In this document: positions 1 to 50,903 of the stretch, piece after piece | How the letters are laid out: each line of letters begins with the position of its first letter | How positions within the stretch are numbered: position 1 is the first letter of the stretch | Source: Saprospiraceae bacterium | GTDB taxonomy: Bacteria; Bacteroidota; Bacteroidia; Chitinophagales; Saprospiraceae | DNA: 50,903 bases | Assembly: GCA_046314415.1 (NCBI GenBank) | Contig: JBKBWT010000001.1 | Location: 1,160-52,062 of the forward strand | Reading direction: 5' to 3' | The notes under the pieces: model-generated | What the model saw: the letters and a program-made list of their open reading frames with translations, nothing else | Told to the model about the DNA's origin: nothing | Databases searched by the model: none | Program-made: the position numbers and the translations under genes

Positions 1-188
1 TCCAGGTAAGTGCTCGACTTTACTTCGCCTGCCAGCACAACCTGACCGGTAGTCACCAATGTTTCGCAAGCTACTTTCGATTGGGGGTCGAAGGCAAGAA
101 AGTGGTCAACAAGTGCGTCGGAAATCTGATCGGCTATTTTATCCGGGTGCCCTTCCGAAACAGATTCAGAGGTAAATAAATATGGCAT
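1..188 (-). CDS. metK: S-adenosylmethionine synthetase, N-terminal 62 codons only (the gene runs off the left window edge)
   Basis: My own translation of the reverse complement from the ATG at 188-186 gives [62 protein letters not shown]. This is the conserved MetK N-terminus with the GHPDK motif. It is absent from the ORF track because it is truncated. Confidence 0.85.
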
Positions 189-228
189 TTTGAATATGAT
201 TAATTTTCAAATCGTTAGAAAAGCGGTG

Positions 229-236
229 CAAAAATA
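229..236 (-). promoter_or_regulatory. candidate Bacteroidota -7 promoter box (TATTTTTG, matches TAnnTTTG) upstream of metK
   Basis: The minus-strand sequence TATTTTTG lies about 40 nt upstream of the metK ATG. This is a motif match only. Confidence 0.25.
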
Positions 237-368
237 GAAATTTTGGAGAAATGTAGCTTTATCTTTCTAAAAAGATGACAAGGCTTCGACAGAGCAATGA
301 GATGTAAAAGCCATAAGATTCAAAAACCTTACAGCTTTTGCCAAGTTGGAAGTATTCAAATTCTGATT

Positions 369-992
369 TTAGCGAATGTCACACGTTAGCACGTGCTCGG
401 TTTTGCCATCTTTCATGGTAATAAATCCTTCCAGCTTGTCGCCAATTTTCACCGGACCTACGCCTGCCGGGGTGCCCGTGTAAATCAGGTCGCCCATTTG
501 CAGTTTAAAAAATTTGGAAACGTACACGATAATCGCATCAAAAGAAAACATCATTTCATTGGTATTGCCGTGCTGCACCACTTCATTGTTCAGGCGCAAT
601 TTGAACTCAATACCCTCGCGGTTCACTTTGTCAATATCAATAAAATCGCTCAAGGCTGCCGAGCCGTCAAAACCTTTGGCAATTTCCCAGGGATGCCCTT
701 TCTTTTTGAGCTGATCCTGCAAGTCGCGTGCCGTGAAATCAATGCCAAACGCAATTTGATCATAATATTCGCTGGCGAATTCCGGCTGCACGTGCCGACC
801 ATTTTTACAAATTTTTAATACAATTTCTCCCTCATAATGAAGGTCTTGCGTAAATTCCGGATAATACAATGGCTTATTGTTTACCAGCAAAGCCGAGGCA
901 GGCTTCATAAAGACCACTGGCTTGTCAGGAATTTCATTTTTCAGTTCTTTTGCGTGCTCGGCGTAGTTGCGCCCAATACAAATAATTTTCAT
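369..992 (-). CDS. fumarylacetoacetate hydrolase (FAH) family protein
   Basis: 207-aa ORF with an ATG start. The N-terminus MKIICIGRNYAEHAKE...KPVVFMKP and the GDLIYTGTPAGVGPV motif are typical of FAH / 2-keto-4-pentenoate hydratase-like enzymes. Confidence 0.85.
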   Translation of the reverse strand: MKIICIGRNYAEHAKELKNEIPDKPVVFMKPASALLVNNKPLYYPEFTQDLHYEGEIVLKICKNGRHVQPEFASEYYDQIAFGIDFTARDLQDQLKKKGHPWEIAKGFDGSAALSDFIDIDKVNREGIEFKLRLNNEVVQHGNTNEMMFSFDAIIVYVSKFFKLQMGDLIYTGTPAGVGPVKIGDKLEGFITMKDGKTEHVLTCDIR

Positions 993-1049
993 GGCTATTG
1001 TAATTTGCTGATATACTAATAATTAGCACATCGACGAATCTTTATAATA

Positions 1050-2057
1050 TTAAAACTTAACATTTAATAATCCTGATAATTCTTTTACCTGGCGAATGGT
1101 CTCCTGCGCGCGCTGGCGAATGAGCGCAGAAGAAGCTTTCACTTGCTCTTTGATCTCTTTTTTATTCGCTTGAATTTCGGCTTTTCGCTCGCGGAAGGGA
1201 TTGCTCACCTCCACCAAGGCTTCGGCTACAGCTTCTTTCAGTTCAACATATTTTAATGTACCAACTTCATAATGAGCCATTAATACATTATACGCATCCA
1301 TTTTATCACTTGCCCGCAGCAGCGAAAAGAGATTTTTTACGCCCGGACTCATCTCACCCGCTGGGGTATCGCCGGTATCGGTCACCGCTGATTTGATCTG
1401 TTTGCGAATGCGATCCGGCTCAGCAAAAATATTGATATAATGTTTTTCACCGGCGCTTTTACTCATTTTACGCGTGGGATCGGCAGTGGACATTACCCGC
1501 GGCACCTCGGTATGTAATGCTTTTGGTAATATTAAGTACTCTTTATTTACTTGGTTATTAAAACGCTGAGCAATATTACGTGCCAATTCTAAATGTTGAT
1601 CCTGATCATCGCCCACCGGCACAAAGTCAGCACGATAAATGAGAATATCCGCCGCTTGCAACACCGGATAGGTCAGCAGCCCCGCGGAGATAAAATTATC
1701 CGCACTCTCCTCGCTCTGCTTGCTCTTATCTTTGAATTGGGTCATACGACTCAGCTGCCCGTAAGAACAAAAGCAGGTAAAAATCCAGTTCAACTCAGCG
1801 TGCTCTGGCACCAACGACTGAATAAAAAGGTTTTCGGGTTGAATACCCGTTGCCATCAGATTGAAAATCAGTTCCCAAGTATTTTCCACCAGTTTTTTTG
1901 AGTCGTAAGGCATCGTCATGGCATGATAGTTCGCCACGCCATAAAAACATTGGTATTCAGACTGCAAATTCACCCAGTTTTTAACGGCGCCAAAATAATT
2001 GCCAAAGTGCATGTCGCCGGTGGGCTGAATGAGAGAAAGGACGCGTTTTTTTTCCAT
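1050..2057 (-). CDS. trpS: tryptophan--tRNA ligase
   Basis: 335-aa ORF. It has class I aaRS signatures (SLIQPTGDMHFGNYFG near the N-terminus and a KMSKS loop). Length and overall sequence are typical of bacterial TrpRS. Confidence 0.93.
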   Translation of the reverse strand: MEKKRVLSLIQPTGDMHFGNYFGAVKNWVNLQSEYQCFYGVANYHAMTMPYDSKKLVENTWELIFNLMATGIQPENLFIQSLVPEHAELNWIFTCFCSYGQLSRMTQFKDKSKQSEESADNFISAGLLTYPVLQAADILIYRADFVPVGDDQDQHLELARNIAQRFNNQVNKEYLILPKALHTEVPRVMSTADPTRKMSKSAGEKHYINIFAEPDRIRKQIKSAVTDTGDTPAGEMSPGVKNLFSLLRASDKMDAYNVLMAHYEVGTLKYVELKEAVAEALVEVSNPFRERKAEIQANKKEIKEQVKASSALIRQRAQETIRQVKELSGLLNVKF

Positions 2058-2147
2058 TTTTCAGAGCTTAATCATAGTTGGACACCGTTGAAGATCCGTT
2101 GAGCGGTTGATTGCATTTAAAACTCAACCTTTCACCCCTTTAACCTT

Positions 2148-2531
2148 TCAACTAACCGCAGCAATCATTGAAATTTCGATGTTGACAAAGCGTGGCAGAT
2201 TCGCCACTTCCACCAATTCACGCGCAGGCGCGGTAGCTTCGTTAAAATATTGGCTATAAACCGCGTTAATACGGCTAAACAGATGCATATCTTTCACAAA
2301 AACCGAGGCTTTCAGCACATTTTCAAAGGTCAGTCCGGCTTCGGTAAGAATGGCTTGCAGGTTTTCCATCACCTGACGGGTTTCGCTTTCAATGTCATTG
2401 GTGACTAGCTCGCCGTTTTCAGGATTAATGGCAATCTGCCCGGAAATATATAATGTATTATTTGCAATAACTGCCTGATTGTAAGGACCAATTGGCAGAG
2501 GCGCTTTTGGCGTATTGATGATTTTTTTCAT
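2148..2531 (-). CDS. ridA: RidA/YjgF family reactive-intermediate deaminase
   Basis: 127-aa ORF. PKAPLPIGPYNQAV...LYISGQI...VKASVFV...PARELVEVANLP is the classic YjgF/RidA pattern. Confidence 0.9.
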   Translation of the reverse strand: MKKIINTPKAPLPIGPYNQAVIANNTLYISGQIAINPENGELVTNDIESETRQVMENLQAILTEAGLTFENVLKASVFVKDMHLFSRINAVYSQYFNEATAPARELVEVANLPRFVNIEISMIAAVS

Positions 2532-2678
2532 GGTGTTTTAGCGTTAGGTGTTTTGGTGTTAGCGTTTCTAAAACTCCGACGTACTATCGTACTCTAACAC
2601 CAATTTTAACAAGAAAAGCCCCGCATCGCACTAAGTTCGGATGGGAGCTATATTCTTTTATTCTCAACATAAGAATGG

Positions 2679-2879
2679 TTATGCTTCGTCTTCGGCAGCC
2701 GCTTTTTTCAGCATCTTACCACGATAGTACATATTACCTTCGCTGTCGTAGTAAGCGTGGTGCAACACATGACGTTCGCCGGTAGTGGTGCAAGTAGCAA
2801 TTTGTGGAATCGCTGCCTTATGGTGCGTACGGCGCTTGTGCTTGCGCATCTTCGAAATTCTACTCTTGGGATGTGCCAT
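2679..2879 (-). CDS. rpmF: 50S ribosomal protein L32
   Basis: The track ORF 2679..2936 contains MAHPKSRISKMRKHKRRTHHK..., the L32 N-terminus. I place the start at the internal ATG at 2879 (66 aa). The 19 upstream codons are AT-rich read-through. The usual yceD-rpmF gene order is present. Confidence 0.85.
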   Translation of the reverse strand: MAHPKSRISKMRKHKRRTHHKAAIPQIATCTTTGERHVLHHAYYDSEGNMYYRGKMLKKAAAEDEA

Positions 2880-2965
2880 TGCTATAAAAATTTGAAATGA
2901 GAGATAAGAAAGGAGAAATTCTAACCGATTTTTCAAATTTCATCTTTCAAATTTCACATTTATGT

Positions 2966-3508
2966 TTAATTATCGTTTTTATTTAATTTCTTCAATTCTT
3001 CCCAAATTGGGTTGCTTTCGGTAGTGGTTTCCGGTTCTGCTTCGTCATTGCCATTTTGTAAATACCGAAGCATTTCCTGGTTGCAGGGTCGAACCGCTTC
3101 ATCTTCACAATTGTACACCCTTATAATTGGCATCGAGAGTATGATGTACTCATAAACATACTTTGCCACGTGCAATTGTTGAATGTCAGGTTGAACATAG
3201 ATGACGTCGGCATCTTCTGCTTCTTCCGTTTCACTGAATTTTACGATCAGATGTTGCGTATCTTTAACTGGAAGATTGATAGGTGCCAGGCATCGATCAC
3301 AATCGGTTTTTACAGTGCCGGCGAAGTCAAATTCCAGTAGCAACATATCCGGTCGCTTATCCAGCGTAAGCGTTACATTGACAGCACCTTCTTGCACCGG
3401 CGAATCTTCAAACTGGCTAAAAAAAGCTTTATCCACCTGAAAATCAAACCGATGTGCTCCCACGCGCAACCCCCTTACCGGTAAGGAATATTGTATCAAG
3501 GGATCCAT
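2966..3508 (-). CDS. yceD: YceD/DUF177 family protein (large ribosomal subunit accumulation protein)
   Basis: 180-aa acidic ORF immediately upstream of rpmF. It carries a CDRCL motif and an acidic C-terminus as in DUF177 proteins. Confidence 0.8.
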   Translation of the reverse strand: MDPLIQYSLPVRGLRVGAHRFDFQVDKAFFSQFEDSPVQEGAVNVTLTLDKRPDMLLLEFDFAGTVKTDCDRCLAPINLPVKDTQHLIVKFSETEEAEDADVIYVQPDIQQLHVAKYVYEYIILSMPIIRVYNCEDEAVRPCNQEMLRYLQNGNDEAEPETTTESNPIWEELKKLNKNDN

Positions 3509-3747
3509 TTTAAAGAACTTTTATACTACCGCCGGCAAAGGCGGGTGCAAAGATAAAATCTTTTTCAAAAACTAAGGTAATAGTTTTTACATAAAAAATC
3601 GCTGTTTTTTTCGATTATTGCATGTAAATTCTAAGCCACCCTACGTTATACAAACGTAATTTAACATATAACGCCCTTTCCAGACAAATAGTCGTTAATT
3701 AATCTGTGGTTAACATTACTATCTCCAGCAAAAGTTCCCAAAAAAAT

Positions 3748-3755
3748 TAATTTTG
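3748..3755 (+). promoter_or_regulatory. candidate -7 promoter box TAATTTTG (TAnnTTTG) upstream of the giant surface-protein gene
   Basis: Exact match to the Bacteroidota -7 consensus, 51 nt upstream of the ATG at 3806. This is a motif match only. Confidence 0.3.
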
Positions 3756-3805
3756 CCGCTACTTCTGGCTAAACTACACGTCATAACATAAAACAGACCT
3801 CATAC

Positions 3806-6800
3806 ATGAGAATTTTTATCATTTGCTTGTTTTTTCTGTGTCTGACCAATATTGTACAGGCACAATTGGTAACGATTTATTCAGAGGACTTTAGCACTTA
3901 TCCTGATGGTACAACGGGAGGCGATAGATGGAATGGGGATGGCTCCGATTGTGATGGAACCGGTGCTTCGCGCGTCGGCGTCTTCAGTGGGCGCTTTGAA
4001 TGGCGCGATATGGAAGGCAGTTGTGGCGGGGCTGGTTGCTTGGGAGGAGGGCAAACCGACAATGTGTTTGAAGTGGGTCCCATTGAAATCAATGGCTGTA
4101 ATGTTACGGCATCCATTTCATTAGGAGGTGCTGGTGGTTTTGAATGCGATTCGCCTGGTGCACCGCTTTTCTCCTGTAATAACAGCCATGACCAGTTAGT
4201 GGTAGAATACAGCGTCAATGGTGGACCTTATCAACTTTTTCCCGGCGGTTACATTTGTGGCGGCGGTGGGCTAGGTACAAAAACGATTACTGGCATCGTT
4301 GGCAACACACTCAGTATTCGAGTGACGGGAGGCAACAAAGCAGTGGATGAGACTTATTTTATTGACAACATTGTGATACGTGGCAATTCAACGGCTACGG
4401 TTGCAATTACAGGTCCCACTTCGGTGTGTGACGGCGGCAGCATTAATTTGAGTGCCAGCCCCGGTTTTGCCGATTATACCTGGAGCAATGGGGATAATGG
4501 ACAGACCATTCAAGTGACTGCCCCAGGTACTTATACCGTTACGGCGACTACTGCCGGAGGTTGCCGGGCTACAGCAACCCGGAATATAACATTGGCACCG
4601 GCTCCGGTGGTTACCATCACTGGTACTACGCAGTTGTGCGATGGTGGAAACGGGACACTTACCGTCACCCAAAATTTTAGCAATTATGAATGGAATACGG
4701 GGCAAACCGGTCGCACCATCACAATAGACGCTCCGGGCACGTACGAAGTAACCGTGACCGATGCAAACGGCTGCATTGGTAGGCGTTCTTTCACGGTAAA
4801 CGGTGGCAGTCCGCCTAATGTAACCATCAATCCGGCAGGAGGACAAACCAGTATTTGTTTAGGTTCTACGCTTAATCTTACTGCGACTGGTGCAGGTATT
4901 ACTTCTTATCGCTGGTCAAATGGTGCTACAACTGCCATTAATAACATCAATCGCGGTGGTACTTATACCGTAACGGTTACCAATGCGCTAGGTTGTGGAA
5001 ATGAAGCTTCTATTGATATTGATGAGAATGTACGCCCAACGCTTAATGCAATTGGTACGCAAAATGCTTGTGGACTATATGAATTACCACCCATTACCGG
5101 TACAAATTTAACTGGTAATGAATTGTATTATACAGCTCCGAATGGAGGCGGACAAACTTTTTCTCCGGGGGATGAAATCACCACTACCCGCCTGCTGTAT
5201 ATTTTTGATGGATTTCCGGGGTGTACGGCACAAACTACTTTTCAGGTAATCGTTACCCCCAAGCCAGAATTGAACGATATTCCCGACCAGAATGCCTGCG
5301 ATGCTTATGTACTGCCCCAGATTACCGGCTCTACGCTCACCAACGGGCGAGCTTATTATACCGGAACAAATGGTACCGGCACCAGATTTTTACCCGGCGA
5401 TACCATTCGAACCAATAGAAACTTATTCATATATGATGGAACGGCTACTTGCAACGACCAGGAAAGTTTTTCCATCACGGTCACACCCGGTCCACGGGTG
5501 AATGATCTTCGCGACACCAGTATTTGTGGGGGTTTTACGTTACCGGCTATCACCGGCACCAATCTTACTCCAGGAGCTTCGGCATATTATACTGGTCCGG
5601 GTGCAACAGGTACCCGATTCAATCCGGGTAATCGTATCACCAGTTCCCAAACGCTTTATATTTACAATGGCACGGCGACTTGTTTTAATGAACAAACCGT
5701 TCGTATTAATATTACCAATGGTCCGCAAATCAATCCAATCCAGGATACGACTGTTTGTAACGCTTTTACCCTCCCCACTATTACCGGCACGAATCTCAGT
5801 GGCAATCAAGCCTATTTTACGGCTTCGGGTGGTACAGGTACCCGCTTGAATCCGGGAACAGTCATTAATACTTCTCAAACCCTGTATGTCTTTGATAATG
5901 ATGGCATCTGTGCGCAACAAGATACTTTTACGGTAACGATTGCGACAACGCCCACCGTAAATGATCTGGCAGACGTGACCCAATGTAGCTTCTACGTATT
6001 GCCAACGATTACCGGAAATAATCTCACTGGTAATCAGGCTTATTTTACACAGTCGAATGGTGGCGGCATCCGATTTGTTGCTGGCGATACCATCCAAACC
6101 AATACCAACCTCTTTATTTATGACGGTGCCACCGGCTGCAGCGATGAAGAAAGTGTAATGATTACTATTTTACAAGCGCCGGTATTCACGCCTATTAATG
6201 ATCAAACCACCTGTGCTTTGTACGTTTTACCGAGTATAAATGGCACCGGATTAAGTGGTAATCAGGCTTATTTTACACAACCGGACGGTAGGGGTACACG
6301 ATTGGTAGCGGGCGATACCATTCAAACTACCGGCACTTTTTACATTTTTGATGATAACGGCTCTTGCGCCGCCCAAGACGAGTTTACCCTGACTATTCAA
6401 CCTGCGCCGGTCTTAAACCCGATCAGTGATCTTAGTGCTTGTGAACAATTGATCCTACCAGCAATTCAAGGCACGAATCTCACGAACAATGCCGCTTACT
6501 TTACCCAGCCGAATAGTGCGGGTACCCGCTTTGCTCCTGGCGATACCATTAAAACTACCACCACTTTATACGCGTTCAATAGCAATGGCTCCTGCACCAC
6601 CCAAGATACTTTCCTGGCAACGATTCATGTGAATCCAACGGCAAGCATTCGTACCAAAAATGTGACTTGCAATGCCGGTCAAGACGGTACAATGGAAGTA
6701 ATTGTTCTTGGCAATGCTCCATTCCGCTTTGATTGGAATGGCACTACGCTGGATGGTCAGCAAAATATCACGAATGTAGCTGCCGGAGATTATCAGGTAA

Positions 6801-9800
6801 TGGTTACGGATAGTAATAATTGCTCGACGATTGTAACGACCACCATTACCGAACCAGTACCGCTGGAACTCCGTTGTGCTGCACAAAGCCCCGCCTCCGC
6901 TACCAATGCTGCGGATGGCAGCGCACAAGTGATTTTAACGAATGGTACGGCGCCGTTTCAATTGACCTGGTCAGGGGCAAGCCCCGGTACACGAACCGTC
7001 AATGCAGCAGATACGGTCACGATTGCTAATCTGGCAGGTGGAACTTACGATCTCACCCTTACCGATGCCAATGGTTGCACTACTACCTGTAGTTTTGCCA
7101 TTGGTATTTTGGGTTGTAATGTGACGATCGATCTGACCGGTACCGATGCCACTTGTGCATCCGAAAACAATGGCTCCATCTTGACTACAATCACCGGCGC
7201 AGCTCAACCTATTCGTTATGATTGGAATGTTGACTCGCTCGATGGTACGAAAGACCCCACCGGGCTGGCACCTGGCAATTATAGATTGACTGCAACTGAT
7301 TCCAATAATTGTATTATCAATGGTGATGTGCAGATCGGTACGCAGTTTCCTTCACCTGATGTCACCATTTCTTACAGCAGCATTGTATGTGAAGATGATT
7401 GCTTTAATTTGGACATAGAATTGACCGGAACGCCGCCATTTTCTATTGATTATCAAATATCTACCAATACTGGACCTATTGCTCGAACGATAAATATTAA
7501 TTCCAATCGCGATACTTTAGCAATTTGTCCTGCCGATTTCCGTATCACCGATGGTTTTCTCATTTTACAACTCCTGCGCCTGCGCGATGCGAATTGTGAA
7601 ACTTCACTGAATCGGACAGACACATTAGTCATAAAGCCTATTTCACGTGACACCGTTGCGCTTACGCTGTGCAGTACAGATAGTCTGGTGATCAATGGTC
7701 AGGTATTCAATCAGGCGGTACCGCAAGGTGAGGTAAGGCTGTTTGGTGATGCCGCCAATGGCTGTGACTCTATCATCACTGTGAATCTGAGCTTTTATCC
7801 GCCCGCTGTTTTTGATTTGAATCAAACCATTTGTGAAACGGATAGCATCCTGGTAAATGGTACGGTTTACAATCGAAATAATCCTCGCGGTACCGAAACG
7901 CTCATCGGCGCGGCGGAGCACGGTTGCGATTCAATTGTCAACATTAATTTGCAGTTTTTCCCGCCTGTCACATTTACCTTAAATTCAACGATTTGTGAAA
8001 CAGATAGCATCGTAGTGAATGGCAGGGTTTATAATCAGAATAATCCCCAGGGAACCGAAACGCTCGTTGGGGCGGCTGCTAACGGTTGCGATTCGATTGT
8101 GAACATCAACTTGCAATTTTTCCCGCGTGTAACGTTCGATTTGAATCAAACGATTTGCGAAAGCGATAGCCTTATTGTAAATGGCACCGTTTACAACCAA
8201 TTGAATACCAGCGGTGTAGAAACATTAGTCGGTGTGGCTGCCAACGGTTGTGACTCCATTATCAATATCAATCTACAGTTTTTCCCACGGGCGACTTTTG
8301 ACTTGAATCAAACGATTTGCGAAAATGACAGCATTGTGGTCAATGGTCGGGTTTACAATCGTACCAATCCAAGCGGCACGGAAATACTGAATAATGCAAG
8401 CGTAAATGGCTGCGATTCAGTTATTAATATCAATTTGCAATTTTTTACCCAAGTCACATTCGATCTGAATCAGACAATTTGTACCACCGATAGCATCGTG
8501 GTAAATGGTACAGTTTACAACCAAAATAATCCAAGAGGTACGGAAATCTTCGTTGGGGGCAGTGCTACGGGCTGCGATTCGCTGGTCAATGTCAACCTGC
8601 AATTTTTTCCTACGGCAGTTTTTGATCTGAATTCTACGCTCTGTGAGGGGGATAGTATCATCGTGAACGGCAAGGTGTATAATCAAGCCAAGCCGAGTGG
8701 CACCGAGTTGATTCCTGGCAGTAGCATAAATAGCTGTGATTCAATTATAAACGTGCAGCTTACTTTCCTGGAAATTGCCAGAACGAACATTGACACCACG
8801 CTTTGCCCCGGTGAATCGTTGGTCGTAAATGGTACGACCTACAATGCCAACCGAACTGTCGGCACAGAAATCATCCAGGGGGGCGCAGCGAATGGCTGTG
8901 ACAGCATTGTCGAGGTAAGATTGCAATTTTTTGCACCCGCCGTTTTTGAATTAAATCCAACGATTTGTGCAACTGATAGCATCATAGTAAATGGTAATGT
9001 GTACAATCGGGCTACACCCAGTGGAACGGAAAAGCTGCTCGGCGCTAGCGTAACTGGTTGTGATTCAACAGTTAATATCAATTTACAATTTTTCCCCACG
9101 AGTGAAACAACGATCGATACAACGCTTTGTACCGGTGAAACACTGACCGTTAATGGCACGGTTTATAATGAACAAAATCCACGCGGTACAGAGCTTTTGG
9201 TTGGTGCCAGCGCCAATGGTTGCGATTCGTTGATTAATATACGCCTCAACTACCTGCCCCCGGCAATCTTTAATTTGAATCGTACGATTTGTGAAGATGA
9301 TACCATCATTGTGAACGGGAGAACTTATAATCGTTTGAACCCCAGCGGTACGGAGACATTAATCGGCGCTAGTACAAATGGCTGTGATTCAATCATTAAC
9401 ATCAATTTGAGTTTTTTCCCAAGAGCTACATTTGACTTGAATCGCACCTTGTGTGCAGGCGATAGTATAGTGATGAACGGTACAGTGTACAATCAAAATA
9501 ACCCGCGCGGCACTGAAATTTTAGCAGTCGCTAGCCGTAATGGTTGTGATTCTATTGTCAATATCAATCTTCAGTTTTTACCAGCCGTGCGAACGACACT
9601 CGATACTGTGCTTTGTCCTGGTGAATCACTCACCGTAAATGGTACAACGTACAATCAATCGCGACTGACCGGCACCGAAATCATCCGCGGGGGCGCCCGC
9701 AATGGTTGTGACAGCATCATCCAGGTAAATTTGCGGTATCGCCCGGCGATAAGCGGCGCTATTGAAGGAAATGCCACCATTTGCGCAGGTGATAGTACAA

Positions 9801-11029
9801 CCCTGACCTTCCGACTAAGCGGAGCAACGATTTTCGACATTCGCTATTCGGATGGTACTAATACCTTTACACTCAATGATATTTCCGATCGCTTTACGGT
9901 ACGGGTCGCGCCGCGGCGTACCACCACTTACACCATTACTTTCCTGTCAGTAGATGGCACCTCTTGTCCGGCACAATTAGGCAGCAACGCAACCGTGCAA
10001 GTGAGTACGCTTACTGCCGATGCAAGGGTGGTGACGAATTATTTCGGTTTTGGAGTGAGTTGTTTCCAAGCAGCGGATGGTAGTATTCGTGCTGAAGCTG
10101 CCAATGGCATTGTACCCATCACCTATCGGTGGAATACCGGCGCTACTACGCAACAAGTATCCAGTCTTCCGGCAGGCAACTACAGCGTTACCCTCACCGA
10201 TGCCGCAGGATGCAACGCCGTTGATTCGGTTACACTCACCGAACCACAAGCAATCAGGGTCAGCAACAGCACGCGCAGTCCCGTTTGTGCCCGTGATAAA
10301 AATGGAATCATCCGTATTGACAGTATCAGCGGTGGTGCAGCGCCCTTCGAAGTTTCGCTCAATGGTACATCTTATCGGAGTATAAATGGATTCCCATATA
10401 GTATTAATAATCTGGCAGCAGGCAATTACCGGGTGTTCGTGCGCGATGCCAACGACTGCGAAATCACTTTTAACACCGCTATTCTCGCTCCTTCAGAACC
10501 AAAAGTAGATTTAGGACCTGATCTTACCATAAAACTGGGCGATAGTGTAGAATTAGTAGGGCTAACAAACTTTGATCCAAGTAAAATAGAATGGCGTCCT
10601 GCTGATTCGGTATCAACGCCCAACGCGCTGCGCACTTTTGTAAGCCCGATAGAAACAACTACCTATGCGCTGACCATTTCCGATACTTCGGGGTGTACGG
10701 CGACCGATCAAATAACCGTTTTTATCAATCGCGCGCGCAATGTATTCATTCCGACGGCTTTCTCGCCCGATGGCGATGGTATCAATGATTTCTTTGTAAT
10801 CAATGCCGGCGATGACGTGGTGCGAATTAAAGAACTGCGTATTTTTGATCGCTGGGGCAATATGATGTTTCGACGTGGTGCATTCCAACCCAACGACCCG
10901 CAATTCGGTTGGAACGGTACCTTCAATGGCAGAGAAGTCAACATCGGCGTATATGTGTATTACCTGGAAATAGAATTCATCGACGGATTCGTAGAAATAT
11001 TTGAAGGGGATATTACGGTAGTGCGCTAA
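3806..11029 (+). CDS. giant (2407-aa) secreted repeat protein, adhesin-like, with a T9SS type B (gliding-motility-associated / CHU_C) C-terminal sorting domain
   Basis: Signal peptide MRIFIICLFFLCLTNIVQAQ. After a Gly/Cys-rich N-terminal domain come 3 Ig-like units, 7 x ~76-aa units (nt 5030-6631), SprB-type repeats and 13 x 54-aa two-Cys units (nt 7640-9748). The C-terminus NVFIPTAFSPDGDGINDFF...FDRWGN...GWNG...YVYYL...GDITVVR matches the type B CTD pattern. Confidence 0.9.
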   Translation: MRIFIICLFFLCLTNIVQAQLVTIYSEDFSTYPDGTTGGDRWNGDGSDCDGTGASRVGVFSGRFEWRDMEGSCGGAGCLGGGQTDNVFEVGPIEINGCNVTASISLGGAGGFECDSPGAPLFSCNNSHDQLVVEYSVNGGPYQLFPGGYICGGGGLGTKTITGIVGNTLSIRVTGGNKAVDETYFIDNIVIRGNSTATVAITGPTSVCDGGSINLSASPGFADYTWSNGDNGQTIQVTAPGTYTVTATTAGGCRATATRNITLAPAPVVTITGTTQLCDGGNGTLTVTQNFSNYEWNTGQTGRTITIDAPGTYEVTVTDANGCIGRRSFTVNGGSPPNVTINPAGGQTSICLGSTLNLTATGAGITSYRWSNGATTAINNINRGGTYTVTVTNALGCGNEASIDIDENVRPTLNAIGTQNACGLYELPPITGTNLTGNELYYTAPNGGGQTFSPGDEITTTRLLYIFDGFPGCTAQTTFQVIVTPKPELNDIPDQNACDAYVLPQITGSTLTNGRAYYTGTNGTGTRFLPGDTIRTNRNLFIYDGTATCNDQESFSITVTPGPRVNDLRDTSICGGFTLPAITGTNLTPGASAYYTGPGATGTRFNPGNRITSSQTLYIYNGTATCFNEQTVRINITNGPQINPIQDTTVCNAFTLPTITGTNLSGNQAYFTASGGTGTRLNPGTVINTSQTLYVFDNDGICAQQDTFTVTIATTPTVNDLADVTQCSFYVLPTITGNNLTGNQAYFTQSNGGGIRFVAGDTIQTNTNLFIYDGATGCSDEESVMITILQAPVFTPINDQTTCALYVLPSINGTGLSGNQAYFTQPDGRGTRLVAGDTIQTTGTFYIFDDNGSCAAQDEFTLTIQPAPVLNPISDLSACEQLILPAIQGTNLTNNAAYFTQPNSAGTRFAPGDTIKTTTTLYAFNSNGSCTTQDTFLATIHVNPTASIRTKNVTCNAGQDGTMEVIVLGNAPFRFDWNGTTLDGQQNITNVAAGDYQVMVTDSNNCSTIVTTTITEPVPLELRCAAQSPASATNAADGSAQVILTNGTAPFQLTWSGASPGTRTVNAADTVTIANLAGGTYDLTLTDANGCTTTCSFAIGILGCNVTIDLTGTDATCASENNGSILTTITGAAQPIRYDWNVDSLDGTKDPTGLAPGNYRLTATDSNNCIINGDVQIGTQFPSPDVTISYSSIVCEDDCFNLDIELTGTPPFSIDYQISTNTGPIARTININSNRDTLAICPADFRITDGFLILQLLRLRDANCETSLNRTDTLVIKPISRDTVALTLCSTDSLVINGQVFNQAVPQGEVRLFGDAANGCDSIITVNLSFYPPAVFDLNQTICETDSILVNGTVYNRNNPRGTETLIGAAEHGCDSIVNINLQFFPPVTFTLNSTICETDSIVVNGRVYNQNNPQGTETLVGAAANGCDSIVNINLQFFPRVTFDLNQTICESDSLIVNGTVYNQLNTSGVETLVGVAANGCDSIININLQFFPRATFDLNQTICENDSIVVNGRVYNRTNPSGTEILNNASVNGCDSVININLQFFTQVTFDLNQTICTTDSIVVNGTVYNQNNPRGTEIFVGGSATGCDSLVNVNLQFFPTAVFDLNSTLCEGDSIIVNGKVYNQAKPSGTELIPGSSINSCDSIINVQLTFLEIARTNIDTTLCPGESLVVNGTTYNANRTVGTEIIQGGAANGCDSIVEVRLQFFAPAVFELNPTICATDSIIVNGNVYNRATPSGTEKLLGASVTGCDSTVNINLQFFPTSETTIDTTLCTGETLTVNGTVYNEQNPRGTELLVGASANGCDSLINIRLNYLPPAIFNLNRTICEDDTIIVNGRTYNRLNPSGTETLIGASTNGCDSIININLSFFPRATFDLNRTLCAGDSIVMNGTVYNQNNPRGTEILAVASRNGCDSIVNINLQFLPAVRTTLDTVLCPGESLTVNGTTYNQSRLTGTEIIRGGARNGCDSIIQVNLRYRPAISGAIEGNATICAGDSTTLTFRLSGATIFDIRYSDGTNTFTLNDISDRFTVRVAPRRTTTYTITFLSVDGTSCPAQLGSNATVQVSTLTADARVVTNYFGFGVSCFQAADGSIRAEAANGIVPITYRWNTGATTQQVSSLPAGNYSVTLTDAAGCNAVDSVTLTEPQAIRVSNSTRSPVCARDKNGIIRIDSISGGAAPFEVSLNGTSYRSINGFPYSINNLAAGNYRVFVRDANDCEITFNTAILAPSEPKVDLGPDLTIKLGDSVELVGLTNFDPSKIEWRPADSVSTPNALRTFVSPIETTTYALTISDTSGCTATDQITVFINRARNVFIPTAFSPDGDGINDFFVINAGDDVVRIKELRIFDRWGNMMFRRGAFQPNDPQFGWNGTFNGREVNIGVYVYYLEIEFIDGFVEIFEGDITVVR

Positions 11030-11053
11030 AGCTTCCCTACCACTCCTTTGATT

Positions 11054-11100
11054 AAAAGCTTCATTTGATGACGAATAGTCTTCAGATGAAGCTTTTTTAT
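11054..11100 (+). terminator. rho-independent terminator of the giant gene
   Basis: AAAAGCTTCAT...ATGAAGCTTTT forms a stem of 10 or more bp and is followed by TTTTTATTT, 25 nt after the stop codon. Confidence 0.7.
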
Positions 11101-11163
11101 TTGCAATTGGCAAATCGCTCCTTCATTTTTGCTATTCACTTCTGGCAATTTTCCATTCATTAA

Positions 11164-11457
11164 TTGCAGCCACAAGATTATACTTTGTAGGTACGCAATC
11201 ATACTTTGCAGCTACACAATTACATTTTGCAGCTACACAATCATACTTTACAGTTACGTGATTACACTTTGCAGCTATACAATCATACTTTGCAGGTACG
11301 CAATTCTATTTTGCGGTCACACGATTATACTTTGCAGTCGTGCGATCATACTTTGCGGTTACGTGATTACATTTTGCAGCTACACGATTATACTTTGCAG
11401 CTACGCAATTACATTTTGCAGCTACGCGATCACATTTTGCAGTCATGCGATTCTATT
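11164..11457. repeat. tandem array of 14 imperfect copies of a 21-bp unit (consensus TTGCAGCTACRCRATYAYAYT)
   Basis: I counted the copies directly. The units are contiguous with exact 21-bp phasing from 11164 to 11457, and differences between units are mostly transitions. Confidence 0.95.
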
Positions 11458-11646
11458 TCACACTTGTCCGCGTAGCAATCACAGGATGATTTACCGGAAT
11501 TACAAAGCGTCATTCACTTGTCAAAACGCGTGGTTCTGGATTTTTTTAATCCTGGTTATTGGGAGAAATCCGGTGGGCAGGAATAAAAGCAAGCAAGTTT
11601 TTTGTAGATTTAACGTTTGTATAGTCGCAATTAATCAATACTGCCG

Positions 11647-12300
11647 ATGGCTTGGGGAAAGCCTTTTTTATACAGCTTGTTGCTAGCTTTGCTAGGGTAC
11701 GCTTTATGGTTCATAGAGCTTCATTACTGGATTGGCGGAGCCGATTTTGAATGGTTATCGTACGCGCAATATTCGATCTTCGTCATTGCAGCGCTGGTGG
11801 TGCTCGCTTATTTGTTGCCCTTGCGGTTGCTGGCAGACAAACCGTTGAATCATTTGGCGAAAGCCGGTGTGGAATTGTACTTCGTGGTATTGGCGGCGTA
11901 CTTTCTGGAAAAGCTGATTTTACTCACGCTGTTTACACAATTCTACGGCTTTTTAGATCGCGACTGGTTGCTTGTTTTACAAGTACTGGTGCTGGTAATG
12001 ACTTCCATGTCGTTTTATTTTATTACGCAACGCTGGCTGAAGCCTTTGCGGTGGCAACAGACTTTGGTGTTTCTGCTGGCGCTGTTATTGCCTTACCCCT
12101 TGAGTTTATTGACCCTGCGCTTACTGGCAAATCCAAGCGGGGAGTTTTCTTTCCTGGAGGCGACCCGACAAGGTTATCCGTTCTTTTGGATTATTTTATT
12201 AATGGGTATTGCGGGCATCTTTGCCATTCAGCATTTCAAAAAAGGCGTGGTAACGGCCACATCGGAAGATATTTTGGACGACCTGGGCGATGAAGAATAG
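11647..12300 (+). CDS. hypothetical polytopic membrane protein
   Basis: 217-aa ORF with an ATG start, about 6 hydrophobic segments and an acidic tail DILDDLGDEE. I recognise no family. Confidence 0.6.
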   Translation: MAWGKPFLYSLLLALLGYALWFIELHYWIGGADFEWLSYAQYSIFVIAALVVLAYLLPLRLLADKPLNHLAKAGVELYFVVLAAYFLEKLILLTLFTQFYGFLDRDWLLVLQVLVLVMTSMSFYFITQRWLKPLRWQQTLVFLLALLLPYPLSLLTLRLLANPSGEFSFLEATRQGYPFFWIILLMGIAGIFAIQHFKKGVVTATSEDILDDLGDEE

Positions 12301-12454
12301 GAGAAGGGGATTTATTAGTTGCAATTGCATGCACTAGCATGTTAAACACATTAAATTGAAATGTTAAATTGCACACAAGGAGCACTTTTGTCCTGTATTA
12401 ATATAATACCGCTCTCTCTTGGCTGTGGAAATTTTGTTTAAGCAAAAGTTCTTT

Positions 12455-12664
12455 AAATGAAGGCTTTCTTACTTTTTGCATCGCCTAATCACATAATGAT
12501 TCCTTTGGGAAAGTAAGCAAATCAAACTCAGCAAACACCCTTGATCCACCGGATCAAGCACGCTCATGCTCGAACAGTGATTTGCCGGGCAGCCGCCACA
12601 GCAAATATTTCATATCAACTTATTGCTATACAAAAAGTAACTATTTCATTGCATTACGTTAAAA
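12455..12664 (+). repeat. structured intergenic repeat element, copy A (~210 bp)
   Basis: It shares identical 22-mer (12460-12481) and 29-mer (12571-12599) blocks plus the same hairpin architecture with copy B at 13623-13784. It lies upstream of the gene at 12796. Confidence 0.8.
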
Positions 12665-12795
12665 GCCATATACTAGATACAGCCTTGCTAGTTTGATTTA
12701 ATTTTCTGATTTTTATTTGTTTAACTTGGTTCGCTGGCTTGCTTGTCGTTCAATTCATAATTTTTTTTTAATTTTCCCCTGAAAACCGAATTATC

Positions 12796-13605
12796 ATGCT
12801 GAGAAAACTTGCCTTTTATTGTTTGCCAATCGTCGTTTTAAGCCTTGTAAGTTGTAATAACGATCGTAAAGCTGCGGAAAATGCTGCTTCTAAAGCGGTA
12901 GAACGCGTTGTAAATCAGGATTCTATCCGTCAACTATACGGAAAATTGATTCAAAATCGCCGGGATTCGATGCGTACCAAGCAAATTGTGGAAGTAGGCA
13001 AGCTGTATCCGGTGGATGAAGCCCCAACCGATACTTCTTTTTATGTGTTTCGCGAAGGTTTGAAGGACATCATTCAGCAACGTGATAAATTTCGACTGCT
13101 GGAAGTGGTAGATGCAAATATTCAGATTGATTTTGGCGGTCCGGCTGGCGTAGCGCCTTTTGTAGAAGCGTGGAACCTGGATAGTCCTAAAGATTCATCG
13201 GCGATTTGGTCCACGTTGGAAAATATTTTAGCCTTAGGCGGCACTTTTGATGGGGATAAACAAACTTTTATGGCGCCGTATTATACTGCAACTTTCCCAG
13301 ATACGTATGATGCCAGCAGTATGGGCGTGGTACTTGGGCAAGGCGTGCGCGTAAGAGCCGGAACGGATTTGAATAGCCAGATTTTAAAAACCATTTCTTA
13401 CGATATTTTGCCGGTACTTGACTGGGAAGTAAAACCAGATACGATAGATGGTGTAATGGATCAATGGGTGAAGGTAAAACTCTCGGAGAAACAGGAGGGT
13501 TTCATCTTTGGCAAATTTGTAGGTTCGCCGTATGATTATCGAGCTGTGTTTACCCGCCAACCGAATAGCACCTGGCATTTGACGGCTTTGGTGCATGGGG
13601 ATTGA
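12796..13605 (+). CDS. hypothetical lipoprotein (possible SH3b-like C-terminal domain)
   Basis: 269-aa ORF with a lipoprotein-type signal peptide (LPIVVLSLVSC). The C-terminal segment GVRVRAGTDLNSQILKTISYD...WVKVKL...GFIFGKFV resembles bacterial SH3 domains. Confidence 0.65.
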   Translation: MLRKLAFYCLPIVVLSLVSCNNDRKAAENAASKAVERVVNQDSIRQLYGKLIQNRRDSMRTKQIVEVGKLYPVDEAPTDTSFYVFREGLKDIIQQRDKFRLLEVVDANIQIDFGGPAGVAPFVEAWNLDSPKDSSAIWSTLENILALGGTFDGDKQTFMAPYYTATFPDTYDASSMGVVLGQGVRVRAGTDLNSQILKTISYDILPVLDWEVKPDTIDGVMDQWVKVKLSEKQEGFIFGKFVGSPYDYRAVFTRQPNSTWHLTALVHGD

Positions 13606-13622
13606 CTTGCGTAGTTTTTTCT

Positions 13623-13784
13623 AAATCAAGGCTTTCTTACTTTTTGCATTGCCCAAAAAGTAAGCAAAAACGCTAGGCAAATCAAACTCCTCCGTCGAAC
13701 AGTGATTTGCCGGGCAGCCGCCACGCTAAGTATTTCAGGTTAACTTATTACATGATAAAAAGTTACTTTTTCATTGCGTTAAGT
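13623..13784 (+). repeat. structured intergenic repeat element, copy B (~162 bp)
   Basis: See copy A. It has a perfect 11-bp hairpin CTTACTTTTTG/CAAAAAGTAAG (13636-13664) and a GGCAAATC/GATTTGCC stem (13676-13711). It lies upstream of the gene at 13831. Confidence 0.8.
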
Positions 13785-13830
13785 TGATACCACTACCCTG
13801 TGAGTTGACTTATTATTTTTATTTAGTTGA

Positions 13831-14460
13831 TTGTCATTTTCTCATTTAATCTCTAAAATAGACGTAGATAGAATCGTTTCGGAAAAAGTTAGTAATGCAG
13901 ACATTATGGAAATTATTGCAGTTGACGCAGCGGGGAATATTTCAGCAAAAGTATTAAAGCAATACGGTGGCGCTTTTACCTGGAAAGCGGCGTTGCAAAT
14001 GCGGGGTGTTGGTTCACCAAAAGTGATTTATCAGGCAGGGGTAGCAGCTTTTGATGCTTTAAATGCATTCAATGAAAATGAATTACTGTTTGCCAATTTT
14101 GAAATACTACCGCAGGGGTTACTCATTCGTATTAATAAAAGCCAATTGTTAAAAGCAGGTATCCTTCCGAAGAAAGCGCTGTTACAAATTGTACTTACCG
14201 GTTTTCAAGTTGCACTTCGCTATCGTTCTTTTGCGGGTATTGTTAAGACTAAAATAGTGCATAAAGGTATTTTGGAAATTGACGGGCAAGACGGGCAAAC
14301 CGTGCGTTTTGAAGTTCCGGTGAGTGTTTTCAAAGCTACGTTGCAGTTTTTTCAAAAAGATTTTTTCCAGGATAGTTTTACTTACGTCGAAAGTGAAAAT
14401 CCTCCCCTGGTAGATGAAACCCAAGTTTGGCTGGATAACTTGCTGGGTAGGTGGTTTTAA
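13831..14460 (+). CDS. hypothetical protein (start uncertain: TTG at 13831, or in-frame ATG at 13906)
   Basis: 209-aa ORF with no recognisable family. The track start codon is TTG, and the first in-frame ATG gives 184 aa. Confidence 0.5.
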   Translation: MSFSHLISKIDVDRIVSEKVSNADIMEIIAVDAAGNISAKVLKQYGGAFTWKAALQMRGVGSPKVIYQAGVAAFDALNAFNENELLFANFEILPQGLLIRINKSQLLKAGILPKKALLQIVLTGFQVALRYRSFAGIVKTKIVHKGILEIDGQDGQTVRFEVPVSVFKATLQFFQKDFFQDSFTYVESENPPLVDETQVWLDNLLGRWF

Positions 14461-14525
14461 AAAGCACTGCTTTGCGCTTCTTTCATACTCCAGCATTTAA
14501 TCCACGATGCACACTCATACCAAAT

Positions 14526-14567
14526 GTGAAATATGAAAAGTGAAATATGAAAAGTGAAATATGAAAT
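14526..14567. repeat. 3 x 14-bp tandem repeat GTGAAATATGAAAA
   Basis: Read directly from the sequence. It is intergenic, upstream of the NhaD-like gene. Confidence 0.9.
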
Positions 14568-14879
14568 TTTAAATAATTGGGAATCAGTACTTTATTTGAT
14601 TATCAATCCGCCATGATTCATTTAAACTGGTATTAGAGCATGGATTAGATTGGATAAAAATAAATTGCATCAGCAGGGGTGGTATAGTAGAATGCTTGGT
14701 GTGCAGTGTGTTCTTCGCGGTTATAATATGCTCTTTATCAATATTTTAAACATACACTTAGGTACTTTCCTCATCTGATAAAATTTAATTTCGCCTTTTT
14801 AAAAAAAATCGGAAGACCCTGCTTACATTTCGTACATCAAAACAAACGAATTTCTACAAACCATTAACAAACTATCATT

Positions 14880-16247
14880 ATGCTTGCTGCAGTTGTTGCT
14901 TGCTTTGTCATTGGGTATCTGGTGATTGCTTTTGAGCATCCGCTTCGACTGGATAAAACCGTACCCGCCTTACTAATGGGCGCGATCTGCTGGTCGCTGA
15001 TTGCGCTGGGTCATTTGGATGTAATTGATCACAACGATCAGATTGTATCGGCGCATGGCGCTGCCGGTGCTAATTATATAGATGGACTGGTGGGGGTGCT
15101 GCTGCATCATGTCGGTAAAATCGCCGAGATTTTGCTCTTTCTCATTGGTGCAATGACGATTGTGGAATTGGTGGATTTGCATCAGGGTTTTTCGGTGATT
15201 ACCAACCGCATTACGACCAATAATAAGCGCCAGATGCTGATCATTATTTCCGTATTGGCGTTCTTTCTGTCGGCAGTACTCGATAATCTGACAACCACCA
15301 TTGTGATGATTTCTTTGATACGACGTCTGGTGGATGATCGGAACGAGCGGCTGTGGTTTGCAAGTATTGTGGTCATTGCAGCAAATGCCGGTGGTGCTTG
15401 GACACCCATTGGGGATGTAACGACGACCATGCTTTGGATTGGTAAGAAGATTTCGACCGTAGAGGTAATGAAGAATTTGTTCCTTCCTTCGGTTGTTTGT
15501 TTGCTGGTGCCCTTAGCTTTGGTAATGATGCGCAAGGAATTCAAAGGGAGTTTTGCCACGCCTGGTCTGGTGAATGGTAATATTCGGGAGAAACAAGGTT
15601 TATTAAGCAGTCAGATCATGTTAACCACGGGTCTGGGTGCTTTGATATTCGTACCGATTTTTAAATCCGTAACGCATTTGCCGCCTTATCTGGGTATGAT
15701 GCTGGGATTGGGTATTACGTGGCTGGTTTCAGAATACATTCATCCGGAAGAAGATTTTTCGGAAGAGCGCAAGCAAAAATATTCGGCGCGGCATGCCTTG
15801 TCGCGTATTGAAATGTCGAGCATTCTCTTTTTTGCGGGTATTCTGTTGACCATTGCTGCACTTGAATCCATGGCAGTTTTCCACGATGGCAAAGCCGTTG
15901 GTTATCTACACCAGGTGGCGGAGAATCTACACGTAGCCGTACCGAATGAAGATATTGTGATTATTCTGATTGGTATGCTTTCGGCAGTGATAGACAATGT
16001 GCCACTGGTTGCCGCTACGATGGGCATGTACACAAACCCGATGGATGCAGAACTTTGGCATTTTATTGCTTACTCAGCCGGTACAGGTGGTAGTATTCTC
16101 ATCATTGGCTCGGCGGCAGGCGTAGCAGCAATGGGTTTAGAGCGGATTGATTTCATCTGGTATTTGAAAAATATTGCCTGGATTGCCTTTCTCGGTTTTA
16201 TTGCCGGGGCGGGCGTGTTTATTGTCTGGCATGCGCTGGTGAATTGA
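14880..16247 (+). CDS. nhaD: NhaD-type Na+/H+ antiporter (ArsB/NhaD permease superfamily)
   Basis: 455-aa polytopic ORF with two VLDNLTTT / VIDNVPLV re-entrant-type motifs. Length and N-terminus are typical of NhaD family antiporters. Confidence 0.75.
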   Translation: MLAAVVACFVIGYLVIAFEHPLRLDKTVPALLMGAICWSLIALGHLDVIDHNDQIVSAHGAAGANYIDGLVGVLLHHVGKIAEILLFLIGAMTIVELVDLHQGFSVITNRITTNNKRQMLIIISVLAFFLSAVLDNLTTTIVMISLIRRLVDDRNERLWFASIVVIAANAGGAWTPIGDVTTTMLWIGKKISTVEVMKNLFLPSVVCLLVPLALVMMRKEFKGSFATPGLVNGNIREKQGLLSSQIMLTTGLGALIFVPIFKSVTHLPPYLGMMLGLGITWLVSEYIHPEEDFSEERKQKYSARHALSRIEMSSILFFAGILLTIAALESMAVFHDGKAVGYLHQVAENLHVAVPNEDIVIILIGMLSAVIDNVPLVAATMGMYTNPMDAELWHFIAYSAGTGGSILIIGSAAGVAAMGLERIDFIWYLKNIAWIAFLGFIAGAGVFIVWHALVN

Positions 16248-16278
16248 TCTTTCAGCATCAATTCTTTTTAGCAAAACG

Positions 16279-16315
16279 AAAGTTCATCGCTTCAGGTGGT
16301 GAACTTTTGTTGTTT
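16279..16315 (+). terminator. rho-independent terminator after the NhaD-like gene
   Basis: AAAGTTCA ... TGAACTTT forms an 8-bp stem and is followed by TGTTGTTT. Confidence 0.55.
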
Positions 16316-16415
16316 AATACCCTCCTATTTCTACGATAGCGAAAATTTAAATAGTCCTGTTTTAAACGGCAAACAATTGAGCTACCTAGCTTTTGTATAA
16401 AAAACAAGCTGTAAG

Positions 16416-17150
16416 TTGCTCATGGTAAAAAATCAATCTGCCCAATCAACCCAAACCCACTCAGAAAAACATCCATCCTCGAGCAAATGGATTTACATCC
16501 TTTCGGGGAGTCTGCTTGCCATTGCTATTACCAGTTATTTCTTTATTCCTGATTTTCAAGCTTTTGTTAATAAGACCTATAACATTCTTACCAGTAATGA
16601 CCGGAAGCAGATTTCCGAATACATAAGCAATTTTGGATTTTGGGGACCCGTGGTCATCATTTTGGTCATGGTGGTTCAAATGTTCCTGATTGTCATTCCT
16701 TCCTGGCTACTTATGATAGTGTCGGTGCTGGCATACGGGCAATTTTGGGGTGTAGTGTTATCGGTAGCAGCAGTCGGTGTGGCAGCCACCATTGCCTATT
16801 TTATCGGCAAGGCATTGAATGAAGCAGCCATCGGTAAATTGCTTGGCATTAAAACCGAACGAAAAATGCAAGCTTATTTGGAGCAGTATGGTTTTGGAGC
16901 GGTGATCATTTTTCGTTTGGCACCTTTTTTATCCAATGATGCTATTAGTTTCATCAGTGGGATGCTGCGCATGAGCTATTGGAAATTCATGGGTGCGACG
17001 ATGTTGGGTATTATTCCTTTATCGATTTTGATTGCTTTATTTGGTAAAAATACCGATCAATTAAAATCTGGCTTACTGTGGATTGGCGGTGTCTGTCTGC
17101 TTTTATACATTGGATATATTTTTTATGAACAGCGGAAAAAAAAGCACTGA
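16416..17150 (+). CDS. TVP38/TMEM64 (DedA-related, VTT domain) family membrane protein
   Basis: 244-aa ORF. The motifs FRLAPFLSNDAISFISGM and GATMLGIIP are typical of the family. The track start is TTG, and an ATG at 16422 is more likely. Confidence 0.8.
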   Translation: MLMVKNQSAQSTQTHSEKHPSSSKWIYILSGSLLAIAITSYFFIPDFQAFVNKTYNILTSNDRKQISEYISNFGFWGPVVIILVMVVQMFLIVIPSWLLMIVSVLAYGQFWGVVLSVAAVGVAATIAYFIGKALNEAAIGKLLGIKTERKMQAYLEQYGFGAVIIFRLAPFLSNDAISFISGMLRMSYWKFMGATMLGIIPLSILIALFGKNTDQLKSGLLWIGGVCLLLYIGYIFYEQRKKKH

Positions 17151-17208
17151 TCCTTTTCTTTTGAAAATGTCTATTTTTACTCAAAGTTAAGATCGCAACT
17201 GAACACCT

Positions 17209-18396
17209 ATGACGCCTGTTTCTGTGCAGTCGCCTGGCAATAAGGCGCATATTGTGCCGCTAATCGTATTATCACAATTTGCGGGTACCTCGCTTTGGTT
17301 TGCTGGCAATGCGGTTTTAAATGATTTGCAACAGGCCTTGCATTTGGAAAATATGGTGGTAAGCCACGTTACTTCCGCCGTGCAATTCGGCTTTATCACC
17401 GGTACCTTGGTATTTGCATTGCTGACCATTTCGGATCGGTTTTCGCCTTCTAAAGTATTTTTTGCGTGTGCCCTGGCTGGAGCCGCTACGAATGTAGGGG
17501 TTTTATTTTTGGTAAAAAGTTTACCCTCGTTGCTTTTTTTCCGGGCGCTGACCGGCTTTTTTCTGGCAGGCATCTATCCCGTGGGCATGAAAATAGCGGC
17601 GGATTATCACGAAAAAGGCTTGGGTAAGTCCCTGGGGTATCTTGTCGGCGCCCTGGTATTGGGCACTGCATTTCCGCACCTGCTCAAAACGTTTACTTCC
17701 GGGCTATCCTGGCAATATGTTTTTGTTCTTACCTCAATTTTTGCCGCCGTGGGAGGCATTTTGGTTTTATTATTCATTGCGGATGGACCACATCGCAGCA
17801 TTAGCACACGATTTGATCCGACTGCCCTTTTTCGGGTCTTTCAAAATGGTGCATTTCGTTCGGCAGCATTCGGATACTTTGGGCATATGTGGGAATTATA
17901 TACTTTTTGGGCGCTGTTACCAATTTTATTACATTATTATAATGGAATTCATCCCGAAAGCCCAATTATGATATCCTTTTGGTCTTTTTTAATAATAGCC
18001 AGCGGCGCACCCGCCTGTGTAATAGGTGGTTACATCTCGCAAAAAATCGGCAGTGGCAAGGTGGCATTTGTCGCATTGCTGAGTTCCGGCGTTTGTTGTT
18101 TGCTATCGCCTTTGCTGTTTACGCTGCCAAGCCCTGTTTTCCTAGGCTTTCTCTTATTTTGGGGCATGACAGTAGTGGCTGATTCGCCGCAGTTTTCTAC
18201 GCTGGTGGCACAACGCGCCCCCAAAGCTTTTGCCGGCACGGCACTTACCATTTCAACTTCTATCGGCTTTGCCATTACGATTGTGAGTATGCAAACGCTG
18301 CAATGGCTGTCGGCGTGGGTAACGCCCCAATGGATTTACCTGTTTTTATTAGCTGGACCAGTTTTTGGATTGCTTGCGCTTTATAAATACAAGTGA
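17209..18396 (+). CDS. MFS transporter
   Basis: 395-aa ORF with about 12 TM segments. It has MFS-like loop motifs (FFRALTGFFLAGIYPVG). Confidence 0.8.
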   Translation: MTPVSVQSPGNKAHIVPLIVLSQFAGTSLWFAGNAVLNDLQQALHLENMVVSHVTSAVQFGFITGTLVFALLTISDRFSPSKVFFACALAGAATNVGVLFLVKSLPSLLFFRALTGFFLAGIYPVGMKIAADYHEKGLGKSLGYLVGALVLGTAFPHLLKTFTSGLSWQYVFVLTSIFAAVGGILVLLFIADGPHRSISTRFDPTALFRVFQNGAFRSAAFGYFGHMWELYTFWALLPILLHYYNGIHPESPIMISFWSFLIIASGAPACVIGGYISQKIGSGKVAFVALLSSGVCCLLSPLLFTLPSPVFLGFLLFWGMTVVADSPQFSTLVAQRAPKAFAGTALTISTSIGFAITIVSMQTLQWLSAWVTPQWIYLFLLAGPVFGLLALYKYK

Positions 18397-18496
18397 ATGT
18401 TCATAATTATTATTAAGCAAATATCATATTATAAATAGCTCTAATTAATAACTAATTCAATTATCAATACACCATTGTCAATTAAAATAAGGTAAG

Positions 18497-20302
18497 TTAT
18501 TCCAATGCATAAATTAATGCGACATAAGACGCAATGCACACATTTCCAATAAGTTGCTCGTTCGGTTTCACATCTCCGGCTTGAAAACCCAGGAATTCTT
18601 TATCGTATTTTTTATCATCACTGTTGAATAACAATTTCCAGGTGCCCGGCGCAGGAAATGGAATATTGAATGATTCATGGCTGCGATCGCGGAAATTCAA
18701 AATCACGACGATTCGATCCGACTGATCTGCTTTACTCCAGCGGGTATAAGCAATGATTTTTTCTTCGTAATCCAAGTGCAGCACTTGCGTAAATTGTCCG
18801 GTCAAGCCTGGTGTTTTACCATCCAAATTGCGACGCAGCCGAATCAAATCGCGGAATAATTGGAAAATACCGCGAAATTCTTTCAAGCGATTCCAATCAA
18901 TTGGGTCTGTATCCGAAAACCATTTATCTTCTAATAATGGCTGCCCTTGAAACACCATCGGAATACCCGGCGCGGTCATCATCAGCGCGGCACCCAGCAC
19001 GGTGCGCTTTTTGGCATAGTAATTATTGACATTGCCATTCGAGATTTCTTCCGGGAGACGCGCTTTGCCATTGGCAACCTCATCGTGCGATTCGGTGTAA
19101 ATCACGCGCTGGAAAGCGTCGTTGTTATAAGTGCGCATTAAAGCATGCCGAACTTTTTCCATATCCCGGTCGCCATCATAAATCACCGTCAACACATCGC
19201 GCACCGGATGCACAAAGTCAGCGTCCCACTGGGTCGTATAGCCGCAGCCGCCTGCTGCTACTTCCCTGGTAATAAAATCCATGCCGTGCAAATCCTCCGC
19301 AATTGTAATTTTATCAGGATATTTAGCAGCAATTTCACCGTTAATCCAGCGAATCAACTCATAGCCTTCCTTTAAATCATTCGACGGATTTTCATCGGCA
19401 TATACATTACGAATATAAGGCGTCATATCCATGCGCAAGCCGTCGCAGTGGCACTCTTCGAGCCACATCATGGCATTATCCCGAATGTATTGGCGCACTT
19501 CCGACCGACCATAGTCAGGACGCGTATGTCCCCAAGGCGTTTGCGCACGCCAGTCGTTGTAAAAATAAATGCCACCTAGGTTATTCTCCTGCCAACCATC
19601 AAATTGCCACAAATCTAAGTCACTGGGACCGAAGTGATTATACACTACATCCATGATGACGCCGATGCCAAAGCGATGACAGGCTTTGACAAAGTCTTTG
19701 AATGCATTGGGACCACCGTAAGTCGATTCAATCGCAAAAGGCAGGGCAGGATTATAACCCCAGGACAAATCCCCGGCAAATTCTGCCGCCGGCATTACTT
19801 CTACTGCATTGATTCCCAGCTTTTTAAGATAAGGCAAACGCTCTATGGCTGTACAGAAAGTACCCATTTTGCCGTTGCCGGGCGCATTGAAAGTGCCTAC
19901 GTGCAATTCATATATAACTAATTCATTGTGAGGCGGTAAGGTAAAGCTATCCCCTTCCCAGTTGAAGGCGTTCGGATCATAAATAATGGAGTTGCCCGCA
20001 GAATGCGTCACTGCACGGGCGTACGGGTCGTTGCGGCGCAAGCGCCGATTATCCTGAGTTATAATTAAATATTTATATTCATCTCCCGGCTTGGCTTTGG
20101 CTACATTCCCACTCCAATAACCATTATTTTCTTTATGTAAAGTGCTGGCTTTGCGCTCATTCCATTGATTAAAGCTGCCGATCACCCTTACTTCGCGGGC
20201 ATTAGGCGCCCACACCCTAAAGTGAACACCCTTGGCGTGGGGCATAGCGCCCATTCCCGCCATTTTAATGGGTTTAGTAAAATATTGTAAGATCGGTTTC
20301 AC
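18497..20302 (-). CDS. GH13 alpha-amylase family enzyme with an N-terminal CBM48-like domain (glycogen branching enzyme-like)
   Basis: 601-aa ORF. The N-terminus has VHFRVWAPNAREVRVIGSFNQWN. The GH13 conserved regions GVIMDVVYNHF, CDGLRMDM, IAEDLHG and YTESHDEVANGK are present. The track start is GTG, and an in-frame ATG alternative lies 13 codons downstream. Confidence 0.85.
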   Translation of the reverse strand: MKPILQYFTKPIKMAGMGAMPHAKGVHFRVWAPNAREVRVIGSFNQWNERKASTLHKENNGYWSGNVAKAKPGDEYKYLIITQDNRRLRRNDPYARAVTHSAGNSIIYDPNAFNWEGDSFTLPPHNELVIYELHVGTFNAPGNGKMGTFCTAIERLPYLKKLGINAVEVMPAAEFAGDLSWGYNPALPFAIESTYGGPNAFKDFVKACHRFGIGVIMDVVYNHFGPSDLDLWQFDGWQENNLGGIYFYNDWRAQTPWGHTRPDYGRSEVRQYIRDNAMMWLEECHCDGLRMDMTPYIRNVYADENPSNDLKEGYELIRWINGEIAAKYPDKITIAEDLHGMDFITREVAAGGCGYTTQWDADFVHPVRDVLTVIYDGDRDMEKVRHALMRTYNNDAFQRVIYTESHDEVANGKARLPEEISNGNVNNYYAKKRTVLGAALMMTAPGIPMVFQGQPLLEDKWFSDTDPIDWNRLKEFRGIFQLFRDLIRLRRNLDGKTPGLTGQFTQVLHLDYEEKIIAYTRWSKADQSDRIVVILNFRDRSHESFNIPFPAPGTWKLLFNSDDKKYDKEFLGFQAGDVKPNEQLIGNVCIASYVALIYALE

Positions 20303-20564
20303 TGGTCTGAATTGTCATAAATTAAATAAAAAGTCAATAAAAAAAACGCCCGTTGACGCCTTTTGTTCAATAATGTAATAAAGCACAAAGTTATTATTTA
20401 ATAATTATTATAATGTTTAAAAAATTGACTGTTAAAAATTAATATATATTTTACTCATAATCCTATCCTTTTTCTTGAACAAAGCATCCACTTGATACGC
20501 TCCATTCAAAATTGGAACGATTATTTATCATCAACATACATTTTAACCTGCAAAATAAAACCAT

Positions 20565-21422
20565 ATGGAAAAATCATCCCAATTTCCACCACAACAACAA
20601 TCGCAACAGCCGGGGTTACAAACGCAGATGCGCCCGGCACCGGAAATTATCCGCGACAATTACAAAGGCAGCGATAAGCTCAAAGGTAAGGTAGCCCTCA
20701 TCACTGGCGGAGACAGCGGCATCGGGCAATCTGCTGCCGTACATTTTGCACGCGAAGGCGCCGATATTGCCATTGTCTATCTCAATGAAAATGAAGATGC
20801 GCAAAATACCAAACGCATGATCGAAAAAGAAGGACGCCGTTGCATGCTGCTGGCGGGCGATCTGAAAGACCCACAATTTTGCAAGCATATTGTGGAACGA
20901 ACGGTAGATCAATTGGGGAAATTGGATATTCTGGTGAATAATGCCGCCGTGCAATTTCCGAAAGAAAACGTGGAAGATATTCGGGAAGATCAACTCGTAG
21001 AAACCTTCGAGACCAATATTTTCGCGATGTTTCACACCGTGAAAGCAGCCATGCAACACCTGCAAAAAGGGGCTTCGATTATTAATACCACTTCGGTGAC
21101 GGCTTACCGTGGGCACCAAACTTTGCTGGATTATGCTTCGACGAAAGGGGCGATTGTGGCGTTCACGCGTTCGCTGGCAGCCAACCTGGCTTCTAAAGGT
21201 ATCCGGGTCAACGGCGTTGCGCCGGGTCCGATCTGGACTCCGCTTATTCCTGCTACTTTCGACAAGGAAAAGGTGGCAAAATTTGGCGCCGATACCCCAC
21301 TGGGTCGCGCCGGTCAACCGTCAGAAGTAGCCCCGGCATACGTTTATTTGGCTTCCGAAGACTCGAGTTATGTAACGGGGCAGGTGCTGCACGTCAATGG
21401 TGGCGAGCCGACAGAGAGTTAA
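20565..21422 (+). CDS. SDR family oxidoreductase (YghA/YhxC general-stress type)
   Basis: 285-aa ORF. It has the TGGDSGIG cofactor motif, NNAA, and a catalytic Y..K in DYASTKGA. Confidence 0.9.
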   Translation: MEKSSQFPPQQQSQQPGLQTQMRPAPEIIRDNYKGSDKLKGKVALITGGDSGIGQSAAVHFAREGADIAIVYLNENEDAQNTKRMIEKEGRRCMLLAGDLKDPQFCKHIVERTVDQLGKLDILVNNAAVQFPKENVEDIREDQLVETFETNIFAMFHTVKAAMQHLQKGASIINTTSVTAYRGHQTLLDYASTKGAIVAFTRSLAANLASKGIRVNGVAPGPIWTPLIPATFDKEKVAKFGADTPLGRAGQPSEVAPAYVYLASEDSSYVTGQVLHVNGGEPTES

Positions 21423-21496
21423 GGAGGAATGAATAATGTAAGAATGAAAAGTTAATGAATTAAGAATTAAATTAATATTTATACATCATATCATAG

Positions 21497-21533
21497 AGCC
21501 TGTTTTCAAAGAAATTGGAGACAGGCTTTTAAT
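21497..21533 (+). terminator. rho-independent terminator after the SDR gene
   Basis: AGCCTGT ... ACAGGCT stem followed by TTTTAATT. Confidence 0.55.
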
Positions 21534-21629
21534 TAAAAAAATTAATACAAATCCCGTTATTTTATTAAAAGTGAATAACTCTTTTGCAATTTATAACAAA
21601 ACCGGTTATTCCGATATTTCTACAGATAA

Positions 21630-21661
21630 GTTATCCGAAATTTTATAAAATTTCGGATAAC
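21630..21661. terminator. perfect 32-bp palindrome GTTATCCGAAATTTTATAAAATTTCGGATAAC (probable terminator of the SSF gene, or a protein-binding site)
   Basis: Each half is the exact reverse complement of the other. It ends 9 nt downstream of the stop of the minus-strand SSF transporter gene. Confidence 0.5.
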
Positions 21662-21670
21662 TGCTATGCT

Positions 21671-23389
21671 TTAAAGCGAATTATTTACTGCTAAGTCATG
21701 TTTTTCAGGCGTTTTTATAAACATTTCTAAAATGAGCGCCAATATCATTACCAATCCGCAGCCAATAAAATTGAGCCAGAGGAATGCCACATTTTGAAAA
21801 AAGTATATGTATATCACCAGCGCTTCAGCGATGATAGCTGCAATAAAGACGGCGTTTCCGCCGATTTTTTTCAGAAAAAATGCCACGAAAAAGATGCCTA
21901 ATATAACGCCATAAAATAAAGAACCAATAATATTTACCGCTTGTATCAAATTTTCAAATTGCCGCGCCACGGCTGCAAAGCCCAGGGCAATGGCACCCCA
22001 GAGCACCGTGAATAGTTTAGACGCACGTAAATAATGTTTGTCGGTTTGATGTTTTACCCAGGAGCGCCGGTACAAATCAACGACGGTGGTAGTAGCCAAT
22101 GCGCTCAATTCGGATGCACTCGCCGACCAAGCGGCACAGAAAATGACTGCCAGCAATAATCCGACAATACCCACTGGCAAATAATTCACTACAAATGTAA
22201 GAAAAACATAATCAGTATCGCGCGTCGGCGTTTTCGCGTTTTGTTCTTTGATCAGGTCTTTTACTTCCTGGCGTACCTGCGCGTCTTGTTTTTTCAAATC
22301 CTGAATACGTGTGCGTGCTGCATCTACGGCTGTATCATCCTTTTTTTCAATATGATTCAGCAATTGACGCAGTTCTATCTGCTGCTGGTTAAAAATAGCC
22401 GTATGCCGCTGTTCCAATTCATTGTAGCGCACTTCCGCCGGCGTATTTTTTAGTTGGTCAATGTTGGCTTGAATAAAATGAACGGGGGGTTTATTAAATT
22501 GAAAAAAGACAAATACTAAAATACCAATAAATAATATAATAAATTGCATAGGCACTTTAAATATGCCATTAAACAACAATCCTAAACGACTCTCCGTCAA
22601 TGACTTACCTGATAAATAGCGCTGTACTTGCGATTGATCCGTGCCAAAATAAGACATGAATAAAAATACGCTGGCGAACATCCCTGTCCAGAAATTATAG
22701 CGGTCATTCCAGTCAAAACCAAAATTGACGGTATTCAGCTTGTCCATTTTACCGGCAATATTCACGGCGTCCCCAAAGCTAATATCGGCGGGCAGTTTGG
22801 AAAAAATCATGAGCGCCGCCACGATAAGCCCCGTCCAAATGACCAGTACTTGTTGCTGTTGGGTAACACTCACCGCTTTCGTTCCGCCCGCTACCGTGTA
22901 CATTATCACGAAGATACCCATAAAGAAAATAGTATAATTGAGCGACCAACCGAGTAGCGTAGAGAGCACAATGCTGGGAGCATAAATGGTCAACCCCGCT
23001 GCCAGTCCACGTTGGGTGAGAAATAGCAGCGCAGTAAGGGTACGGGTTTTGAGGTCGAAGCGACTTTCGAGGTATTCGTACGCCGTGTAAACCTTGAGGC
23101 GATAATAAATAGGAATTACTACAATACATAAGATCACCATTGCCAAGGGCATACCAAAATAAAATTGCACAAAACGCATCCCATCGTCGTACGCCTGCCC
23201 TGGTGTGGAGAGGAATGTGATAGCGCTGGCCTGCGTTGCCATGATGGAAAGCCCAATCGCCCACCATTTCATATCGTCATCCCCGCGTAGATAACTTTTG
23301 ACCGTATTCACATTACGGGTTTTCCAAATACCATACGACACAATCGCCAACAAAGTGCCCAGCATTACAATCCAGTCAAGGGTATTCAT
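21671..23389 (-). CDS. sodium:solute symporter (SSF) family transporter
   Basis: 572-aa ORF with about 13-14 TM segments. The SSF-like N-terminal region reads GIWKTRNVNTVKSYLRGDDDMKWWAIGLSIMATQASAITFLSTPG. Confidence 0.85.
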   Translation of the reverse strand: MNTLDWIVMLGTLLAIVSYGIWKTRNVNTVKSYLRGDDDMKWWAIGLSIMATQASAITFLSTPGQAYDDGMRFVQFYFGMPLAMVILCIVVIPIYYRLKVYTAYEYLESRFDLKTRTLTALLFLTQRGLAAGLTIYAPSIVLSTLLGWSLNYTIFFMGIFVIMYTVAGGTKAVSVTQQQQVLVIWTGLIVAALMIFSKLPADISFGDAVNIAGKMDKLNTVNFGFDWNDRYNFWTGMFASVFLFMSYFGTDQSQVQRYLSGKSLTESRLGLLFNGIFKVPMQFIILFIGILVFVFFQFNKPPVHFIQANIDQLKNTPAEVRYNELEQRHTAIFNQQQIELRQLLNHIEKKDDTAVDAARTRIQDLKKQDAQVRQEVKDLIKEQNAKTPTRDTDYVFLTFVVNYLPVGIVGLLLAVIFCAAWSASASELSALATTTVVDLYRRSWVKHQTDKHYLRASKLFTVLWGAIALGFAAVARQFENLIQAVNIIGSLFYGVILGIFFVAFFLKKIGGNAVFIAAIIAEALVIYIYFFQNVAFLWLNFIGCGLVMILALILEMFIKTPEKHDLAVNNSL

Positions 23390-23455
23390 GTTTTTTGTTA
23401 TCTGTTATAAATGATTTATCAAAGGATTATACAAGTTTTACTGCTTAAAAATACT

Positions 23456-23602
23456 TCAAGCATAAGCTATTTTCAATAAATAAAAAAGGAGGACAATCAC
23501 GGCGTGGAGCACGAGCACAAAAATGTAGAGTTGCCGCCAAGTCTGAAAAACGGGCGGTTTTGTGTCGTTGGTTGGTGTTGGTTGGGCTGAAGGTGCTTGC
23601 AT
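23456..23602 (-). CDS. possible small (48-aa) single-pass membrane protein upstream of the SSF transporter
   Basis: My own translation is MQAPSAQPTPTNDTKPPVFQTWRQLYIFVLVLHAVIVLLFYLLKIAYA. It is on the same strand, 66 nt upstream of the SSF start, and below the ORF-track size cutoff. Confidence 0.35.
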   Translation of the reverse strand: MQAPSAQPTPTNDTKPPVFQTWRQLYIFVLVLHAVIVLLFYLLKIAYA

Positions 23603-23676
23603 TTCGACTATTTTAATGCCAAAAATAGCCGAATGCCTGGGATTCGCGTAGCTTTTAACACTTCTTAACGAATATT

Positions 23677-23754
23677 GGTACTAGGTATTTGGTATTTGGT
23701 ATTTGGTACTGGGTATTTAGTAGTAGGTAAATGGTAAATAGAAAATGGTAAATG
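23677..23754. repeat. low-complexity heptamer block (GGTATTT / GGTAAAT variants)
   Basis: The sequence ggtactaggtatttggtatttggtatttggtactgggtatttag...ggtaaatggtaaatagaaaatggtaaatg was read directly. Confidence 0.85.
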
Positions 23755-23762
23755 CTGAGATA

Positions 23763-24581
23763 TTAACTGTAATTTTTTAATTCTGGTTCGGTTTTTTCTG
23801 GTGAAGGCTCAGAGAGCAATTCATCCAGGTTCAAATCAGCGACAGAATTTACAATCAAATCCGGGCTGAACGGATAGCGATTCAAGTCTTCACGTTTGGA
23901 AACGCCTGATAATGTTAGGATTGTACGGTAGCCCACCTGAATGCCGCCTAGAATATCCGTGTCCAACGTGTCGCCAATCATGGTAGTATCCGCTGTTTCA
24001 AGCCCTAATTTTTTACGCGCCACGCGCATCATCACGGGGCTGGGTTTGCCTACCGAAAATGCCTTGATGCCGGTCGCTTCTTCGATCATCGAAATGACTG
24101 CCTTGATGCCGAGATTGGTCCAGCCTTTTTTCATAGGCGAGGGGTCAAGGTTGGTTGCAACCAGTTTGGAGCCTTCCAGAATCATGTCCACTGCATGGTT
24201 GACCATTTCCAAGGTAAAATTGCGTCCTTCGCCAACGACCACAAAATCAGGGTTTTGCATCACCAAAGAGTAGCCATTTTCGTGCAAGCTATTGATCAAT
24301 CCGCCTTCGCCGAGCACATACGCGGTGCCGTGCGGTTTTTGTCGCGCCAGAAACCAACCTGTTGCCATAGCGCTGGTAAACACATTATTTTCCTGTGCTT
24401 CGATGCCCAAACCCGCGAGTTTATTGACCACATCGCGTGGCGTACGCTGACTGTTATTGGTCAAAAAAAGAAAGGGGATGTTGCGCTTTTGCAATTCACC
24501 AATGAATTTGTCCGCGCCAGGAATAAGCGTATTGCCGCCATAAATAACGCCGTCCATGTCAATCAAAAAACCGTGTCGCAT
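23763..24581 (-). CDS. HAD-IIA family hydrolase (NagD-like sugar phosphatase)
   Basis: 272-aa ORF. It has the FLIDMDGV nucleophile motif, LTNNS, and GKPSP...GDTLDTDI. Confidence 0.85.
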   Translation of the reverse strand: MRHGFLIDMDGVIYGGNTLIPGADKFIGELQKRNIPFLFLTNNSQRTPRDVVNKLAGLGIEAQENNVFTSAMATGWFLARQKPHGTAYVLGEGGLINSLHENGYSLVMQNPDFVVVGEGRNFTLEMVNHAVDMILEGSKLVATNLDPSPMKKGWTNLGIKAVISMIEEATGIKAFSVGKPSPVMMRVARKKLGLETADTTMIGDTLDTDILGGIQVGYRTILTLSGVSKREDLNRYPFSPDLIVNSVADLNLDELLSEPSPEKTEPELKNYS

Positions 24582-24621
24582 AATAGTAGTTCGTTTTTAA
24601 TAGCAAAAATGTATAATATTC

Positions 24622-24789
24622 TTAATCCTTATTTAAATTATTGAGTTCTTTTTGTAATAATTTGACTTGCCGCTGGCTTTTAAAGGATTTATTTACTAAA
24701 CGAAATAAAATCCGCACGGGAATCCCTACGGATAAGACCGCCAGCAATGCGTTTAACACCTCCGCACTAAATAAAATGGAATCATTCAT
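24622..24789 (-). CDS. possible small (55-aa) membrane-associated protein
   Basis: My own translation is MNDSILFSAEVLNALLAVLSVGIPVRILFRLVNKSFKSQRQVKLLQKELNNLNKD. It is 40 nt upstream of the HAD gene on the same strand. It competes with the + strand track ORF 24641..24916, which looks less protein-like. Confidence 0.25.
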   Translation of the reverse strand: MNDSILFSAEVLNALLAVLSVGIPVRILFRLVNKSFKSQRQVKLLQKELNNLNKD

Positions 24790-24937
24790 AGCCATTCATT
24801 TAACGGTAAGCAATTATATTCAAATTAAAACAATTCTAGCCATATTTTTCCCTGACTTTTTAAGAAAGCCTGGATTTTCGTGCAAATTTTCGGTATCTTG
24901 TGATCAACCAAATTAAAAACCAAAATTTTTACTTACC

Positions 24938-26017
24938 ATGATTGCTACCAAAAATACCTCCATTGAAGCCATTTTGGGCGAAGACGCAGCTTATCTGCTG
25001 GACCATACAAGCAAAACGATTCCCAAAGCGCAGCTACATGCGCCTACCCCTGACCCGGTGCAGGATGTGTACACGCATTCCAGCCGCAATCCACAGACGC
25101 TGCGCAGCCTCGGACAATTATTCAACACCGGAAGACTGGCGGGTACGGGTTATCTTTCCATTTTGCCTGTAGATCAAGGGATTGAGCATAGTGCGGGCGC
25201 TTCCTTTGCCCCGAATCCGATTTATTTTGATCCGGAGCATATTTTAAAACTAGCGATTGAAGGCGGCTGCAATGCGGTGGCGACTACTTTCGGCGGCTTG
25301 GCATTGTACGCCCGAAAATATGCGCATCGCATTCCGTTTATTGTAAAAATCAATCACAATGAGCTACTTACATATCCCAATAAATTTGATCAGAAAATGT
25401 TTGGCTCCGTACAGGAGGCGTGGAACTTAGGCGCAGTAGCCGTTGGCGCTACAATTTACTTTGGTTCGGATGAATCGGGGCGGCAAATCGAGGAAGTGGG
25501 GATGGCTTTTGAAGAAGCGCATAGCCTGGGCATGGCAACGATTTTATGGTGCTACATTCGCAACGATGCATTTAAAAAAGACAAGGATTATCATGTGTCT
25601 GCCGATCTGACCGGTCAGGCAAATCACCTCGGCGTTACCTTGCAAGCCGACATTATCAAACAAAAATTGCCGGAAAATAATGGTGGCTTCACCGCATTAA
25701 ACACGGGCGGCTCCGCTTACGGCAAACTCGATAAGCGCATTTACTCGCAGCTCACCTCCGACCATCCAATTGATTTGTGCCGCTATCAGGTCGCCAATTG
25801 TTACATGGGCAAGATTCCACTCATCAATTCCGGTGGGGCTTCGGCGGGTGAAAGTGATTTAAAGGAAGCGGTCAAAACAGCGGTTATCAACAAACGCGCG
25901 GGCGGCAGCGGGCTTATCTCCGGTCGAAAGGCTTTCCAGCGTCCATTTGAAGAGGGCGCGCGATTGCTGCAAGCCATTCAGGATGTGTATTTGGATGAAA
26001 GTATTGATCTGGCTTAA
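24938..26017 (+). CDS. fbaB: class I fructose-bisphosphate aldolase (DhnA/FbaB type)
   Basis: 359-aa ORF that is near-collinear with E. coli FbaB as I remember it. Shared segments include [44 protein letters not shown] and [19 protein letters not shown]. Confidence 0.92.
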
Positions 26018-26042
26018 AAATATTACATCCAATATAATTCAA

Positions 26043-26073
26043 ATTGTGGCACATTTAAAGCATGTGCCACAAT
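26043..26073. terminator. bidirectional terminator hairpin between fbaB and the DUF1003 gene
   Basis: ATTGTGGCACAT / ATGTGCCACAAT forms a perfect 12-bp stem with a 7-nt loop and A/T-rich flanks. Confidence 0.6.
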
Positions 26074-26134
26074 TATTTAAAAAGCGCGTTTTTATTAAAA
26101 CGCAATATAATAATTAACATAAATTTTATAAAAC

Positions 26135-26662
26135 CTATTCCTTTTCCTGTTTCGTAATGCGTTCCATGGTATCCATCACTTTCTCTGGATGAACATCTTT
26201 AGACAATTCTTCGATCTCACTATTATAAGCGTCTTCAATCTCCATTTTTTTTGCGATAGCGGTCACCAACGTAATCAAGCGAGTAATTTCGTGCTCTGCC
26301 AGCAGACTCACTTGCAGGTCGAGTTCAGCCCGCTTATTAGATTGTTCTGCCATGCGATTCTGACTGATTAACACGAAAGTAGAAAGGAAAATAGCTTCCA
26401 CAGAAGCAAACATCGCCAGTACCACAAACGAAGGATCAAACGGCCCCAAGCCTAAAATGCCTGCATTCCAGAGTATCCACGTACCGAAAATCCCCAGGTG
26501 TAAATAAACAAAAAACATGCTGCCGGTAAAGCGGGTCACCAGATCAGCTAGTTTTTCCTCCTTCGTTTTACTTGCTTCCTCCTGTTTTCGTCGTTGCAAA
26601 AGCGCATCAATATTGCGCTCTACAACGTAGGTCAGGTTAGCTGTGCTATTATTATCAGACAT
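26135..26662 (-). CDS. DUF1003 domain-containing membrane protein
   Basis: 175-aa ORF with two TM helices followed by LISQNRMAEQSNKRAELDLQVSLLAEHEI. This matches the DUF1003 pattern. Confidence 0.8.
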   Translation of the reverse strand: MSDNNSTANLTYVVERNIDALLQRRKQEEASKTKEEKLADLVTRFTGSMFFVYLHLGIFGTWILWNAGILGLGPFDPSFVVLAMFASVEAIFLSTFVLISQNRMAEQSNKRAELDLQVSLLAEHEITRLITLVTAIAKKMEIEDAYNSEIEELSKDVHPEKVMDTMERITKQEKE

Positions 26663-27220
26663 AGCGTCTTTTTGTCAGTTTATAATTATCTCTTTAATCA
26701 TAATGCATGCCTCAGATTGCAATACATTGGTTTTCAAAGCATTAATTAACAATAAGTTCCTGATTCGTAAATATTAATATATCTAAACACTCAATATAAT
26801 ATATAATAAAATAAAAATATTATGTACTATATAAGCCTTCGAACCGGATCAAACTTTTATAAAACAAAATATGCAGTCTCCTGACGCCAAAACATCCGGT
26901 TATTTCTTTGATATATTACATAAGTAATAATTAAACGATGTAAAGTCTTGCGAATCAAATATCCATAGGGAAACATAGAAAAAAGAAGCGCGCGCCTAAA
27001 AACACTGCATATTTTCTACATGCCTATGTAATAGGAAGATTAAAAAAATTATGCCTTCTTTACAGTAGTAAAAATGTTAGCTTTTCAACTGCGAGTATAG
27101 GTTGATTTTGGGTCATCTTTATTATAAATGCACTTTTCTGGCTGAAGCGTTTAAAAAGTTATTTACATTACCTATAGTAACTCAATAAGGACGCTAGTGC
27201 AGTAAAACTGTAAGTTGTTT

Positions 27221-27252
27221 AAAGGTGAGCTATGTACTCACCTTTAATTTTT
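27221..27252 (+). terminator. orphan rho-independent terminator (no annotated upstream ORF)
   Basis: AAAGGTGAG / CTCACCTTT forms a perfect 9-bp stem with a 7-nt loop. AATTTTTGG follows on the + strand only. Confidence 0.55.
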
Positions 27253-27360
27253 GGTTAATGTAATAAGTCCTTTTGTTATGAACATAATTTATATCATATT
27301 TTAAGTTAAATAAATTAATTTAAAATATAGTATAAGTTTTAATCATGAGTATGAATACGA

Positions 27361-27396
27361 CTGGTGGGCACCCAATGGTGCCTGCCAGTTTTTTTT
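27361..27396 (+). terminator. orphan rho-independent terminator (no annotated upstream ORF)
   Basis: CTGGTGGGCACC caat GGTGCCTGCCAG forms a 12-bp stem. Its two non-Watson-Crick pairs are G-U on the + strand but C-A on the - strand. Eight Ts follow. Confidence 0.7.
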
Positions 27397-27660
27397 AACT
27401 CGCCTAGCATGCAGATTGCACAAGACGAATTGTATTATATTCCATTATAATATTATAGTACTAAATAATAAAATGCGGAATAAATTACTACCCTAGCAGC
27501 ACTAAAACAAACTGCTTAGCTTCAATTCAACGAACGCTCAGCAACACCTGTGCATTGGTATTGCGCTTTTACATTTGATGTAATCATATATTTATTTGAT
27601 GCTGATTTTGCGGGCTGTGGTAAAAACCAAGGAAGGCACAATTATCCAAAAAGTAGGAAA

Positions 27661-27687
27661 CCCCTGTAAATCATAGACTTACAGAGG
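27661..27687 (-). terminator. probable ancestral terminator of the tRNA-Met gene, displaced by the island insertion
   Basis: This 9-bp hairpin is fully paired on the minus strand apart from one position, which is a G-U wobble there but a C-A mismatch on the plus strand. It lies directly downstream (in the minus sense) of the duplicated tRNA 3' end at 27696-27710. Confidence 0.4.
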
Positions 27688-27695
27688 TCTTTTTT

Positions 27696-27710
27696 GTAGC
27701 GGCGACAGGA
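27696..27710. repeat. attL: 15-bp direct repeat GTAGCGGCGACAGGA (duplicate of the tRNA-Met 3' end)
   Basis: It is identical to 37328-37342. The flanking T-runs are also similar (TTTTT-GTAGC versus TTTTTCGTAGC). Confidence 0.8.
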
Positions 27711-27862
27711 ATTGTATGTTTACAAACTGCAATAAACTTTGAAAAATATTTTTCTCTCCTTTTTACCTGATAATCAGTTTATTACAAGTTTTTATTTATC
27801 AAAGTTTGTCTTTTTGAATAATTTTATTGTAGTAAATAGATACTAATTTCGTACTAATAAGT

Positions 27863-27870
27863 TACTTTTG
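27863..27870 (+). promoter_or_regulatory. candidate -7 box TACTTTTG (TAnnTTTG) upstream of the integrase gene
   Basis: Motif match 14 nt upstream of the integrase ATG, which implies a very short leader. Confidence 0.25.
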
Positions 27871-27883
27871 TATTCAGATACAA

Positions 27884-29194
27884 ATGCAAAAAAAAAATAG
27901 TACGATGCCAATACACCGAGGAACGCCTAAAGTAAGATTTAACCTTCAACCGGCTAAGGCTGGAGCCACTCAATACATTATCCTGTTTTTCCATTATCCG
28001 TATCGAGGGGAAACCGTCCGTTTTCGCTTTTCGACAGGTTATCGGGTGGATCCGAAGCATTGGTCAAAAGATACACAGCGCGTAAAGTTTACCAGGGCGT
28101 TACCAGAATGCCAGGAAATAAACAACCGGCTGAACGAACTGGAAAACCACACTATTGCAATTTGGGAGGAAAACAAAAAGAATCCTATTCACCCGGAAGA
28201 TTTCCGGCAGGAGCTTATCTATAAAATGGGCTGGTTATTCCGACCGGAAGAAACCAAACAAACCCCTACCCTTTTCCAGTTTATCGAAGTATTCATTCAG
28301 CAAGAGCAAGCCAAAGCCAACGCAGAGCGGGGAACCTGGAAAAAATACCTTACGACCTTCAACCACTTAAAAGCATTCGCCAAAGACACCGGGAAGCCAG
28401 TAGATTACCAAGACATTAATTGGCAATTTCGCCACGCCTTTTCAGAATGGTGTTTCGCAGCGCCGCGCAAACACTCCGCCAACACAGTAAATAAAAGCCT
28501 GGACACTATCCGCAAATTTATGCGGGAAGCACTCAAAGCTGGCTACCACAGCAACAGCATTTTTGAGCAAAAAGGATTTTCGATAAAGCGGGTAAAGGTC
28601 AGGAATAAAGTGAGGTTAGATCGGAACGAACTGCAAACCCTTTTGGAGCTTGATTTTTCACACACGCCGCGCCTGGAGCGCGTACGCGATCTTTTCATCG
28701 TAGGCGCTTATTCTGGACAGCGGTATAGTGATTGGAATCAGATCAACCGGGAAAGCGTGTTTGTGAATGAAAAAGGCAAAGAAATGGTGAAAGTTATGAC
28801 CACCAAAACGCGCAAACAGGTAATTATTCCGGTGCTGCCTGAGCTTAAAAAAGTGCTGGAAAAATACGAGTACCAACTCCCTGAATTGGCAATCCAAAAC
28901 TTTAACACCTGGCTGAAAGAAGTCTTTGAAATTGCCTTTGCCGATGCTAAGTTTTTGCGGATTTACAGCGAAGGCGGCAACACCAAAAGCGAAATTATAG
29001 AAAAATGGAAGAAAGCATCTTCCCACGCTGCCCGGCGCTCGTTTGTCTCTAATTTCTTGTTATTAGGCATTCCAGCAAAGTTAATTATGCAGATCACCGG
29101 ACACGCCACAGAAAAGCAGCTATACGAGTACGCAGATATTGAGCCGGAAGAAATTGCAGAGAAGTTCCTCAATGAAGTAGAGGCGAGAAAGTAA
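27884..29194 (+). CDS. int: site-specific tyrosine recombinase (phage integrase family, Bacteroidota type with N-terminal arm-binding domain)
   Basis: 436-aa ORF. The catalytic signature is present: GQRYSD (Arg), SHAARRSF (H-x-x-R) and TGHATEKQLYEYADI (His...Tyr). Confidence 0.92.
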   Translation: MQKKNSTMPIHRGTPKVRFNLQPAKAGATQYIILFFHYPYRGETVRFRFSTGYRVDPKHWSKDTQRVKFTRALPECQEINNRLNELENHTIAIWEENKKNPIHPEDFRQELIYKMGWLFRPEETKQTPTLFQFIEVFIQQEQAKANAERGTWKKYLTTFNHLKAFAKDTGKPVDYQDINWQFRHAFSEWCFAAPRKHSANTVNKSLDTIRKFMREALKAGYHSNSIFEQKGFSIKRVKVRNKVRLDRNELQTLLELDFSHTPRLERVRDLFIVGAYSGQRYSDWNQINRESVFVNEKGKEMVKVMTTKTRKQVIIPVLPELKKVLEKYEYQLPELAIQNFNTWLKEVFEIAFADAKFLRIYSEGGNTKSEIIEKWKKASSHAARRSFVSNFLLLGIPAKLIMQITGHATEKQLYEYADIEPEEIAEKFLNEVEARK

Positions 29195-29339
29195 ATAATT
29201 TGCTTACACTTTAAACATAAAATAATTACACTGTACGATGACTTTAACCGACTTGTAACGATGACGTAAAAAACCGGCGCTGACACTCCGCCAAGACTGA
29301 ACAGCGCCGGAATTTTTAAAGCTAAAAATTTTTACAAAG

Positions 29340-30821
29340 ATGCGTATTTCCAAGCAATTGCCCAAACGGGGCGAGTTTTGGGATAGGTACGCCGGTTTAG
29401 TACCGACGTTGAACAAACTATCCTACTTAACGCAGCTCATTAGCTTCTTATCTGAGCTGTCCGTTTTCTACCTGCTTATTAAGCCAAAAGTGCAAGAGGT
29501 TGCACCCGATCACGCGCACGGCATAGCCATTGCCGGGGCGCTAGTTGTGGCGCTCACTGTTGAAATTGGCGTAAGAACCTTTTTCCCCTACACAGTAAAG
29601 ACGGTTTTGTATCGGCGTTGGTCCGGGCTGGATTTGCCAATGTCGCTGTTTATTTGGGCTTTCACCCTGGGTTTATTTGGCGTTTCGCTATTCACCAGCT
29701 TTCAAGGCAGCCACGACGTCGTTTATGATGCAATGACCACCGGAAAGAGCCGGGATCGTATCGAGCAAACGCTCACTGGTGAAACGGAATCCATTTTAAA
29801 GCGATTTGCGGCGGACAGCCTCCAGACGGCGCAAAGCTACGACGGGCAAATAATCGCTTTGCGTGAAGCAGAGAACGCAGCCGTGACCGCAAAACGGGAA
29901 CAACTGCGGAGCATCGAAAAACGCGAAGCTGCAACCGGGCAAAGCTACCTTTCGCAAAAGTCAAAGTTGCGGGAAGCGATTGCCGCTATTACTGCGGAGA
30001 ATGCTGCTAAAATTGCCGATCTGCAAAGCAAGAAAGCCGATGCCCTTTCTACCCTACTTGCCAAACGCGAAACCAAGACCGGCGAAGCTAAAGACCTGGC
30101 TTCAAATGGTGTTGCACATCTGGAGCAAAAAGGCACAAAATACGGTGGTTGGGTAGCATGGTTCACCGTCATTTGCCACGCATTTTTAGCTATTGCAATC
30201 ACAATGAATGAGATCGTCAAAAAGGGAAGCGACATTCAGGAAAAGCCAATCTTATCAACCTTCCATTTTGACCCGTCCGTTGTCGCTGAATGGTGGGGCG
30301 TACTTTCCAATAAGTACCAGGTGTGGGCGCGTACCAAAATACGCACCTGGGCAGAGAAAACGCCGGAGCCGCCAAAGCCTGGAGCATTACCGGTGCTTTA
30401 CGAGCATGAGCCACAGCAACCGCGGGTTGTGATTGGTGGGTTTATGCCTAATGGCTCCATTACTAATGCAGCAAGCAATTCAAGCGCTAATGCAGGAGGT
30501 ACTAATGCAACCATTAGTAATGCAAGCCCATTTGTCAGCAATTGCCAACATTGTGGCAATGGTTTTGAGACTTTCGACAAGTCGGTTATTACCTGCGATG
30601 AATGCCTGGGGAAAGCAGCGAATGAGGCGACAAACGGTAATACGCCTAATGCAACCATTAGCATGGGGCAAAAACAATGCGAATTGCCTTCTTGCGGCGC
30701 TGCCTTTACGCCAAAAGTGAATTGGCAAAAATACTGTTGTCAAACGCACCAAATGCAACACCACGCTGAAAAGCACGGCAAACCCTTTGACCCTGCTAAG
30801 TTTCACAATAAAAAGCCATAA
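29340..30821 (+). CDS. hypothetical membrane protein with a long coiled coil and C-terminal Cys-rich (zinc-ribbon-like) region
   Basis: 493-aa ORF with about 4 TM segments (aa ~27-48, 61-83, 100-121, 270-289). An Ala/Glu/Lys-rich helical region spans aa ~140-260. The Cys-rich motifs are CQHC...CDEC (aa 402-422) and CELPSC...CCQTHQMQHH (aa 447-475). Confidence 0.6.
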   Translation: MRISKQLPKRGEFWDRYAGLVPTLNKLSYLTQLISFLSELSVFYLLIKPKVQEVAPDHAHGIAIAGALVVALTVEIGVRTFFPYTVKTVLYRRWSGLDLPMSLFIWAFTLGLFGVSLFTSFQGSHDVVYDAMTTGKSRDRIEQTLTGETESILKRFAADSLQTAQSYDGQIIALREAENAAVTAKREQLRSIEKREAATGQSYLSQKSKLREAIAAITAENAAKIADLQSKKADALSTLLAKRETKTGEAKDLASNGVAHLEQKGTKYGGWVAWFTVICHAFLAIAITMNEIVKKGSDIQEKPILSTFHFDPSVVAEWWGVLSNKYQVWARTKIRTWAEKTPEPPKPGALPVLYEHEPQQPRVVIGGFMPNGSITNAASNSSANAGGTNATISNASPFVSNCQHCGNGFETFDKSVITCDECLGKAANEATNGNTPNATISMGQKQCELPSCGAAFTPKVNWQKYCCQTHQMQHHAEKHGKPFDPAKFHNKKP

Positions 30822-30824
30822 GCA

Positions 30825-31067
30825 ATGAAATGGATAATCAATCTATGCCACGATACAAAAGCAAGTTCCGAAGGTGAAAAATATTATATCAATGCTTATA
30901 AAAATGGTAAAGTGGTAAATGCAACCACTCATTTATTTAGCAAGGAAATAAAAGTTAAACCCGTTGTCGGCAATCAAATTCACCACGGAAATGCTATTTA
31001 CCAGATCAAAAAGGTTGAGCAAATTACCGCATTTGGAGACGATAACCATTATATGATTTTTGTATAA
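30825..31067 (+). CDS. hypothetical protein (80 aa)
   Basis: ATG-initiated ORF 3 nt after the preceding stop. I recognise no family. Confidence 0.5.
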   Translation: MKWIINLCHDTKASSEGEKYYINAYKNGKVVNATTHLFSKEIKVKPVVGNQIHHGNAIYQIKKVEQITAFGDDNHYMIFV

Positions 31068-31084
31068 TTCGTAAGTAAATAACC

Positions 31085-31369
31085 ATGAATAATAAACCAA
31101 TAGAAAGCCCTGAAAACAAAGCTTTAGCCATTTTGGACGATGCACAAATCAAAGACCCGGCAGACGCATTAGAAATGCTCGAATGTCTGGGTAATGTATT
31201 CGCCTTTTACTTTGGGCATTTCCCAAGGATAAGAGGCGTAGAATTCGATGAGGAATGGACGGATAAAGTTTTTTATGTACATGAAAAATTGGCAGAGCTT
31301 GTAAAGAAAGGGCATCTTTTACTAAATGAAGTTTCAAAAAAGACTGATTGTCAAACCATTAAAAAGTAA
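31085..31369 (+). CDS. hypothetical protein (94 aa), paralog of the next ORF
   Basis: It shares the motif L..L.n.F.FY..H.P.I.G ... Y.V...L..L with 31375..31641. Confidence 0.55.
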   Translation: MNNKPIESPENKALAILDDAQIKDPADALEMLECLGNVFAFYFGHFPRIRGVEFDEEWTDKVFYVHEKLAELVKKGHLLLNEVSKKTDCQTIKK

Positions 31370-31374
31370 ATAAC

Positions 31375-31641
31375 ATGTCAGCAATATTATATGAATATAA
31401 AGCACCACAGCAAGATTTTAACCCGGAGGAAATCCTCGAACGGGCTGGATTACGAGAGCTTGATTTGAATATCAAGTCTTTACAAATTCTCAATGAAATG
31501 TTTGTGTTCTACCTGGCACACTATCCTCAAATATTTGGCTTGCCTTGTGATAGCCGTTTTCACGATATATACGGGGTGTGCGACCGGCTTTCTGGCTTGA
31601 TCGTCAATGCTCAACTCTATTTTGAAAAACAAGAAGAATGA
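31375..31641 (+). CDS. hypothetical protein (88 aa), paralog of the previous ORF
   Basis: Compare LQILNEMFVFYLAHYPQIFG here with LECLGNVFAFYFGHFPRIRG in the preceding ORF. Confidence 0.55.
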   Translation: MSAILYEYKAPQQDFNPEEILERAGLRELDLNIKSLQILNEMFVFYLAHYPQIFGLPCDSRFHDIYGVCDRLSGLIVNAQLYFEKQEE

Positions 31642-32011
31642 CCTGGAGTAAGTGTCCACCCGTTTTTAAGCGTGTGGACACACTAACTAATGTAATACGA
31701 TAAAAAAAATTGATTTTTTTTTGTAACAGTCAGTAGGATATAATTTATTGACAATTAAGTTAAGTATAATCATAAAATTGAAATTAAACACCTTTTTTTA
31801 TCGTACTACATTGGTTTTCAAAGCGTGGGGTATTGCAAAATTATCACTGTTTTGTTACTTTTGTTGCAGCTACTAGGGATAACAAGTCAAACCCACGCTA
31901 TCAAAACACATCATTGAACGCTTTCTAAAAAACTACGGAAAAGATAAGACCTGTCAATTTTAATGCTACGCATTAAGCGTACCAATATTTTATCATTTAT
32001 TCAATAATAGT

Positions 32012-32302
32012 TTGAAAATGAAGCAATTAACCATTCTTGCAAAAAAGATTGAGGCACTTACTTTAGAGGTGCAAGCTATTCGGTACTGCATGGAATCCCC
32101 TTCCGTTCCTGGTAATTTTAAAGACAGTGATCTTTTAACAAAACAAGAGGTTGCAGCGCTTTTAAGTGTTTCGTTATCAAGCATTAACGTGTACATGAAA
32201 AACGGAACATTAAAGCCATTGCATTTTGGTACGGGTAAGCGGAAAATTGTCCGTTTTCGCCGGTCGGATGTGCAATTACTCATTTCACAAAAAGCGGCGT
32301 AA
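32012..32302 (+). CDS. excisionase-type helix-turn-helix DNA-binding protein (likely start ATG at 32018)
   Basis: LLTKQEVAALLSVSLSSINVYMKNGTLKPLHFG...IVRFRRSDVQLLI is the MerR/excisionase-like HTH_17 pattern. The track start is TTG. Confidence 0.7.
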   Translation: MKMKQLTILAKKIEALTLEVQAIRYCMESPSVPGNFKDSDLLTKQEVAALLSVSLSSINVYMKNGTLKPLHFGTGKRKIVRFRRSDVQLLISQKAA

Positions 32303-32622
32303 TGGAAAACCCATTTGAAATACTTTCACAGAAATTAGATCAGGTGTTAACGGAGCTTTCAGAGCTTAAAACGAAGCACCAGGAGCCACCGGCAGCGCCT
32401 ACACCGGCGCCACCGGCATTAGAGCCTGAAAAGCGATTTTACAAGGTAAAAGAAGCTGCTTTTATTTTAAGTTGTTCAGCCGGTACGATTCGCGGGTACA
32501 TCAGAACGGGGAAATTGAAAGCTATAAAGAATGGGCGAGGCATAAACGGAACAGTACGAATAGAAAACACTGAAATTGAGCGATTTATCCAATCTATGAA
32601 ACAAAAAAAGGTTGACCTATGA
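32302..32622 (+). CDS. excisionase-type helix-turn-helix DNA-binding protein
   Basis: FYKVKEAAFILSCSAGTIRGYIRTGKLKAIKNG...VRIENTEIERFI matches the same HTH pattern. The start overlaps the previous stop (TAATG). Confidence 0.7.
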   Translation: MENPFEILSQKLDQVLTELSELKTKHQEPPAAPTPAPPALEPEKRFYKVKEAAFILSCSAGTIRGYIRTGKLKAIKNGRGINGTVRIENTEIERFIQSMKQKKVDL

Positions 32623-33968
32623 CAGCCAAACCTTCTAAACGAAATTTTACGAATAATACGGGCAAAGATAACGGGTTATTGCCTGAAAATCAAGCGGAAA
32701 CGAAAAAAGTTGTCGTTATTCCTGCTGGTGCAGATGCAAACGAGCCAACCAGACAGGAACAAGCGGATTCAGAACAAAGCGAAGGCAAGTTAGACCCACG
32801 TTTAAAAAACCTGGAGGACAAACTCCGCAAAAAGTGGACTTTCCGGTATAATTCTGTTACTTGCTCAACGGAAATTCAAAATGGCAAAAAATGGACTCGC
32901 TTAGATGATTTTACCCTGCATTCAATTGTAAGAGAATTAAGAAAAGAAGGCGTTGCACTTGCCAGTAAAACCCGCGTTGCTGAATTGCTAGAAAGTGATT
33001 TTTGCAAGAAGGTAAATCCAATTGAACAATATTTTGAGAACCTCCCAAAACCTGGCAACCGTGACTACATTTTAGACCTGGCAAAAACCGTAATGCCAAC
33101 AGATGATTATACTATTGAAACCTTTTACAAATTTTTCAAAAAATGGTTGGTTGGCGCTGTTGCCAACGTCTTTATAAAAGATCGATGTGCAAACCAGGTT
33201 TGTTTTATTCTTTCCGGGAAACAAGGCGCTTTTAAATCTACCTGGATTCGCAATTTATGCCCTCCAGCGCTGGAGCCGTACTACATTGAAGGCGGTTTAG
33301 ACCCCGATGATAAAGACAGCATTGCCGCCACTACATCAAATTTCATATTCAATTTAGATGACTACTTCGCGGGAATCACTTCGCGTAAGATCAACGAATT
33401 CAAAGGGTTATTAACAAAAAATACGGTCAAGATACGCCGACCGTATGCCCGTTATTCCGAGGAAATGCCCAAAATCTGTTCGTTCATTGCGTCATCCAAC
33501 GAACAAACATTCCTCCATGATCCGACCGGCAACCGGCGCTTTTTGCCTTTTGAGGTGCAAGCGATTGACATTGAAGCCGCTAAGAAGATAGATATTAATT
33601 CAGTTTGGGCGAAGGCTTACCAGGAATATAAAGCAGGCTTTGAATATTGGCTGACTAAAGATGACCAAACAGAATTGGAAAGACATAATACCAGGTTTGA
33701 AGTTCAAAGTTCTGAGTATGAGTTATTAGTGCAATGCTTTAGAAAGCCGGAAACCGGGGAAAAAGGTATAATGCTTACCACGCAAAACGTCATTGATAGA
33801 ATAAAGGAAAACCTTGGTACTTCTATGACATTTTCCCAAAAGAAGATAGGAGAGGCGCTGCGAAAAGCAGGCTTCGAGCGGAAATCTTGCAGAGTTGGAG
33901 GAAAAGCGCCGGTTTATGCCTGGGAAGTAATGACAGTTGAAATGCCAGACATAGAAGGCGAAAAATAA
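32619..33968 (+). CDS. VirE-family (virulence-associated protein E-like) P-loop NTPase, replication helicase/primase-associated
   Basis: 449-aa ORF. It has a Walker-A-like LSGKQGAFKSTW, then FNLDDY...EFKGLLT...IRRPYARY...ICSFIASSNEQTFLHDPTGNRRFLPFEV, which matches the VirE (PF05272) pattern. It has an ATGA start/stop overlap with the upstream ORF. Confidence 0.85.
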   Translation: MTAKPSKRNFTNNTGKDNGLLPENQAETKKVVVIPAGADANEPTRQEQADSEQSEGKLDPRLKNLEDKLRKKWTFRYNSVTCSTEIQNGKKWTRLDDFTLHSIVRELRKEGVALASKTRVAELLESDFCKKVNPIEQYFENLPKPGNRDYILDLAKTVMPTDDYTIETFYKFFKKWLVGAVANVFIKDRCANQVCFILSGKQGAFKSTWIRNLCPPALEPYYIEGGLDPDDKDSIAATTSNFIFNLDDYFAGITSRKINEFKGLLTKNTVKIRRPYARYSEEMPKICSFIASSNEQTFLHDPTGNRRFLPFEVQAIDIEAAKKIDINSVWAKAYQEYKAGFEYWLTKDDQTELERHNTRFEVQSSEYELLVQCFRKPETGEKGIMLTTQNVIDRIKENLGTSMTFSQKKIGEALRKAGFERKSCRVGGKAPVYAWEVMTVEMPDIEGEK

Positions 33969-33986
33969 CAGTCTTTTGCTCATTTT

Positions 33987-34194
33987 ACTTACTACATCTT
34001 ACTACAAGTAAGTAAACAATTGAAATACAGATACTTAAATGTAGTAAGATAGATTTTGGAAGTTACTACAAAGTTACTACAACTTACTACAAAGTGAATT
34101 GTAGTAAGTTTTACTGAAAGCAAAAGAATATCTTACTACACTGTAAGTAATTAATTATCAATAAAATACAGTGGTTTGTAGTAACGTAGTAAGA
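33987..34194. repeat. iteron-like array: 10 copies of the core TTACTACA (6 forward, 4 inverted) within 208 bp
   Basis: Forward copies are at 33987, 33997, 34061, 34072, 34082 and 34131. Inverted copies (TGTAGTAA / GTAGTAAG) are at 34040, 34100, 34177 and 34185. The array lies between the VirE-like and primase-like genes. Confidence 0.85.
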
Positions 34195-34235
34195 TAAAAC
34201 ACCAAAGTTCAAAACTTTTTAAAATTTACTTAATC

Positions 34236-35282
34236 ATGGAATCAGTTTTGAATGTGAATGTAAGTTGTTTTGCCAACTACACCAGCGCAGACAACCCGCG
34301 CCCGGTGAACCTTTTGCGCTGGCTGACTTCCGATAAATACCGCGCCGAAGTAGAAGCGATCCGCCAAACCAGCGACAAAGCCGACCGTGACCGATTAAAG
34401 GCAAAATTACCAGCTATCACACCGAGCGGACTATTTACACGCCGGGAAGCTGGCTGTTTGGTGCAACATTCCGGTTTACTCCAGTTTGATATTGACTTCA
34501 AAGAAAACCAGCACATTGCCAATTTTCCAGACCTCAAAAAGCAGCTGTGCAATATCAAAAACGTGGCTTATTGCGGGTTATCCGTTTCCGGCGCTGGCTA
34601 CTGGGGTTTGATACCCATATCGGAGCCACAGCGCCATAAAGAACACTTTGAAGCCTTGCGCCAATACTTTGCCGACCTTGGGGTAATGCTTGACGATAAG
34701 CCCAAAAACGTGGCTTCTTTGCGTGGCTATTCCTACGACCCGGAAGGATATTTCAACCACAGCGCCACGCCTTACCGGCAGTATATCCAAGCGGAGCCGG
34801 AACGATACGAGCGCCGATCAGCGCCACAGCCGCGCCCACAGTCCACAGAAGCGGAAAAGGTAGAGGCGATCCTTTCACAGATCAATGCAGGACGCATAGA
34901 TATTACCGGCAGCTATGGCGATTGGTTTGCAATCGGGTGCGCCCTGGCTAATACCTTTGGCGAAGCTGGCAGGGATTACTTTCACCAGCTGAGCCAATAT
35001 CACAGCGAGTATAGCTATAAGAACACAGACCGGCAGTTTGACCACTGCAAGCGAGGCAAGGGAGGCAAAAGCATTGCCACACTATACGAGATTGCAGAAC
35101 GGTACGGCGTACTTTACCGCAATGGATTGAGCGCCGCTCCAGCGCCACCACAGCGCCACCAGGCAGCAAAAAGAAACGCATTGCCACCAGGTCACACGGT
35201 AAAGCAGTTCACTAGCGTGCTGACTGGTGTATCCTTCGACCTGGAGTTAGACGCGCACGGCATACCGGCAATGTGGCGGTGA
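34236..35282 (+). CDS. primase-like protein (BT4734-like/VirE_N N-terminal domain plus PriCT-type C-terminal domain)
   Basis: 348-aa ORF. The N-terminal part KAKLPAITPSGLFTRREAGCLVQHSGLLQFDIDF matches the BT4734-like pattern. GSYGDWFAIGCALANTFGEAGRDYFHQLSQYHSEY resembles the primase C-terminal (PriCT) motif. Confidence 0.7.
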   Translation: MESVLNVNVSCFANYTSADNPRPVNLLRWLTSDKYRAEVEAIRQTSDKADRDRLKAKLPAITPSGLFTRREAGCLVQHSGLLQFDIDFKENQHIANFPDLKKQLCNIKNVAYCGLSVSGAGYWGLIPISEPQRHKEHFEALRQYFADLGVMLDDKPKNVASLRGYSYDPEGYFNHSATPYRQYIQAEPERYERRSAPQPRPQSTEAEKVEAILSQINAGRIDITGSYGDWFAIGCALANTFGEAGRDYFHQLSQYHSEYSYKNTDRQFDHCKRGKGGKSIATLYEIAERYGVLYRNGLSAAPAPPQRHQAAKRNALPPGHTVKQFTSVLTGVSFDLELDAHGIPAMWR

Positions 35283-35593
35283 AAACTTGCAATTATGCGT
35301 GCATATTTCCCCAAAATTTGCCCAAACTTAATTAAGCAAAAGCAAATCCGCGCCCTAGGGTATATGCGTGTAAGAAGGGTAATATTTTGAAAATCAAGCA
35401 AATAAAAGCCTTAAAACAAATACTTTATATGTCGAGGTATGTTACAAACTTTTTGTGTGAATTAAAATTTTATTTTACAGTATTTATTATTGTTATTTTT
35501 AATTTAAAATGTACCTAAAAAAAGGTAGTAATTCACTGTCCTTTCAAAAAATGACCCTTTTTTGCACCTTGCGACAGCTAAAAAATACTAGCA

Positions 35594-36286
35594 ATGAAGA
35601 AATTTTTTAATCTTCTGAAATCCAAGAAAATGAAGAATTTAGAACCAATTTTGTTAGATGAACGTACCGATCGTTCAGAATTGCAGTTGCTTCAGCTGAA
35701 GCAGCGCCGCGAAGAAAGTTATTCCCTCCTGGAAGCATTGCGCGTTGCCCTTGAAAAACTTTTAGGCGAAGCGCCCGACTTACACCAGATTGAGCAATTT
35801 ATCAGAATTTCAGACGAAAAAAGCGCCACGATTGAAGCTCTTAAAACTTATATGAAGGTCAAGCAAATAGACCTTGATATAGATTTAAATAGTGGATTTC
35901 AGAGCGTTCGCCTTCCTGGGGAGGTAAAGACGTTGGTTGACGCCTGGCAAGCCCTCAATTGGCACTCCCCGGAAGATTTTTCTCCGTATTGGTCGCAAGA
36001 AGATTTTGCCTTTCAACCGCTGCCAATCAACCCGGAAGAAGAAGCGAAAATCAGAGAGCGAAACCGGGTCTATGGTACGCAGGAACTCAATGAAATGTAC
36101 CAACATTTACGCATCAATTGCAACCTGATAAATTTTTATCGCAGGGAGAATCCTACATTACCATTTGATGCCTTTCCAAAAGTTTGGCAACCGTTTTTGA
36201 ACCGGGATGACAAAGGCAATTTTACGGTCAAGGAATCAGAATTTTTGACGCCTGGAGAGACTTACCAGGCGTTTGACGAAAGATAG
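35594..36286 (+). CDS. hypothetical protein (230 aa)
   Basis: ATG-initiated ORF with protein-like composition. I recognise no family. Confidence 0.55.
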   Translation: MKKFFNLLKSKKMKNLEPILLDERTDRSELQLLQLKQRREESYSLLEALRVALEKLLGEAPDLHQIEQFIRISDEKSATIEALKTYMKVKQIDLDIDLNSGFQSVRLPGEVKTLVDAWQALNWHSPEDFSPYWSQEDFAFQPLPINPEEEAKIRERNRVYGTQELNEMYQHLRINCNLINFYRRENPTLPFDAFPKVWQPFLNRDDKGNFTVKESEFLTPGETYQAFDER

Positions 36287-36377
36287 CATCTTGTTTTTTT
36301 ATCATATGTTGGTTAAAATCGTTTTTACTGCCGTCCTTAATTGGACGGCATTTTTCAAATCAAAATGAATAATTATC

Positions 36378-36818
36378 ATGCAGAATAATGAAGAAATGAA
36401 GGCGAGAATTGAGGCGCTGGAAGCAATTGTCGTGAAACAAAATGAGGAAAATAAAAGGCTTCGAGAGCAGTTAGACGCGGTACAATCTACCATGTCAAAT
36501 GAGGAATTTTTACTCAAAAGTCAGGCAGCAAAAGCGGCGGGTGAAATGCCTACATTCAAAGTTGAGGGCAAACTTTACTGTTTTACCGCTCCAGCTTTCA
36601 AACTGAATGGAATCAAGTACACAGCCTCCGAAGCGGTCAAGGATGTGCGATTGTTAAAGGAAATGATTGAAAAAGGGTACGGTGTCATTAAAGAAGTAGG
36701 GGAGCCGGAAAGCAAGAAAGATTACTCCGCTATTCCAATGATAAGCCGGGAACAAACATTCTTTTCCACACCTAGCCATTCCAGCGATAGCGGTATCCAA
36801 ATCACAGTAGTTGAGTAA
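36378..36818 (+). CDS. hypothetical protein (146 aa) with N-terminal coiled coil
   Basis: ATG start, with a heptad-like segment MKARIEALEAIVVKQNEENKRLREQL. Confidence 0.5.
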   Translation: MQNNEEMKARIEALEAIVVKQNEENKRLREQLDAVQSTMSNEEFLLKSQAAKAAGEMPTFKVEGKLYCFTAPAFKLNGIKYTASEAVKDVRLLKEMIEKGYGVIKEVGEPESKKDYSAIPMISREQTFFSTPSHSSDSGIQITVVE

Positions 36819-36846
36819 AATTTTCCAATTTCAAAAAAGCATTCTT

Positions 36847-37152
36847 ATGAATAAACAACAAGAAACTGACTGGAAACTCCGCTTTCATTACGGGGTAATT
36901 GATGAAGTCAAAGCCTTCTTTGGTTTGTCGGAAGACCTCACACCGGCGGAAGTTCATCACTTTATGATTGAACAGAATAAAGCCAAAGGAACAATGGTTC
37001 CCAGGGCATCCGCACCGGCAGCGCCGGTTACAAAAGTGACGACACCAGCGCCTAAAGTCGAGCCAAAAAAAGAGGAAATACCAGCAACACAAGCCTGGAG
37101 AATGTCAGCCTTTAACCAGCGACTTGAAAAGAAGTTTCGAGGGCAGAAGTAA
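36847..37152 (+). CDS. hypothetical protein (101 aa from ATG 36847; the track ORF starts at TTG 36811)
   Basis: The ORF has a Pro/Ala/Lys-rich linker. The ATG at 36847 avoids overlap with the preceding gene. Confidence 0.45.
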   Translation: MNKQQETDWKLRFHYGVIDEVKAFFGLSEDLTPAEVHHFMIEQNKAKGTMVPRASAPAAPVTKVTTPAPKVEPKKEEIPATQAWRMSAFNQRLEKKFRGQK

Positions 37153-37205
37153 ACATTCAGCAAAGGTTTTTTACATCGGTTACGTTTTTTTTATAAAGAA
37201 GATTG

Positions 37206-37233
37206 AGGCAGCCCAACGGGTTGCCTTTTTTTT
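37206..37233 (+). terminator. rho-independent terminator closing the island gene string
   Basis: GGCAGCCC aac GGGTTGCC forms an 8-bp stem and is followed by 8 Ts. Confidence 0.75.
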
Positions 37234-37273
37234 ATTTCTTTCTGCTAAAGATACTAACCAAAATACTAACGAG

Positions 37274-37320
37274 CGGAAAAGAAAAAGCCTAAAACATTGA
37301 CAAACAATGAATTAGGCTTT
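37274..37320 (-). terminator. terminator of the tRNA-Met gene (island-borne)
   Basis: On the minus strand, AAAGCCTAA ... TTAGGCTTT forms a 9-bp stem followed by TTCTTTTCC, directly downstream of the tRNA 3' end. Confidence 0.55.
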
Positions 37321-37328
37321 GTTTTTCG

Positions 37329-37401
<73 letters not shown>

Positions 37402-37613
37402 ATGTTAAACCACTCTCTCCAACAGGGTATTTTGCTTTTTAGTTCAAAAGAGTCCCCTGTTTTTTAAATGGTTTGCAAAGATAAGTACTTTTCTTAACTT
37501 TGTCAAGTCCTTCCTTAATTAAATATCGCCTAAGCTACCTTTTCGGGTGAAAATACCTGAAATTGCTAGATTTTTATTATCTTCCAACTCAAAGTTTACA
37601 CCTAAATTCCCTT

Positions 37614-40007
37614 ATGCGCTTCTATCTACTTAGCATTTTACTGTGCTTAGTCCATGGGCTGCACGCACAGGTAGTTTGTTCGCCAGAGCAAGCGGAGCTG
37701 GTTATTGAGATTATGACCGACCGCTACGGGTACGAAACTTCCTGGGAATTGACCGGGAGTTCCGGTACACGTTATAAATTTTTGCCGCCATTTAGTTATA
37801 AAAATCAGCGCTTACACCGCGATACGCTCTGCCTGCCAGCAAATGACTGCTTCGCTTTTACAATTTATGATGTATTTGGTGATGGCATTGATGCACCGGG
37901 TTATTATTTGGTGCGCTTAAATGGTGATACGCTCCAGCGAGGCGGCATTTTTTATAAAGAAGAATCTTTATATTTAAATTGCCCATCAGGAATGGTTTGT
38001 GCAGTAGCAACGTCCATCACGCCCGGCACTTACACCGCAGCTTTCGATGATACCTGGTACGAGTTTATCCCTGATACGTCAGGAATTTATCGGATCTCAA
38101 CCCGAAATTTAAATACCTGCGACACTAAAATCTGGGTATATACTACTTGTGATGGCATTACCATTGCCGAGGACAATCAAAGTACGGTTTTTTATAATGA
38201 CAATGCGACCGCGCAAACGCCACAGGCAGAAGTCCGTGGCTTTTTTACGGCGGGCAAAACGTATCGGATTCGCATGGGCGATCATAATAATGCCTGCCGC
38301 GATAGTATTCGCTGGAATTTGACTTTTGAAGGTCCGCTGCGCGGCTGCACCAATCCTAATGCTTGTAACTACAATCCATTGGCAACAATTAACGATGGCT
38401 CCTGTTTGCTGCCGGGCGACCGCCGTTGCCCGAAAGGTCCTGATTTGCTGATTCGTCAGGATACGTTGCTACAATCGATTCGCCTGGATACCATTCATTC
38501 CGAAGACCTCTGCCTGATTCAGGAAGGCTGTGTACGCGGCTATGGGGTACGTAATGTTTTACGCTTTACAACACAAATACATAATATTGGCGAACGCGAT
38601 TATTATATTGGTAAACCAAATTATAATAACAATCAATTTACCTGGAATAATTGTCATAATCACTTTCATTATGATAATTATGCCGAATATTTAGTCATCG
38701 ACGAATCTGGTAAAAAAATGCCCATTGGCTTCAAAAGTGGCTTATGTATTACTGATTTTGGTTGCGAGCCTGGCTATAATCCAAAGTACAGTTGTGATAA
38801 TATGGGCATCAGCGCACATTGCTTTGATGCGTACTGGTCGGCGCTCAAGTGCCAATGGATTGACATAACTGATTTACCTGATGGGAGATACACATTAGTA
38901 GTACGCATCAATTGGAAAAATAGTCCCGATGCGTTAGGGCAAGTGGAAAAAGATTTGGATAATAATATCGCCCAGGTCTGTATTCGCTTAGACCGGAGTT
39001 CAGGCACCTTGAAATGCACCGTCGAGCAACCCTGTGATCCTTACCTCGATTGCGCGGGTATTCCTTTCGGCGAAACACAGCCCGATTGCCTGGGCATTTG
39101 CGGGGGTAAACGTTTATCGGGCGACGCGAATGAAAATGGACTACAGGAAATCGCCGACGCCGAGCAATACATCACGCTGCTGCTCGGTAATGACATCGAA
39201 CCCAATGCTTGTAATGATTTGAATGGTGATAGCGTCATCACGGTACAAGATGCAGTGCTGCTGGCTAGTTGCCTCAATTTTGGCGCGGCGCATCCACACG
39301 AAGGTGCCGGAATACACAATCACTGTCAGTTTCCCGTTGCCAATTTATTTAATACAAAAGATACTGTTACACTTGGCATTATGGGCGTAAACTGGGAGGA
39401 GCGTTACGTAGATATTGGGATTTTAAATCATACAACCAATATTACAGCCTATCAGTTTCGCCTTACGGGTGGCAGCATTAGCCACGTAGAAAGTCTGGTC
39501 GATGCTGCCACTTATCCGGTTACGCTGCGCACAAATATGAGCGAAGGTATGGTGATTGGCTTGTCCTATCGGGATTCGGTCATTCACAAATCAGAATTAA
39601 TGCAGCCGCTTTGTAGAATACATTTTTTTAATTTAAATCTATACACTATTGTAATTCAGGATATTATCTCAATTGTAAATAACAATTATGAACGCGTAGC
39701 CAATGCAATTATAAATGGCATTGCCGTAAAATCCACCACAACTCACATTAACAATATAAACAATATTATACAAGTACAAGTACGTCCAAATCCAATACAT
39801 GACGAAGCGCAGTTTGCTTTTTATAGCATTCAAAATCAGTATTTTACATTAGAAATTGTTGACTTAAACGGAAAGATCGTTCGACAATATGTCAACCTGC
39901 GTCCACCTGGTATCCGCATCAAGCGGGATGATCTGCCCGCCGGTATTTATTTTTATAAACTCATTGGGGAACGCAGCTATACTGCCGGTAAGTTTATTAT
40001 TCAATGA
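37614..40007 (+). CDS. secreted multidomain protein: lysyl-oxidase-like catalytic domain + dockerin + T9SS type A C-terminal sorting domain
   Basis: The track ORF starts at TTG 37563. The ATG at 37614 gives the signal peptide MRFYLLSILLCLVHGLHAQ. The LOX motifs CHNHFHY, KSGLCITD and CQWIDITD are present. Dockerin loops are DANENGLQEIAD and DLNGDSVITVQD. The C-terminus is ...RPNPIHDEAQFAF...LEIVDLNGKIV...LPAGIYFYKLIGE...GKFIIQ (Por secretion tail type). Confidence 0.85.
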   Translation: MRFYLLSILLCLVHGLHAQVVCSPEQAELVIEIMTDRYGYETSWELTGSSGTRYKFLPPFSYKNQRLHRDTLCLPANDCFAFTIYDVFGDGIDAPGYYLVRLNGDTLQRGGIFYKEESLYLNCPSGMVCAVATSITPGTYTAAFDDTWYEFIPDTSGIYRISTRNLNTCDTKIWVYTTCDGITIAEDNQSTVFYNDNATAQTPQAEVRGFFTAGKTYRIRMGDHNNACRDSIRWNLTFEGPLRGCTNPNACNYNPLATINDGSCLLPGDRRCPKGPDLLIRQDTLLQSIRLDTIHSEDLCLIQEGCVRGYGVRNVLRFTTQIHNIGERDYYIGKPNYNNNQFTWNNCHNHFHYDNYAEYLVIDESGKKMPIGFKSGLCITDFGCEPGYNPKYSCDNMGISAHCFDAYWSALKCQWIDITDLPDGRYTLVVRINWKNSPDALGQVEKDLDNNIAQVCIRLDRSSGTLKCTVEQPCDPYLDCAGIPFGETQPDCLGICGGKRLSGDANENGLQEIADAEQYITLLLGNDIEPNACNDLNGDSVITVQDAVLLASCLNFGAAHPHEGAGIHNHCQFPVANLFNTKDTVTLGIMGVNWEERYVDIGILNHTTNITAYQFRLTGGSISHVESLVDAATYPVTLRTNMSEGMVIGLSYRDSVIHKSELMQPLCRIHFFNLNLYTIVIQDIISIVNNNYERVANAIINGIAVKSTTTHINNINNIIQVQVRPNPIHDEAQFAFYSIQNQYFTLEIVDLNGKIVRQYVNLRPPGIRIKRDDLPAGIYFYKLIGERSYTAGKFIIQ

Positions 40008-40162
40008 AAGTAAAAGAGGATTTTCACCCAAACACTAAAACACCAAAACACTATAAAACAAAAACACCATAACCCCAAAAACTTCCGTCCACCCCTTTTA
40101 TTTTACAAAAACGCCAACCGAAATGCCGGTTTCGTTGTATTTTCGGTAGCAAATCGAGTATA

Positions 40163-40250
40163 AAATGAGAAATGAGAAATGAGAAATATGAAATGCGCTA
40201 CCTCATGTAATTTTTTTCACATTCCACATTTCATATCTCTCATTTCAAAT
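40163..40250. repeat. long imperfect inverted repeat built from GAGAAAT/GAAATG words (3 x 7-bp tandem in the left arm)
   Basis: The left arm atgagaaatgagaaatgagaaatatgaaatg pairs with the right arm cacatttcatatctctcatttcaaat. It lies between the LOX-like gene and the thiolase gene. Confidence 0.75.
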
Positions 40251-40252
40251 TT

Positions 40253-40260
40253 TAGATTTG
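40253..40260 (+). promoter_or_regulatory. candidate -7 box TAGATTTG (TAnnTTTG) upstream of the thiolase gene
   Basis: Exact consensus match 39 nt upstream of the ATG at 40299. Confidence 0.3.
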
Positions 40261-40298
40261 GCTCAAATCGTTTAAAAAACCAATAAAATCAAGTTTTA

Positions 40299-41480
40299 AT
40301 GAAAGAAGTATTCATTGTTTCCGCAGTTCGTACACCGCTGGGCAGTTTCGGCGGTATGCTGGCAGGCTTATCAGCCGTACAATTGGGCAGCATTGCCATC
40401 AAAGGCGCTTTAGAAAAAGCCGGGGTTGATCCGAAAGAAGTGGAAGAAGTCTATTTTGGCAATGTTTGCTCGGCTAATTTGGGTCAAGCCCCTGCCCGGC
40501 AGGCAGCCATCGGCGCAGGCTTGGGATATAATATTCCTTGCACTACTATTAATAAAGTGTGCGCTTCCGGCATGAAAAGTATCATGTTTGGGGCTCAAAG
40601 TATCATGTTAGGTCAGGCGGATATCATAGTGACCGGCGGAATGGAAAGTATGAGTAATGTGCCTTATTATGTACCCAATGCCCGCTGGGGTTATAAATAT
40701 GGCAAAGCCGAATTCATTGATGGCTTGGAAAAAGACGGTTTGCTGGATGCCTACGACCAGGTCTCGATGGGTATTTGCTCCGACAATACAGCTAAAAAAT
40801 ACGAGTTATCGCGCGAAGCACAGGATAATTTTGCAACCCGCTCTTTCAAATTAGCAGCAGAAAACACCAATAATAAAGTTTTTCAGGAAGAAATTATTCC
40901 CGTCAGCGTACCGCAACGCAAAGGCGACCCGATACAACTTACTGAGGATGAACAATATAAGAAGGTAGATTTTGCTAAAATCCCGACACTGCGTCCGGCT
41001 TTCACCAAAGATGGTACGGCTACAGCCGCCAATTCCTCGCCCATTAGCGATGGTGCTTCGGCGGTGATTCTGGTCAGTGCAGAAAAAGTAAAGGAACTCG
41101 GTTTAACGCCCATTGCTAAAATCATTGCGTTTGCCGATGCCGAGCAGGAGCCGATGTGGTTCACCACCACGCCTACCCTGGCTGCACCTAAAGCCTTGAA
41201 ACGCGCTGGAATGGATATTAAAAATATTGATTATTTTGAAGTGAATGAAGCGTTTTCGACCGTGCCCATGGCATTCGAGCAAATTCTGGGCGTGGACGAG
41301 GATAAAATGAATGTACATGGCGGCGCACTGGCGCTGGGACATCCGCTGGGCGCATCGGGTGCAAGGATTATTACAACATTAAATAATGTTTTAAAGCAAA
41401 AAAATGCCAGTGTCGGATTAGCAGCCATTTGCAATGGTGGCGGCGGCGCTTCGGCGATGATTATTGAGCGGGTGAATTGA
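40299..41480 (+). CDS. acetyl-CoA C-acetyltransferase (thiolase II)
   Basis: 393-aa ORF. The active-site regions NKVCASGMKS (Cys), NVHGGALALGHPLGASGARI (His) and ICNGGGGASAMIIE (Cys) are present. Confidence 0.93.
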   Translation: MKEVFIVSAVRTPLGSFGGMLAGLSAVQLGSIAIKGALEKAGVDPKEVEEVYFGNVCSANLGQAPARQAAIGAGLGYNIPCTTINKVCASGMKSIMFGAQSIMLGQADIIVTGGMESMSNVPYYVPNARWGYKYGKAEFIDGLEKDGLLDAYDQVSMGICSDNTAKKYELSREAQDNFATRSFKLAAENTNNKVFQEEIIPVSVPQRKGDPIQLTEDEQYKKVDFAKIPTLRPAFTKDGTATAANSSPISDGASAVILVSAEKVKELGLTPIAKIIAFADAEQEPMWFTTTPTLAAPKALKRAGMDIKNIDYFEVNEAFSTVPMAFEQILGVDEDKMNVHGGALALGHPLGASGARIITTLNNVLKQKNASVGLAAICNGGGGASAMIIERVN

Positions 41481-41541
41481 GTTATGATATCTTGATATTA
41501 AAATATTAAATCGAGTAACTCACTTTGAGCGAGTTACTCGG

Positions 41542-42189
41542 TTACTTATTCACTCTATAATCCTCTAAAATAGCTTCTACTTTTTGAATAATGGATTCCG
41601 AAATTCGATTCTCAGCACCACCGGCTCGAATGGCTCCAATAATTCTATTTTCCTTGTCCGTTATCAAGGTGAAGGGATAACCCCACATCAGATGAAATTG
41701 ATTTTCAGTAACATCGGTACCATTGGGAAGAATGGTAAAATGAAAGGGATGTTCTTTTAAAAACTCCTGCAACTGCTCCGGTTGATCTCTGACAATCGCC
41801 AGAAAATTAATGTCCGAACGATTATATTTTTGCACTAACGTATTTAAATCAGGAATTTCCTCCACACAAGGCGCGCAATGAATAAACCAGAAGTTAATAA
41901 TATTTATTTTTCCTTTAATATTATTGGTGTTAATCGTATTGCCATTCATATCCGTCAATTCAAATTCGGGGAGCTTAGCGCCGAGTAAACACGCCGGTTT
42001 CACTATATGAGGTCTTCCTTTTTGACCAGTCTCTACTACTTCAAACTCTAATCCCAAATCCTCCGAATTTTTCAGACAATTGGCAACCCGCACGGCATAG
42101 GTTTCTTCGGAGACTTTGCAAGCAGGGGTAAGTAATAAAGAATGAATAATTAAAATAAAGAAAATTATTTTTCTAGATAAGTAATTCAT
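41542..42189 (-). CDS. TlpA/redoxin-family thiol:disulfide oxidoreductase, lipoprotein-type signal
   Basis: 215-aa ORF with a signal peptide ending LLTPAC. It has a thioredoxin-fold motif NFWFIHCAPCVEEIP (CxxC). Confidence 0.8.
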   Translation of the reverse strand: MNYLSRKIIFFILIIHSLLLTPACKVSEETYAVRVANCLKNSEDLGLEFEVVETGQKGRPHIVKPACLLGAKLPEFELTDMNGNTINTNNIKGKINIINFWFIHCAPCVEEIPDLNTLVQKYNRSDINFLAIVRDQPEQLQEFLKEHPFHFTILPNGTDVTENQFHLMWGYPFTLITDKENRIIGAIRAGGAENRISESIIQKVEAILEDYRVNK

Positions 42190-42334
42190 TTTGAACCTGA
42201 TTTTGATAGAACATCTAGTGAGATTGTTTAATCCTATTTTTCAAATCTTGAGTTCTTCTGTTATATACTTCCAGCTGACCTTCAGATAGATGTACCTCCA
42301 TGATTTTGAGATGCTTTTCCCGAATTTGCACATT

Positions 42335-43051
42335 CTACTGATGTTGGAGTACAAACCAGATGGTATTGGACAAATCGTACCCAACTTCCTGAACGCCTGG
42401 GTATCCATAATGAGTGAGAATGGAATCCGCCTTAATTAAATTCAAGGAATCCAATTCCTTTTGCAATTTCCACAAGGCACTTTTCTCCGCTTCTGGAATT
42501 TGAATTCTATCATCTGCCAATTTTTTTCGATATTTCTGATCATTCTCCTGCATTTCCTGTAAAAGCGAGATCAAAGCAGGCTTCATTCTGGCGGAATCCA
42601 ATGAAGGTCTGCTATTTATATATGCGTCTTCTTCCCTCAGTTGGCGCTCGTCGTATTCCTGATAAGCATTTTCACCCAGCTTTTGCAAACACAAATCAAA
42701 GACTTCATAAAACTGCGCAGTATCCGCTTTATAAAGATTTTTATAAAAACCATAATGAACAGCAAGTCGATTCATTTCAAAAATGGATTCGCAAAGCCCG
42801 GTATTTTCTTTTACTGCTTTCTTTAAGTGTTTGTAAATCAAATGGTTCGGCGCTTTCAAGTTCGCCAGTTGAAATGCAATAGAATAGTAATTATCTGCTT
42901 CATAAGCAAGCATGAGTTTACTGCGAAAATCCTCGTAAGCTGCTACAGTAAGGCTTTCCGGGCGTTCGGTGATGAAAGACTTGTTGCACTGGATAAAAAT
43001 CAAAGCAATAAATAAGTATAAAAAGAAAATCTTTACATATGTTTTATTCAT
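42335..43051 (-). CDS. hypothetical secreted protein (possibly truncated by an in-frame TAG, see findings)
   Basis: 238-aa ORF with an N-terminal hydrophobic signal. I cannot assign a family with confidence. Confidence 0.55.
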   Translation of the reverse strand: MNKTYVKIFFLYLFIALIFIQCNKSFITERPESLTVAAYEDFRSKLMLAYEADNYYSIAFQLANLKAPNHLIYKHLKKAVKENTGLCESIFEMNRLAVHYGFYKNLYKADTAQFYEVFDLCLQKLGENAYQEYDERQLREEDAYINSRPSLDSARMKPALISLLQEMQENDQKYRKKLADDRIQIPEAEKSALWKLQKELDSLNLIKADSILTHYGYPGVQEVGYDLSNTIWFVLQHQ

Positions 43052-43254
43052 AAACAGGTGATTATTACGTCAGCGTTTTAAGATTCGCCAGAAAATCTTA
43101 TGAGTATATTTATTTACATTAAGCTTGGAATAAAATTGGCAAGTGTTTCAGTTGGATATTACAAATAAAGTGATTTTTTTATAATACTACAAGTAGGTAA
43201 ATGTATTTTGTTAATATTTAACATTATATGCTGTGATTATTTACATTTTTTGGC

Positions 43255-43291
43255 AAAAAAAAGTCCCCCTCCTGTCTGCTAGGAGAGAGAC
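43255..43291 (-). terminator. strand-specific rho-independent terminator with no annotated upstream ORF
   Basis: On the minus strand, GTCTCTCTCCT agcagac AGGAGGGGGAC forms an 11-bp stem (2 G-U pairs that would be C-A on the plus strand). Eight Ts follow. Confidence 0.6.
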
Positions 43292-43857
43292 CATCCCAAA
43301 AACCGATTTAAGTATATACTAAAAACGGCTTTTGTGAATCACATACAATCCAATCGCCTTAACTAAAAATCTTTACATACATTGCATACAGTTATGTAAT
43401 AACTGTCGATGTATTTTATATTTTGCTAACTTATGAATCCGGGAAAAGAAAGAAGCGGAGCAAATCGTAATGCACAGAGCTACGTCATTGAGGACGCGGA
43501 GGCGGTCTCCTGGATTTTCACGGATTATAAGTTGTTATATTCAACGGTTATTGTTGACGCACTAAATATTTTAGCCGCTTGTCGTTGATAGCCTTTCTCA
43601 ATTTTCGCTCTTGATTACAAATGTTAATCCACGTTGCCGGAACGGCAGTTCTGAAGTAAACCAATTTAATTAGGATGAAAAAGTGCTACTGGATAGGTAG
43701 CATAAGAGTGGTATGTAGCTTCAAAATGCAACTTGCTCATGGATTATAATTTGTAACTAATTTGTTGAGTACAAAAATACAGGAAAAGCCGGTGTTTCGA
43801 TATACCCTAAATAAGGTATTTTTATAATAAATCTTCCCTTATTCACAAGGTACCCCG

Positions 43858-43896
43858 GTAAAAAAAAGAGCCTCTCGCACCGTCGTGGAGAGGCTA
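43858..43896 (-). terminator. rho-independent terminator of the T9SS cargo / PorP operon
   Basis: On the minus strand, AGCCTCTC ... GAGAGGCT forms an 8-bp stem followed by CTTTTTTTT, about 80 nt after the PorP/SprF stop. Confidence 0.65.
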
Positions 43897-43972
43897 CCCC
43901 AAAAAACCAATTGTTAAAGGACATCTAAATCTTTATACCTATTTGCTTTTTATTTAGCAACGTGTATTATTC

Positions 43973-44890
43973 TTACTGATTCGCACGCTGGTTTGTTGGA
44001 TTCTTTTTAACTAAATTAAATAACAAACTGATTTCGTGCGAGCCACTATTAAATTTCTGGAAACGCTGGAACGACATATCATAAGAATACAATACATTGA
44101 AATTAGAGATTTTTGCGCCCAGCAAAATGCCCAATGCCCCCAAGGAGCGGTACGATACACCGGTAATTAGCTGATCTTCCAGGAAAGTAGCCTTCAGGTT
44201 GATGTCCACCTGCGCCGGGGCATCTTTTACGCGCCGGGCCATAATGGAAGGTTCCAGCGAAAAATTCAAATCATAAATATCAAAGCGATGTGCCAGAAAC
44301 AAGGTATAATGTTGTAAGGCAGATTCATCGGTGCTTTCTACTACATCATCCAGGCGGCTTTGAATCAAATTGGCAAAGGACAAACCGAAGCGGGTATTGT
44401 CGCGAATACTACCAAACACACCGATAGAAGCATCAAATTCATTGACACCATTCATGTAATCGTTAATCACATTATCCCCCTCATCCACTCTGCCAAAATC
44501 AGCATTATTATCGAGTCTTAATTGTTGATAGAATGCGGAGAAACCAGCCGACATTTTCACGTATTCACTCAAATTAAAGCGGAAAGCCCAGTTGAGTTGC
44601 CCTTTGAGGCGAGTAAGTTGCGCAGCGGTTTCAGCGGAAACACCTACCCCTATACCAAAATTCTTACCGACCGGGCTATTGAGCATGGCACTAACCGTCT
44701 GTGGAGCATCCGCAAAACCAGTCCACTGCGCGCGCCCGTTCATTTGTAACTGAAAAGTGTTGTTAAAGCCAGCGGCTGCCGGGTTGATGAGAATTGGAGT
44801 AATATGATAATGCGTGAAAATGGCTTCATCTTGTGCCCGTACCACTTGCCAGACAGCGAAAAAAGATATGAGTAGAAGTAATTTTTTCAT
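43973..44890 (-). CDS. type IX secretion system membrane protein, PorP/SprF family
   Basis: 305-aa ORF with a signal peptide, then QDEAIFTHYHITPILINPAAAGF..., the characteristic PorP/SprF N-terminus, and beta-barrel-like composition. It lies immediately downstream of a type B CTD gene. Confidence 0.88.
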   Translation of the reverse strand: MKKLLLLISFFAVWQVVRAQDEAIFTHYHITPILINPAAAGFNNTFQLQMNGRAQWTGFADAPQTVSAMLNSPVGKNFGIGVGVSAETAAQLTRLKGQLNWAFRFNLSEYVKMSAGFSAFYQQLRLDNNADFGRVDEGDNVINDYMNGVNEFDASIGVFGSIRDNTRFGLSFANLIQSRLDDVVESTDESALQHYTLFLAHRFDIYDLNFSLEPSIMARRVKDAPAQVDINLKATFLEDQLITGVSYRSLGALGILLGAKISNFNVLYSYDMSFQRFQKFNSGSHEISLLFNLVKKNPTNQRANQ

Positions 44891-45010
44891 GATTAAAATC
44901 GGTTGATGGATGATGTAATAAAAAGTTGATGGTTACAGGGTTATCGGCTAACCGGGTAATTGGGTATTGGTTTTATTCCCAATTACCCGATTGCCCTGTA
45001 TCATTTAGTT

Positions 45011-48000
45011 TTATTTTCCGCGCAGAATCGTGAGCGAACCTTTTTGCTGTACCAGGTTGCCATCCTTATTGGTGTATTCCAATACAAAGTAATAAGGTCC
45101 ATCCGGCAGTGGGTCGCCACTCTGTGTGGTGCCTTCCCAACCAGATTGATAGTTATCTGCCTGGAATACCAGTTGTCCCCAGCGGTTGTAAATTTCCAGA
45201 TGGTTTTCGGCACTTTCATTACAAGTCACTCTAAAGTCTTCATTAGCGCCGTCTCCTTCCGGTGTAATAATTACTTTATCAACCAAACAGTCAGGATTAC
45301 CCGATTCACCAACAATGCCAGTGGCACTTGGCGCAGTACATCCCCGACTATCGGTCACGGCTACCATATAAGTACCTGCACATAATCCATCAATCATAGC
45401 ATCGCTGCTCATCGGCGCATTCCAGCGGAAAGTATAAGGAGTTGAACCACCTTCCACTACCGCAAGTGCCGAACCATTACAGCCATCTGTAGCCGGTTGT
45501 GTTTCTACTTTAACTTGAATTGGTTTAGGCTCAGCTAATGTAAATGAAGCGGTCACTTTACAATTATTGCCATCCGTAGCTACCACCTGGTAGGTACCAG
45601 GTCCACGATTCAACAAGAATGGACCAGCCTCCTGAGGCGTTGTATTCCATACAAAACTATAAGGTTTGCCAACTGCTCCACCAACTGCGTTTAGTACAAT
45701 TCTACCGTCGGTTCTACCTGCACAGGAAATCTGTTGAATATTGGCAACCACCTGAATCGAATCCGGCGGCACCACATTGATTTGCTTGGTAACCGTACAA
45801 CCAATTGCATCGGTCACCGCAACTTGATAAGCTCCGGCACCTACGCCATTCAATACAGGTGTAGTACCTAATACCGTAGTGCCACGACGCCATTGATAGG
45901 AGTAGTTGCCACTACCACTTTTGCCAGTCGCCTCGATGATACCATCGGTTGAAGTCGGGCAACTAATATCCGAACCATTGTAATCAGAAATCACTTCGAC
46001 ATCTGCATTCAAATTTGAATTGGAGCCAATGGTAAATTGTTTGGTCAAGGTATTACCCGACTGCTCCGTAACGCTCACCGTATAAACACCAGGTGCTACA
46101 TTTTTCAAGGTATCAGCAGTAGAAATTACCGTACCGGCAGCATTCCGCCAGGAATAACCATAAGGTTTGGTGCCTCCGGTAATACTCAATGCAATCACGC
46201 CGGTAGTATCCTGCGGACAAGCGGTGGCAACCGCAGCGCCATTGGCACGGAAAGTTGTCACCGGAATAGCAGGGAAGGTTTGCCGACAGCCATTCGCATC
46301 CTGTACGGTTGCAATAAAATTACCTTCGCAAAGATTGATAATCTGCGTGTTATTGCCGGTATTCGGTGTATTCCATTGTACACTGTAGGGTTGCTTACCT
46401 CCGGAGAAGGTAACACTAATGCTACCCGTACAACCTGACTCTTCGGTATCATGTTTTACCACACTGGCGACTTGAATAGGTGCCGGCTGTGGTACATCAA
46501 CACTGTCGCGTAATATGGTACCGAGATCATCGGTGATGGTATAAACCAACTTGCCACCGCTCAGATTATTCTTGTTTACAGTACCATTGTTATTTGACAA
46601 TGTCGTATTATCACTAAATGCAATGTTATAAGGAGCACGCCCGCCGTTAATCTGGAAGGACAGCGTACCGTCATTGTTGCCTGCACAAGTTACCCCTGTG
46701 ATCTGGCGATTGGCAGTTGAAAGCGGAATATTTTGCTCTGTCACATTGTAACAGCCACTATTCGTACAGCCGCGACTGTCAGTTACGGTTACACAGTATT
46801 CGTCCTTCCGCAAATTCGCCAAAGTATCCTTGGTAGAATTATCTTCCCATCTGATGGTATAAGGACCTGTACCCCCACTGATTGCCAGCACGATTCGACC
46901 ATTTGAACCACCCACACTTGCCTGCGTAATCTGCGCATTGAGTACAATCGGTGGATATTTGGTAATTTCAAAGCTGGAAGTATTGGTTCCTCCTTGACTA
47001 TCTGTAATCGTGACGGTATAAGTACCGGCTGCTACGTTATTTAAGTTTTGCGTGGTTGCACCATTGCTCCAACGGAAAGAATAAGGCGATGCTCCTCCGC
47101 TAACAGTCAGTATCACTGAACCAGTGGTCGTGCCATCACAAATACGATTTGCCTGTCCGGTTACGTTCAACGGTGCAGTAATACTTGCGCAGCGTGTAGC
47201 CGTACAATTCTGTGCATCCGTCACCGTCACACAATACTGGCCCGGCGTAGTCAAACCACTGAGGTCTTTTTGCGTAGAAGTATAATTATTGGGACCCGCC
47301 CAAGCGTAAGTATAAGTACCGGTGCCACCCGTTACCGTTATTGCAATAGCGCCATTGGTACCTTGTTGATTGATATTGGTAGGAACCATATTGCTAACCT
47401 GCACAGTTGATTGCGAAGCAACGTTCAAATTAGTGAGTGCAAACGTACAGCTCCGCGCATCCGTGATGGTAACAGCGTAAGTACCAACTGCCAGATTACT
47501 CTGTGAAGCAACATTGTCGGGCAACGAACCACTCCAGTTATACTGATATGGGCTCGTACCTCCAGATACATTTAAAGTAATGCCACCTGAATTAGCCGCA
47601 GCGCCGCAGGCGATATTGGTAATGTTGGAAGTTGCATTCAACGCGGCAGCTGGTTGGTTGACGTTATAAGTGCCGGTAACTGTCAAAGAAGTCGTTGCAT
47701 CTGTCACCGTTACTGAATACGTACCCGCCGGAATATTGGTCAAATCCTGCGTGGTCGCATTATTACTCCATCGATAGGTAAAATTACCAGAACCACCCTG
47801 TGGGGTAATATTGATAGCGCCCGTCGATTGCCCAAAACAGTTCACCCCTGTGATAGCAGGCACTGCCAGGGTCGGAGCAGCAGGTCCACTGCTACCAATG
47901 GTAACAGTTCCATTTTTAGTAGAGAAAGGCTCCGCTTCCTCATCTATATTATCCACCCCCATTGGTGCGGTAGGCGTTCCGGTAAAACTCAATGCAGCGG

Positions 48001-49735
48001 TTGTACCATTGGCACCAATTGCATTGAAGCAAAGTTGAAAAATGACGCTGCCATTCGGACGATCCACCCCAGCTACTGCATTGTCAAACCAAACCATTGT
48101 AACTAAACCTGCTGTTGTGGGTGGAGCACTGGTAGGTGTACCAAACTGCGCCACGGTCAAATCAGGTAAACCAAATTGCCCAACGGACACAAATTGTAAT
48201 CTGGTTGCATCATATTGTATGCCTAAGGTTATACCAATAATGTCGTTCATATTATCAACCGTCACATCCACACAAACCTGCTGCCCCGACTGAACGGTTT
48301 TATCAGAGATGGAAAATCTTAACTGCCCAGGCTGAGGGTCGCCTCCACCGCCCGTACCCACGGTCACCGTACCATTCTTGCTACTGAAAGTAACAAATTG
48401 AGAATTACCATTTACGATTTCAATTGGCGTGGGACTGGCTACAAAATTTACACTGGAGCTACCAGTAGTCATCAAAATTTTGAAGCATACCTGAAAAATA
48501 TTGGTTCCGTCCGGTATGGTCACGCCTTGAACCGCCGGGTCACTCCACGACACGGTGATCCTACCTCTTGGAACTGCACCTGAACCGGGCAATCCAAAAG
48601 AATTGATGTCTAATCCACTTAGATTAAAGCTGCCGACAGAAACGAATTGTAATTTGGTGGTATCATATTGCAAACTGAATTGCATGAATAGAATGTCGTT
48701 GTACCCCTGTGCGGTTACATCCAAACAAACATTGGTGCCGCTTGGGGCAGTCTTATCAGCGAGGCTTAGTCTGAATGTATTCGTATTACCACCGCCTGAA
48801 GTAATAGATACGGTACCATTTTGACCATTGAATGTTACGGCGCTTCCACCACCTTTGGTCACTACCTGTGCCTGTGGAGCGTTGGTAAAACCTACTACGG
48901 CGTCTCCGGTTGCGGTTGCGGTAAAACAAACCTGATAAATTACGGTGCCATTTGGTCGGCTTACGCCGGCTGCGGTTGCAGGTGTATTCGTCCAGTTAAC
49001 AGTGATTCTACCTTTTGGAACACCGGTGGTGCCTGGTAATCCAAAAGCAGCATTTGTCAAGCCTGCCAAATTAAAGCTACCTACGGAAACAAATTGCAGG
49101 CGGGTTGTATCATATTGTAAGGTATATCTGGTTGTACCAATACTGTCGAAACCCTCGGTCGTAACATCCACACATACCTGCTGCCCCTGGGTTACACTTT
49201 TATTAGAAGCAATGAGTTTGAACGGTGTTGCAGCACTGCCATTTATGGTTACATTACCGGCTTGCCCATTGAAGGTTAAAGAGGATCCCCCAGCATTGAA
49301 AACATCTGGTGGGGTGGGTGTATTACTAAATTCGACTTTTGTAGTATTAGCGGAGTTTAATACATTGAAACACACTTCAAAAATAGTTGTACCGTCGGGG
49401 CGTGTTAACCCGGCAAATGTTTTTTCGTCCCACAATACGGTAATTTTACCTTGTGGAACATTACCTGAGCCGGGAAGACCGAAGCTGCTTGCTTCAGTAA
49501 GATCAGGTAGATTTAAATTTTTAACGGATGCAAATTGAAGTGCGGAGGGGTCATAGCTAATAGAGAATTGAAAACCTAGAATCTGATTGAATCCACTTAC
49601 CTTTATGGGCAAACAAATTTGTTGCCCTCGGTTAGCGGTAGTACTTCCAACACTGAAAGTGACAGTCTGAGCTGCCGCATAGCTGGCGCAAAATAGCAAC
49701 AGTACTGCTATAAAAGGTGTAATGAATCTCTTCAT
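45011..49735 (-). CDS. 1574-aa T9SS type B cargo: 4 tandem cohesin-like modules + 11 SprB-type repeats + gliding-motility-associated (CHU_C) C-terminal domain
   Basis: Signal peptide ...CASYAAAQ. Four ~145-aa modules have the pattern G..vC.(d/p)v.v.gf..i.g.qf.lqYD...LqFvSvg.f.l... (nt 47891-49669). SprB repeats such as CFGQSTGAINITPQGGSGNFTYRWSN follow. The C-terminus is ITPEGDGANEDF...IYNRWGQLVF...GWEG...GPYYFVL...GSLTILRGK. Confidence 0.9.
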   Translation of the reverse strand: MKRFITPFIAVLLLFCASYAAAQTVTFSVGSTTANRGQQICLPIKVSGFNQILGFQFSISYDPSALQFASVKNLNLPDLTEASSFGLPGSGNVPQGKITVLWDEKTFAGLTRPDGTTIFEVCFNVLNSANTTKVEFSNTPTPPDVFNAGGSSLTFNGQAGNVTINGSAATPFKLIASNKSVTQGQQVCVDVTTEGFDSIGTTRYTLQYDTTRLQFVSVGSFNLAGLTNAAFGLPGTTGVPKGRITVNWTNTPATAAGVSRPNGTVIYQVCFTATATGDAVVGFTNAPQAQVVTKGGGSAVTFNGQNGTVSITSGGGNTNTFRLSLADKTAPSGTNVCLDVTAQGYNDILFMQFSLQYDTTKLQFVSVGSFNLSGLDINSFGLPGSGAVPRGRITVSWSDPAVQGVTIPDGTNIFQVCFKILMTTGSSSVNFVASPTPIEIVNGNSQFVTFSSKNGTVTVGTGGGGDPQPGQLRFSISDKTVQSGQQVCVDVTVDNMNDIIGITLGIQYDATRLQFVSVGQFGLPDLTVAQFGTPTSAPPTTAGLVTMVWFDNAVAGVDRPNGSVIFQLCFNAIGANGTTAALSFTGTPTAPMGVDNIDEEAEPFSTKNGTVTIGSSGPAAPTLAVPAITGVNCFGQSTGAINITPQGGSGNFTYRWSNNATTQDLTNIPAGTYSVTVTDATTSLTVTGTYNVNQPAAALNATSNITNIACGAAANSGGITLNVSGGTSPYQYNWSGSLPDNVASQSNLAVGTYAVTITDARSCTFALTNLNVASQSTVQVSNMVPTNINQQGTNGAIAITVTGGTGTYTYAWAGPNNYTSTQKDLSGLTTPGQYCVTVTDAQNCTATRCASITAPLNVTGQANRICDGTTTGSVILTVSGGASPYSFRWSNGATTQNLNNVAAGTYTVTITDSQGGTNTSSFEITKYPPIVLNAQITQASVGGSNGRIVLAISGGTGPYTIRWEDNSTKDTLANLRKDEYCVTVTDSRGCTNSGCYNVTEQNIPLSTANRQITGVTCAGNNDGTLSFQINGGRAPYNIAFSDNTTLSNNNGTVNKNNLSGGKLVYTITDDLGTILRDSVDVPQPAPIQVASVVKHDTEESGCTGSISVTFSGGKQPYSVQWNTPNTGNNTQIINLCEGNFIATVQDANGCRQTFPAIPVTTFRANGAAVATACPQDTTGVIALSITGGTKPYGYSWRNAAGTVISTADTLKNVAPGVYTVSVTEQSGNTLTKQFTIGSNSNLNADVEVISDYNGSDISCPTSTDGIIEATGKSGSGNYSYQWRRGTTVLGTTPVLNGVGAGAYQVAVTDAIGCTVTKQINVVPPDSIQVVANIQQISCAGRTDGRIVLNAVGGAVGKPYSFVWNTTPQEAGPFLLNRGPGTYQVVATDGNNCKVTASFTLAEPKPIQVKVETQPATDGCNGSALAVVEGGSTPYTFRWNAPMSSDAMIDGLCAGTYMVAVTDSRGCTAPSATGIVGESGNPDCLVDKVIITPEGDGANEDFRVTCNESAENHLEIYNRWGQLVFQADNYQSGWEGTTQSGDPLPDGPYYFVLEYTNKDGNLVQQKGSLTILRGK

Positions 49736-49789
49736 TGCGCTCGGAGTTTGGGATGTTACAAAAATGTTGATTAAATCGGTCTTGTCCTT

Positions 49790-50593
49790 TTACAGAAAAA
49801 TCAATTTTTGTGTAATAACAAAATCAGGTGATACGAGTAAATATTGATATGCTCCCGGAACCGGAAACATCTCTTTCGTCAGTCGCAATGTATGTAAGCC
49901 ACTTGCCATGAATCGCTGTTCTTCGTGAATCGTCTGTCCTTGTGTATTTTGAATCAGAAGTCGGACTTGCGATGCCGCCTTCAGTTCAAGTTTTACCTGT
50001 GTAAACTCATGAAAAGGATTGGGATAACTGTCTTCGACCTGTACAAGGTGAGGTGCACTATTGTACACATGCGTACTGGTCGCAGCATCTACTCTTACTG
50101 CACCATCTAAATACTTTGCGTCCACTTCGTTCAGGCTGGAATCAGCAATTTCGCGGAGTGCAATATCATCAGTGAAAGATAAGGGACTAATAGCTGCAGG
50201 AGTGCCAATTACCTCGAAATTGATAGAAAAGAGTGTAGTGCTATCATCCAGGCTGCGTCCTTGCAGGGATTCATCATACCACTGGAAAGCTAACATACCA
50301 TCAGCGGTTTTTTGTAATCCGAAACTTTCAACCTGAGGGTTGAGCGATAATGTAAAGTCTCTCACCTCTTTAAAGCGGAGTACGTTGGTATTCCATTTCA
50401 CGGTAAATTGTACGCCGACGATCTTTTTGAAATGAGCTACTTTAATATTAGCCTTATAAATAGTAGATGGGGGTACTATTGCAGTAGGTGCGATAATGGT
50501 AGGTAAAGTCTGTGCTTGTAATGCAAACACTATAGAAAAGCACAAAACACAGGAGAGTATAGCGCTTCCTATCTTTTTCATGGGATCAAACAT
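49790..50593 (-). CDS. secreted protein with one cohesin-like module and a T9SS type A C-terminal sorting domain
   Basis: 267-aa ORF; the start may be the ATG at 50581 (MKKIGSAILSCVLCFSIVFALQAQ). The module reads KANIKVAHFKKIVGVQFTVKWNTNVLRFKEVRDF...MLAFQWYD...TLFSINFEVIG. The C-terminus is YPNPFHEFTQVKLELKAASQVRLLIQNTQGQTI...GAYQYLLVSPDFVITQKLIFL. Confidence 0.75.
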   Translation of the reverse strand: MFDPMKKIGSAILSCVLCFSIVFALQAQTLPTIIAPTAIVPPSTIYKANIKVAHFKKIVGVQFTVKWNTNVLRFKEVRDFTLSLNPQVESFGLQKTADGMLAFQWYDESLQGRSLDDSTTLFSINFEVIGTPAAISPLSFTDDIALREIADSSLNEVDAKYLDGAVRVDAATSTHVYNSAPHLVQVEDSYPNPFHEFTQVKLELKAASQVRLLIQNTQGQTIHEEQRFMASGLHTLRLTKEMFPVPGAYQYLLVSPDFVITQKLIFL

Positions 50594-50679
50594 TTAACTT
50601 GCCTAATTCGGCTGCAAGGTAAGAAAAATTCTACAATCACAGTGTTTTCAGAGAATAAATTTTAATTCGTTAACATAGC

Positions 50680-50718
50680 GGTAAAATACAAAGAGGAGTG
50701 ACTCCTAAGAGCCACTCC
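50680..50718 (-). terminator. possible terminator after the partial upstream T9SS cargo gene
   Basis: On the minus strand, a GGAGTG ... CACTCC stem is followed by TCTTTGTATTTT. Confidence 0.4.
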
Positions 50719-50736
50719 CCATTTGTATGGTTTTTA

Positions 50737-50903
50737 TTATTCTACAACGACCATTTTCTTGGTAGCGTTGAATTCACCAGCCTGGAGGGTGTAGGTCAGC
50801 ACACCGGTAGGCAGGTCAGCTGAGTTCAGGATTACCTGGTTGTAACCCTTCACATAGGAACCTCTCACCAGTTTCACGACTTTACCCGTGATATCCGAGA
50901 TCG
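50737..50903 (-). CDS. C-terminal 55 codons of a T9SS type A CTD-bearing protein (the gene enters from the right window edge)
   Basis: My own translation is ISDITGKVVKLVRGSYVKGYNQVILNSADLPTGVLTYTLQAGEFNATKKMVVVE followed by a stop (TAA at 50739-50737). This fits the Por secretion tail pattern. It is not in the ORF track because it is truncated. Confidence 0.7.
   Translation of the reverse strand, partial: ISDITGKVVKLVRGSYVKGYNQVILNSADLPTGVLTYTLQAGEFNATKKMVVVE

Follow-up and report, generated by a model that had tools for sequence, protein, structure and literature searches.

What kind of mobile element occupies the initiator tRNA-Met gene of this Saprospiraceae-like bacterium, and by what route could it pass between cells? 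The locus was analyzed within a window of 50,903 nt, the whole stretch of DNA under study, in which a sequence-only reading had described a compact 9.6-kb integrative element, more satellite-like than ICE- or IME-like. We consider, at a probability of about 0.5, that the element is an intact member of a new family of ~10-kb integrative, self-replicating 'hitchers' of Saprospiraceae-like Bacteroidota, most likely a phage satellite.

Insertion into the initiator tRNA-Met gene

The 9.6-kb element is bracketed by a perfect 15-bp direct repeat, GTAGCGGCGACAGGA, with its sole copies in the window at 27696-27710 and 37328-37342, which flank 12 ORFs, all co-oriented on the + strand, in agreement with the sequence-only reading. 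A chance recurrence of the repeat, which that reading had named as a point against itself, was not observed: the window contains no further copy even with one mismatch tolerated, and the chance expectation was 0 in 100 shuffles. The likeness between the two copies continues over 23 of 25 nt. ARAGORN and Rfam both identified an intact tRNA-Met(CAT) on the minus strand at 37328-37401, and its C1:U72 mismatch and GGG/CCC anticodon stem are hallmarks of an initiator tRNA. The 15-bp repeat corresponds to tRNA positions 60-74; the right copy (attR core) is therefore the 3' end of the intact gene, as had been claimed, and the left copy is the attL core. Immediately outside attL, 3' of the left repeat on the strand of the tRNA, lies the hairpin previously taken for the original tRNA terminator; the terminator scan and RNA folding (27658-27690, minus strand, -20.8 kcal/mol, z -4.9) identified it as the displaced native terminator. 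At the other end, the terminator scan placed an operon-end terminator of the element at 37205-37227 (+ strand), followed by an inverted repeat at 37278-37326 (minus strand; fold -18.9 kcal/mol, z -6.2, then a U-run) that supplies a replacement terminator for the tRNA. This arrangement shows that the element was inserted by site-specific recombination into the 3' end of the initiator tRNA-Met gene and that the tRNA terminator was restored by the element.

Gene content and replication module

Five of the 12 ORFs have a clear family (a tyrosine integrase, two HTH_17 proteins, a VapE helicase and a BT4734/PriCT primase), and Pfam agrees with the gene content read earlier from the translations. The integrase (27884-29194, + strand) is of the Bacteroidota IntDOT/NBU-like domain type, with Phage_int_SAM_5 (PF13102) and Phage_integrase (PF00589) above cut-off and Arm-DNA-bind_5 (PF17293) just under it; its NCBIfam matches were Xer-like, every one far below cut-off, and its translation contains the HxxR and C-terminal Y motifs. 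The two HTH_17 proteins of AlpA/excisionase type, o06 (32012-32302, +) and o07 (32302-32622, +), matched PF12728 at 3.9e-8 and 1.3e-9 as well as PHROG excisionase families. The start/stop overlaps TAATG (32300-32304) and ATGA (32619-32622) are present where they had been noted, and from these overlaps o06, o07 and the helicase gene are predicted to be translationally coupled to one another. The 370-bp intergenic control region upstream of o06 (31642-32011) contains a conserved hairpin (31652-31682), a 36-nt inverted repeat with arms at 31685-31720 and 31781-31816, and a single TACTACA copy at 31804. It is a candidate promoter/operator of the second operon and may have a pac or oriT role.

The VapE/VirE-type helicase (32619-33968, +) combines a VapE-like_dom with DUF3874 (PF05272 at 2.4e-41, PF12990 and PF19263) and matched PHROG helicase/primase families. 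Directly 3' of its gene, ~10 TTACTACA iterons in both orientations form the predicted origin of replication (33988-34195). The iteron array described before was confirmed: the window contains 17 copies of TACTACA versus 4.0 expected, and 9 of these, in both orientations, fall within 33990-34183. The next gene (34236-35282, +) encodes a primase-like protein with BT4734-like_N and PriCT_2 domains according to Pfam and PHROGs, and its PrimPol match was far below the NCBIfam threshold. An element-specific 8-mer array of 4-12 copies, no more than ~270 nt past the helicase gene, occurs in the window as well as in 10 of the 13 relatives examined and in L075; the 8-mer differs between the window array and the equivalent arrays in relatives. 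In L044, the closest relative, a DUF927 protein replaces the helicase and the iteron is ATTCCACC, with 11 of 11 ATTCCAC matches falling in the post-helicase spacer versus 0.84 expected. Since this swap of helicase changes the iteron while the flanking primase remains 83% identical to that of the window, the iterons follow the helicase. The VapE helicase is probably the origin-binding initiator.

The other seven ORFs, o02-o05 and o10-o12, all on the + strand, were assigned to no family by Pfam, PHROGs, NCBIfam or PADLOC, which bears out the earlier count of about seven. The hallmark protein of the element family, o02 (29340-30821), has 3-4 predicted TM helices, a predicted long helical hairpin at about 135-297 and, at its C terminus, a Cys-rich motif resembling a zinc ribbon; its AF2 model has a mean pLDDT of 59. 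Its homologues are present in 11 of 13 clustered elements and additionally in L063, L065, L070 and L075. It is followed by o03 (80 aa, 30825-31067) and by the tandem paralogues o04 (31085-31369) and o05 (31375-31641), which share 29% identity (BLASTP, E 5e-9) and are both kept in L044. o10 (35594-36286) belongs to a small helical protein family, for which a word search gave 7 homologues and a full HMM search 67 representative clusters; its AF2 model (mean pLDDT 75) is all-helical and matched no viral fold. The structure search that had been suggested was run on o02 and o10; neither matches a known fold, so their roles are guesses. The last two ORFs, o11 (36378-36818), with a coiled-coil N-terminus, and o12 (36811-37152), had no PDB sequence match, and o12 has a partial homologue in L044. 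Their site (36378-37152) is where the cargo varies. A comparison of o11/o12 with a 222-aa family of the relatives showed no relationship.

A family of related elements and its likely route of spread

We delimited 13 repeat-bounded members of a previously unrecognized element family, 9.1-13.3 kb in size, in Saprospiraceae, Lewinella and Chitinophagales MAGs. They occupy eight tRNA species (tRNA-Met, Ser, Arg, Pro, Cys, Lys and Glu, with two different tRNA-Met genes), and in the eight members with the layout of the window the integrase gene follows the repeat at a distance of 140-237 nt. The common backbone consists of the integrase, o02, HTH_17, a swappable helicase and the element-specific iteron array; besides o02, the family-less ORFs are not conserved across the family.

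As the sequence-only reading had stated, the 12 ORFs include no recognizable transfer or virion gene (relaxase, T4SS, capsid, portal or tail), and none was found among 128 accessory ORFs from 15 members of the family. The window copy has no recognizable terS, cos/pac site, capsid-size-redirecting gene or protease, and phage-derived genes were found in relatives only. In other members, the o10 homologue directly precedes a coiled-coil protein and then a Peptidase_S49, which matches phrog_53 'head maturation protease' (E 1e-45 to 1e-53) and has its closest phage matches among Bacteroidota phage proteases, e.g., that of Polaribacter phage Leef_1. Relatives also encode an AntA antirepressor, a dUTPase and defence cargo, i.e., TIR-STAND, Abi_alpha/DUF2806 and an MmeI restriction-modification enzyme. 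In L075, a family-type module is preceded, at a distance of 440 nt, by genes for a terminase small-like and a terminase large subunit; these genes are not assignable to the element because the contig contains no tRNA, repeat or terminal overlap.

Judged from the relatives, this suggests, without proving it, that the family rides in helper-phage capsids. The preference for a satellite-like element over an ICE or IME is strengthened by a family of ~10-kb tRNA-inserted elements without relaxase or T4SS anywhere, some members of which have a head-maturation protease, Ant, dUTPase or, on one contig, adjacent terminase genes. The satellite lifestyle that we infer is nevertheless unproven, because the window copy has no identifiable packaging or capsid-directed gene, IMG/VR scanned with VapE, primase, an o02 profile, o10, o11 and the S49 protease gave no relative, and the search for an empty attB, an attP junction or an excised circle, which had been recommended, found none. 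A helper prophage is not visible in the 50-kb window.

We propose that a signal, most likely phage infection or induction, would switch on the HTH_17 operon, after which the integrase and an HTH_17 excisionase would excise the 9.6-kb circle. The VapE helicase would bind its cognate iterons, which directly follow the helicase gene, and would amplify the circle jointly with the primase. In the least certain step, the amplified DNA would leave the cell inside helper-phage capsids, which would make the element a phage satellite. Roles in helper manipulation, exclusion or cargo are conceivable for o02, o10 and the small ORFs.

Mobilization in trans by conjugation could also occur, as an oriT is unrecognizable from sequence. 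The element might be an oriT-only integrative mobilizable element (iOriT) akin to the NBUs, in which a relaxase has been lost or was never present and whose excised form is nicked at a cryptic oriT by the relaxase of a co-resident Bacteroidota conjugative transposon or IME and moved via its T4SS. The integrase domain set, the HTH_17 pair, VirE/DUF3874 and BT4734/PriCT are families typical of Bacteroides conjugative and mobilizable transposons, and NBU1, which targets a tRNA 3' end, encodes IntN1 and the primase-like PrmN1. The large inverted repeat in the 370-bp spacer could be the oriT, and iOriT elements are thought to be common (PMC11389934). We regard this explanation as credible but unlikely: a relaxase or Mob protein was found in none of the 15 family members, whereas real IME families usually contain relaxase-bearing members; the accessory genes of the relatives (protease, Ant, dUTPase, terminase neighbor) are phage-derived and not from conjugation systems; and NBU-type elements do not usually have such an elaborate module for autonomous replication.

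It is rather improbable that the element is an integrative plasmid-like cargo shuttle spreading without capsids, e.g., by membrane vesicles or transformation, with o02 anchoring the replicated circle at the membrane so that it can be exported or segregated. Of the non-enzymatic proteins, o02 alone is conserved family-wide, and it joins TM helices to a probable DNA-binding zinc ribbon; replication modules are freely swapped, as in plasmids, including a G2P-type rolling-circle Rep in L063; and IMG/VR yielded no member of the family. Tycheposons are enriched in vesicles, and vesicle spread has been proposed for those carrying cargo (10.1101/2020.12.28.424599). However, vesicle loading is conjectural here, the function of o02 is purely so given its low-confidence model and lack of a fold match, and the phage-derived protease, Ant and terminase genes of the relatives are left unexplained.

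With still lower probability, the element is a stranded or domesticated island, no longer mobile, whose ORFs persist because they are recent or serve the host, e.g., in phage defence or exclusion. The GC content of the element is near that of its flanks, relatives carry defence cargo, and neither an empty site nor an excised form was found; however, none of the 12 closely packed ORFs is disrupted, the two repeat copies are identical and the integrase retains its motifs. The eight tRNA species occupied and the module swap in the closest relative also point to an active, recombining family.

Least probable is an unrecognized, very small temperate virus with structural proteins among the seven family-less ORFs and a membrane or structural function for o02: genomes of about 10 kb do occur in corticovirus-like phages and in other small phages that contain a membrane, and one relative has the G2P-type Rep, but neither a packaging ATPase nor a jelly-roll or HK97-like candidate was found, the o10 model matched no viral fold, and the family-less ORFs other than o02 lack the conservation across the family expected of capsid genes.

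Comparison with known systems

Among the known systems closest to the element are the PICI-like tycheposons/VEIMEs, marine tRNA-targeting elements found in capsids and vesicles, which share its tyrosine recombinase, tRNA 3'-end insertion and ~10-kb size (10.1101/2020.12.28.424599; PMC9618062). They likewise have VirE-type helicase and primase modules and AlpA/excisionase-type regulators, and, as in the family described here, different integrases use different tRNAs, the cargo is variable and includes defence genes, and conjugation genes are absent. The element differs in phylum and habitat (MAGs of Saprospiraceae, Lewinella and Chitinophagales) and in the Bacteroidota SAM_5/Arm_5 domain set of its integrase, and its hallmarks o02 and o10 are absent from the tycheposon/VEIME descriptions (10.1101/2020.12.28.424599; PMC9618062). 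VEIMEs are defined by encapsidation, which is a putative step for the element; PICI-like tycheposons carry terS or MCP, and the window copy carries neither.

P4 and SaPI/PICI share with the element the integrase, AlpA/xis-like proteins, primase/helicase and an iteron origin, and with its family the 10-15 kb size and defence cargo. In the pri-rep-ori module of SaPI the origin lies directly after the rep/helicase gene, and P4 ori/crr consists of octamer iterons; the element has both features. Unlike P4 and SaPI/PICI, it has no sid/psu/delta, cpm, ppi/rpp or terS homologue, its genes are all co-oriented with no divergent repressor recognized, and PHROGs revealed no sequence homology to satellite-specific genes.

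The NBU1/NBU2-type mobilizable transposons of Bacteroides are found in the same phylum and are about 10 kb in size; their tyrosine integrase acts at a tRNA 3' end, and they also encode small excision proteins and a primase-like protein. They carry a Mob relaxase, which the element and its relatives lack, and the element has a full helicase-iteron replicon in contrast to a 'non-replicating Bacteroides unit'; NBU1 is cited as an IME (PMC11389934). The PICMIs, minimalist satellites of Vibrionaceae, are smaller, belong to another phylum and show no homology to the element, and their packaging was demonstrated experimentally (PMC10803314). They nevertheless resemble it in their reduced gene content, without capsid-remodelling genes, and lean on the helper for all but integration and replication (PMC10803314).

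Insertion at an initiator tRNA-Met gene

The sequence-only reading had described a 15-bp direct repeat bracketing a compact integrative element, and our search located GTAGCGGCGACAGGA only at 27696-27710 (attL core) and 37328-37342 (attR core) in the 50.9-kb window. The count remained two when one mismatch was allowed, against a chance expectation of none, and the similarity of the two copies stretches to 23 of 25 nt. The tRNA that had been placed at the right end was recovered by ARAGORN and Rfam as the single tRNA of the window, a tRNA-Met(CAT) at 37328-37401 on the minus strand, and the repeat corresponds to its positions 60-74. The top of its acceptor stem has a C1:U72 mismatch and its anticodon stem is closed by three G:C pairs; since both are hallmarks of bacterial initiators, the tRNA is of the initiator type. 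A hairpin with a 14-bp stem at 27658-27690 (-20.8 kcal/mol, z -4.9) follows the left repeat on the tRNA strand and sits where the original terminator of the tRNA is expected, as had been proposed. After the intact tRNA comes another hairpin, which ends in a U-run and lies within the element at 37278-37326 (-18.9 kcal/mol, z -6.2). Based on the placement of the two hairpins, the native terminator was displaced by the insertion and a substitute was brought by the element, which is a typical signature of tRNA-targeting elements. The direct repeats copy the 3' end of the tRNA and flank an integrase-bearing segment, and this repeat/integrase geometry recurs in 12 relatives; an intact site-specific integrative element is firmly supported.

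The attP junction of the excised circle is predicted to read ...GGCTTTGTTTTTC-GTAGCGGCGACAGGA-ATTGTATG... and the empty attB ...GAGGTCTTTTTT-GTAGCGGCGACAGGA-CTTGAACC...; neither of these junctions nor the excised form was found in Logan contigs, the JGI scan or the nearest genomes. The organism is present in read set SRR31360863. Exact-protein look-ups of the flanking genes led to no more than two Logan contigs from this organism, both of them short and stopping before the junctions, those of the integrase, VapE and lysyl oxidase matched no record, and the attL/attB 32-mer had 0 matches in the JGI metagenome scan. The neighbours of DUF1003 homologues in 32 genomes were not syntenic with the window, and in none of the 32 does a tRNA adjoin the DUF1003 gene as it is arranged here. 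Between the DUF1003 gene and attL lies ~1 kb without ORFs (26663-27695; GC 0.32-0.36) and without an Rfam match, which may represent what is left of an older, decayed insertion, or else have a regulatory role. The product of the tRNA-adjacent gene (37563-40007) combines a lysyl-oxidase domain with a T9SS C-terminal sorting domain, which is unusual in bacteria, and two very large ORFs are also present in the window (3806-11029, plus strand, 2407 aa; 45011-49735, minus strand, 1574 aa).

Twelve plus-strand ORFs fill the interval between the repeats, with the start/stop overlaps that had been noted. Five of them were identified with Pfam, PHROGs and NCBIfam, in agreement with the initial assignments of an integrase, a pair of excisionase-like HTH proteins, a VirE-type NTPase and a primase. 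All are encoded on the plus strand: a tyrosine integrase (27884-29194) with Phage_int_SAM_5 and Phage_integrase domains and a sub-threshold Arm-DNA-bind_5; o06 and o07 (32012-32302 and 32302-32622), both HTH_17 proteins of the AlpA/excisionase type; a VapE-like helicase with DUF3874 (32619-33968); and a primase with BT4734-like_N and PriCT_2 (34236-35282). About seven ORFs had been left without a family, and o02, o03, o04, o05, o10, o11 and o12 indeed had no match in Pfam (E up to 5), PHROGs, NCBIfam or PADLOC, the last of which detected no defence family among them. PDB sequence searches with o02, o11 and o12 gave no meaningful match; o04 and o05 are tandem paralogues. Terminators are located 3' of o10 and of o12, the GC content of the element is the same as that of its flanks, and AT skew is positive along its whole length, in line with the single gene orientation. 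A hairpin, GTGTCCAC...GTGGACAC, at 31652-31682 directly 3' of o05 is kept in L044, the contig with the closest relative, and the spacer separating the two gene blocks contains a 36-nt inverted repeat (31685-31816; 81% complementary, 60-nt loop). Non-coding regions of the element include this spacer (31642-32011), 35283-35593 and 37153-37327.

Replication module and iterons

An iteron array had been claimed for the element, and the 267-bp spacer between VapE and the primase was found to contain nine exact copies of TACTACA in both orientations, with the consensus TTACTACA; the whole window has 17 copies compared with 4.0 expected. Lone copies occur at 27828-27834 (minus strand), upstream of the integrase gene, and at 31804-31810 (plus strand), ahead of the HTH_17 operon; they may connect transcription with binding of the initiator, or be chance matches. 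Besides the window, such an array is common to 10 of the 13 related elements examined and to L075, a Logan contig with a family-type module. The arrays of the relatives comprise 4-12 copies of an 8-mer at most ~270 nt after the helicase stop codon, each element having its own 8-mer: ATTCCACC in L044, TGGTGACA in L035, TGTAGACA in L041, TGTCACAA in L040 and L045, AACCGCAA in L046, CTAAGCCA in L056, AGTAATCA in L055 and L060, and CTTGTGCA in L037.

Comparison with L044 revealed how the components of this module are associated. Its primase is 83% and its o10 67% identical to those of the window, a DUF927-type protein takes the place of VapE, and the spacer carries ATTCCACC iterons instead of TTACTACA, with all 11 ATTCCAC matches of the contig falling there against 0.84 expected. 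Because helicase and iterons changed together and the primase was kept, the iterons travel with the helicase and not with the primase, which supports the prediction that the helicase is the origin-binding initiator. In this helicase-iteron pairing the element resembles SaPIs, with their pri-rep-ori logic, and P4, with its octamer iterons. Given an initiator-adjacent array with an 8-mer specific to the initiator, binding being predicted from sequence, an autonomous iteron-controlled replicon without means of self-transfer is firmly supported, and the helicase-iteron co-variation is a ready-made specificity test.

Related elements and their accessory genes

Searches with VapE, the primase, o02 and o10 found relatives only in MAGs and metagenomes, from Saprospiraceae, Lewinella/Lewinellaceae, Chitinophagales and unclassified Bacteroidia. 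Thirteen elements, including that of the window, have 13-17 bp of a tRNA 3' end duplicated as direct repeats at their boundaries and range from 9.1 to 13.3 kb, mostly close to 10 kb. They occupy two different tRNA-Met genes (the window; L035 and L060) and the genes for tRNA Ser-TGA (L041, L046), Arg-CCG (L040, L045), Pro (L052), Cys (L055), Lys (L056, L057) and Glu (L070). Clustering of the ORFs revealed a backbone of integrase, o02-family protein (11 of the 13 clustered elements), HTH_17 and helicase/primase. The replication proteins are freely swapped between members and include separate VapE and primase, a BT4734-VapE fusion, DUF3987 with DUF6371, DUF927, an AAA_25 helicase and a G2P-type rolling-circle Rep. 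The MAG Co_bin.344 holds two different family members (L041/L053 and L042/L058), whose integrases and o02 variants differ.

In the 493-aa o02 protein, three or four hydrophobic helices are accompanied by a long helical hairpin, modelled with confidence, and the C-terminus bears a Cys-rich motif resembling a zinc ribbon. Fold searches gave only meaningless helical matches for the o02 model (pLDDT 59) and nothing at E <= 0.001 in PDB or BFVD for that of o10 (pLDDT 75), a small helical protein, and tblastn of both against 50,697 phage records returned 0 matches. A word-index search of 5.8 billion proteins yielded 7 o10-family and 10 o02-family proteins, and an exhaustive HMM search of 1.84 billion representatives yielded 67 o10 clusters; in the profile scans, the o10 alignment was too divergent for locus finding. 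Judged by these searches, both families are rare and confined to these elements.

In L040, L041, L045, L046 and L047 an o10 homologue heads a gene series that continues with a 222-aa coiled-coil protein and a Peptidase_S49 (L040 11824-14407; L041 11694-14762; L045 10001-12584; L046 7105-9703), mostly with a 60-aa ORF between the latter two, and the truncated contigs L048 and L050 keep this order as far as they reach. The S49 proteins scanned (L040 and L041) match phrog_53 'head maturation protease' with E 1e-45 to 1e-53, and among phage proteins that of L045 is closest to proteases of Bacteroidota phages, the best match being from Polaribacter phage Leef_1 (32% identity, 93% of length). The cassette moves between elements with unrelated replication modules and has no capsid gene alongside. 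When o11 and o12 were compared with the coiled-coil protein, they proved not to be diverged copies of it. Other accessory genes of phage type encode an AntA antirepressor (L052) and dUTPases (L055 and L060), and defence cargo consists of EAD11-TIR-AAA_35 STAND proteins with a second AAA_35 and a TPR protein (L036 13032-18739), DUF2806/Abi_alpha (L039 6971-7855) and an MmeI-type restriction-modification enzyme (L057 12864-16334). Defence cargo is known in satellites (10.1101/2020.12.28.424599; PMC9618062; PMC11389934), and this family is alike in that respect.

On the L075 contig (Logan SRR27778303, 1-9939), genes for DUF5681 and a Terminase_3 large subunit lie co-oriented 440 nt upstream of a module of integrase, o02-like protein, two HTH_17 proteins, AAA_25 helicase and AGTGTAAC iterons. 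The contig shows no tRNA, repeat or terminal overlap, and the terminase genes may be part of the element or only its neighbours. Relatives of this TerL with 44-46% identity occur in 23-40-kb IMG/VR contigs, and IMG/VR scans with VapE, the primase, the o02 profile, o10, o11 and the S49 protease retrieved no family relatives.

Mode of movement and comparison with known elements

We favor a phage-satellite lifestyle as the most likely mode of movement, with a probability of about 0.5. The satellite-like interpretation of the sequence-only reading was strengthened, short of proof: size within the satellite range, gene logic and lack of relaxases speak for it, while this copy has no recognisable packaging gene and no excised form was seen. 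The claim that transfer and virion genes are missing was upheld. Families for relaxases, coupling proteins, T4SS components, capsids, portals, tails and lysis were absent from the 12 window ORFs, in which scans with E up to 5 gave no relaxase domain, and equally from 128 accessory ORFs of 15 family members. The satellite lifestyle is argued for by the narrow, satellite-like size range of the family, by a gene logic shared with P4, PICIs and PICI-like tycheposons, and by a family wholly without relaxases whose accessory genes come from phages and whose cargo includes defence genes. Against it stand a copy without a recognisable packaging or capsid-directed gene, the absence of the family from IMG/VR, and the lack of a known helper or an observed excised form. 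A satellite is not itself a phage (PMC11389934), and searches of the element for capsid, portal, tail and terminase families were negative; of satellite packaging genes or signals (terS, cos/pac, capsid-redirecting genes), none is recognisable in the window, and a head-maturation protease occurs in relatives.

Mobilisation by a conjugative element through an oriT only is possible and would be an unlikely route, for which the inverted repeat at 31685-31816 is a lead as a candidate only. Still more doubtful is capsid-independent spread as an integrative plasmid, perhaps by way of the membrane protein o02. In a similarly speculative proposal, o02 would be a polytopic membrane protein with a zinc ribbon that binds DNA and, in place of any capsid- or relaxase-type function, the universal defining gene of Bacteroidota-specific hitchers, i.e., integrative, self-replicating elements that need others for transfer, and would couple the amplified circle to the envelope. 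Transfer would then be neither classical conjugation nor simple capsid hijacking and might involve vesicle loading or delivery of the DNA to a helper that assembles at membranes; in some members, the cassette of o10, coiled-coil protein and S49 protease would serve as an add-on to sabotage or re-tool helper capsid maturation. An immobile island carries lower weight than the satellite lifestyle and appears improbable. An unrecognised small virus, corticovirus-like or other, is highly improbable, since neither an ATPase nor a capsid-like candidate was found and the unrecognised ORFs are not conserved.

Saprospiraceae, Lewinella and Chitinophagales are common in activated sludge and on aquatic particles, and this locus is the anchor of a coherent family whose boundaries are clear and whose replicon is open to dissection. 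The o02 and o10 proteins are unique to the family and have no known fold, and its cargo slots hold defence systems. If the satellite lifestyle is true, phage parasitism of this kind would extend to a new phylum, with examples of satellites that have a head-maturation protease and no capsid gene; if not, the family would be a candidate for an undescribed transfer route.

Helper-dependent elements, phage satellites among them, have been well described from Proteobacteria and Firmicutes and, in newer work, from marine picoplankton; to our knowledge, those of Bacteroidota are almost undescribed except for the relaxase-bearing NBU/IME type. The element is an integrative replicon, probably dependent on a helper, whose backbone is distinctive (o02, o10) and whose lineage is not known to have other elements of such kind. 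Several known classes were rejected on gene content: a P4-like satellite, as sid/psu/delta/epsilon with an alpha primase-helicase are missing and PHROGs and Pfam give only generic helicase/primase and excisionase families; a PICI or cfPICI, as the 12 ORFs include no terS, capsid-morphogenesis gene (cpm, ppi, rpp) or capsid family of their own; an ICE, as mating-pair-formation/T4SS genes and a relaxase are lacking; and a prophage, as there are no major capsid, portal, terminase, tail or lysis genes. An NBU-type element or IME with a relaxase (iMOB) was also rejected, with no Mob relaxase in the window ORFs or the 128 ORFs of relatives. The resemblance to tycheposons as such is architectural only, and the likeness to PICI-like tycheposons, VEIMEs and P4/PICI satellites would be one of function. 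The NBU-type mobilizable transposons are the nearest described neighbours in the phylum; unlike them, the element lacks the defining relaxase and has a full replicon.

Follow-up and report, generated by a model that had tools for sequence, protein, structure and literature searches.

The gene at 37614..40007 (+) in the 50,903-nucleotide stretch of Saprospiraceae DNA analyzed here (the window) encodes a 797-amino-acid (aa) protein that, judged by its sequence, is a genuine bacterial relative of the animal lysyl oxidases (LOX) with a complete set of catalytic residues. The protein is one more member of an already annotated family, and that family is large and common in Saprospiraceae and Flavobacteriales. 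The favored reading, to which a probability of roughly 0.55 is given, is that the protein is a copper- and LTQ-containing amine oxidase of ancient bacterial descent that would fold in the periplasm, be exported as a Sec/T9SS cargo and oxidize protein lysines at the cell surface, with dockerin and cohesin-like modules serving as tethers. From the N terminus, the domain order is signal peptide, two beta-sandwiches of the PPC/collagen-binding type, LOX domain, dockerin, His-rich linker, cohesin-like domain and type A sorting domain, with a Cys-rich linker on either side of the LOX domain:

37614..40007, + strand: coding sequence, with its stop codon, for the 797-aa T9SS cargo protein of the LOX family
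37614..37667, + strand: predicted Sec signal peptide, aa 1-18, MRFYLLSILLCLVHGLHA followed by Q (sequence inspection)
37671..37979, + strand: beta-sandwich 1, aa 20-122, with a TDxYGYETSW...GDG motif (AF2 models, Foldseek)
37980..38342, + strand: beta-sandwich 2, aa 123-243, a PPC/HA70-like jelly roll (Foldseek)
38343..38405, + strand: Cys-rich linker GCTNPNACNYNPLATINDGSC, aa 244-264 (conservation analysis, orthologue alignment)
38406..39038, + strand: lysyl oxidase catalytic domain, aa 265-475 (PF01186, LOXL2 5ze3, Foldseek)
39039..39107, + strand: second Cys-rich linker PYLDCAGIPFGETQPDCLGICGG, aa 476-498 (conservation)
39108..39290, + strand: dockerin-like module, aa 499-559, with two Ca-loop/helix repeats, GDANENG...D515 and D535-L-N-G-D539...D546 (profiles, model)
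39291..39335, + strand: His-rich linker H560-P-H562...H568-N-H570-C571, a candidate metal-binding site (conservation)
39336..39749, + strand: cohesin-like beta-sandwich, aa 575-712 (Foldseek)
39771..40004, + strand: type A T9SS C-terminal sorting domain (CTD), aa 720-797 (PF18962, TIGR04183, Foldseek)

The LOX-domain assignment is far beyond chance. In a Pfam scan, aa 309-462 matched PF01186 (Lysyl_oxidase) at E=9.1e-35 (120.6 bits; cut-off 20.4), and a phmmer search of the PDB aligned aa 300-458 with human LOXL2 (PDB 5ze3) at E=1.4e-23. The preliminary description had aligned residues ~290-480 (38430-39002) with the animal LOX core by eye and had proposed a profile scan and a structural comparison with LOXL2 as checks; both agree with it. 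The best PDB fold match of an AF2 model of the protein (mean pLDDT 86.6) is 5ze3_A (Foldseek E=1.4e-12, probability 1.00, 243 columns, 28% identity), and the global TM-score to 5ze3 is low because both proteins are multidomain. The LOX domain is among the best-conserved parts of the protein and forms its longest highly conserved block, with 38% of the columns reaching 90% conservation or more; this implies that catalysis is under selection.

Residue roles were assigned by alignment to LOXL2, with the LOXL2 roles taken from PMC5899467, and conservation was scored over 79 full-length orthologues that are 43-74% identical overall. The key sites are:

38655..38669, + strand: copper-binding His348-x-His350-x-His352, aligned to LOXL2 H626/H628/H630 and invariant in the 79 orthologues
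38733..38735, + strand: Lys374, the LTQ precursor lysine, aligned to LOXL2 K653 and invariant in the 79 orthologues
38832..38834, + strand: Tyr407, the LTQ precursor tyrosine and, before LTQ forms, the fourth ligand of the metal, aligned to LOXL2 Y689 and invariant in the 79 orthologues
38946..38966, + strand: calcium-site loop E445-K-D447-L-D-N450-N451, aligned to LOXL2 E722, D724, N727 and N728

The copper and LTQ residues had been called intact from the outset, and all five do pair with LOXL2 counterparts; the nucleotide positions first given for the motifs (CHNHFH at 38652-38669 and the codons of K374 and Y407) are exact. At the calcium site, E445, N450, N451 and D277 are invariant among the 79 orthologues, while D447 and L278 are the exceptions to invariance among the aligned key residues. 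D277 and L278 were paired with LOXL2 D549 and L550 by eye through the PDL motif, which lies outside the HMMER alignment. Nine cysteines (C300, C306, C347, C378 and C384; C394, C403, C413 and C456) align with LOXL2 C573, C579, C625, C657 and C663 and with C673, C685, C695 and C732, respectively, and C474 was matched to C746 by position. All ten are invariant in the orthologues and are inferred to form five disulfides of the LOXL2 type. It had also been suggested that the lysine and tyrosine of the LTQ should be juxtaposed in a structural model; in the LOXL2 precursor structure 5ze3 they lie 16.6 A apart (PMC5899467), and therefore a model with a non-juxtaposed pair would refute nothing.

The pattern of conservation also bears on whether the LOX-like domain could be a pseudo-enzyme, without catalysis and with a purely binding or structural part in a surface adhesin. 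The modular build of the protein, with beta-sandwiches, dockerin and CTD, resembles that of a T9SS adhesin. However, all of the copper-binding and LTQ residues are invariant in orthologues of such divergence, and a catalytic domain that is the longest highly conserved block of its protein is not expected of a dead enzyme. A pseudo-enzyme is thus very improbable.

The open frame of the gene spans 37563..40007 (+). Orthologue alignments begin at the ATG at 37614, which is therefore taken as the conserved start, and the upstream TTG at 37563 was rejected. A possible promoter lies between the gene for tRNA-Met and the LOX gene:

37472..37502, + strand: possible Bacteroidota-type promoter with TTTG and TAACTTTG set 19 nt apart, 112 nt before the start codon

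This candidate is a positional hint only, because a search for the pattern gave 2 matches in the window versus 2.6 expected by chance. Scans of the window for sigma-70 and Bacteroidota promoters and for terminators were statistically uninformative.

The N terminus had been described as a signal peptide, and inspection agrees: it has an MR n-region, an 11-residue hydrophobic core and a predicted cleavage site, LHA before Q. Gln19, directly after that site, is near-invariant (conserved in at least 90% of orthologues), and aa 2-16 form a helix in the AF2 model. The PPC-like beta domain reported to follow is present by fold, as two beta-sandwiches rather than one. The N-terminal region matches 5iku, the tandem collagen-binding domain (CBD) of ColG (Foldseek E=7.3e-6, probability 1.00, 228 columns). 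Beta-sandwich 1 has no Pfam match and also resembles CUB domains in Foldseek, while beta-sandwich 2 matches the collagenase PPC domain 5sv5 (TMt 0.65, rmsd 3.4 A) and botulinum HA70. A family profile of the region run against the PDB found only HA70/HA3, weakly (E 0.13-0.18), and the PPC/CBD profile (PF04151) gave nothing at E<=1 in the protein. The domains are ~10% identical to the ColG CBD, and the PPC/CBD-type assignment is a predicted one at the level of fold. The two sandwiches were considered as duplicates of one another, and hhalign found no relation between them. Apart from the LOX domain, no segment is as well conserved as the linker GCTNPNACNYNPLATINDGSC, in which 52% of columns reach 90% conservation or more; in the linker PYLDCAGIPFGETQPDCLGICGG, D479, C480, G482, G486, D491, C492, C496 and G498 are invariant.

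The dockerin reported after the LOX domain has support at the level of the family, whereas the protein's own match to Pfam Dockerin_1 (PF00404; 13.9 bits, E=0.063) falls below the cut-off of 22.9. The dockerin profile matched 6 of 20 orthologues at E<=0.01 (best 3.9e-7), and a family profile found the CelS dockerins 1daq and 2mte in the PDB at E~0.008 and several further dockerins at E 0.09-1.5. In the AF2 model, the first repeat (D504-x-N506-x-N508...D515) is followed by a helix at 513-524 and the second (D535-x-N537-x-D539...D546) by a helix at 544-559; D504, D515, D535 and D546 are invariant among the 79 orthologues. H568, H570 and C571 of the His-rich linker are likewise invariant, and conservation is 90% or more at H560 and H562; pLDDT falls below 50 at aa 563-569.

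The beta-sandwich at aa 575-712 was overlooked in the preliminary description. Foldseek matched the cohesin+FN3 structure 2w1n (E=5.5e-6, probability 1.00; the aligned span was not given, and beta-sandwich folds are common). No match to cohesin (PF00963) was found for this segment in Pfam or by profile in the PDB, and hmmsearch with a profile of the domain found no cohesin among the ORFs of the window. Alignment to the cohesins of a neighboring gene was in register, though hhalign gave it only P=0.03. Identity as a cohesin by sequence was dropped on the empty profile searches and this P value, and the domain is called cohesin-like on predicted fold, at ~10% identity.

The T9SS sorting tail recognized earlier scores above the cut-off of both of its profiles within aa 725-797 (PF18962, 1.8e-7, 31.7 bits versus 27; TIGR04183, 1.2e-9, 37.9 bits versus 23). 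By fold, it matches the CTD of mirolase (8qb1, TMt 0.76) and NucA in the T9SS complex (8glk_D, TMt 0.85). All five of the five longer LOX relatives that were scanned end in a Por_Secre_tail. The window also holds a PorP/SprF gene and two SprB-like adhesins with CHU_C (type B CTD) domains, which suggest that the host has a T9SS; the core genes sprA, porV and gldKLMN fall beyond the window. From this set of domains, the protein would most naturally be read as an exported oxidase of amines or peptidyl lysine; the cross-linking activity first proposed as well is putative.

A mechanism can be proposed in which every step is read from domain content. The signal peptide would carry the protein to the periplasm, where many disulfides, five of them within the LOX domain, would form. 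Cu(II) would bind H348, H350 and H352, and Y407 would be oxidized and cross-linked to K374 to give LTQ autocatalytically. Once folded, the protein would be passed by its type A sorting domain to the T9SS and exported, to be retained on the surface or released. Outside the cell the enzyme would oxidize the epsilon-amino groups of lysines, or other primary amines, with peptidyl aldehydes (allysine), H2O2 and NH3 as products; the substrates would most likely be proteins bound by the two N-terminal PPC/collagen-binding-type beta-sandwiches. Covalent cross-links could then arise by spontaneous condensation of the allysine aldehydes. Through its dockerin and cohesin-like modules, the enzyme is probably anchored to surface proteins that bear cohesins or joined to further copies of itself.

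The same chemistry may instead act on small soluble primary amines (free lysine, polyamines, amino sugars or amine antibiotics). NH3 released at the surface would then supply nitrogen, and/or H2O2 and aldehydes would have antimicrobial or algicidal effects, and the accessory domains would do no more than position the enzyme at the surface. This alternative is tentative and clearly less probable than the oxidation of protein lysines. It draws on the LOX of Haloterrigena (HTU-LOX), the only characterized prokaryotic LOX, which after refolding with copper is an active, BAPN-sensitive amine oxidase of relaxed specificity that oxidizes many small amines, including taurine, glycine, cadaverine, histamine, aminoglycosides and polymyxin; its authors suggested that it supplies nitrogen from unusual amines (PMC6452851). 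In addition, no conserved candidate substrate protein is encoded beside the LOX gene (85 loci clustered), and a divergent T9SS-secreted M14 carboxypeptidase, which frees C-terminal amino acids, neighbors the LOX gene at 13 loci. However, these 13 loci belong to one other clade, and the two conserved binding-type beta-sandwiches and the dockerin/cohesin pair exceed what a small-molecule oxidase would need. Peptidyl lysine is the preferred substrate of the animal LOX enzymes, and all of their active-site residues are kept here. The host is without an animal-type collagen/elastin matrix, and therefore the substrate must differ from that of animal LOX.

The LOX gene lies between the genes for tRNA-Met and a thiolase. 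The thiolase synteny is kept in relatives, and the thiolase/PorP/SprB-cohesin arrangement was seen only in the 5-7 closest loci. Inspection of four orthologue neighborhoods and clustering of all ORFs from the 85 loci gave no universal neighbor that would indicate a conserved operon or partner gene. The second-largest ORF cluster (37 loci) was rejected as a neighbor: it is the antisense shadow ORF of the LOX gene, an artefact of the conserved sequence; this ORF is 851 aa at one locus (L021) and is split into pieces of 81 and 92 aa in the window. A neighboring AhpC/TSA-redoxin gene (41542..42189) was rejected as an SCO1-type copper chaperone, as its product has a CxxC (CAPC) thioredoxin motif and the gene is not kept at syntenic loci. 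In this clade, genes for cohesin-rich SprB-type adhesins lie 5-10 kb downstream of the LOX gene. A 4-cohesin protein is encoded 5 kb downstream of the LOX gene in the window.

A more elaborate proposal, which is improbable as it stands, is that the enzyme acts as a surface-docked "covalent glue". Its dockerin would bind cohesin-bearing SprB-type gliding adhesins (e.g., the 4-cohesin protein), or the enzyme would polymerize through its own cohesin-like domain, and it would oxidize lysines on prey, algal or sheath proteins caught by its collagenase-type domains. If this were true, filamentous Saprospiraceae would have an animal-like oxidative cross-linking system for their sheath or matrix or for irreversible attachment to hosts, and it would be a bacterial analogue, and possibly an evolutionary source, of metazoan extracellular matrix cross-linking.

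The gene is ancient and of vertical descent, occurs widely across Saprospiraceae, Lewinellaceae and Flavobacteriales, and was not recently imported from animals. More than 120 full-length orthologues of ~800 aa share the architecture (identity 44-74%), and at least 540 relatives occur among GTDB species genomes. The LOX domain alone as a query retrieved 2,325 clusters at 50% identity, and 274 clusters scored E<=1e-30, far ahead of the match to LOXL2. Several orthologues, for example from Phaeodactylibacter luteus and Saprospiraceae metagenome-assembled genomes, are named "lysyl oxidase family protein" by NCBI, and a 2015 survey by Grau-Bove and coworkers (PMC4448552) had reported LOX from Bacteroidetes, Actinobacteria, Proteobacteria and further phyla. 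The preliminary description had held that prokaryotic LOX homologues are few and barely characterized. The first point is contradicted by these counts, names and the 2015 report, and the archaeal enzyme has been expressed and found to be active and BAPN-sensitive (PMC6452851). The framing of the gene as a rarity is not supported.

Eukaryotic contamination, or a very recent horizontal gain of the domain from an animal, is effectively refuted. LOX is best known from animals, and motifs such as CQWIDITD, which the preliminary description had also singled out, recur unchanged in human LOX. Nevertheless, the domain sits within one uninterrupted ORF among bacterial-type modules that ends in a T9SS CTD, the GC content of the gene (0.43) equals that of its flanks, and the gene keeps its syntenic position between a bacterial tRNA-Met and thiolase. 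Orthologues occur in hundreds of Bacteroidota genomes, and identity to LOXL2 is 28% whereas the 274 clusters match far better. A 9.6-kb integrative island adjoins the LOX gene upstream and ends at the tRNA, so excluding the LOX gene. Carriage of the gene as cargo of this mobile island was rejected, since the LOX gene lies beyond the 15-bp repeat, ending at the 3' end of tRNA-Met, that bounds the island; the LOX synteny persists in relatives without the small ORFs of the island alongside.

Compared with human LOXL2 and LOX, the protein shares the fold, the His-x-His-x-His site, the LTQ lysine and tyrosine, the calcium-site residues and, by inference, the five disulfides, and it is likewise predicted to be extracellular. 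It differs in that identity is only ~28%, in lacking SRCR domains and a propeptide cleaved by BMP-1, and in what surrounds the LOX domain: PPC-type beta-sandwiches before it, and dockerin, cohesin-like and T9SS CTD modules after it. A loop conserved in the bacterial family (NWxNxPDALG, aa 433-442) has no counterpart in LOXL2. HTU-LOX, compared by description, is likewise a prokaryotic PF01186 protein with a signal peptide and shows that non-animal LOX domains can be active, BAPN-sensitive, copper-dependent amine oxidases; it is archaeal, is not a T9SS cargo, has a cryptic native role and is simply built, with only a short N-terminal segment of inhibitory effect besides the signal peptide and LOX domain. 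The NCBI entries and the LOX of Bacteroidetes (PMC4448552) belong to the same orthologous family, with 44-57% identity over the full length and the same domain order. In the 2015 survey (PMC4448552), most prokaryotic LOX proteins were described as having a single domain, whereas the protein in the window is a multidomain T9SS cargo.

Type A T9SS cargo such as Flavobacterium johnsoniae ChiA and NucA and Tannerella mirolase likewise combine a Sec signal, catalytic and accessory domains and a ~75-aa Ig-like C-terminal sorting domain; the catalytic module here is a predicted oxidase rather than a hydrolase. Non-cellulosomal cohesin/dockerin proteins, such as Clostridium perfringens GH84C (cohesin-FN3, 2w1n), likewise have modules of these kinds in secreted enzymes outside a cellulosome, but here both modules are in one polypeptide and the cohesin is recognized at the fold level only. 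Literature searches found no description of a T9SS cargo with a LOX domain, no discussion of the multidomain T9SS architecture or its abundance, and nothing relevant that combines LOX with T9SS, Saprospiraceae or Flavobacteria. A bioRxiv paper on cysteine-rich repeats that mentions LOX in passing was set aside as having no bearing on the 797-aa protein.

The search of the PDB gave a single LOX-family entry, the zinc-bound LOXL2 precursor (5ze3), and no LOX with LTQ in an active state came up. A large, diverse and predicted-secreted bacterial clade in which the catalytic, disulfide and calcium residues are kept offers candidates for expression, crystallography and the study of LTQ biogenesis, as well as for biocatalytic protein cross-linking. 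The hosts are abundant environmental Bacteroidota of activated sludge and lakes that also associate with algae. The family raises the question of what purpose a surface amine oxidase serves in such bacteria, where cross-linking of matrix or sheath, adhesion, nitrogen scavenging and H2O2 production are candidate roles, and it bears on a bacterial origin of the animal enzyme.

The window contains one long open reading frame at 37563..40007 (+), in which orthologue alignments start at the ATG at 37614, giving a 797-aa product. The preliminary description assigned to this product a lysyl oxidase (LOX) catalytic domain with intact copper and LTQ (Lys and Tyr) residues, and both parts of that assignment stand. 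The Pfam family PF01186 (Lysyl_oxidase) matches aa 309-462 (E=9.1e-35; 120.6 bits, where the gathering score is 20.4), and a phmmer search of all PDB chains returned one strong match, human LOXL2 (5ze3; E=1.4e-23, aa 300-458). The residues pair as follows, with their roles in LOXL2 taken from the structure paper (PMC5899467).

H348, H350 and H352: align with LOXL2 H626, H628 and H630, metal ligands
K374: aligns with LOXL2 K653, LTQ precursor
Y407: aligns with LOXL2 Y689, LTQ precursor and fourth metal ligand
C300, C306, C347, C378, C384, C394, C403, C413 and C456: align with LOXL2 C573, C579, C625, C657, C663, C673, C685, C695 and C732, disulfides
E445, D447, N450 and N451: align with LOXL2 E722, D724, N727 and N728, calcium site

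The nucleotide positions are exact, with CHNHFH at 38652-38669 and the Lys374 and Tyr407 codons at 38733 and 38832. Beyond the HMMER alignment, the PDL motif at aa 276-278 was recognized by eye as the counterpart of LOXL2 D549-L550, and C474 as the positional partner of C746. When 79 full-length orthologues (43-74% identity) are aligned, D447 and L278 are the only LOXL2-matched residues that vary. As judged from this alignment, the catalytic, disulfide and calcium-site residues are intact and under strong purifying selection. That the domain is a pseudo-enzyme is very unlikely, as the catalytic residues are invariant.

An AlphaFold2 model built on the same alignment (mean pLDDT 86.6) has 5ze3 as its best PDB fold match (E=1.4e-12, probability 1.00, 28% identity over 243 columns). 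The preliminary description would have counted a Lys and Tyr that are not juxtaposed against a LOX. This reasoning is invalid since 5ze3, the only LOX-family crystal structure in the PDB search, captures the zinc-bound precursor state, in which the LTQ precursors lie 16.6 A apart (PMC5899467); such a gap in a model would thus refute nothing. The PF01186 and LOXL2 matches, the exact coordinates, the invariant residues and the fold match to 5ze3 confirm that the LOX domain is real, correctly identified and far beyond chance, and by every sequence- and fold-level test of membership the protein belongs to the lysyl oxidase family.

The architecture of the whole protein was drawn from the AlphaFold2 model, fold searches, family scans and profile searches.

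aa 1-18: Sec signal peptide, cleaved between LHA and Q by inspection (Gln19 in at least 90% of orthologues)
aa 20-122 and aa 123-243: two beta-sandwiches (N1 and N2), from fold matches
aa 244-264 (window 38343..38405): short, very conserved Cys-rich linker, from conservation analysis
aa 265-475: LOX domain, from PF01186, LOXL2 and fold matches
aa 476-498: second Cys-rich linker, with invariant Cys/Gly/Asp positions
aa 499-559: dockerin, with two Ca-loop/helix repeats
aa 560-574 (window 39291..39335): conserved His-rich stretch, disordered in the model (H560, H562, H568, H570, C571)
aa 575-712: cohesin-like beta-sandwich, from a fold match to the cohesin-FN3 structure 2w1n (E=5.5e-6)
aa 720-797: type A T9SS sorting domain (CTD), from TIGR04183 (1.2e-9), PF18962 (1.8e-7) and fold matches to the CTD structures 8qb1 and 8glk_D

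Conservation analysis places the strongest constraint on the LOX domain and the short linkers and the weakest on N1, the cohesin-like domain and the CTD. Of the other modules in the preliminary description, the signal peptide is recognized by inspection, the dockerin has backing from the wider family, and the T9SS sorting tail is a bona fide type A sorting domain. The PPC-like beta domain described there was right as to fold, and is in fact two beta-sandwiches, with no Pfam match over aa 20-243. With aa 20-266 modelled separately (pLDDT 86.6), fold matches include the tandem collagen-binding domain of ColG (5iku; E=7.3e-6), the PPC domain of a collagenase (5sv5; TMt 0.65), botulinum HA70 and CUB domains. 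The best-conserved linker motif in the family is GCT(D/N)PxxCNYNPLATIDDGSC (window 38343..38405). In two orthologues (P0007 and P0008; ~1,035 aa) the whole N1, N2 and linker unit is duplicated in tandem.

The dockerin reaches a Pfam E of 0.063 in the window protein and matches in 6/20 orthologues (best 3.9e-7); the family profile matches CelS dockerins at E~0.008 and several other dockerins more weakly. The dockerin is separated from the cohesin-like domain by the stretch with the conserved His-rich motif HxH-x5-HxHC, in which H568, H570 and C571 are invariant and which may be a copper-handling site. Sequence support for the cohesin-like domain is marginal (hhalign P=0.03 for aa 575-712 against the cohesins of the neighbouring gene).

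The preliminary description regarded prokaryotic LOX as rare, a premise that made the window protein look exceptional and that is outdated. Grau-Bove et al. (2015) reported LOX, mostly in single-domain architectures, in Bacteroidetes, Actinobacteria, Proteobacteria, Gemmatimonadetes, Deinococcus-Thermus and Archaea (PMC4448552). A search with the LOX domain alone retrieves 2,325 clusters (50% identity; E<=1e-3), 274 of which reach E<=1e-30. Saprospiraceae, Lewinellaceae and Phaeodactylibacter supply more than 120 full-length orthologues, each about 800 aa long (44-74% identity), several of them under the NCBI name 'lysyl oxidase family protein', and relatives are encoded in at least 540 of the 600 candidate stretches listed (one genome per GTDB species). 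The best 80 GTDB matches are in Saprospiraceae, Lewinellaceae, Phaeodactylibacter xiamenensis, Chitinophagales, Flavobacteriales and Cryomorphaceae genomes. All five longer relatives scanned end in a T9SS CTD, with extra PKD, GEVED and galactose-binding-like domains, and three of the five carry 3-15 MopE-type putative copper-binding repeats instead of the His-rich motif. Three contigs with this Bacteroidota-type T9SS LOX gene (loci L041, L073 and L083) bear the labels of Caulobacterales, Bifidobacteriaceae and Comamonadaceae MAGs, probably through metagenome binning errors and not as real occurrences. A literature search found no description of the T9SS-linked multi-domain Bacteroidota LOX clade or its abundance. 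The window protein is one unexceptional representative of a large family already annotated in databases.

The LOX gene equals its flanks in GC content. A Bacteroidota-type promoter motif lies 112 nt upstream of the LOX start, although such motifs are expected by chance at the observed frequency. Downstream are genes for a thiolase, a thioredoxin-fold protein and the following surface-protein locus.

43973..44890 (-): PorP/SprF partner gene, following the gene for the 1,574-aa protein
45011..49735 (-): 1,574-aa surface adhesin combining four cohesin domains in its N-terminal part with eleven SprB repeats and a type B (CHU_C) T9SS signal
49790..50593 (-): cohesin protein of 267 aa whose tail resembles a type A CTD, preceding the gene for the 1,574-aa protein

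This cohesin-rich adhesin locus lies 5 kb from the dockerin-bearing LOX enzyme. A second giant SprB-repeat protein (2,407 aa), also with a CHU_C type B T9SS signal, is encoded at 3806..11029 (+). Synteny of the downstream block extends no further than the 5-7 closest loci, and cohesin-adhesin synteny with LOX is confined to the closest 5. In 13 loci of a Phaeodactylibacter/Lewinellaceae/Saprospiraceae clade (L012, L013, L015, L016, L018, L020, L021, L023, L025, L026, L028, L035 and L081), the divergent upstream neighbour, on the strand opposite to LOX, is a T9SS-secreted M14 zinc carboxypeptidase (~800-900 aa) that also bears an InhA-like MAM domain. This could be a functional pairing or merely clade-level synteny. 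Neighbours are unrelated in loci outside these two groups. Since the neighbours differ between clades, the LOX gene behaves as a stand-alone unit. Genomic context and distribution exclude contamination or a recent acquisition from an animal, a reading with next to no probability.

In L021 (3017..5569 (-)) and 36 other loci, the strand opposite to LOX carries overlapping ORFs as long as 851 aa, which cluster together. They were considered as a gene and rejected as shadow ORFs of a conserved gene; the frame is broken in the window into 81- and 92-aa pieces (38774..39019 (-) and 39041..39319 (-)).

Directly upstream of the LOX gene, which lies outside it, is an integrative island of ~9.6 kb.

27696..37342: island, bounded by the 15-bp direct repeat GTAGCGGCGACAGGA at 27696 and 37328
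27884..29194: tyrosine integrase
32619..33968: VapE-like protein
34236..35282: PriCT-2/BT4734-type primase
37328..37401 (-): tRNA-Met(CAT), whose 3' end is the repeat copy at 37328

The island also encodes a 493-aa protein with no Pfam match and three small orphan ORFs. GC dips to 0.34 at 26-28 kb of the window. The island resembles a satellite-type or mobilisable element.

The LOX protein is best read as an exported LTQ amine oxidase with protein-bound lysine as its favoured substrate, a reading given slightly better than even odds (about 0.55). From what is known of LOX and T9SS, Sec would carry the protein across the inner membrane, folding and disulfide formation would take place in the periplasm, Cu(II) would bind at the His triad, Y407 and K374 would form LTQ autocatalytically and the folded protein would leave via the T9SS. 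At the surface, the enzyme would oxidise primary amines to aldehydes with release of H2O2 and NH3. The main rival, a broad-specificity small-amine oxidase for nitrogen scavenging or H2O2 production, is a possible but less probable reading that draws on the archaeal HTU-LOX, whose substrates include many small amines and some antibiotics (PMC6452851). Protein-bound lysine is favoured because two conserved binding-type beta-sandwiches and a dockerin/cohesin-like pair fit an enzyme placed on macromolecules or surface scaffolds. A dockerin-tethered system for oxidative cross-linking on gliding adhesins or sheaths is a speculative and rather improbable extension. The T9SS LOX clade raises an ecological question and offers promising, tractable LOX enzymes for work on the active-site structure.

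Follow-up and report, generated by a model that had tools for sequence, protein, structure and literature searches.

What a dockerin is doing on a secreted oxidase of a Gram-negative bacterium, and which cohesin it might bind, is the question raised by a locus from a Saprospiraceae bacterium. Cellulosomes of Gram-positive bacteria are the textbook case of assembly by cohesin–dockerin pairs, which protein engineers also use widely; in this locus the pair forms a fixed, repeatable unit that is joined to a copper lysyl oxidase on one side and to a type IX secretion signal on the other. We analyzed a 50,903-nucleotide stretch of contig JBKBWT010000001.1 (the window), in which the oxidase gene and its parts are arranged as follows, with residues numbered from the TTG that opens the reading frame unless protein P0001 is named:

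37614..40007, + strand: gene for a secreted lysyl-oxidase-like protein, 797 aa from ATG
37614..37667, + strand: putative signal peptide, MRFYLLSILLCLVHGLHA/Q, a hydrophobic N-terminus read off the sequence
38538..38999, + strand: lysyl oxidase catalytic domain, ORF residues 326-479 (PF01186, E 9.5e-35)
39033..39110, + strand: Cys-rich linker C-x5-C-x11-C-x3-C-G-G, ORF residues 491-516
39117..39284, + strand: dockerin-like module, ORF residues 519-574
39123-39158, + strand: F-hand loop 1, DANENGLQEIAD, residues 521-532, with a helix to ~39185
39216-39251, + strand: F-hand loop 2, DLNGDSVITVQD, residues 552-563, with a helix to ~39281
39291..39326, + strand: H-x-H-x5-H-x-H-C motif, ORF residues 577-588, between dockerin and cohesin-like domain
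39348..39728, + strand: cohesin-like β-sandwich, ORF residues 596-722 (pLDDT 90-97)
39786..40004, + strand: T9SS type A C-terminal sorting domain (PF18962 32.3 bits, TIGR04183 37.8 bits)

The open reading frame at 37563..40007 (+ strand) encodes 814 aa from a TTG codon, and the true start is likely the ATG at 37614 that yields the 797-aa P0001 (100% identity). An earlier note had described the product as a lysyl-oxidase-like (LOX-like) enzyme of an organism that secretes through the type IX secretion system (T9SS), and database and structure comparisons bear out both halves of that description. Pfam analysis of the protein returns Lysyl_oxidase, Por_Secre_tail and a sub-threshold Dockerin_1, with the Lysyl_oxidase match at 120.5 bits against a cut-off of 20.4. 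An AlphaFold2 (AF2) model of the full-length protein, computed from a 120-sequence alignment, reaches a mean pLDDT of 89.1 and a pTM of 0.69, includes an N-terminal helix at residues 2-15, and has LOXL2 (5ze3) as its best PDB fold match in Foldseek. The CHxHxH motif, the LTQ Lys (GFKSGLC) and the LTQ Tyr (CFDAY) are kept in the alignment to LOXL2, and the Cu-binding His triad and both LTQ residues are invariant or at least 90% conserved among 120 homologs. The bacterial oxidase has this catalytic fold and these residues in common with animal LOX and LOXL2 but lacks their SRCR domains and propeptide, and carries instead two N-terminal β-sandwich domains, a dockerin–cohesin-like unit and a T9SS tail. 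Prokaryotic lysyl oxidases were found to be mostly single-domain proteins in a 2015 survey (PMC4448552). Both sorting-domain scores exceed their cut-offs (27 for PF18962, 23 for TIGR04183), and the domain matches the fold of a T9SS-bound substrate CTD (8glk_D, TM 0.84). Judged from the database matches of its sorting domain and its putative signal peptide, the oxidase is a T9SS type A cargo.

Between these domains, the earlier note had placed a canonical dockerin with two EF-hand-like calcium loops, each followed by a helix. The loops lie at the nucleotides and residues it gave, and the pattern itself is present: both loops are 12 residues long and read D-x-[DN]-x-[DN]-[GS]-x5-D with a repeat offset of 31 residues, and AF2 predicts a helix from position 10 of each (P0001 H513-524 and H544-556) in a module modeled at pLDDT 89-95. 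Across 120 homologs at 44-74% identity, the loop-end residues D521, D532, D552 and D563 are invariant, as are Y536, C550 and C570, while almost every sequence has D/N (or S) at loop positions 3 and 5, and dockerin helix 2 (ITVYDAALLASC) is very strongly conserved. A dockerin-type Ca-loop–helix pair is therefore retained from the original proposal, and the word canonical is not, since loop 1 carries Q8/E9, a short middle helix is not predicted, two invariant Cys are present, and the PF00404 search that the earlier note had proposed gives the protein 13.9 bits (E 0.065) and the isolated segment 15.5 bits against a gathering cut-off of 22.9. The match nonetheless spans residues 520-570 and profile positions 2-55 of 57, and the same search extends to the family, with 28 of 35 homologous segments matching PF00404 at E<1 (best E 1.5e-7) and homologs P0131 (46.6 bits) and P0152 (24.4 bits) lying above the cut-off. 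Because the score of the oxidase itself falls short, family membership rests on these above-cut-off homologs. Ten solved dockerin chains can be aligned in register with the family profile, at sub-threshold E of 0.08-1.1, and single-sequence and profile searches of the PDB give dockerin matches that are all sub-threshold (E 0.03-1) and support the register rather than prove the relationship.

An EF-hand-like motif arising by chance, without dockerin ancestry, would fit the bare E of 0.065 that the single sequence reaches on PF00404. The pattern is rare in the window, however: the expression D.[DN].[DN][GSDN].{5}D has three matches in the six-frame translation of all 50.9 kb, and two of them are the dockerin pair in one frame. 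Invariant ligand positions together with homologs that pass the Pfam cut-off effectively refute a chance origin, to which we assign a negligible probability. A generic EF-hand or TSP3 repeat was likewise rejected, as EF-hand models touch just 1 of the 35 segments. The segment is very probably a genuine but divergent dockerin homolog with two predicted Ca-binding F-hand repeats.

How far it diverges is apparent from comparison with the type I dockerins (PF00404) of C. thermocellum Cel48S (1daq/2mte), P. cellulosolvens Cel48 (2y3n_B) and C. cellulolyticum Cel5A (2vn6_B). Common to all are two repeated Ca loops of 12 residues in which positions 1, 3 and 5 are D/N and position 12 is D, a helix leading out of each loop, and a similar repeat offset (31 residues here versus ~32 in Cel48S), and the profile alignments cover whole solved dockerin chains. 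In the oxidase module, by contrast, loop 1 has Q8/E9 instead of the hydrophobic residue and N/D of type I dockerins, and I-A and V-Q (V-Y in the family) occupy recognition positions 10/11 in place of the clostridial S-T. Its second repeat is bracketed by invariant Cys, one preceding loop 2 and one where helix 2 ends, a feature foreign to the clostridial modules, and the short middle helix of the latter is not predicted. Where clostridial dockerins sit at the C-terminus of glycoside hydrolases, the sub-threshold oxidase module is internal, with a cohesin-like domain and then a T9SS tail behind it, in a Gram-negative host unlike those of clostridial cellulosomes.

The region after the dockerin had been suggested, with less certainty, to be a degenerate cohesin-like fold, and structure comparison strengthens that suggestion. 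In a Foldseek search with a model of the isolated segment, the top 14 PDB matches of the domain are all cohesins (probability 1.00, E 6e-6 to 8e-4), led by 3kcp_A (E 6e-6) and 6kgf_A (TM 0.59) and followed by 1ohz_A, 2jh2 and 2xdh, with target TM up to 0.60 for single-cohesin chains; the list obtained with the full-length model consists mostly of LOXL2 and generic β-sandwich proteins. Pfam Cohesin (PF00963) gives no match to the oxidase protein at E up to 10 or to the 35 homologous segments at E up to 1, and an HMM built from Bacteroidota cohesins scores the domain at E≥0.03. A cohesin fold for the domain after the dockerin is thus supported at the level of the predicted structure.

Several observations indicate that these modules travel together. 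A profile of the unit matched 393 cluster representatives among 1.84 billion, nearly all of them over its full length, in proteins of roughly 800 aa where the unit spans about residues 470-720. The Cys-rich linker accompanies the dockerin in every copy of the unit, and its C491, C497, C509 and C513 are invariant. Tandem repeats comprise whole units, six in P0131 (each including the linker) and two each in P0136 and P0165. Among nine matches of unusual architecture that were examined, seven have a lysyl oxidase domain directly upstream and the other two begin ~35-50 residues ahead of the unit, without an oxidase domain; every upstream domain seen is a lysyl oxidase. Relatives were confirmed at no fewer than 551 places in a collection of species genomes, mostly in Saprospiraceae and Lewinellaceae. 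Carriers of the oxidase include L018 (OZ245894.1), L061 and Phaeodactylibacter xiamenensis KD52 (L041), and P. luteus is another cultured carrier besides P. xiamenensis. On this comparative sequence evidence, Cys-linker, dockerin and cohesin-like domain form one conserved, inherited unit between the oxidase domain and the T9SS type A sorting domain.

A unit that pairs a dockerin with a cohesin-like domain could supply its own binding partner, and we tentatively prefer this reading, in which the main partner of the dockerin is the cohesin-like domain of the unit itself and not the neighboring scaffold described below. The dockerin would then not act as a free-standing module: it would bind Ca2+ and pack on the cohesin-like domain of the same unit, either within one chain to give a rigid stalk or head-to-tail between chains to give oligomers, and either mode of contact would hold the catalytic domain away from the cell surface or cluster it there. 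The putative dockerin–cohesin pairing probably helps the assembly of secreted proteins on the cell surface. We infer the contact from two lines of evidence, pTM and covariation. The model of the isolated 253-aa segment reaches a pTM of 0.81 despite a low-confidence linker, in favor of rigid pairing, and mean-field DCA on 257 units (Meff 236) gives dockerin–cohesin couplings of 1.73, 1.57, 1.36 and 1.31 against a maximum of 1.11 in six block shuffles, values that are weakened by a shuffle control that removes shared phylogeny and by a Meff below the alignment length. The coupled positions fall in both dockerin helices and in sandwich strands 5, 6 and 8-9 (our numbering). The unit also occurs with or without scaffold genes nearby, as self-pairing would allow. 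Against self-pairing, a cellulosome dockerin does not normally pair with a cohesin on its own chain, the cohesin-like domain lacks significant sequence similarity to the neighboring cohesins, and the Pfam dockerin score of the oxidase itself is under the cut-off.

The other candidate partners lie downstream on the opposite strand:

43973..44890, − strand: PorP/SprF-family outer-membrane protein (PF11751, E 2.6e-52)
45011..49735, − strand: SprB-like surface scaffold, candidate partner, with four Pfam cohesins (nt 47891-49672), 11 SprB repeats and CHU_C
49790..50593, − strand: small single-cohesin protein with a CTD-like C-terminus (Cohesin E 4.2e-8)
50737..50903, − strand: 3′ end, encoding a T9SS CTD, of a gene truncated at the window edge, matching the C-terminus of a protein in locus L001

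The cohesin-like modules that the earlier note had recognized in this region are genuine Pfam cohesins, four in the protein encoded at 45011..49735 (− strand; aa 22-166, 169-313, 319-462 and 469-615) and one in that at 49790..50593 (− strand; aa 30-175). The scaffold gene lies ~5 kb downstream of the oxidase gene; its cohesin stretches match Pfam at E 1.4e-35, and its CHU_C is a type B T9SS domain. SprB repeats, CHU_C and the adjacent PorP/SprF gene liken the scaffold to SprB-type adhesins, from which four N-terminal cohesins set it apart; because of these four cohesins it would be a scaffoldin-like adhesin, and we found no description of a scaffoldin-like SprB adhesin in the literature searched. 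A homology search with the scaffold cohesin region returned at least 10 proteins. PorP-like proteins anchor SprB-type adhesins with type B CTDs, according to a published account (PMC9143113), and by analogy the PorP/SprF protein is expected to be the anchor of the type B CTD scaffold. Orthologs of the small cohesin protein in L001 and L007 combine Cohesin with Por_Secre_tail, and the gene at the window edge is orthologous to a 2067-aa L001 cargo that ends in a cassette-type cohesin and a CTD and whose ORF matches an HMM of the dockerin–cohesin cassette at E 1.1e-27.

This cassette, a more canonical arrangement of dockerin, cohesin and T9SS tail, is widespread in Saprospiraceae, and its genes often lie beside genes for SprB-like multi-cohesin scaffolds. 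Examples include a Portibacter lacus 'cohesin domain-containing protein' (P0279) and the proteins P0302, P0357 and P0379 from Saprospiraceae metagenome-assembled genomes. Cassette and oxidase proteins belong to one bacterial family, and both are T9SS cargo that ends in a dockerin, a cohesin and a type A CTD, in that order; the strand motifs YQF, SY and L-x-R/T-h-x-F are in register between cassette cohesins and the oxidase unit. Unlike those of the oxidase unit, cassette modules are recognized by Pfam (PF00404, PF00963); the cassette has a spacer of ~70 residues where the oxidase unit has its His-rich linker, and it lacks the Cys-rich linker. Sequence similarity between the two is borderline, with hhalign aligning the cohesin-like domain to the cassette cohesin over 94 in-register columns at P 1.5e-4 and a probability of 52%, and the same method finds nothing (probability ≤1%) between the domain and the cohesins of the neighboring scaffold and small cohesin protein. 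The oxidase unit is probably a divergent, oxidase-specific version of the Saprospiraceae dockerin–cohesin–CTD cassette.

With such neighbors, the dockerin could bind a scaffold cohesin or the single-cohesin protein (49790..50593) in a cellulosome-like manner, which would display the oxidase alongside further cassette-bearing cargo on a surface scaffold built through the T9SS, a possibility that we regard as rather doubtful. In its favor and against self-pairing, Pfam cohesins, SprB repeats, CHU_C and PorP/SprF all lie 4-10 kb downstream, and scaffolds elsewhere adjoin cassette cargo genes. L001 and L010-L013 (53-58% identity) preserve the gene order oxidase, thiolase, x, PorP/SprF, scaffold, small cohesin, and in other Bacteroidota the scaffold and PorP genes are directly flanked by T9SS cargo with an above-cut-off Dockerin_1 and a true cohesin, as in L005 (31.1 and 25.7 bits), L006 and L001; the window edge cuts one such cargo gene too, and the cassette family is large, with at least 475 clusters, many annotated PF00404, PF00963 and PF18962. 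The linkage itself is narrow, however: a cohesin gene lies downstream in 4 of the 48 species loci with at least 8 kb of downstream sequence, solely those of the closest relatives, and none is found within 10 kb in L002-L004 (45-49% identity), so a conserved operon-like linkage of oxidase and scaffold was rejected. Since the linkage is lost in distant loci while the thiolase gene is conserved there too, the proximity may be mere local synteny, and the loss of linkage beyond the closest relatives leaves the comparative evidence for docking on the nearby cohesins weak. The oxidase dockerin also diverges from cassette dockerins (hhalign probability <2%).

Neither module need have a specific partner if the F-hand pair is a Ca-stabilized spacer and the β-sandwich the usual Ig-like spacer ahead of a T9SS CTD. 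Such β-sandwich spacers precede the CTD in many T9SS cargo proteins, and a purely structural role would agree with the sub-threshold Pfam scores, with a unit tied tightly to one enzyme family and not shuffled among enzymes, and with the compact full-length model. It sits poorly with the conservation of helix 2 and the covariation between domains, with a spacer fold that is specifically cohesin and not generic Ig, and with the recurrence of the dockerin-then-cohesin order in a large family with bona fide Pfam cohesins; we consider it unlikely. Even as a structural stalk only, the unit would usefully illustrate how a dockerin and a cohesin can turn into a single folding unit. If the unit mediates assembly, it would organize T9SS cargo on the surface by a second means in addition to A-LPS attachment and PorP anchoring, and would offer a handle on the role of bacterial lysyl oxidases.

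Extended to the family, the same genes would allow a T9SS-based counterpart of the cellulosome in Saprospiraceae, in which PorP-anchored SprB-like multi-cohesin scaffoldins recruit type A cargo via dockerin–cohesin units; we hold this to be improbable. Because each unit holds one dockerin and one cohesin, units could daisy-chain. An animal-haem peroxidase is encoded next to the scaffolds in L005 and L006, and if such a system exists its cargo would include matrix-type cross-linking oxidases, the lysyl oxidase here and the peroxidase there, which would make it an assembly of enzymes on a Gram-negative surface that serves some purpose other than polysaccharide breakdown. The literature searched for dockerins with T9SS or with Saprospiraceae describes no such system. 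Outside cellulosomes, some proteins carry both a cohesin and a dockerin, and a survey of non-cellulosomal cohesin and dockerin modules was reportedly given by Peer et al. in 2009 (FEMS Microbiol Lett 291:1; cited in PMC6487960). The modules of Archaeoglobus fulgidus (2xdh) and Clostridium perfringens (2jh2, 2w1n), which are among the top fold matches of the oxidase cohesin-like domain, resemble those of the oxidase in occurring on non-cellulolytic proteins outside cellulosome producers. The oxidase unit differs from them in its adjacent modules of fixed dockerin-then-cohesin order, repeatable up to six copies, and in its fusion to a lysyl oxidase and a T9SS sorting domain.

Within the unit, the H-x-H-x5-H-x-H-C motif that joins dockerin and cohesin-like domain is modeled by AF2 at low confidence (pLDDT ~59). 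Of its residues, H585, H587 and C588 do not vary across the 120 sequences, in which H577 and H579 reach at least 90% conservation; all five are invariant in the 35-sequence set, and the motif is possibly a metal site.

The dockerin-like segment belongs to a lysyl-oxidase-like protein with the following features (residues numbered in the 814-aa ORF, as in the earlier note):

37563..40007, + strand: lysyl-oxidase-like ORF, 814 aa from TTG
residues 326-479: Lysyl_oxidase (Pfam, E 9.5e-35)
residues 520-570: Dockerin_1 (profile positions 2-55 of 57; Pfam, 13.9 bits, cut-off 22.9)
residues 521-532, nt 39123-39158, + strand: dockerin loop 1, DANENGLQEIAD
residues 552-563, nt 39216-39251, + strand: dockerin loop 2, DLNGDSVITVQD
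residues 742-813: Por_Secre_tail (Pfam)

Public gene calls instead start at the ATG at 37614 and give the 797-aa protein P0001. NCBIfam also matches the T9SS type A sorting domain, and the N-terminus, MRFYLLSILLCLVHGLHA|Q, is a putative signal peptide by inspection alone. When aligned to human LOXL2 (5ze3), the protein keeps the copper-binding His triad CHNHFH and both LTQ residues, the lysine in GFKSGLC and the tyrosine in CFDAY; these residues hardly vary, if at all, among 120 homologues. Because of these domain matches and retained catalytic residues, the protein is probably a T9SS-secreted, active lysyl-oxidase-type amine oxidase. The family comprises 833 clusters in a word-indexed search and at least 551 confirmed matches in a species-genome collection, mostly from Saprospiraceae, Lewinellaceae and Phaeodactylibacter and including the cultured P. 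xiamenensis KD52. Bacteroidetes are known to have lysyl oxidases, mainly as single-domain proteins (PMC4448552).

Several comparisons indicate that residues 520-570 are very probably a true dockerin homologue. Residues D521, D532, D552 and D563 are invariant in 120 aligned homologues (44-74% identity), as are Y536, C550 and C570; the third and fifth positions of the loops hold D or N and, in rare cases, S. Scanned singly, 28 of 35 homologous segments match Dockerin_1 at E<1 (best E 1.5e-7), with just one touching an EF-hand model. Ten solved dockerins, including 2y3n_B, 2vn6_B, 1daq_A and 2mte_A, align in register with the family profile at sub-threshold E values of 0.08-1.1. An AlphaFold2 model of the full protein built from the 120-sequence alignment (mean pLDDT 89.1; dockerin module 89-95) predicts a helix from position 10 of each loop. 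A chance motif is extremely improbable: translating the whole window in six frames yields just three matches to the loose pattern D.[DN].[DN][GSDN].{5}D, and two of these are the loop pair, in one frame and offset by 31 residues. The earlier note had called the module a canonical dockerin and proposed a Dockerin_1 (PF00404) search; the homology stands, but "canonical" is too strong because the protein's own score is sub-threshold (homologues P0131, at 46.6 bits, and P0152, at 24.4 bits, exceed the cut-off), loop 1 carries a conserved Q8/E9, the short middle helix is absent from the prediction, and repeat 2 is bracketed by two invariant cysteines.

A degenerate cohesin-like fold had also been suspected after the dockerin, and this idea is supported at the fold level because the top 14 PDB matches of a model of residues 487-739 alone (mean pLDDT 87.3, pTM 0.81) are all cohesins. 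Matches include C. thermocellum CipA, 1ohz_A, C. perfringens cohesin-like modules, the non-cellulosomal Archaeoglobus cohesin 2xdh and C. acetobutylicum CohA2 (target TM 0.57-0.60). By sequence the domain is not recognised as a cohesin: it receives no Cohesin match in a Pfam search, is not detected by an HMM built from Bacteroidota cohesins, and is negative in profile comparison with the neighbouring cohesins. Sequence support is borderline and comes from the cassette comparison described below. Between dockerin and cohesin-like domain lies an H-x-H-x5-H-x-H-C motif (39291-39326, residues 577-588), whose residues are either invariant across 120 homologues or conserved in at least 90% of them; model confidence here is low. 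The motif may bind a metal, Cu or Zn, and is accounted for by none of the explanations weighed here.

Family-wide comparison directly supports inheritance of the dockerin and cohesin-like domain as one repeatable unit. Searching 1.84 billion cluster representatives with a profile of the Doc-Coh unit (Cys-rich linker, dockerin, His-rich linker, cohesin-like domain) gave just 393 proteins, nearly all matching the whole unit at approximately residues 470-720 of ~800-aa proteins. Nine hits of odd length or architecture were scanned: a lysyl oxidase domain lies directly upstream of the unit in seven, and the remaining proteins, P0144 and P0152, begin ~35-50 residues ahead of it, with no oxidase domain detected. 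In the metagenomic homologue P0131 (1936 aa), the oxidase domain precedes six complete units in tandem and then a T9SS CTD; homologues P0136 and P0165 each have two unit copies. An invariant Cys motif just before the dockerin, C-x5-C-x11-C-x3-C-G-G (39033-39110), is copied with every tandem unit, and another, GC-T-[DN]-P-x-x-C-N-Y-N-P-L-A-x-x-[DN]-D-G-S-C (~38346-38410), precedes the oxidase domain; neither matches a Pfam family, and both are likely disulfide knots.

The dockerin would bind Ca2+ and engage a cohesin, and we tentatively suggest the unit's own cohesin-like domain as partner, either in the same chain or head-to-tail with another chain. Mean-field DCA of 257 units (Meff 236, below the alignment length) recovered mainly intra-sandwich strand pairs, together with dockerin-to-cohesin-like couplings of 1.73, 1.57, 1.36 and 1.31 against a maximum of 1.11 in six block-shuffled controls, a control that also strips shared phylogeny. 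Coupled positions fall in both dockerin helices and in sandwich strands 5, 6 and 8-9 by our own count, which would be the dockerin-binding sheet of cohesins if strand equivalence is assumed. The isolated segment's high pTM is in keeping with such a pairing. A purely structural calcium module is unlikely.

Docking onto the neighboring scaffold is another possibility, and a real multi-cohesin scaffold is encoded in the same genome:

43973..44890, - strand: PorP/SprF gene, next after the scaffold
45011..49735, - strand: scaffold, 1573 aa; four cohesins by Pfam (E 1.4e-35), 11 SprB repeats, type B T9SS domain (CHU_C)
49790..50593, - strand: single-cohesin protein

Pfam thus places cohesins on both proteins where the earlier note had located them. 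A relative's locus at 57% identity (L001) retains the gene order oxidase, thiolase, x, PorP/SprF, scaffold, small cohesin, as do the four closest loci of the species-genome collection (L010-L013). Linkage is not conserved across the family: of 48 loci that extend 8 kb or more downstream of the oxidase gene, only these four have a cohesin gene in that flank, and three loci with 45-49% identity lack one within 10 kb. We regard scaffold docking as somewhat doubtful. In L004 (12-22 kb), the distant oxidase homologue is followed downstream by an ADH, NMO, acyl-CoA dehydrogenase and NUDIX block resembling one upstream of a small-cohesin and scaffold pair (L007, 1-6 kb), a hint that in some genomes the genes may lie near each other more loosely and over greater distances. 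PMC9143113 reports that PorP-like proteins anchor type B CTD proteins and that type A cargo is anchored through linkage to anionic LPS.

Elsewhere, scaffold genes are flanked by T9SS cargo genes ending in a cassette of dockerin, cohesin and type A CTD. Locus L005 has two (Dockerin_1 31.1 and 25.7 bits; cohesins matching the Bacteroidota HMM at 1.5e-13 and 3.3e-7), and L006 and L001 each have one beside the scaffold. The L001 protein (2067 aa) ends in a cassette-type cohesin and CTD, and the window's genome probably also has a large cassette-bearing cargo gene directly beside its cohesin genes because the right edge (50737-50903, - strand) cuts the T9SS CTD of its orthologue. Searching with the L005 cassette found at least 475 clusters from Saprospiraceae, Portibacter and Haliscomenobacter, many with precomputed PF00404, PF00963 and PF18962 hits. 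Profile comparison aligns the cohesin parts of oxidase unit and cassette over 94 in-register columns (P 1.5e-4, probability 52%), and we read the unit as a putative divergent, oxidase-specific version of the cassette. The canonical cassette is already auto-annotated (NCBI names: cohesin-domain, dockerin-domain or T9SS sorting-domain proteins) and is not new, and dockerins and cohesins outside cellulosomes have been described before (Peer et al. 2009, as cited in PMC6487960). The literature searched yielded no description of lysyl oxidases with a fixed Doc-Coh unit, of tandem amplification of that unit, or of SprB-like cohesin scaffolds adjoining cassette cargo.

In two unrelated loci, an animal-haem-peroxidase gene with a T9SS CTD (PF03098, E 3.5e-145; L005 5829-7766 and L006 3017-4936) lies a few kb upstream of a cohesin/SprB scaffold. 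Animal haem peroxidase, like lysyl oxidase, is a matrix cross-linking enzyme type in animals. A second giant surface protein in the window (3806-11029, + strand; 2407 aa) combines SprB repeats with a type B T9SS domain (CHU_C) and has no cohesin. Immediately upstream of the oxidase gene is a 9.6-kb integrative element (27690-37346), whose position in L001 is occupied by cytochrome c and nos genes:

27690-27714 and 37322-37346: 25-nt direct repeats at its ends, 23/25 identical, the right one overlapping the 3' end of tRNA-Met(CAT) (37328-37401, - strand)
27884-29194: tyrosine integrase
32619-33968: VapE-like protein
34236-35282: PriCT/BT4734 primase

Follow-up and report, generated by a model that had tools for sequence, protein, structure and literature searches.

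A putative T9SS-secreted lysyl oxidase-family protein with its own dockerin-like and cohesin-fold modules neighbours a cohesin-bearing SprB-type gene unit in one clade of Saprospiraceae

The window, by which we mean the whole stretch of DNA that was analysed, comprises 50,903 nucleotides from the genome of a Saprospiraceae bacterium (assembly GCA_046314415.1, contig JBKBWT010000001.1). A sequence-only reading had proposed that a lysyl oxidase (LOX)-like, dockerin-bearing protein encoded there is recruited to the cell surface by a four-cohesin scaffold encoded nearby. The genes and modules on which this proposal bears are the following.

37614..40007, plus strand: precursor of a LOX-family copper amine oxidase, 797 aa (Pfam and NCBIfam)
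38439..39038, plus strand: LOX catalytic domain, aa ~276-475, with H348/H350/H352, K374 and Y407 (PF01186)
39111..39281, plus strand: dockerin-like module in LOX, aa 500-556, two repeats of an F-hand Ca-loop plus helix
39345..39749, plus strand: cohesin-fold beta-sandwich inside LOX, aa ~578-712, directly after the dockerin (AlphaFold2 and Foldseek)
39777..40007, plus strand: type A T9SS C-terminal sorting domain (CTD) of LOX (PF18962 and TIGR04183)
43973..44890, minus strand: PorP/SprF-family outer-membrane protein, presumably anchoring or shuttling the type B scaffold (PF11751, TIGR03519)
45011..49735, minus strand: scaffold protein, 1574 aa, with a putative signal peptide, 4 cohesins, 11 SprB repeats and a type B (CHU_C) CTD
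45011-45271, minus strand: type B (CHU_C) CTD of the scaffold (CHU_C and TIGR04131)
47891-49675, minus strand: the four scaffold cohesins (Pfam Cohesin)
49790..50593, minus strand: small single-cohesin protein with type A CTD (ORF of 267 aa; called gene of 263 aa, start at 50581)
50737..50903, minus strand: 3' end of a gene continuing beyond the window, with type A CTD tail and stop codon; its translation ends in ISDITGKVVKLVRGSYVKGYNQVILNSADLPTGVLTYTLQAGEFNATKKMVVVE before the stop

From its N-terminus, the LOX protein consists of a signal peptide, two beta domains, the LOX catalytic domain, the dockerin-like module, the cohesin-fold module and the type A CTD. The Lysyl_oxidase profile (Pfam PF01186, gathering cut-off 20.4 bits) matched aa 309-462 with 120.6 bits (E 9e-35), and comparison with human LOXL2 (5ZE3) by phmmer gave an E-value of 3e-24, pairing CHNHFH, GFKSGLC and FDAY of LOX with CHRHYH, GHKASFC and WDMY of LOXL2. 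In this pairing H348, H350 and H352 align to CHRHYH, K374 to GHKASFC and Y407 to WDMY, residues to which, from established knowledge of LOXL2, we assign copper binding (the histidines) and formation of the LTQ cofactor (Lys and Tyr). The copper-site HxHxH and the Lys/Tyr residues were invariant or at least 90% conserved in an alignment of 108 homologs; as judged by alignment, copper site and LTQ precursors are intact and the protein is putatively active. AlphaFold2 modelled the whole protein with a mean pLDDT of 88.7, and the best PDB match of this model in Foldseek was again 5ZE3 (E 5e-13). The CTD scored 31.7 bits for Por_Secre_tail (PF18962) and 37.9 bits for TIGR04183 (cut-off 23), and its model resembles the mirolase CTD (8qb1, Foldseek). 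More than 1000 homologs of ~797 aa occur in Saprospiraceae, Lewinellaceae and Phaeodactylibacter, and one scan of genome contigs found LOX relatives encoded in 360 genomes.

The dockerin-like module lies at the detection limit of Pfam: Dockerin_1 (PF00404) gave a borderline 23.0 bits (cut-off 22.9) for a 90-aa fragment taken alone and 16.7-19.2 bits for other fragments, and was not reported at E<0.01 for the whole protein. Evidence beyond Pfam, namely loop motifs, conservation and predicted helices, supports the assignment. Two canonical 12-residue Ca-loop motifs, DANENGLQEIAD and DLNGDSVITVQD, are spaced 31 aa apart, a paired canonical F-hand motif carried by LOX as the only ORF within the window. 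Seven residues (D504, D515, Y519, C533, D535, D546 and C553) were invariant in 108 sequences, and helices were predicted by AlphaFold2 at 513-524 and 544-559. Like type I dockerins, the module is a duplicated segment, each half being a 12-residue Ca-loop followed by a helix; it was conserved in every family member examined (~190) and may bind a cohesin in a Ca-dependent manner.

The cohesin-fold module that follows it is not mentioned in the sequence-only reading. In Foldseek, 14 of its 15 top PDB matches were cohesin modules, rank 12 (3ndy_E) being an endoglucanase chain; probabilities were 0.99-1.00 and target-normalised TM-scores against single-module cohesin chains 0.46-0.60. The cohesins matched include 1anu, 1ohz, 2ccl, 6kgd, 2jh2 and 2xdh, and by structure comparison the module has the beta jelly-roll fold of cohesins. 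A profile search with Pfam Cohesin (PF00963, gathering cut-off 24.1 bits) gave no match in it, and hhalign found nothing significant between it and the window cohesins (E 0.04-0.3). The LOX fragment was modelled with a pLDDT of 90.5 and a pTM of 0.87. By simple pTM arithmetic, such a value requires that the 65-aa dockerin be confidently placed relative to the 135-aa cohesin in the prediction, which implies that the two are packed together and that the dockerin may not be free.

On the minus strand, four stretches of the scaffold matched Cohesin (E 1e-35, 122.9 bits) and 11 matched SprB in Pfam, and its CTD scored 74 bits for CHU_C and 47.5 bits for TIGR04131 (cut-off 35). The PorP/SprF gene (178.5 bits for PF11751, 189 bits for TIGR03519) begins 120 nt downstream of the scaffold gene, and in relatives it was always found immediately downstream; SprB repeats, type B CTD and adjacent sprF-like gene, as expected of an SprB/SprF-type pair, are all present. 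The small protein scored 33.9 bits for Cohesin and 24.2 bits for TIGR04183 against a cut-off of 23, and its 22 orthologs, where context is available, are always encoded directly upstream of a multi-cohesin SprB/CHU_C gene. Its cohesin profile matched 840 clusters (50% identity) at E<=1e-30, many of which are giant multi-cohesin proteins, and free cohesins in arrays of 4-13 are present in hundreds of related proteins. By inspection, the N-termini of LOX, scaffold and small protein all look like signal peptides. The inventory of the sequence-only reading, that is a LOX-like protein with dockerin and type A tail, a four-cohesin scaffold with type B CTD adjoining PorP/SprF, and a single-cohesin protein with type A CTD, each with signal peptide and T9SS sorting tail, was borne out at the positions given. 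Its suggestion that the scaffold is anchored via the adjacent PorP/SprF protein fits published work, according to which proteins with a type B CTD are anchored at the surface by associating with PorP-like partners (PMC9143113).

The T9SS type A gene at the end of the window is absent from the earlier reading. Its tail matches the cassette of a protein encoded in the related locus L087 (4978-8997; phmmer, E 5e-13), which contains Dockerin_1 (weak), Cohesin (24.4 bits) and Por_Secre_tail. From this match we take the gene to be an ortholog of large HYR-type proteins with dockerin, cohesin and type A CTD, and the encoded protein is likely the scaffold unit's own dockerin-bearing partner. In every case with sequence available (the window, L003/L010, L006, L009, L011, L087 and L089), a cassette gene lies immediately upstream of the small cohesin gene; the dockerin protein of L086 is encoded directly upstream of the scaffold, and L087 likewise has dockerin-bearing T9SS cargo directly upstream of it. 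A terminator-like hairpin (50720-50693, minus strand) separates the tail gene from the small cohesin gene, so the four minus-strand genes may not form one transcript. The cassette, in the fixed order dockerin, cohesin, type A CTD, is also carried by diverse, unrelated passengers, among them proteins of 1339 aa (L087) and 957 aa (L086), the HYR_4C protein of L054, P0169 and P0273. Cohesin and dockerin on one polypeptide, which is common in this set, recall Archaeoglobus fulgidus proteins and some scaffoldins. In L054 the HYR cassette gene is located directly upstream of LOX.

In the window, the LOX gene and the scaffold unit point towards each other across a thiolase gene, a TlpA-like gene and an unknown gene. 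Among 42 informative species loci, i.e. those with at least 9 kb of sequence downstream of LOX, a cohesin scaffold was present within 10 kb of LOX in five and absent in 37, and all five belong to the closest LOX relatives (53-74% identity). Beyond this clade, none of the informative loci placed a LOX-dockerin gene near a multi-cohesin SprB-type gene: as a client, LOX showed no conserved genomic association with the scaffold across the 42 loci, and the link is lineage-specific synteny. At least eight related loci (the window, L003/L010, L006-L009, L011 and L091) retain both, along with the genes between them, so some functional coupling within that clade is possible. Adjacency of LOX and thiolase is more widely conserved than that of LOX and scaffold and is kept where the scaffold is absent (L021-L024, L036, L038 and L039). 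In L001/L002 (LOX identity 62%) a cohesin-free CHU_C protein occupies the position of the scaffold, and in L087, L088 and L089/L090 the triad of small cohesin, scaffold and PorP genes is present, and the flanking sequence available there contains no LOX.

These data bear directly on the idea that the LOX dockerin docks onto a cohesin of the scaffold or the small protein, whereby an oxidase on a PorP-anchored SprB-type filament would cross-link surface, matrix or prey proteins or generate H2O2. Every part required for this lies within 13 kb, the gene block has been kept together in the clade, and the scaffold, having four cohesins but no dockerin, needs external dockerins; dockerin-bearing T9SS cargo adjoins such scaffolds elsewhere. 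However, the adjacency is confined to the closest clade, the genes are convergent around a housekeeping thiolase whose linkage to LOX persists where the scaffold is absent, L001/L002 do without cohesins at the scaffold position, the scaffold unit owns a conserved dockerin-bearing gene, and LOX's own cohesin is predicted to be packed against its dockerin. We therefore regard docking of LOX on this scaffold as unlikely. Of the earlier proposal, the general notion of a non-cellulosomal cohesin-dockerin surface system remains reasonable, its architecture recurring in L086 and L087, whereas support for this scaffold recruiting LOX in particular is weak. A surface network of T9SS-exported cohesins and dockerins is plausible and apparently widespread.

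The predicted packing could also mean that dockerin and cohesin of LOX interact only within the molecule, as a rigid stalk or spacer, stabilised by Ca, that separates enzyme from CTD; the neighbouring scaffold would then be an SprB-type adhesin without relation to LOX, with other ligands for its cohesins. Consistent with such a stalk are the high fragment pTM, the invariant cassette order across passengers, a LOX cohesin too divergent for detection by sequence profiles, and the conserved Cys pair C533/C553 and His-rich linker, which suggest a specialised structural module. Hundreds of related proteins with 4-13 free cohesins are, however, hard to explain without dockerin ligands, and cassette genes consistently adjoin free-cohesin genes; we judge this alternative to be no better placed than docking on the scaffold. 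Least probable of all is that the cassette drives head-to-tail homo- or heteropolymerisation, dockerin to the cohesin of the next molecule, into a mesh at the surface, composed of LOX, HYR-type adhesins and scaffold, that LOX could fix covalently by lysine-derived cross-links, since the monomer model favours a cis arrangement, even though proteins with both modules are common, an HYR cassette gene directly precedes LOX in L054 and the LOX catalytic residues are intact.

From domain content, folds and synteny statistics we infer the cohesin-dockerin pairings, the surface anchoring and the enzyme activity, and on balance we lean towards two separate units, adjacent in just one clade of Saprospiraceae, with the LOX dockerin pairing chiefly with its own cohesin and the HYR-type protein as primary scaffold client. 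The first unit would be a LOX-type copper amine oxidase, conserved family-wide and secreted via the T9SS, whose type A CTD would direct export and either attachment at the surface or release. The partner of its dockerin is most likely the cohesin of LOX itself, in cis or head-to-tail between LOX molecules, because AlphaFold2 predicts both as one rigid unit. The second would be the conserved minus-strand set of HYR-type cassette protein, small cohesin-CTD-A protein, four-cohesin SprB-repeat protein with type B CTD, and PorP/SprF. Here the PorP/SprF partner may hold the SprB-type protein on the outer membrane with its free cohesins at the distal end, the small protein would supply one further free cohesin, and dockerin-tagged T9SS cargo could dock on these cohesins. 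Among possible clients the HYR-type protein encoded in cis ranks first, and LOX would be no more than one of several.

Clostridial cellulosomes and non-cellulosomal systems (C. thermocellum CipA with type I dockerin enzymes; the C. perfringens GH84C/NagH toxin complexes) likewise combine a multi-cohesin, non-catalytic protein with dockerin-tagged secreted proteins, and it is cohesins of such systems, and of A. fulgidus, that the LOX module resembles in structure. Unlike the cellulosome, the putative Saprospiraceae system belongs to Gram-negative Bacteroidota and uses the T9SS for export; anchoring would use a type B CTD and PorP/SprF instead of SLH domains or sortase, and the cargo consists of an oxidase and HYR-type adhesin-like proteins, with no CBM or glycoside hydrolase cargo. 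The sequence-only reading knew of no system combining T9SS sorting, cohesin-dockerin docking and a LOX-family enzyme, but a cellulosome-like complex of cohesin scaffold, T9SS CTD and dockerin-bearing enzymes was already inferred, from genomes only, for Ca. Stygibacter of the Cloacimonadota (PMC8542988), so the Saprospiraceae combination is not wholly without precedent; LOX as cargo of such a system is new. The Ca. Stygibacter clients are chitinase, amylase and peptidases and its scaffold carries CBMs (PMC8542988), whereas the Saprospiraceae scaffold has SprB repeats, a type B CTD and a PorP/SprF of its own, and its candidate clients, one of them LOX, carry the dockerin-cohesin-CTD-A cassette. 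The SprB/SprF gliding system of Flavobacterium johnsoniae (sprCDBF) likewise has a gene for a large SprB-repeat protein with type B CTD and, immediately downstream, a PorP/SprF-family gene, but SprB has neither the N-terminal four-cohesin array nor the companion small cohesin protein. Catalytic fold, copper site (HxHxH) and both LTQ precursors, Lys and Tyr, are common to animal LOX/LOXL2 (PDB 5ZE3) and the Saprospiraceae LOX. Bacteroidetes LOX homologs have been reported, and most prokaryotic LOX were described as simple single-domain proteins (PMC4448552); the present family differs from those catalogued in being T9SS cargo of 797 aa with several domains, adding two N-terminal beta domains, dockerin, cohesin and CTD.

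More broadly, and only tentatively, Saprospiraceae and probably other Bacteroidota may possess a widespread, uncharacterised T9SS cohesin-dockerin surface assembly, in which PorP/SprF-held SprB-type filaments present 4 to 13 free cohesins and cassette-tagged cargo (HYR-type adhesins, PKD/Ig proteins, a LOX-family oxidase) plugs into the filaments or into each other, a modular, possibly mobile 'adhesome' with a lysine oxidase placed to cross-link captured or self proteins. The conserved four-gene unit and the dockerin-cohesin-CTD cassette are a better experimental target than LOX recruitment, and the multidomain secreted LOX family offers an accessible system for what bacterial lysyl oxidases do, a question left by PMC4448552. 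If the cohesin and dockerin modules really pair, the cellulosome principle would have a T9SS-exported counterpart in Gram-negative bacteria, one that builds on a gliding-type SprB filament and serves adhesins and an oxidase rather than glycoside hydrolases; the scale of 840 clusters points to a large, unexplored class of surface architecture among Bacteroidota that are abundant in the environment.

ORF listing and profile searches confirmed the four genes from which the sequence-only reading had composed its cohesin-dockerin assembly, namely those of a LOX-family protein (LOX), a cohesin-SprB scaffold, a PorP/SprF protein and a small one-cohesin protein. Two features were absent from that account, a cohesin-fold module inside LOX and the tail of a HYR-type gene at the window edge. 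The features of this region are as follows (CTD, T9SS C-terminal sorting domain):

37328-37401, minus strand: tRNA-Met (tRNA/Rfam scans)
37614..40007, plus strand: LOX-like gene, 797 aa; Pfam Lysyl_oxidase at aa 309-462, E 9e-35
40299..41480, plus strand: thiolase (acetyl-CoA acetyltransferase), between LOX and PorP
41542..42189, minus strand: TlpA/AhpC-like thiol-disulfide oxidoreductase, between LOX and PorP
42335..43051, minus strand: 238-aa protein of unknown function, between LOX and PorP
43973..44890, minus strand: PorP/SprF, 178 bits; 120 nt beyond the scaffold
45011..49735, minus strand: scaffold, 1574 aa; four Cohesin stretches and eleven SprB repeats
49790..50593, minus strand: small protein; one Cohesin (33.9 bits), type A CTD (24.2 bits, cut-off 23)
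50737..50903, minus strand: 3' end of the HYR-type gene, about 165 nt at the window end; C-terminus of a type A CTD protein

The catalytic domain of LOX was matched by human LOXL2 (PDB 5ZE3) both by phmmer (E 3e-24) and by Foldseek (E 5e-13). Alignment to LOXL2 showed that the HxHxH motif of the copper site is present (H348, H350, H352) and that K374 and Y407 are the counterparts of the LTQ precursor lysine and tyrosine; these five residues are invariant or nearly so across 108 homologs of the LOX family. The C-terminus of LOX is a type A CTD (PF18962 31.7 bits; TIGR04183 37.9 bits). The orthologous family of about 797 aa gave more than 1000 matches, with the source names Saprospiraceae, Lewinellaceae and Phaeodactylibacter, and in one scan LOX relatives were encoded in 360 genomes. 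LOX homologs of Bacteroidetes have already been reported, and prokaryotic LOX were described as mostly simple single-domain proteins (PMC4448552), whereas the LOX family of the window is not simple. Two N-terminal beta domains (aa 20-242, window 37671-38339) were matched by Foldseek to 5iku, the tandem collagen-binding domains s3a-s3b of the clostridial collagenase ColG (E 3.5e-4, probability 1.00, 233 aligned columns), a match placed on these residues from its length, the Foldseek output being without query coordinates. The match hints at binding of a protein- or collagen-like substrate.

Pfam support for a dockerin in LOX is marginal: on a 90-aa fragment Dockerin_1 reached 23.0 bits (cut-off 22.9), but it scored lower on other fragments and did not appear on the whole protein. 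The module is nevertheless credible, because LOX contains two canonical 12-residue loops, DANENGLQEIAD and DLNGDSVITVQD, at a spacing of 31 residues, because the loop aspartates, Y519, C533 and C553 are invariant in 108 homologs, because AlphaFold2 (AF2) predicts a helix after each loop, and because the mean column conservation of the segment (0.68) is almost equal to that of the catalytic domain (0.74). In a motif search, this was the only such loop pair among all window ORFs. An HMM of the LOX dockerin recovered LOX ORFs only, as it was too family-specific.

In the full-length AF2 model of LOX (mean pLDDT 88.7), a nine-strand beta domain is located between the dockerin and the CTD. A separate model of aa 495-720 (pLDDT 90.5, pTM 0.87) was subjected to Foldseek against the PDB, and 14 of the 15 best matches were cohesin modules, with probabilities of 0.99-1.00 for the PDB matches and target-normalised TM-scores of up to 0.60. 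The cohesins were those of C. thermocellum (1anu, 1ohz, 2ccl, 4fl4), C. acetobutylicum (6kgd, 6kgc), C. perfringens (2jh2, 2w1n, 2vo8) and A. fulgidus (2xdh); rank 12 was 3ndy_E, an endoglucanase chain. Sequence profiles did not detect the module, and in hhalign none of the window cohesins was significantly similar to the beta domain. A 97% match of the LOX cohesin and CTD to the small protein was rejected as cohesin similarity, being driven by the CTD. Since a cohesin fold lies between dockerin and CTD, the C-terminus of LOX is, on the model, composed of a dockerin, a cohesin-fold module and a type A CTD, together termed the cassette. For a two-module fragment of 226 residues, a pTM of 0.87 requires confident placement of the dockerin against the cohesin, which implies a predicted contact between them in cis. 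A His-rich linker connects the two modules (aa 557-577, window 39282-39344) and is conserved in the LOX family, with H568, H570 and C571 invariant and H560 and H562 at least 90% conserved; the cassettes of HYR-type proteins are without it. This linker, in which AF2 confidence is low, could form an extra metal site, possibly for copper.

An operon of LOX and scaffold was rejected, since the two are convergent and are separated by unrelated genes. For a functional link across genomes, the six-frame ORFs of 80 species-level LOX loci were searched with HMMs from the window cohesins, iterated once; the locus comparisons rest on these searches, as a word-indexed search with the 615-aa cohesin region gave only 18 matches and missed obvious orthologs. 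The co-occurrence of LOX and multi-cohesin genes expected in related genomes was not borne out at the locus level: among the 42 loci whose sequence extends for at least 9 kb downstream of the LOX gene, a cohesin scaffold was present in only five, and L008 (8.7 kb downstream) was a sixth. All of these scaffold-bearing loci are among those with the closest LOX relatives (53-74% identity), yet three other loci within this range (L012, L036, L081) are without scaffold. The common block of the scaffold-bearing loci consists of LOX, thiolase, PorP, scaffold and small cohesin gene, and it is also found in L091 and L003. The thiolase (40299-41480) is the next gene after LOX in many genomes, also far outside the scaffold-bearing clade, and this adjacency is kept in more distant genomes without a nearby scaffold (L021-L024, L036, L038, L039), a pattern that speaks for inherited synteny, and against function, as the origin of the block. 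In L001/L002 (LOX 62% identity) a cohesin-free CHU_C protein occupies the position after the thiolase, and in L087, L088 and L089/L090 the small cohesin gene, scaffold and PorP/SprF are present with no LOX in the available surrounding sequence. In L054, LOX is directly preceded not by a scaffold gene but by that of a cassette protein (HYR_4C, Dockerin_1 24.8 bits, Cohesin 27 bits, CTD), so that two genes for cassette-bearing cargo adjoin in this locus (1-2400 and 3162-5594), the LOX being 46% identical.

The genes upstream of LOX differ in relatives, for example nos genes in L003. In the window, 27884-37401 holds a probable integrated mobile element, in which a tyrosine integrase, a VapE-like protein and a PriCT/BT4734-like primase are encoded (27884-29194, 32619-33968 and 34236-35282, respectively). 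The element is located just upstream of LOX, with a low-GC stretch (26-28 kb, GC 0.34) on one side and tRNA-Met on the other. Rfam and tRNA scans of the window detected nothing beyond this tRNA. Between the 238-aa gene and PorP, about 920 bp (43052-43972) are free of ORFs of at least 60 aa, have no Rfam match and contain a strong terminator-like hairpin (43292-43262, minus strand); the interval 42-44 kb is GC-poor (0.36).

The scaffold ends in a type B CTD (CHU_C 74 bits; TIGR04131 47.5 bits). At the window end, the HYR-type tail matched the C-terminus of a 1339-aa protein of L087 (E 5e-13), which harbors HYR-like repeats, a Cohesin (24.4 bits), Por_Secre_tail and, weakly, Dockerin_1. Its gene immediately precedes, in the same orientation, the genes of a small cohesin protein, a cohesin-SprB scaffold and PorP, and the region is without LOX. 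A cassette upstream of the small cohesin gene was also found in L003/L010, L006, L009, L011 and L089, that is, in every relative with sequence available. The neighborhood is therefore a conserved unit of four genes, encoding a cassette-bearing HYR-type protein, the small cohesin protein, the scaffold and PorP/SprF. In L086 a cohesin-SprB-CHU_C gene and PorP are immediately preceded by the gene of a 957-aa protein (Dockerin_1 27 bits, type A CTD). A terminator-like hairpin (50720-50693, minus strand) between the HYR-type tail and the small cohesin gene may separate the former transcriptionally from the other three genes; a promoter scan was uninformative (28 matches against 25.9 expected, with a sigma-70 consensus unsuited to Bacteroidota). 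Independent assemblies (the window, L006, L008, L009, L011, L088-L091) nearly all end inside the HYR-type gene, no more than a few hundred bases upstream of the gene for the small cohesin protein, which suggests that this gene is repeat-rich or multicopy and systematically absent from short-read MAGs. A second giant type B protein of the window (3806-11029, plus strand, 2407 aa) has SprB repeats, Ig-like domains and CHU_C; neither cohesin nor dockerin was detected in it.

An exhaustive search of 1.84 billion representatives with the profile of the small cohesin family returned 69,836 proteins at E<=1e-3, 4,024 at E<=1e-10 and 840 at E<=1e-30. The best matches were mostly giant proteins with 3-13 cohesin stretches; such proteins (P0161-P0307) form hundreds of clusters and reach >3000 aa in length. 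A Pfam scan of nine of them revealed free cohesin arrays, two further cassettes of Dockerin_1, Cohesin and Por_Secre_tail (P0169, P0273) and a protein with 7 cohesins and a type A CTD (P0175); some of the nine also carry ASH/HYDIN-like Ig, He_PIG or CHU_C-associated Ig_7 domains. Cohesin and cassette modules are thus widespread and apparently unstudied. The novelty claimed for the combination of T9SS, cohesin-dockerin modules and LOX stood in so far as full-text literature searches yielded no publication in which T9SS and cohesin-dockerin modules are connected with Saprospiraceae or LOX; the one partial precedent is the CTD-anchored cohesin scaffoldin with dockerin-bearing enzymes deduced from genomes of Cloacimonadota (PMC8542988).

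Taken together, the window data are best read as two units, LOX and the neighbouring scaffold unit. LOX is a T9SS type A cargo, its dockerin most likely paired with its own cohesin, either in cis or head-to-tail. The scaffold would be a PorP-anchored SprB-type protein presenting four free cohesins, to which the small protein would add one, and the cis-encoded dockerin-bearing HYR-type protein would be the partner of the scaffold unit; anchoring of type B cargo via PorP-like proteins is established (PMC9143113). We infer the surface localisation, the catalysis by LOX and all cohesin-dockerin pairings. The proposed surface assembly recruiting LOX is partly supported: a cohesin-dockerin network at the surface is plausible, and LOX could be one of its members. 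For specific recruitment of LOX by the scaffold, the support is limited to their proximity within one clade. We regard the finding as a putative cohesin-dockerin assembly of T9SS/SprB type that is marked by a distinctive cassette and by an oxidase as one of the tagged cargo proteins, and the general T9SS cohesin-dockerin system is a more interesting target than the link between LOX and scaffold.

Follow-up and report, generated by a model that had tools for sequence, protein, structure and literature searches.

The reverse strand of the window, the 50,903-nucleotide stretch of Saprospiraceae DNA analyzed here, carries at positions 45011..49735 a gene whose ORF translation is a 1574-aa protein with cohesin modules and SprB repeats. 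The predicted signal peptide (residues 1 to 22, 49670..49735), read directly from the translation as MKRFITPFIAVLLLFCASYAAA with Q23 following, has a basic N terminus, a hydrophobic core, and an A-A-A motif ahead of Q23; in the homologs, the first module likewise starts right after an ...AQ motif. Next on the same strand come four cohesin modules, covering residues 23 to 166 (49238..49669), 169 to 314 (48794..49231), 319 to 462 (48350..48781), and 470 to 616 (47888..48328), followed by eleven SprB repeats (Pfam PF13573), the putative stalk, at residues ~617 to 1480 (45296..47887) and a type B T9SS C-terminal sorting domain (CTD; PF13585, TIGR04131) at residues 1489 to 1574 (45011..45271, including the stop codon). 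A preliminary description of this DNA had placed four tandem modules of ~145 aa at residues ~23 to 615. Its coordinates agree exactly with the translation, in which residue 23 corresponds to nucleotide 49669 and residue 615 to nucleotide 47891; all four module starts that it quoted were found, the motif LQF[AV]SV recurs at residues 66, 213, 362, and 513, and the block of modules ends at residue 616. The assembly collection has no exact entry for the 1574-aa protein, and a scan with it returned a single close genome, that of the uncultured Saprospiraceae MAG L004 (CAZFBN01; Bacteroidota), with 75% identity. The domain architecture of the protein and its identity as a T9SS type B cargo can be regarded as virtually certain.

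The Pfam Cohesin model (PF00963) matched the whole protein in 4 stretches with 122.9 bits (E value of 1.4e-35), and each of the modules, when scanned singly, exceeded the gathering cutoff of 24.1 bits, with scores of 54.9 (E value of 1.4e-14), 26.6, 41.9, and 38.8 bits for modules 1 to 4, respectively. These individual HMM scores rule out a chance or low-complexity repeat, and the modules represent a real internal repeat rather than a chance match, since their pairwise identity is 38 to 47% over ~143 aligned residues. Comparison of the sequence of the cohesin region with PDB chains was marginal, as phmmer found weak matches alone (E values of 0.005 to 0.06) to cohesins labeled as type II (3l8q, 4u3s, and 5k39), so a comparison of folds was needed. 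The AlphaFold (AF2) model of module 1, the module chosen for modeling, had a pLDDT of 97.1 and a pTM of 0.90. In a fold search of this model against the PDB, all 50 matches listed were cohesins, most of them from entries that represent cohesin-dockerin complexes, with E values down to 1.4e-11 and TM scores up to 0.80, at a Foldseek-aligned identity of 12 to 22%. A generic Ig or CBM β-sandwich is thereby ruled out. The model superposes on solved cohesins as a nine-stranded β-sandwich (jelly roll), and its best matches are type I cohesins (TM scores of 0.77 to 0.80; for example, 6kgf, with an E value of 1.4e-11 and a TM score of 0.79), as opposed to 0.62 to 0.69 for those of type II. Cohesins of types II and III are elaborated by an α-helix between strands 6 and 7 and by β-flaps in strands 4 and 8. 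In the DSSP assignment for the module 1 model, strands 75-81 and 94-103 are connected without a helix, and with type I structures closest to it and the type II/III elaborations absent, module 1 is of type I by structure. The four N-terminal modules are genuine cohesins, by HMM in each case and by fold for module 1; the preliminary description had recognized them as cohesin-like from their sequence, and the predicted structure of module 1 (TM score of ~0.8 to type I cohesins) bears this out.

Pfam SprB matched the protein in 11 stretches, the number given in the preliminary description, with 185 bits for the whole protein and 217 bits for the C-terminal part alone. The type B CTD, also named there, scored 74.3 bits against CHU_C (PF13585; cutoff of 27) and 47.5 bits against the NCBIfam model of the type B sorting domain (TIGR04131; cutoff of 35). 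Directly downstream, after 120 nucleotides and on the same strand, lies the gene of a PorP/SprF-family outer membrane protein (43973..44890; 178.5 bits with PF11751 and 189.1 bits with TIGR03519, for which the cutoff is 90.55), the likely cognate anchor and secretion partner. In L004, this position is occupied by a 303-aa ORF that is 84% identical to the PorP/SprF protein of the window, and in L001, L002/L003, L005, L006, and L007, the cohesin-SprB-CHU_C gene is likewise followed immediately by a PorP_SprF gene. Interaction with PorP-like proteins is the published route of surface anchoring for type B CTD proteins, whereby SprF binds SprB and PorP binds PG1035 (PMC9143113). By analogy with these two pairs, the 1574-aa protein can be expected to be anchored at the cell surface, with the SprB repeats presumably forming an extended stalk.

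The cohesin profile matched 14277 cluster representatives at an E value of ≤1e-3, and domain architectures were counted in the best 148 of these 14277 representatives of clusters at 50% identity. The order seen in the window, from N-terminal cohesins (4 to 13 of them) to SprB repeats to the type B CTD, was found in 104 of the best-matching 148, and the cohesin block begins before residue 60 in 140; Pfam bore out the same order on three samples. Wherever the source names the organism of such a relative, it belongs to the Saprospiraceae. One of the module-bearing relatives comes from a Haliscomenobacter MAG. The annotation of these proteins is automatic only; “gliding motility-associated-like protein” is a name given to relatives in public sources. 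A literature search found no report on cohesins in Saprospiraceae or on the combination of cohesins with SprB. The protein described here is regarded as a putative non-cellulosomal, T9SS-anchored multi-cohesin scaffold with candidate cargo proteins.

Among 784 modules of this kind, 652 contain both cysteines of a pair, 129 contain neither, and 3 contain one. Such covariation suggests a disulfide bond, which would probably staple each cohesin from strand 2 to strand 7, and the modules look like a separate, cysteine-pair-bearing cohesin subfamily. The candidate pair is Cys41-Cys122. Compared position by position with the L004 ortholog, modules 1, 3, and 4 are 91%, 85%, and 91% identical, respectively, all above the 72% identity of the SprB stalk, whereas module 2 is evolving fast, with only 53 to 54% identity to its counterpart. 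Orthology of the modules by position can be followed as far as a homolog with 54% identity. The fact that the modules are kept by position between orthologs, yet have diverged so far from each other, hints at different partners for the individual modules. The preliminary description had asked whether the putative dockerin-binding face, formed by strands 8-3-6-5, is conserved among the four modules. With these strands assigned from DSSP and the canonical cohesin topology, which makes all strand-level identities approximate, no such conservation was detected, as pairwise comparison of the four modules gave a mean identity of 38% for the 8-3-6-5 strands versus 49% for the other sheet. Between orthologs, by the same approximate assignment, the conservation of these strands did not clearly exceed that of the other sheet, either. 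Repeats with a β-sandwich fold are common spacers in surface proteins, and the lack of a detectably conserved face would suit modules that, like Ig-like domains, have no specific ligand and just lengthen the stalk. However, interchangeable spacers would not be expected to be kept by position and to be better conserved than the stalk itself, as modules 1, 3, and 4 are, and the consistently N-terminal, distal location of the block also speaks against the cohesins being passive spacers, which appears very improbable.

The gene directly upstream of the 1574-aa gene (49790..50593, reverse strand) encodes a 267-aa protein that consists of a signal peptide, a single cohesin (33.9 bits with Pfam Cohesin), and a type A T9SS CTD (24.2 bits with TIGR04183; cutoff of 23). 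The 54-nucleotide gap between the two genes contains no strong terminator-like site, and a counterpart of the 267-aa gene occupies the same upstream position in L004, where its product is 86% identical, and in L001. In combining one type-I-like cohesin with a surface attachment module, the 267-aa protein resembles OlpA and OlpC of Clostridium thermocellum (PDB entries 3ul4 and 4dh2), whose structures rank high among the fold matches of module 1; unlike them, it would be attached by its type A CTD and not by SLH repeats. Further upstream, the window edge cuts a gene on the same strand (50737..50903), of which the 3' end remains. The 54 C-terminal residues given by the frame translation belong to a type-A-CTD-like tail and end in ...ISDITGKVVKLVRGSYVKGYNQVILNSADLPTGVLTYTLQAGEFNATKKMVVVE and a stop codon, after which there is a terminator-like hairpin (50693..50720, reverse strand). 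This fragment aligns by eye with the fragment upstream in L004 and with the C terminus of a 1339-aa protein in L001, in which a type A CTD is combined with a dockerin-like module and a cohesin.

Candidate dockerins are found both in the window and in the related loci. At a distance of 5 kb from the 1574-aa gene, the forward strand (37563..40007) encodes an 814-aa lysyl-oxidase-like T9SS type A cargo protein (120.5 bits with Lysyl_oxidase and 32.3 bits with Por_Secre_tail). Its residues ~517 to 575 (39111..39287) form a dockerin-like module that matched Dockerin_1 over model positions 2 to 56 of 57 with 21.0 bits (E value of 3.9e-4), just below the cutoff of 22.9. Both loops of this segment contain the D-x-N-x-[DN]-G-x6-D motif and are invariant in two homologs with ~42% overall identity, and the segment is kept in the L004 ortholog. 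A profile of the segment matched seven PDB entries, all of them dockerins (the best one being 2y3n_B, with an E value of 0.0035). The AF2 model of the C-terminal region, comprising the segment and the following domain, had a pLDDT of 31 from just 3 aligned sequences and provides no evidence on the fold. The domain after the dockerin-like segment (residues ~590 to 740) resembles a cohesin by eye, through its AYQF motif; it is not called a cohesin here because it matched neither Pfam nor the module profile. The sole glycoside-hydrolase-family gene seen in the window, a member of the alpha-amylase family (18497..20302), does not encode a dockerin. As for the related loci, the gene directly upstream in L002 matched Dockerin_1 with 27 bits, above the cutoff, and the upstream genes in L001, L005, and L006 encode proteins in which a cohesin and a type A CTD are accompanied by a dockerin-like module. 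The dockerin profile of such three-module proteins matches two genes downstream in L007, and precomputed Pfam data list faint or weak Dockerin_1 matches on two downstream genes of that locus. The adjacency of dockerin genes amounts essentially to two independent arrangements, a syntenic locus common to L001, L002, L005, and L006 and that in L007, and some of it could be due to chance, given how widespread the dockerin-cohesin-CTD tail is among these organisms. This tail is found in at least 1462 homologous clusters, the best 120 of which show 47 to 65% identity; the organisms named by the sources are mostly Saprospiraceae, including Phaeodactylibacter xiamenensis.

Given that these tails bear cohesins of their own, their dockerins may bind within the cargo or between cargo proteins and not to the 1574-aa protein. 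In an alternative view, the 1574-aa protein would be a structural node of a self-assembling surface coat rather than a platform for recruiting enzymes; its cohesins, the cohesin of the 267-aa protein, and the dockerin and cohesin tails of hundreds of type A cargo proteins would daisy-chain into a layer or sheath. The presence of both partners on one polypeptide in such a large number of clusters fits this picture, as does protein P0018, a single chain with two cohesins, one on either side of a dockerin, and a CTD. So does the dockerin-like module of the nearby lysyl-oxidase-like protein, the lysyl oxidase family being known for its protein cross-linking activity. However, the tail cohesins score 29 to 54 bits against the module profile, compared to >100 bits for the scaffold modules, and, as judged by these scores, are a distinct, more distant subgroup. 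A coat of this kind is rated unlikely, and it would overlap with a docking function of the 1574-aa protein and would not exclude it.

The closest counterpart of the stalk and anchor is the SprB/SprF system of Flavobacterium johnsoniae, in which a protein with SprB repeats and a type B CTD is likewise encoded directly ahead of a PorP/SprF-family gene; in the published model, the PorP-like protein provides the surface anchorage (PMC9143113). The 1574-aa protein differs from SprB in having an array of cohesins at its distal end and in the absence of sprC- or sprD-like gliding partners among the genes seen next to it. SprB is far larger (~669 kDa), is encoded in the sprCDBF operon, and is not known to carry cohesins. 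The shared architecture, which is that of the Flavobacterium gliding adhesin (PMC9143113), raises the possibility that the 1574-aa protein is an adhesin and not a scaffold, that is, an SprB-like filament, possibly riding on the gliding machinery, whose tip attaches directly to a substratum, to prey, to an algal host, or to the surface of a neighboring cell with no dockerins involved. For the most part, type B CTD proteins have been predicted to be adhesins, according to a review (PMC11611037), the database name of the relatives points the same way, and differences between modules in the ligand-facing strands, along with the fast evolution of module 2, are what would be expected of diversifying tips. 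This explanation leaves unaccounted for the abundance of dockerin-type modules in the T9SS cargo of the lineage, including genes that adjoin those of the cohesin proteins. It also has to contend with the missing sprC/sprD-like neighbors and with the fact that every solved structure matched is a cohesin, mostly in complex with a dockerin. An adhesin function is considered a rather unlikely alternative.

The serial arrangement of cohesins on one secreted, cell-associated polypeptide is shared with the cellulosomal scaffoldins of Firmicutes, such as C. thermocellum CipA, Acetivibrio cellulolyticus ScaB, and C. acetobutylicum CipA. Their type I cohesins can be superposed on the module 1 model, and dockerin-type modules on secreted proteins are encoded near the 1574-aa gene, too. 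In contrast to these scaffoldins, the 1574-aa protein lacks a CBM, an X-module, an SLH domain, a sortase signal, and a type II dockerin; it carries eleven SprB repeats after the cohesins, its modules feature the covarying cysteine pair, and its predicted anchor is a type B CTD with PorP/SprF at a Gram-negative outer membrane. The enzyme-binding cohesins of CipA resemble each other far more closely than do the mutually divergent modules of this protein. Furthermore, the candidate cargo here comprises lysyl-oxidase-like and HYR/CarboxypepD_reg proteins and not glycoside hydrolases. The preliminary description had referred to the architecture as scaffoldin-like. That reading of the sequence is a plausible prediction; a cellulosomal scaffoldin in the strict sense it is not, as no CBM, SLH, or dockerin match was returned by Pfam for the 1574-aa protein and the glycoside hydrolase cargo and Gram-positive anchor are lacking. 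A cellulosomal function is ruled out by the absence of a CBM and of glycoside hydrolase cargo. Non-cellulosomal cohesin and dockerin modules, sometimes located on the same polypeptide, reportedly occur in organisms without a cellulosome, as Peer et al. are said to have described in 2009, and a dockerin partner is not known for many such cohesins. One of them, the cohesin of Archaeoglobus fulgidus (PDB entry 2xdh), was among the fold matches of module 1, with a TM score of 0.73. What sets the present proteins apart from the non-cellulosomal cohesins is the presence of long tandem arrays (4 modules here and up to 13 in relatives) fused to T9SS-specific modules.

With cohesins at the predicted outer tip and dockerin-tagged secreted proteins encoded nearby, the 1574-aa protein probably serves as a T9SS-based docking platform, although the chance that its four cohesins specifically serve as docking sockets for dockerin-tagged T9SS-secreted proteins is put at about even. 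In such a platform, the type B CTD would hold the protein on the outer membrane via the PorP/SprF-like barrel encoded directly downstream, the eleven SprB repeats would extend outward, and the four divergent type-I-like cohesins would be displayed at the far N-terminal end. There they could dock dockerin-tagged proteins exported by the same T9SS through their type A CTDs; all cohesin-dockerin contacts considered here are predicted ones. Candidate ligands are the lysyl-oxidase-like enzyme and the cargo family defined by its tail of a dockerin-like module and a cohesin ahead of a type A CTD, a likely member of which is encoded just upstream. Each module would probably recruit its own partner, given that the positions are conserved between species and the modules are strongly unlike each other. 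The 267-aa protein, with its one cohesin and type A CTD, might provide a second, single-socket anchor near the membrane.

A more tentative proposal, and one that is held with low confidence, is that Saprospiraceae run a lineage-wide cohesin-dockerin system based on the T9SS, a Gram-negative, non-cellulolytic counterpart of the cellulosome. Filaments resembling SprB and anchored by PorP/SprF would then bear 4 to 13 disulfide-stapled cohesins, each position with its own specificity. These sockets would hold dockerin-tagged T9SS cargo, such as the lysyl-oxidase-like enzyme, HYR proteins, and peroxidases, off the cell and, should the filaments travel on the gliding machinery like SprB, would also move it over the cell surface.

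Cohesin-dockerin assembly has so far been studied almost entirely in Gram-positive producers of cellulosomes. The family described here, with >100 clusters at 50% identity, contains bona fide cohesin arrays fused to the Bacteroidota-specific T9SS anchoring machinery, with dockerin-type modules on co-secreted cargo. If the predicted pairs bind, they would reveal the arrangement of some T9SS cargo on the surface after secretion. The scaffoldin principle would be extended to Gram-negative bacteria and to non-cellulolytic functions, and synthetic protein assembly would gain a large set of mutually divergent cohesins that are probably disulfide stabilized and possibly orthogonal. Direct testing is possible, as both Phaeodactylibacter and Haliscomenobacter have cultured members.

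The 1574-aa protein encoded at 45011..49735 (-) in the window is a type B cargo of the T9SS whose N terminus carries an array of four genuine type-I-like cohesins. In the whole protein, Pfam recognizes the cohesin domain (PF00963; E value 1.4e-35) in 4 stretches and the SprB repeat in 11, along with CHU_C, and NCBIfam recognizes the type B sorting domain (CTD) TIGR04131 (47.5 bits; cutoff, 35). Scanned singly, modules 1 to 4 (M1 to M4) score 54.9, 26.6, 41.9, and 38.8 bits, respectively (Pfam gathering score, 24.1), and share 38 to 47% pairwise identity over ∼143 columns. These scores and the internal repeat identity, which confirm the array far above the chance level, bear out the four tandem cohesins of the preliminary description; their span was exact (residue 23 is nt 49669 and residue 615 is nt 47891), and all four quoted module starts occur in the translation.

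The AlphaFold2 model of M1 (mean pLDDT 97.1, pTM 0.90) is all-beta except for one short helix. All 50 matches listed in the Foldseek comparison with the PDB are cohesins, which rules out the assignment to another beta-sandwich family. The best of the listed matches are type I cohesins, such as Clostridium acetobutylicum CohA2 (6kgf; E value 1.4e-11, TM 0.79), A. cellulolyticus ScaB Coh6 (5nrm), C. thermocellum OlpA (3ul4), and C. cellulolyticum CipC (2vn6). TM is 0.73 for 2xdh, a non-cellulosomal cohesin from Archaeoglobus, and lower (0.62 to 0.69) for type II cohesins. According to DSSP, the model has no helix between the strands assigned as 6 and 7, in agreement with a type-I-like module. 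Sequence identity within the fold alignments to solved cohesins is only 12 to 22%, and direct sequence searches of PDB chains with the cohesin region returned marginal matches.

From 18 homologs, 48 homologous modules were taken; the alignment A1 has 42 rows, 37 of these modules and the five cohesin modules of the window. It displays two conspicuous cysteines, one in a ..QVC.. motif (strand 2) and one in an F.VCF motif (strand 7), which are residues 41 and 122 of the 1574-aa protein and the equivalent positions in M2 to M4. Among 784 modules from 148 representative proteins, 652 contain both cysteines, 129 contain neither, and 3 contain one alone. The canonical cohesin topology consists of the sheets 8-3-6-5 and 9-1-2-7-4, in which strands 2 and 7 are adjacent. 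Given this proximity and the near-perfect covariation, the cysteine pair on the assigned strands suggests a putative cross-strand disulfide, which would fit periplasmic folding ahead of T9SS export. Classical cohesins are not known to have such a disulfide; the paired-cysteine modules appear to be a distinct cohesin subfamily.

An uncultured Saprospiraceae MAG (locus L004) is the closest genome; its four-cohesin ortholog is 75% identical (75.7% over the whole protein, 72% in the SprB region). Identity to its modules o1, o3, and o4 reaches 91%, 85%, and 91% (90.5% in the pairwise matrix) for M1, M3, and M4, respectively, and only 53 to 54% for M2 and o2 (53% in the matrix), with off-diagonal values of 35 to 51%. 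When the comparison is made with a homolog of 54% identity, the diagonal reads 61, 45, 60, and 53%; M1, M3, and M4 retain their positional match, M2 is nearer to module 3, and position-by-position orthology is lost at greater divergence. Interchangeable spacers would not be expected to retain positional identity, so we read this pattern as pointing to position-specific functions of the modules. At the M2 position (48794..49231, (-)), there could have been fast divergence or module replacement.

The preliminary description portrayed a scaffoldin-like surface protein; its cohesin, SprB, and type B CTD domains stand. The check that it proposed, for a binding face shared by all four modules, is negative: the assigned 8-3-6-5 strands are less alike among the M1 to M4 paralogs than the other sheet (38% versus 49% identity), strands 3 and 8 being the most variable. 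Between close orthologs, the same strands are 89 to 95% identical in M1, M3, and M4, with no clear excess over the other sheet. Such values would fit either a separate partner for each module or a face with no shared binding-site role, two options that strand identities cannot separate.

The four-cohesin gene is followed, after a 120-nt gap, by a PorP/SprF-family gene (43973..44890, (-); PF11751, 178.5 bits; TIGR03519, 189.1 bits) and preceded, with a 54-nt gap, by a gene for a 267-aa protein (49790..50593, (-)) with a signal peptide, one cohesin (Pfam, 33.9 bits) that lacks the cysteine pair, and a type A CTD (TIGR04183, 24.2 bits; cutoff, 23). Its architecture is similar to that of OlpA and OlpC, surface anchors with a single cohesin. 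A pattern scan found no strong terminator-like site among these three genes and a terminator-like hairpin (12 bp and a T-run; 50693..50720, (-)) upstream of the 267-aa gene, so the three may form one transcription unit. The order in L004 is the same: an upstream gene ending in a CTD, a 262-aa single-cohesin gene (86% identical to the 267-aa one, which also has a counterpart in this place in L001), the 1571-aa gene, a 303-aa ORF 84% identical to the PorP/SprF protein of the window, and then, as in the window, a thiolase and a lysyl-oxidase-like gene. An annotated PorP_SprF gene lies directly 3' of the cohesin-SprB-CHU_C gene in L001, L002/L003, L005, L006, and L007; of these related loci, L001, L002, L005, and L006 represent one conserved locus with common flanks (asparaginase and a response regulator) and are not independent, and L007 is a second gene arrangement. 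The PorP/SprF partner and the single-cohesin neighbor are conserved for the four-cohesin protein. Gorasia et al. 2022 (PMC9143113) showed binding of SprF to SprB and of PorP to PG1035, a type B protein, and proposed PorP-like partners as the surface anchors of type B CTD proteins, a model that the PorP_SprF adjacency fits.

Dockerin-like modules are present on T9SS type A cargo adjacent to the four-cohesin protein. The 814-aa lysyl-oxidase-like cargo (37563..40007, (+); Lysyl_oxidase, 120.5 bits; Por_Secre_tail, 32.3 bits) contains a two-repeat segment, SGDANENGLQEIADAEQYITLLLGNDIEPNACNDLNGDSVITVQDAVLLASCL (∼39111..39287, (+)), in which a helix-like stretch comes after each of two D-x-N-x-[DN]-G-x6-D loops. 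It matches positions 2 to 56 of the 57 in Pfam Dockerin_1 at 21.0 bits, below the cutoff of 22.9 (E value 3.9e-4). The loop residues are invariant in both homologs found (∼42% identical overall), and the segment is nearly unchanged in the L004 ortholog. In a search of PDB sequences (to an E value of 10) with a three-segment profile, all 7 chains matched were dockerins, the best being 2y3n_B (E value 0.0035), with an alignment spanning both repeats. A bacterial lysyl oxidase with a dockerin-like tag is unusual in itself. Between this segment and the CTD, the protein has a beta-rich domain that matches neither Pfam nor the cohesin-module profile. In L005 (1-698) and L006 (1-475), only a few genes separate the cohesin-SprB gene from an upstream gene for an animal-haem-peroxidase-family protein (An_peroxidase) with a T9SS type A CTD; together with the lysyl-oxidase-like gene, it hints at a clustering of oxidative or cross-linking enzymes near cohesin-SprB loci.

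The 167 bases at the end of the window (50737..50903, (-)) code for the C-terminal 54 residues of a truncated gene, with a typical type A CTD ending. Its C terminus aligns by eye with that of a 1339-aa protein from L001, whose terminal part comprises a dockerin-like module (DENDGNGVTTYDL...AADANRSNAVTTADM...), a cohesin (26.2 bits), and, finally, a type A CTD, so that, judging from this alignment, the fragment is probably the tail of one dockerin-cohesin-CTD gene. In L005 and L006, the upstream gene likewise carries this tail with a dockerin-like module and a cohesin, and the gene directly upstream of the cohesin-SprB gene in L002 matches Dockerin_1 above the cutoff (27 bits). In L007, two downstream genes match a tri-module dockerin profile, and precomputed Pfam data list faint or weak Dockerin_1 matches on two downstream genes. 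Tail-bearing genes are found at L001:4978-8997, L001:19542-23228, L002:6731-9604, L005:2625-7778, and L006:3196-7671. The tail family (a CarboxypepD_reg-like domain, the dockerin-like module, cohesin, and type A CTD) comprises at least 1462 homologous 90%-identity clusters, with the 120 best matches 47 to 65% identical over 357 residues. Its members differ N-terminally (HYR and others), and their source names are mostly Saprospiraceae, including Phaeodactylibacter xiamenensis; we found no literature on this family.

The four cohesins would be displayed at the outer membrane on a stalk of SprB repeats, where they would recruit dockerin-tagged cargo. We give such recruitment an even chance of being right. 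The strongest alternative is an adhesin of the SprB kind, with cohesins at its tip that have ligands other than dockerins; the divergent 8-3-6-5 strands would fit it, and the dockerin-type modules on the adjacent cargo speak against it. A third possibility is a self-assembling coat made from the cargo tails, which carry both dockerin-like modules and cohesins. A cellulosomal scaffoldin was rejected: the window's system has no CBM and no glycoside-hydrolase cargo, and its anchoring chemistry is different.

A search of 1.84 billion cluster representatives with the A1 profile retrieved 14277 proteins at E values of ≤1e-3 and 1659 at ≤1e-30. The 148 listed representatives that were new to this search have 4 to 13 modules each. 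Scored with purpose-built HMMs for SprB units and both CTD types, 104 of them combine SprB repeats with a type B CTD (101 of these have no type A match). The cohesin block begins before residue 60 in 140 of the 148, and of the 119 SprB-bearing proteins, 112 have every SprB repeat located after the final cohesin. For three sampled representatives, Pfam confirmed four cohesins, SprB, and CHU_C. The family is large and appears to be centered on Saprospiraceae. A variant architecture is seen in the 1760-aa relative P0149, with eight cohesin-module profile matches and a terminal type A CTD, in which Pfam lists eight Cu-binding_MopE motifs and does not recognize a cohesin at E values of ≤1e-4.

The component domains are individually well known, and relatives have been automatically annotated as cohesin-containing proteins; their public names are automatic only, e.g., "gliding motility-associated-like protein." No paper on Saprospiraceae cohesins or dockerins, and none joining cohesins to SprB or T9SS modules, emerged from full-text literature searches. 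Dockerin-containing proteins have been assigned to rumen Bacteroidetes by Bensoussan et al. (PMC6487960), whose reference for non-cellulosomal modules is Peer et al. 2009. The searchable literature has no description of a cohesin array combined with T9SS anchoring, of the paired-cysteine subfamily, of the position-specific modules, or of the dockerin-cohesin cargo tail that occurs throughout the lineage.

The window also encodes a second giant T9SS type B cargo (3806..11029, (+); 2407 aa), which combines SprB repeats with CHU_C and Ig-like domains and has no cohesins. No obvious PorP/SprF partner was seen just downstream, where the ORFs (11129..12300) have no Pfam match. The region ∼26700..37400 looks like an integrated mobile element adjoining tRNA-Met (37328..37401, (-)). 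It encodes a tyrosine integrase (27884..29194), a VapE-like protein (32619..33968), a PriCT-2/BT4734-like primase (34236..35282), and several ORFs without a Pfam match, and its GC content drops to 0.34 at 26-28 kb.
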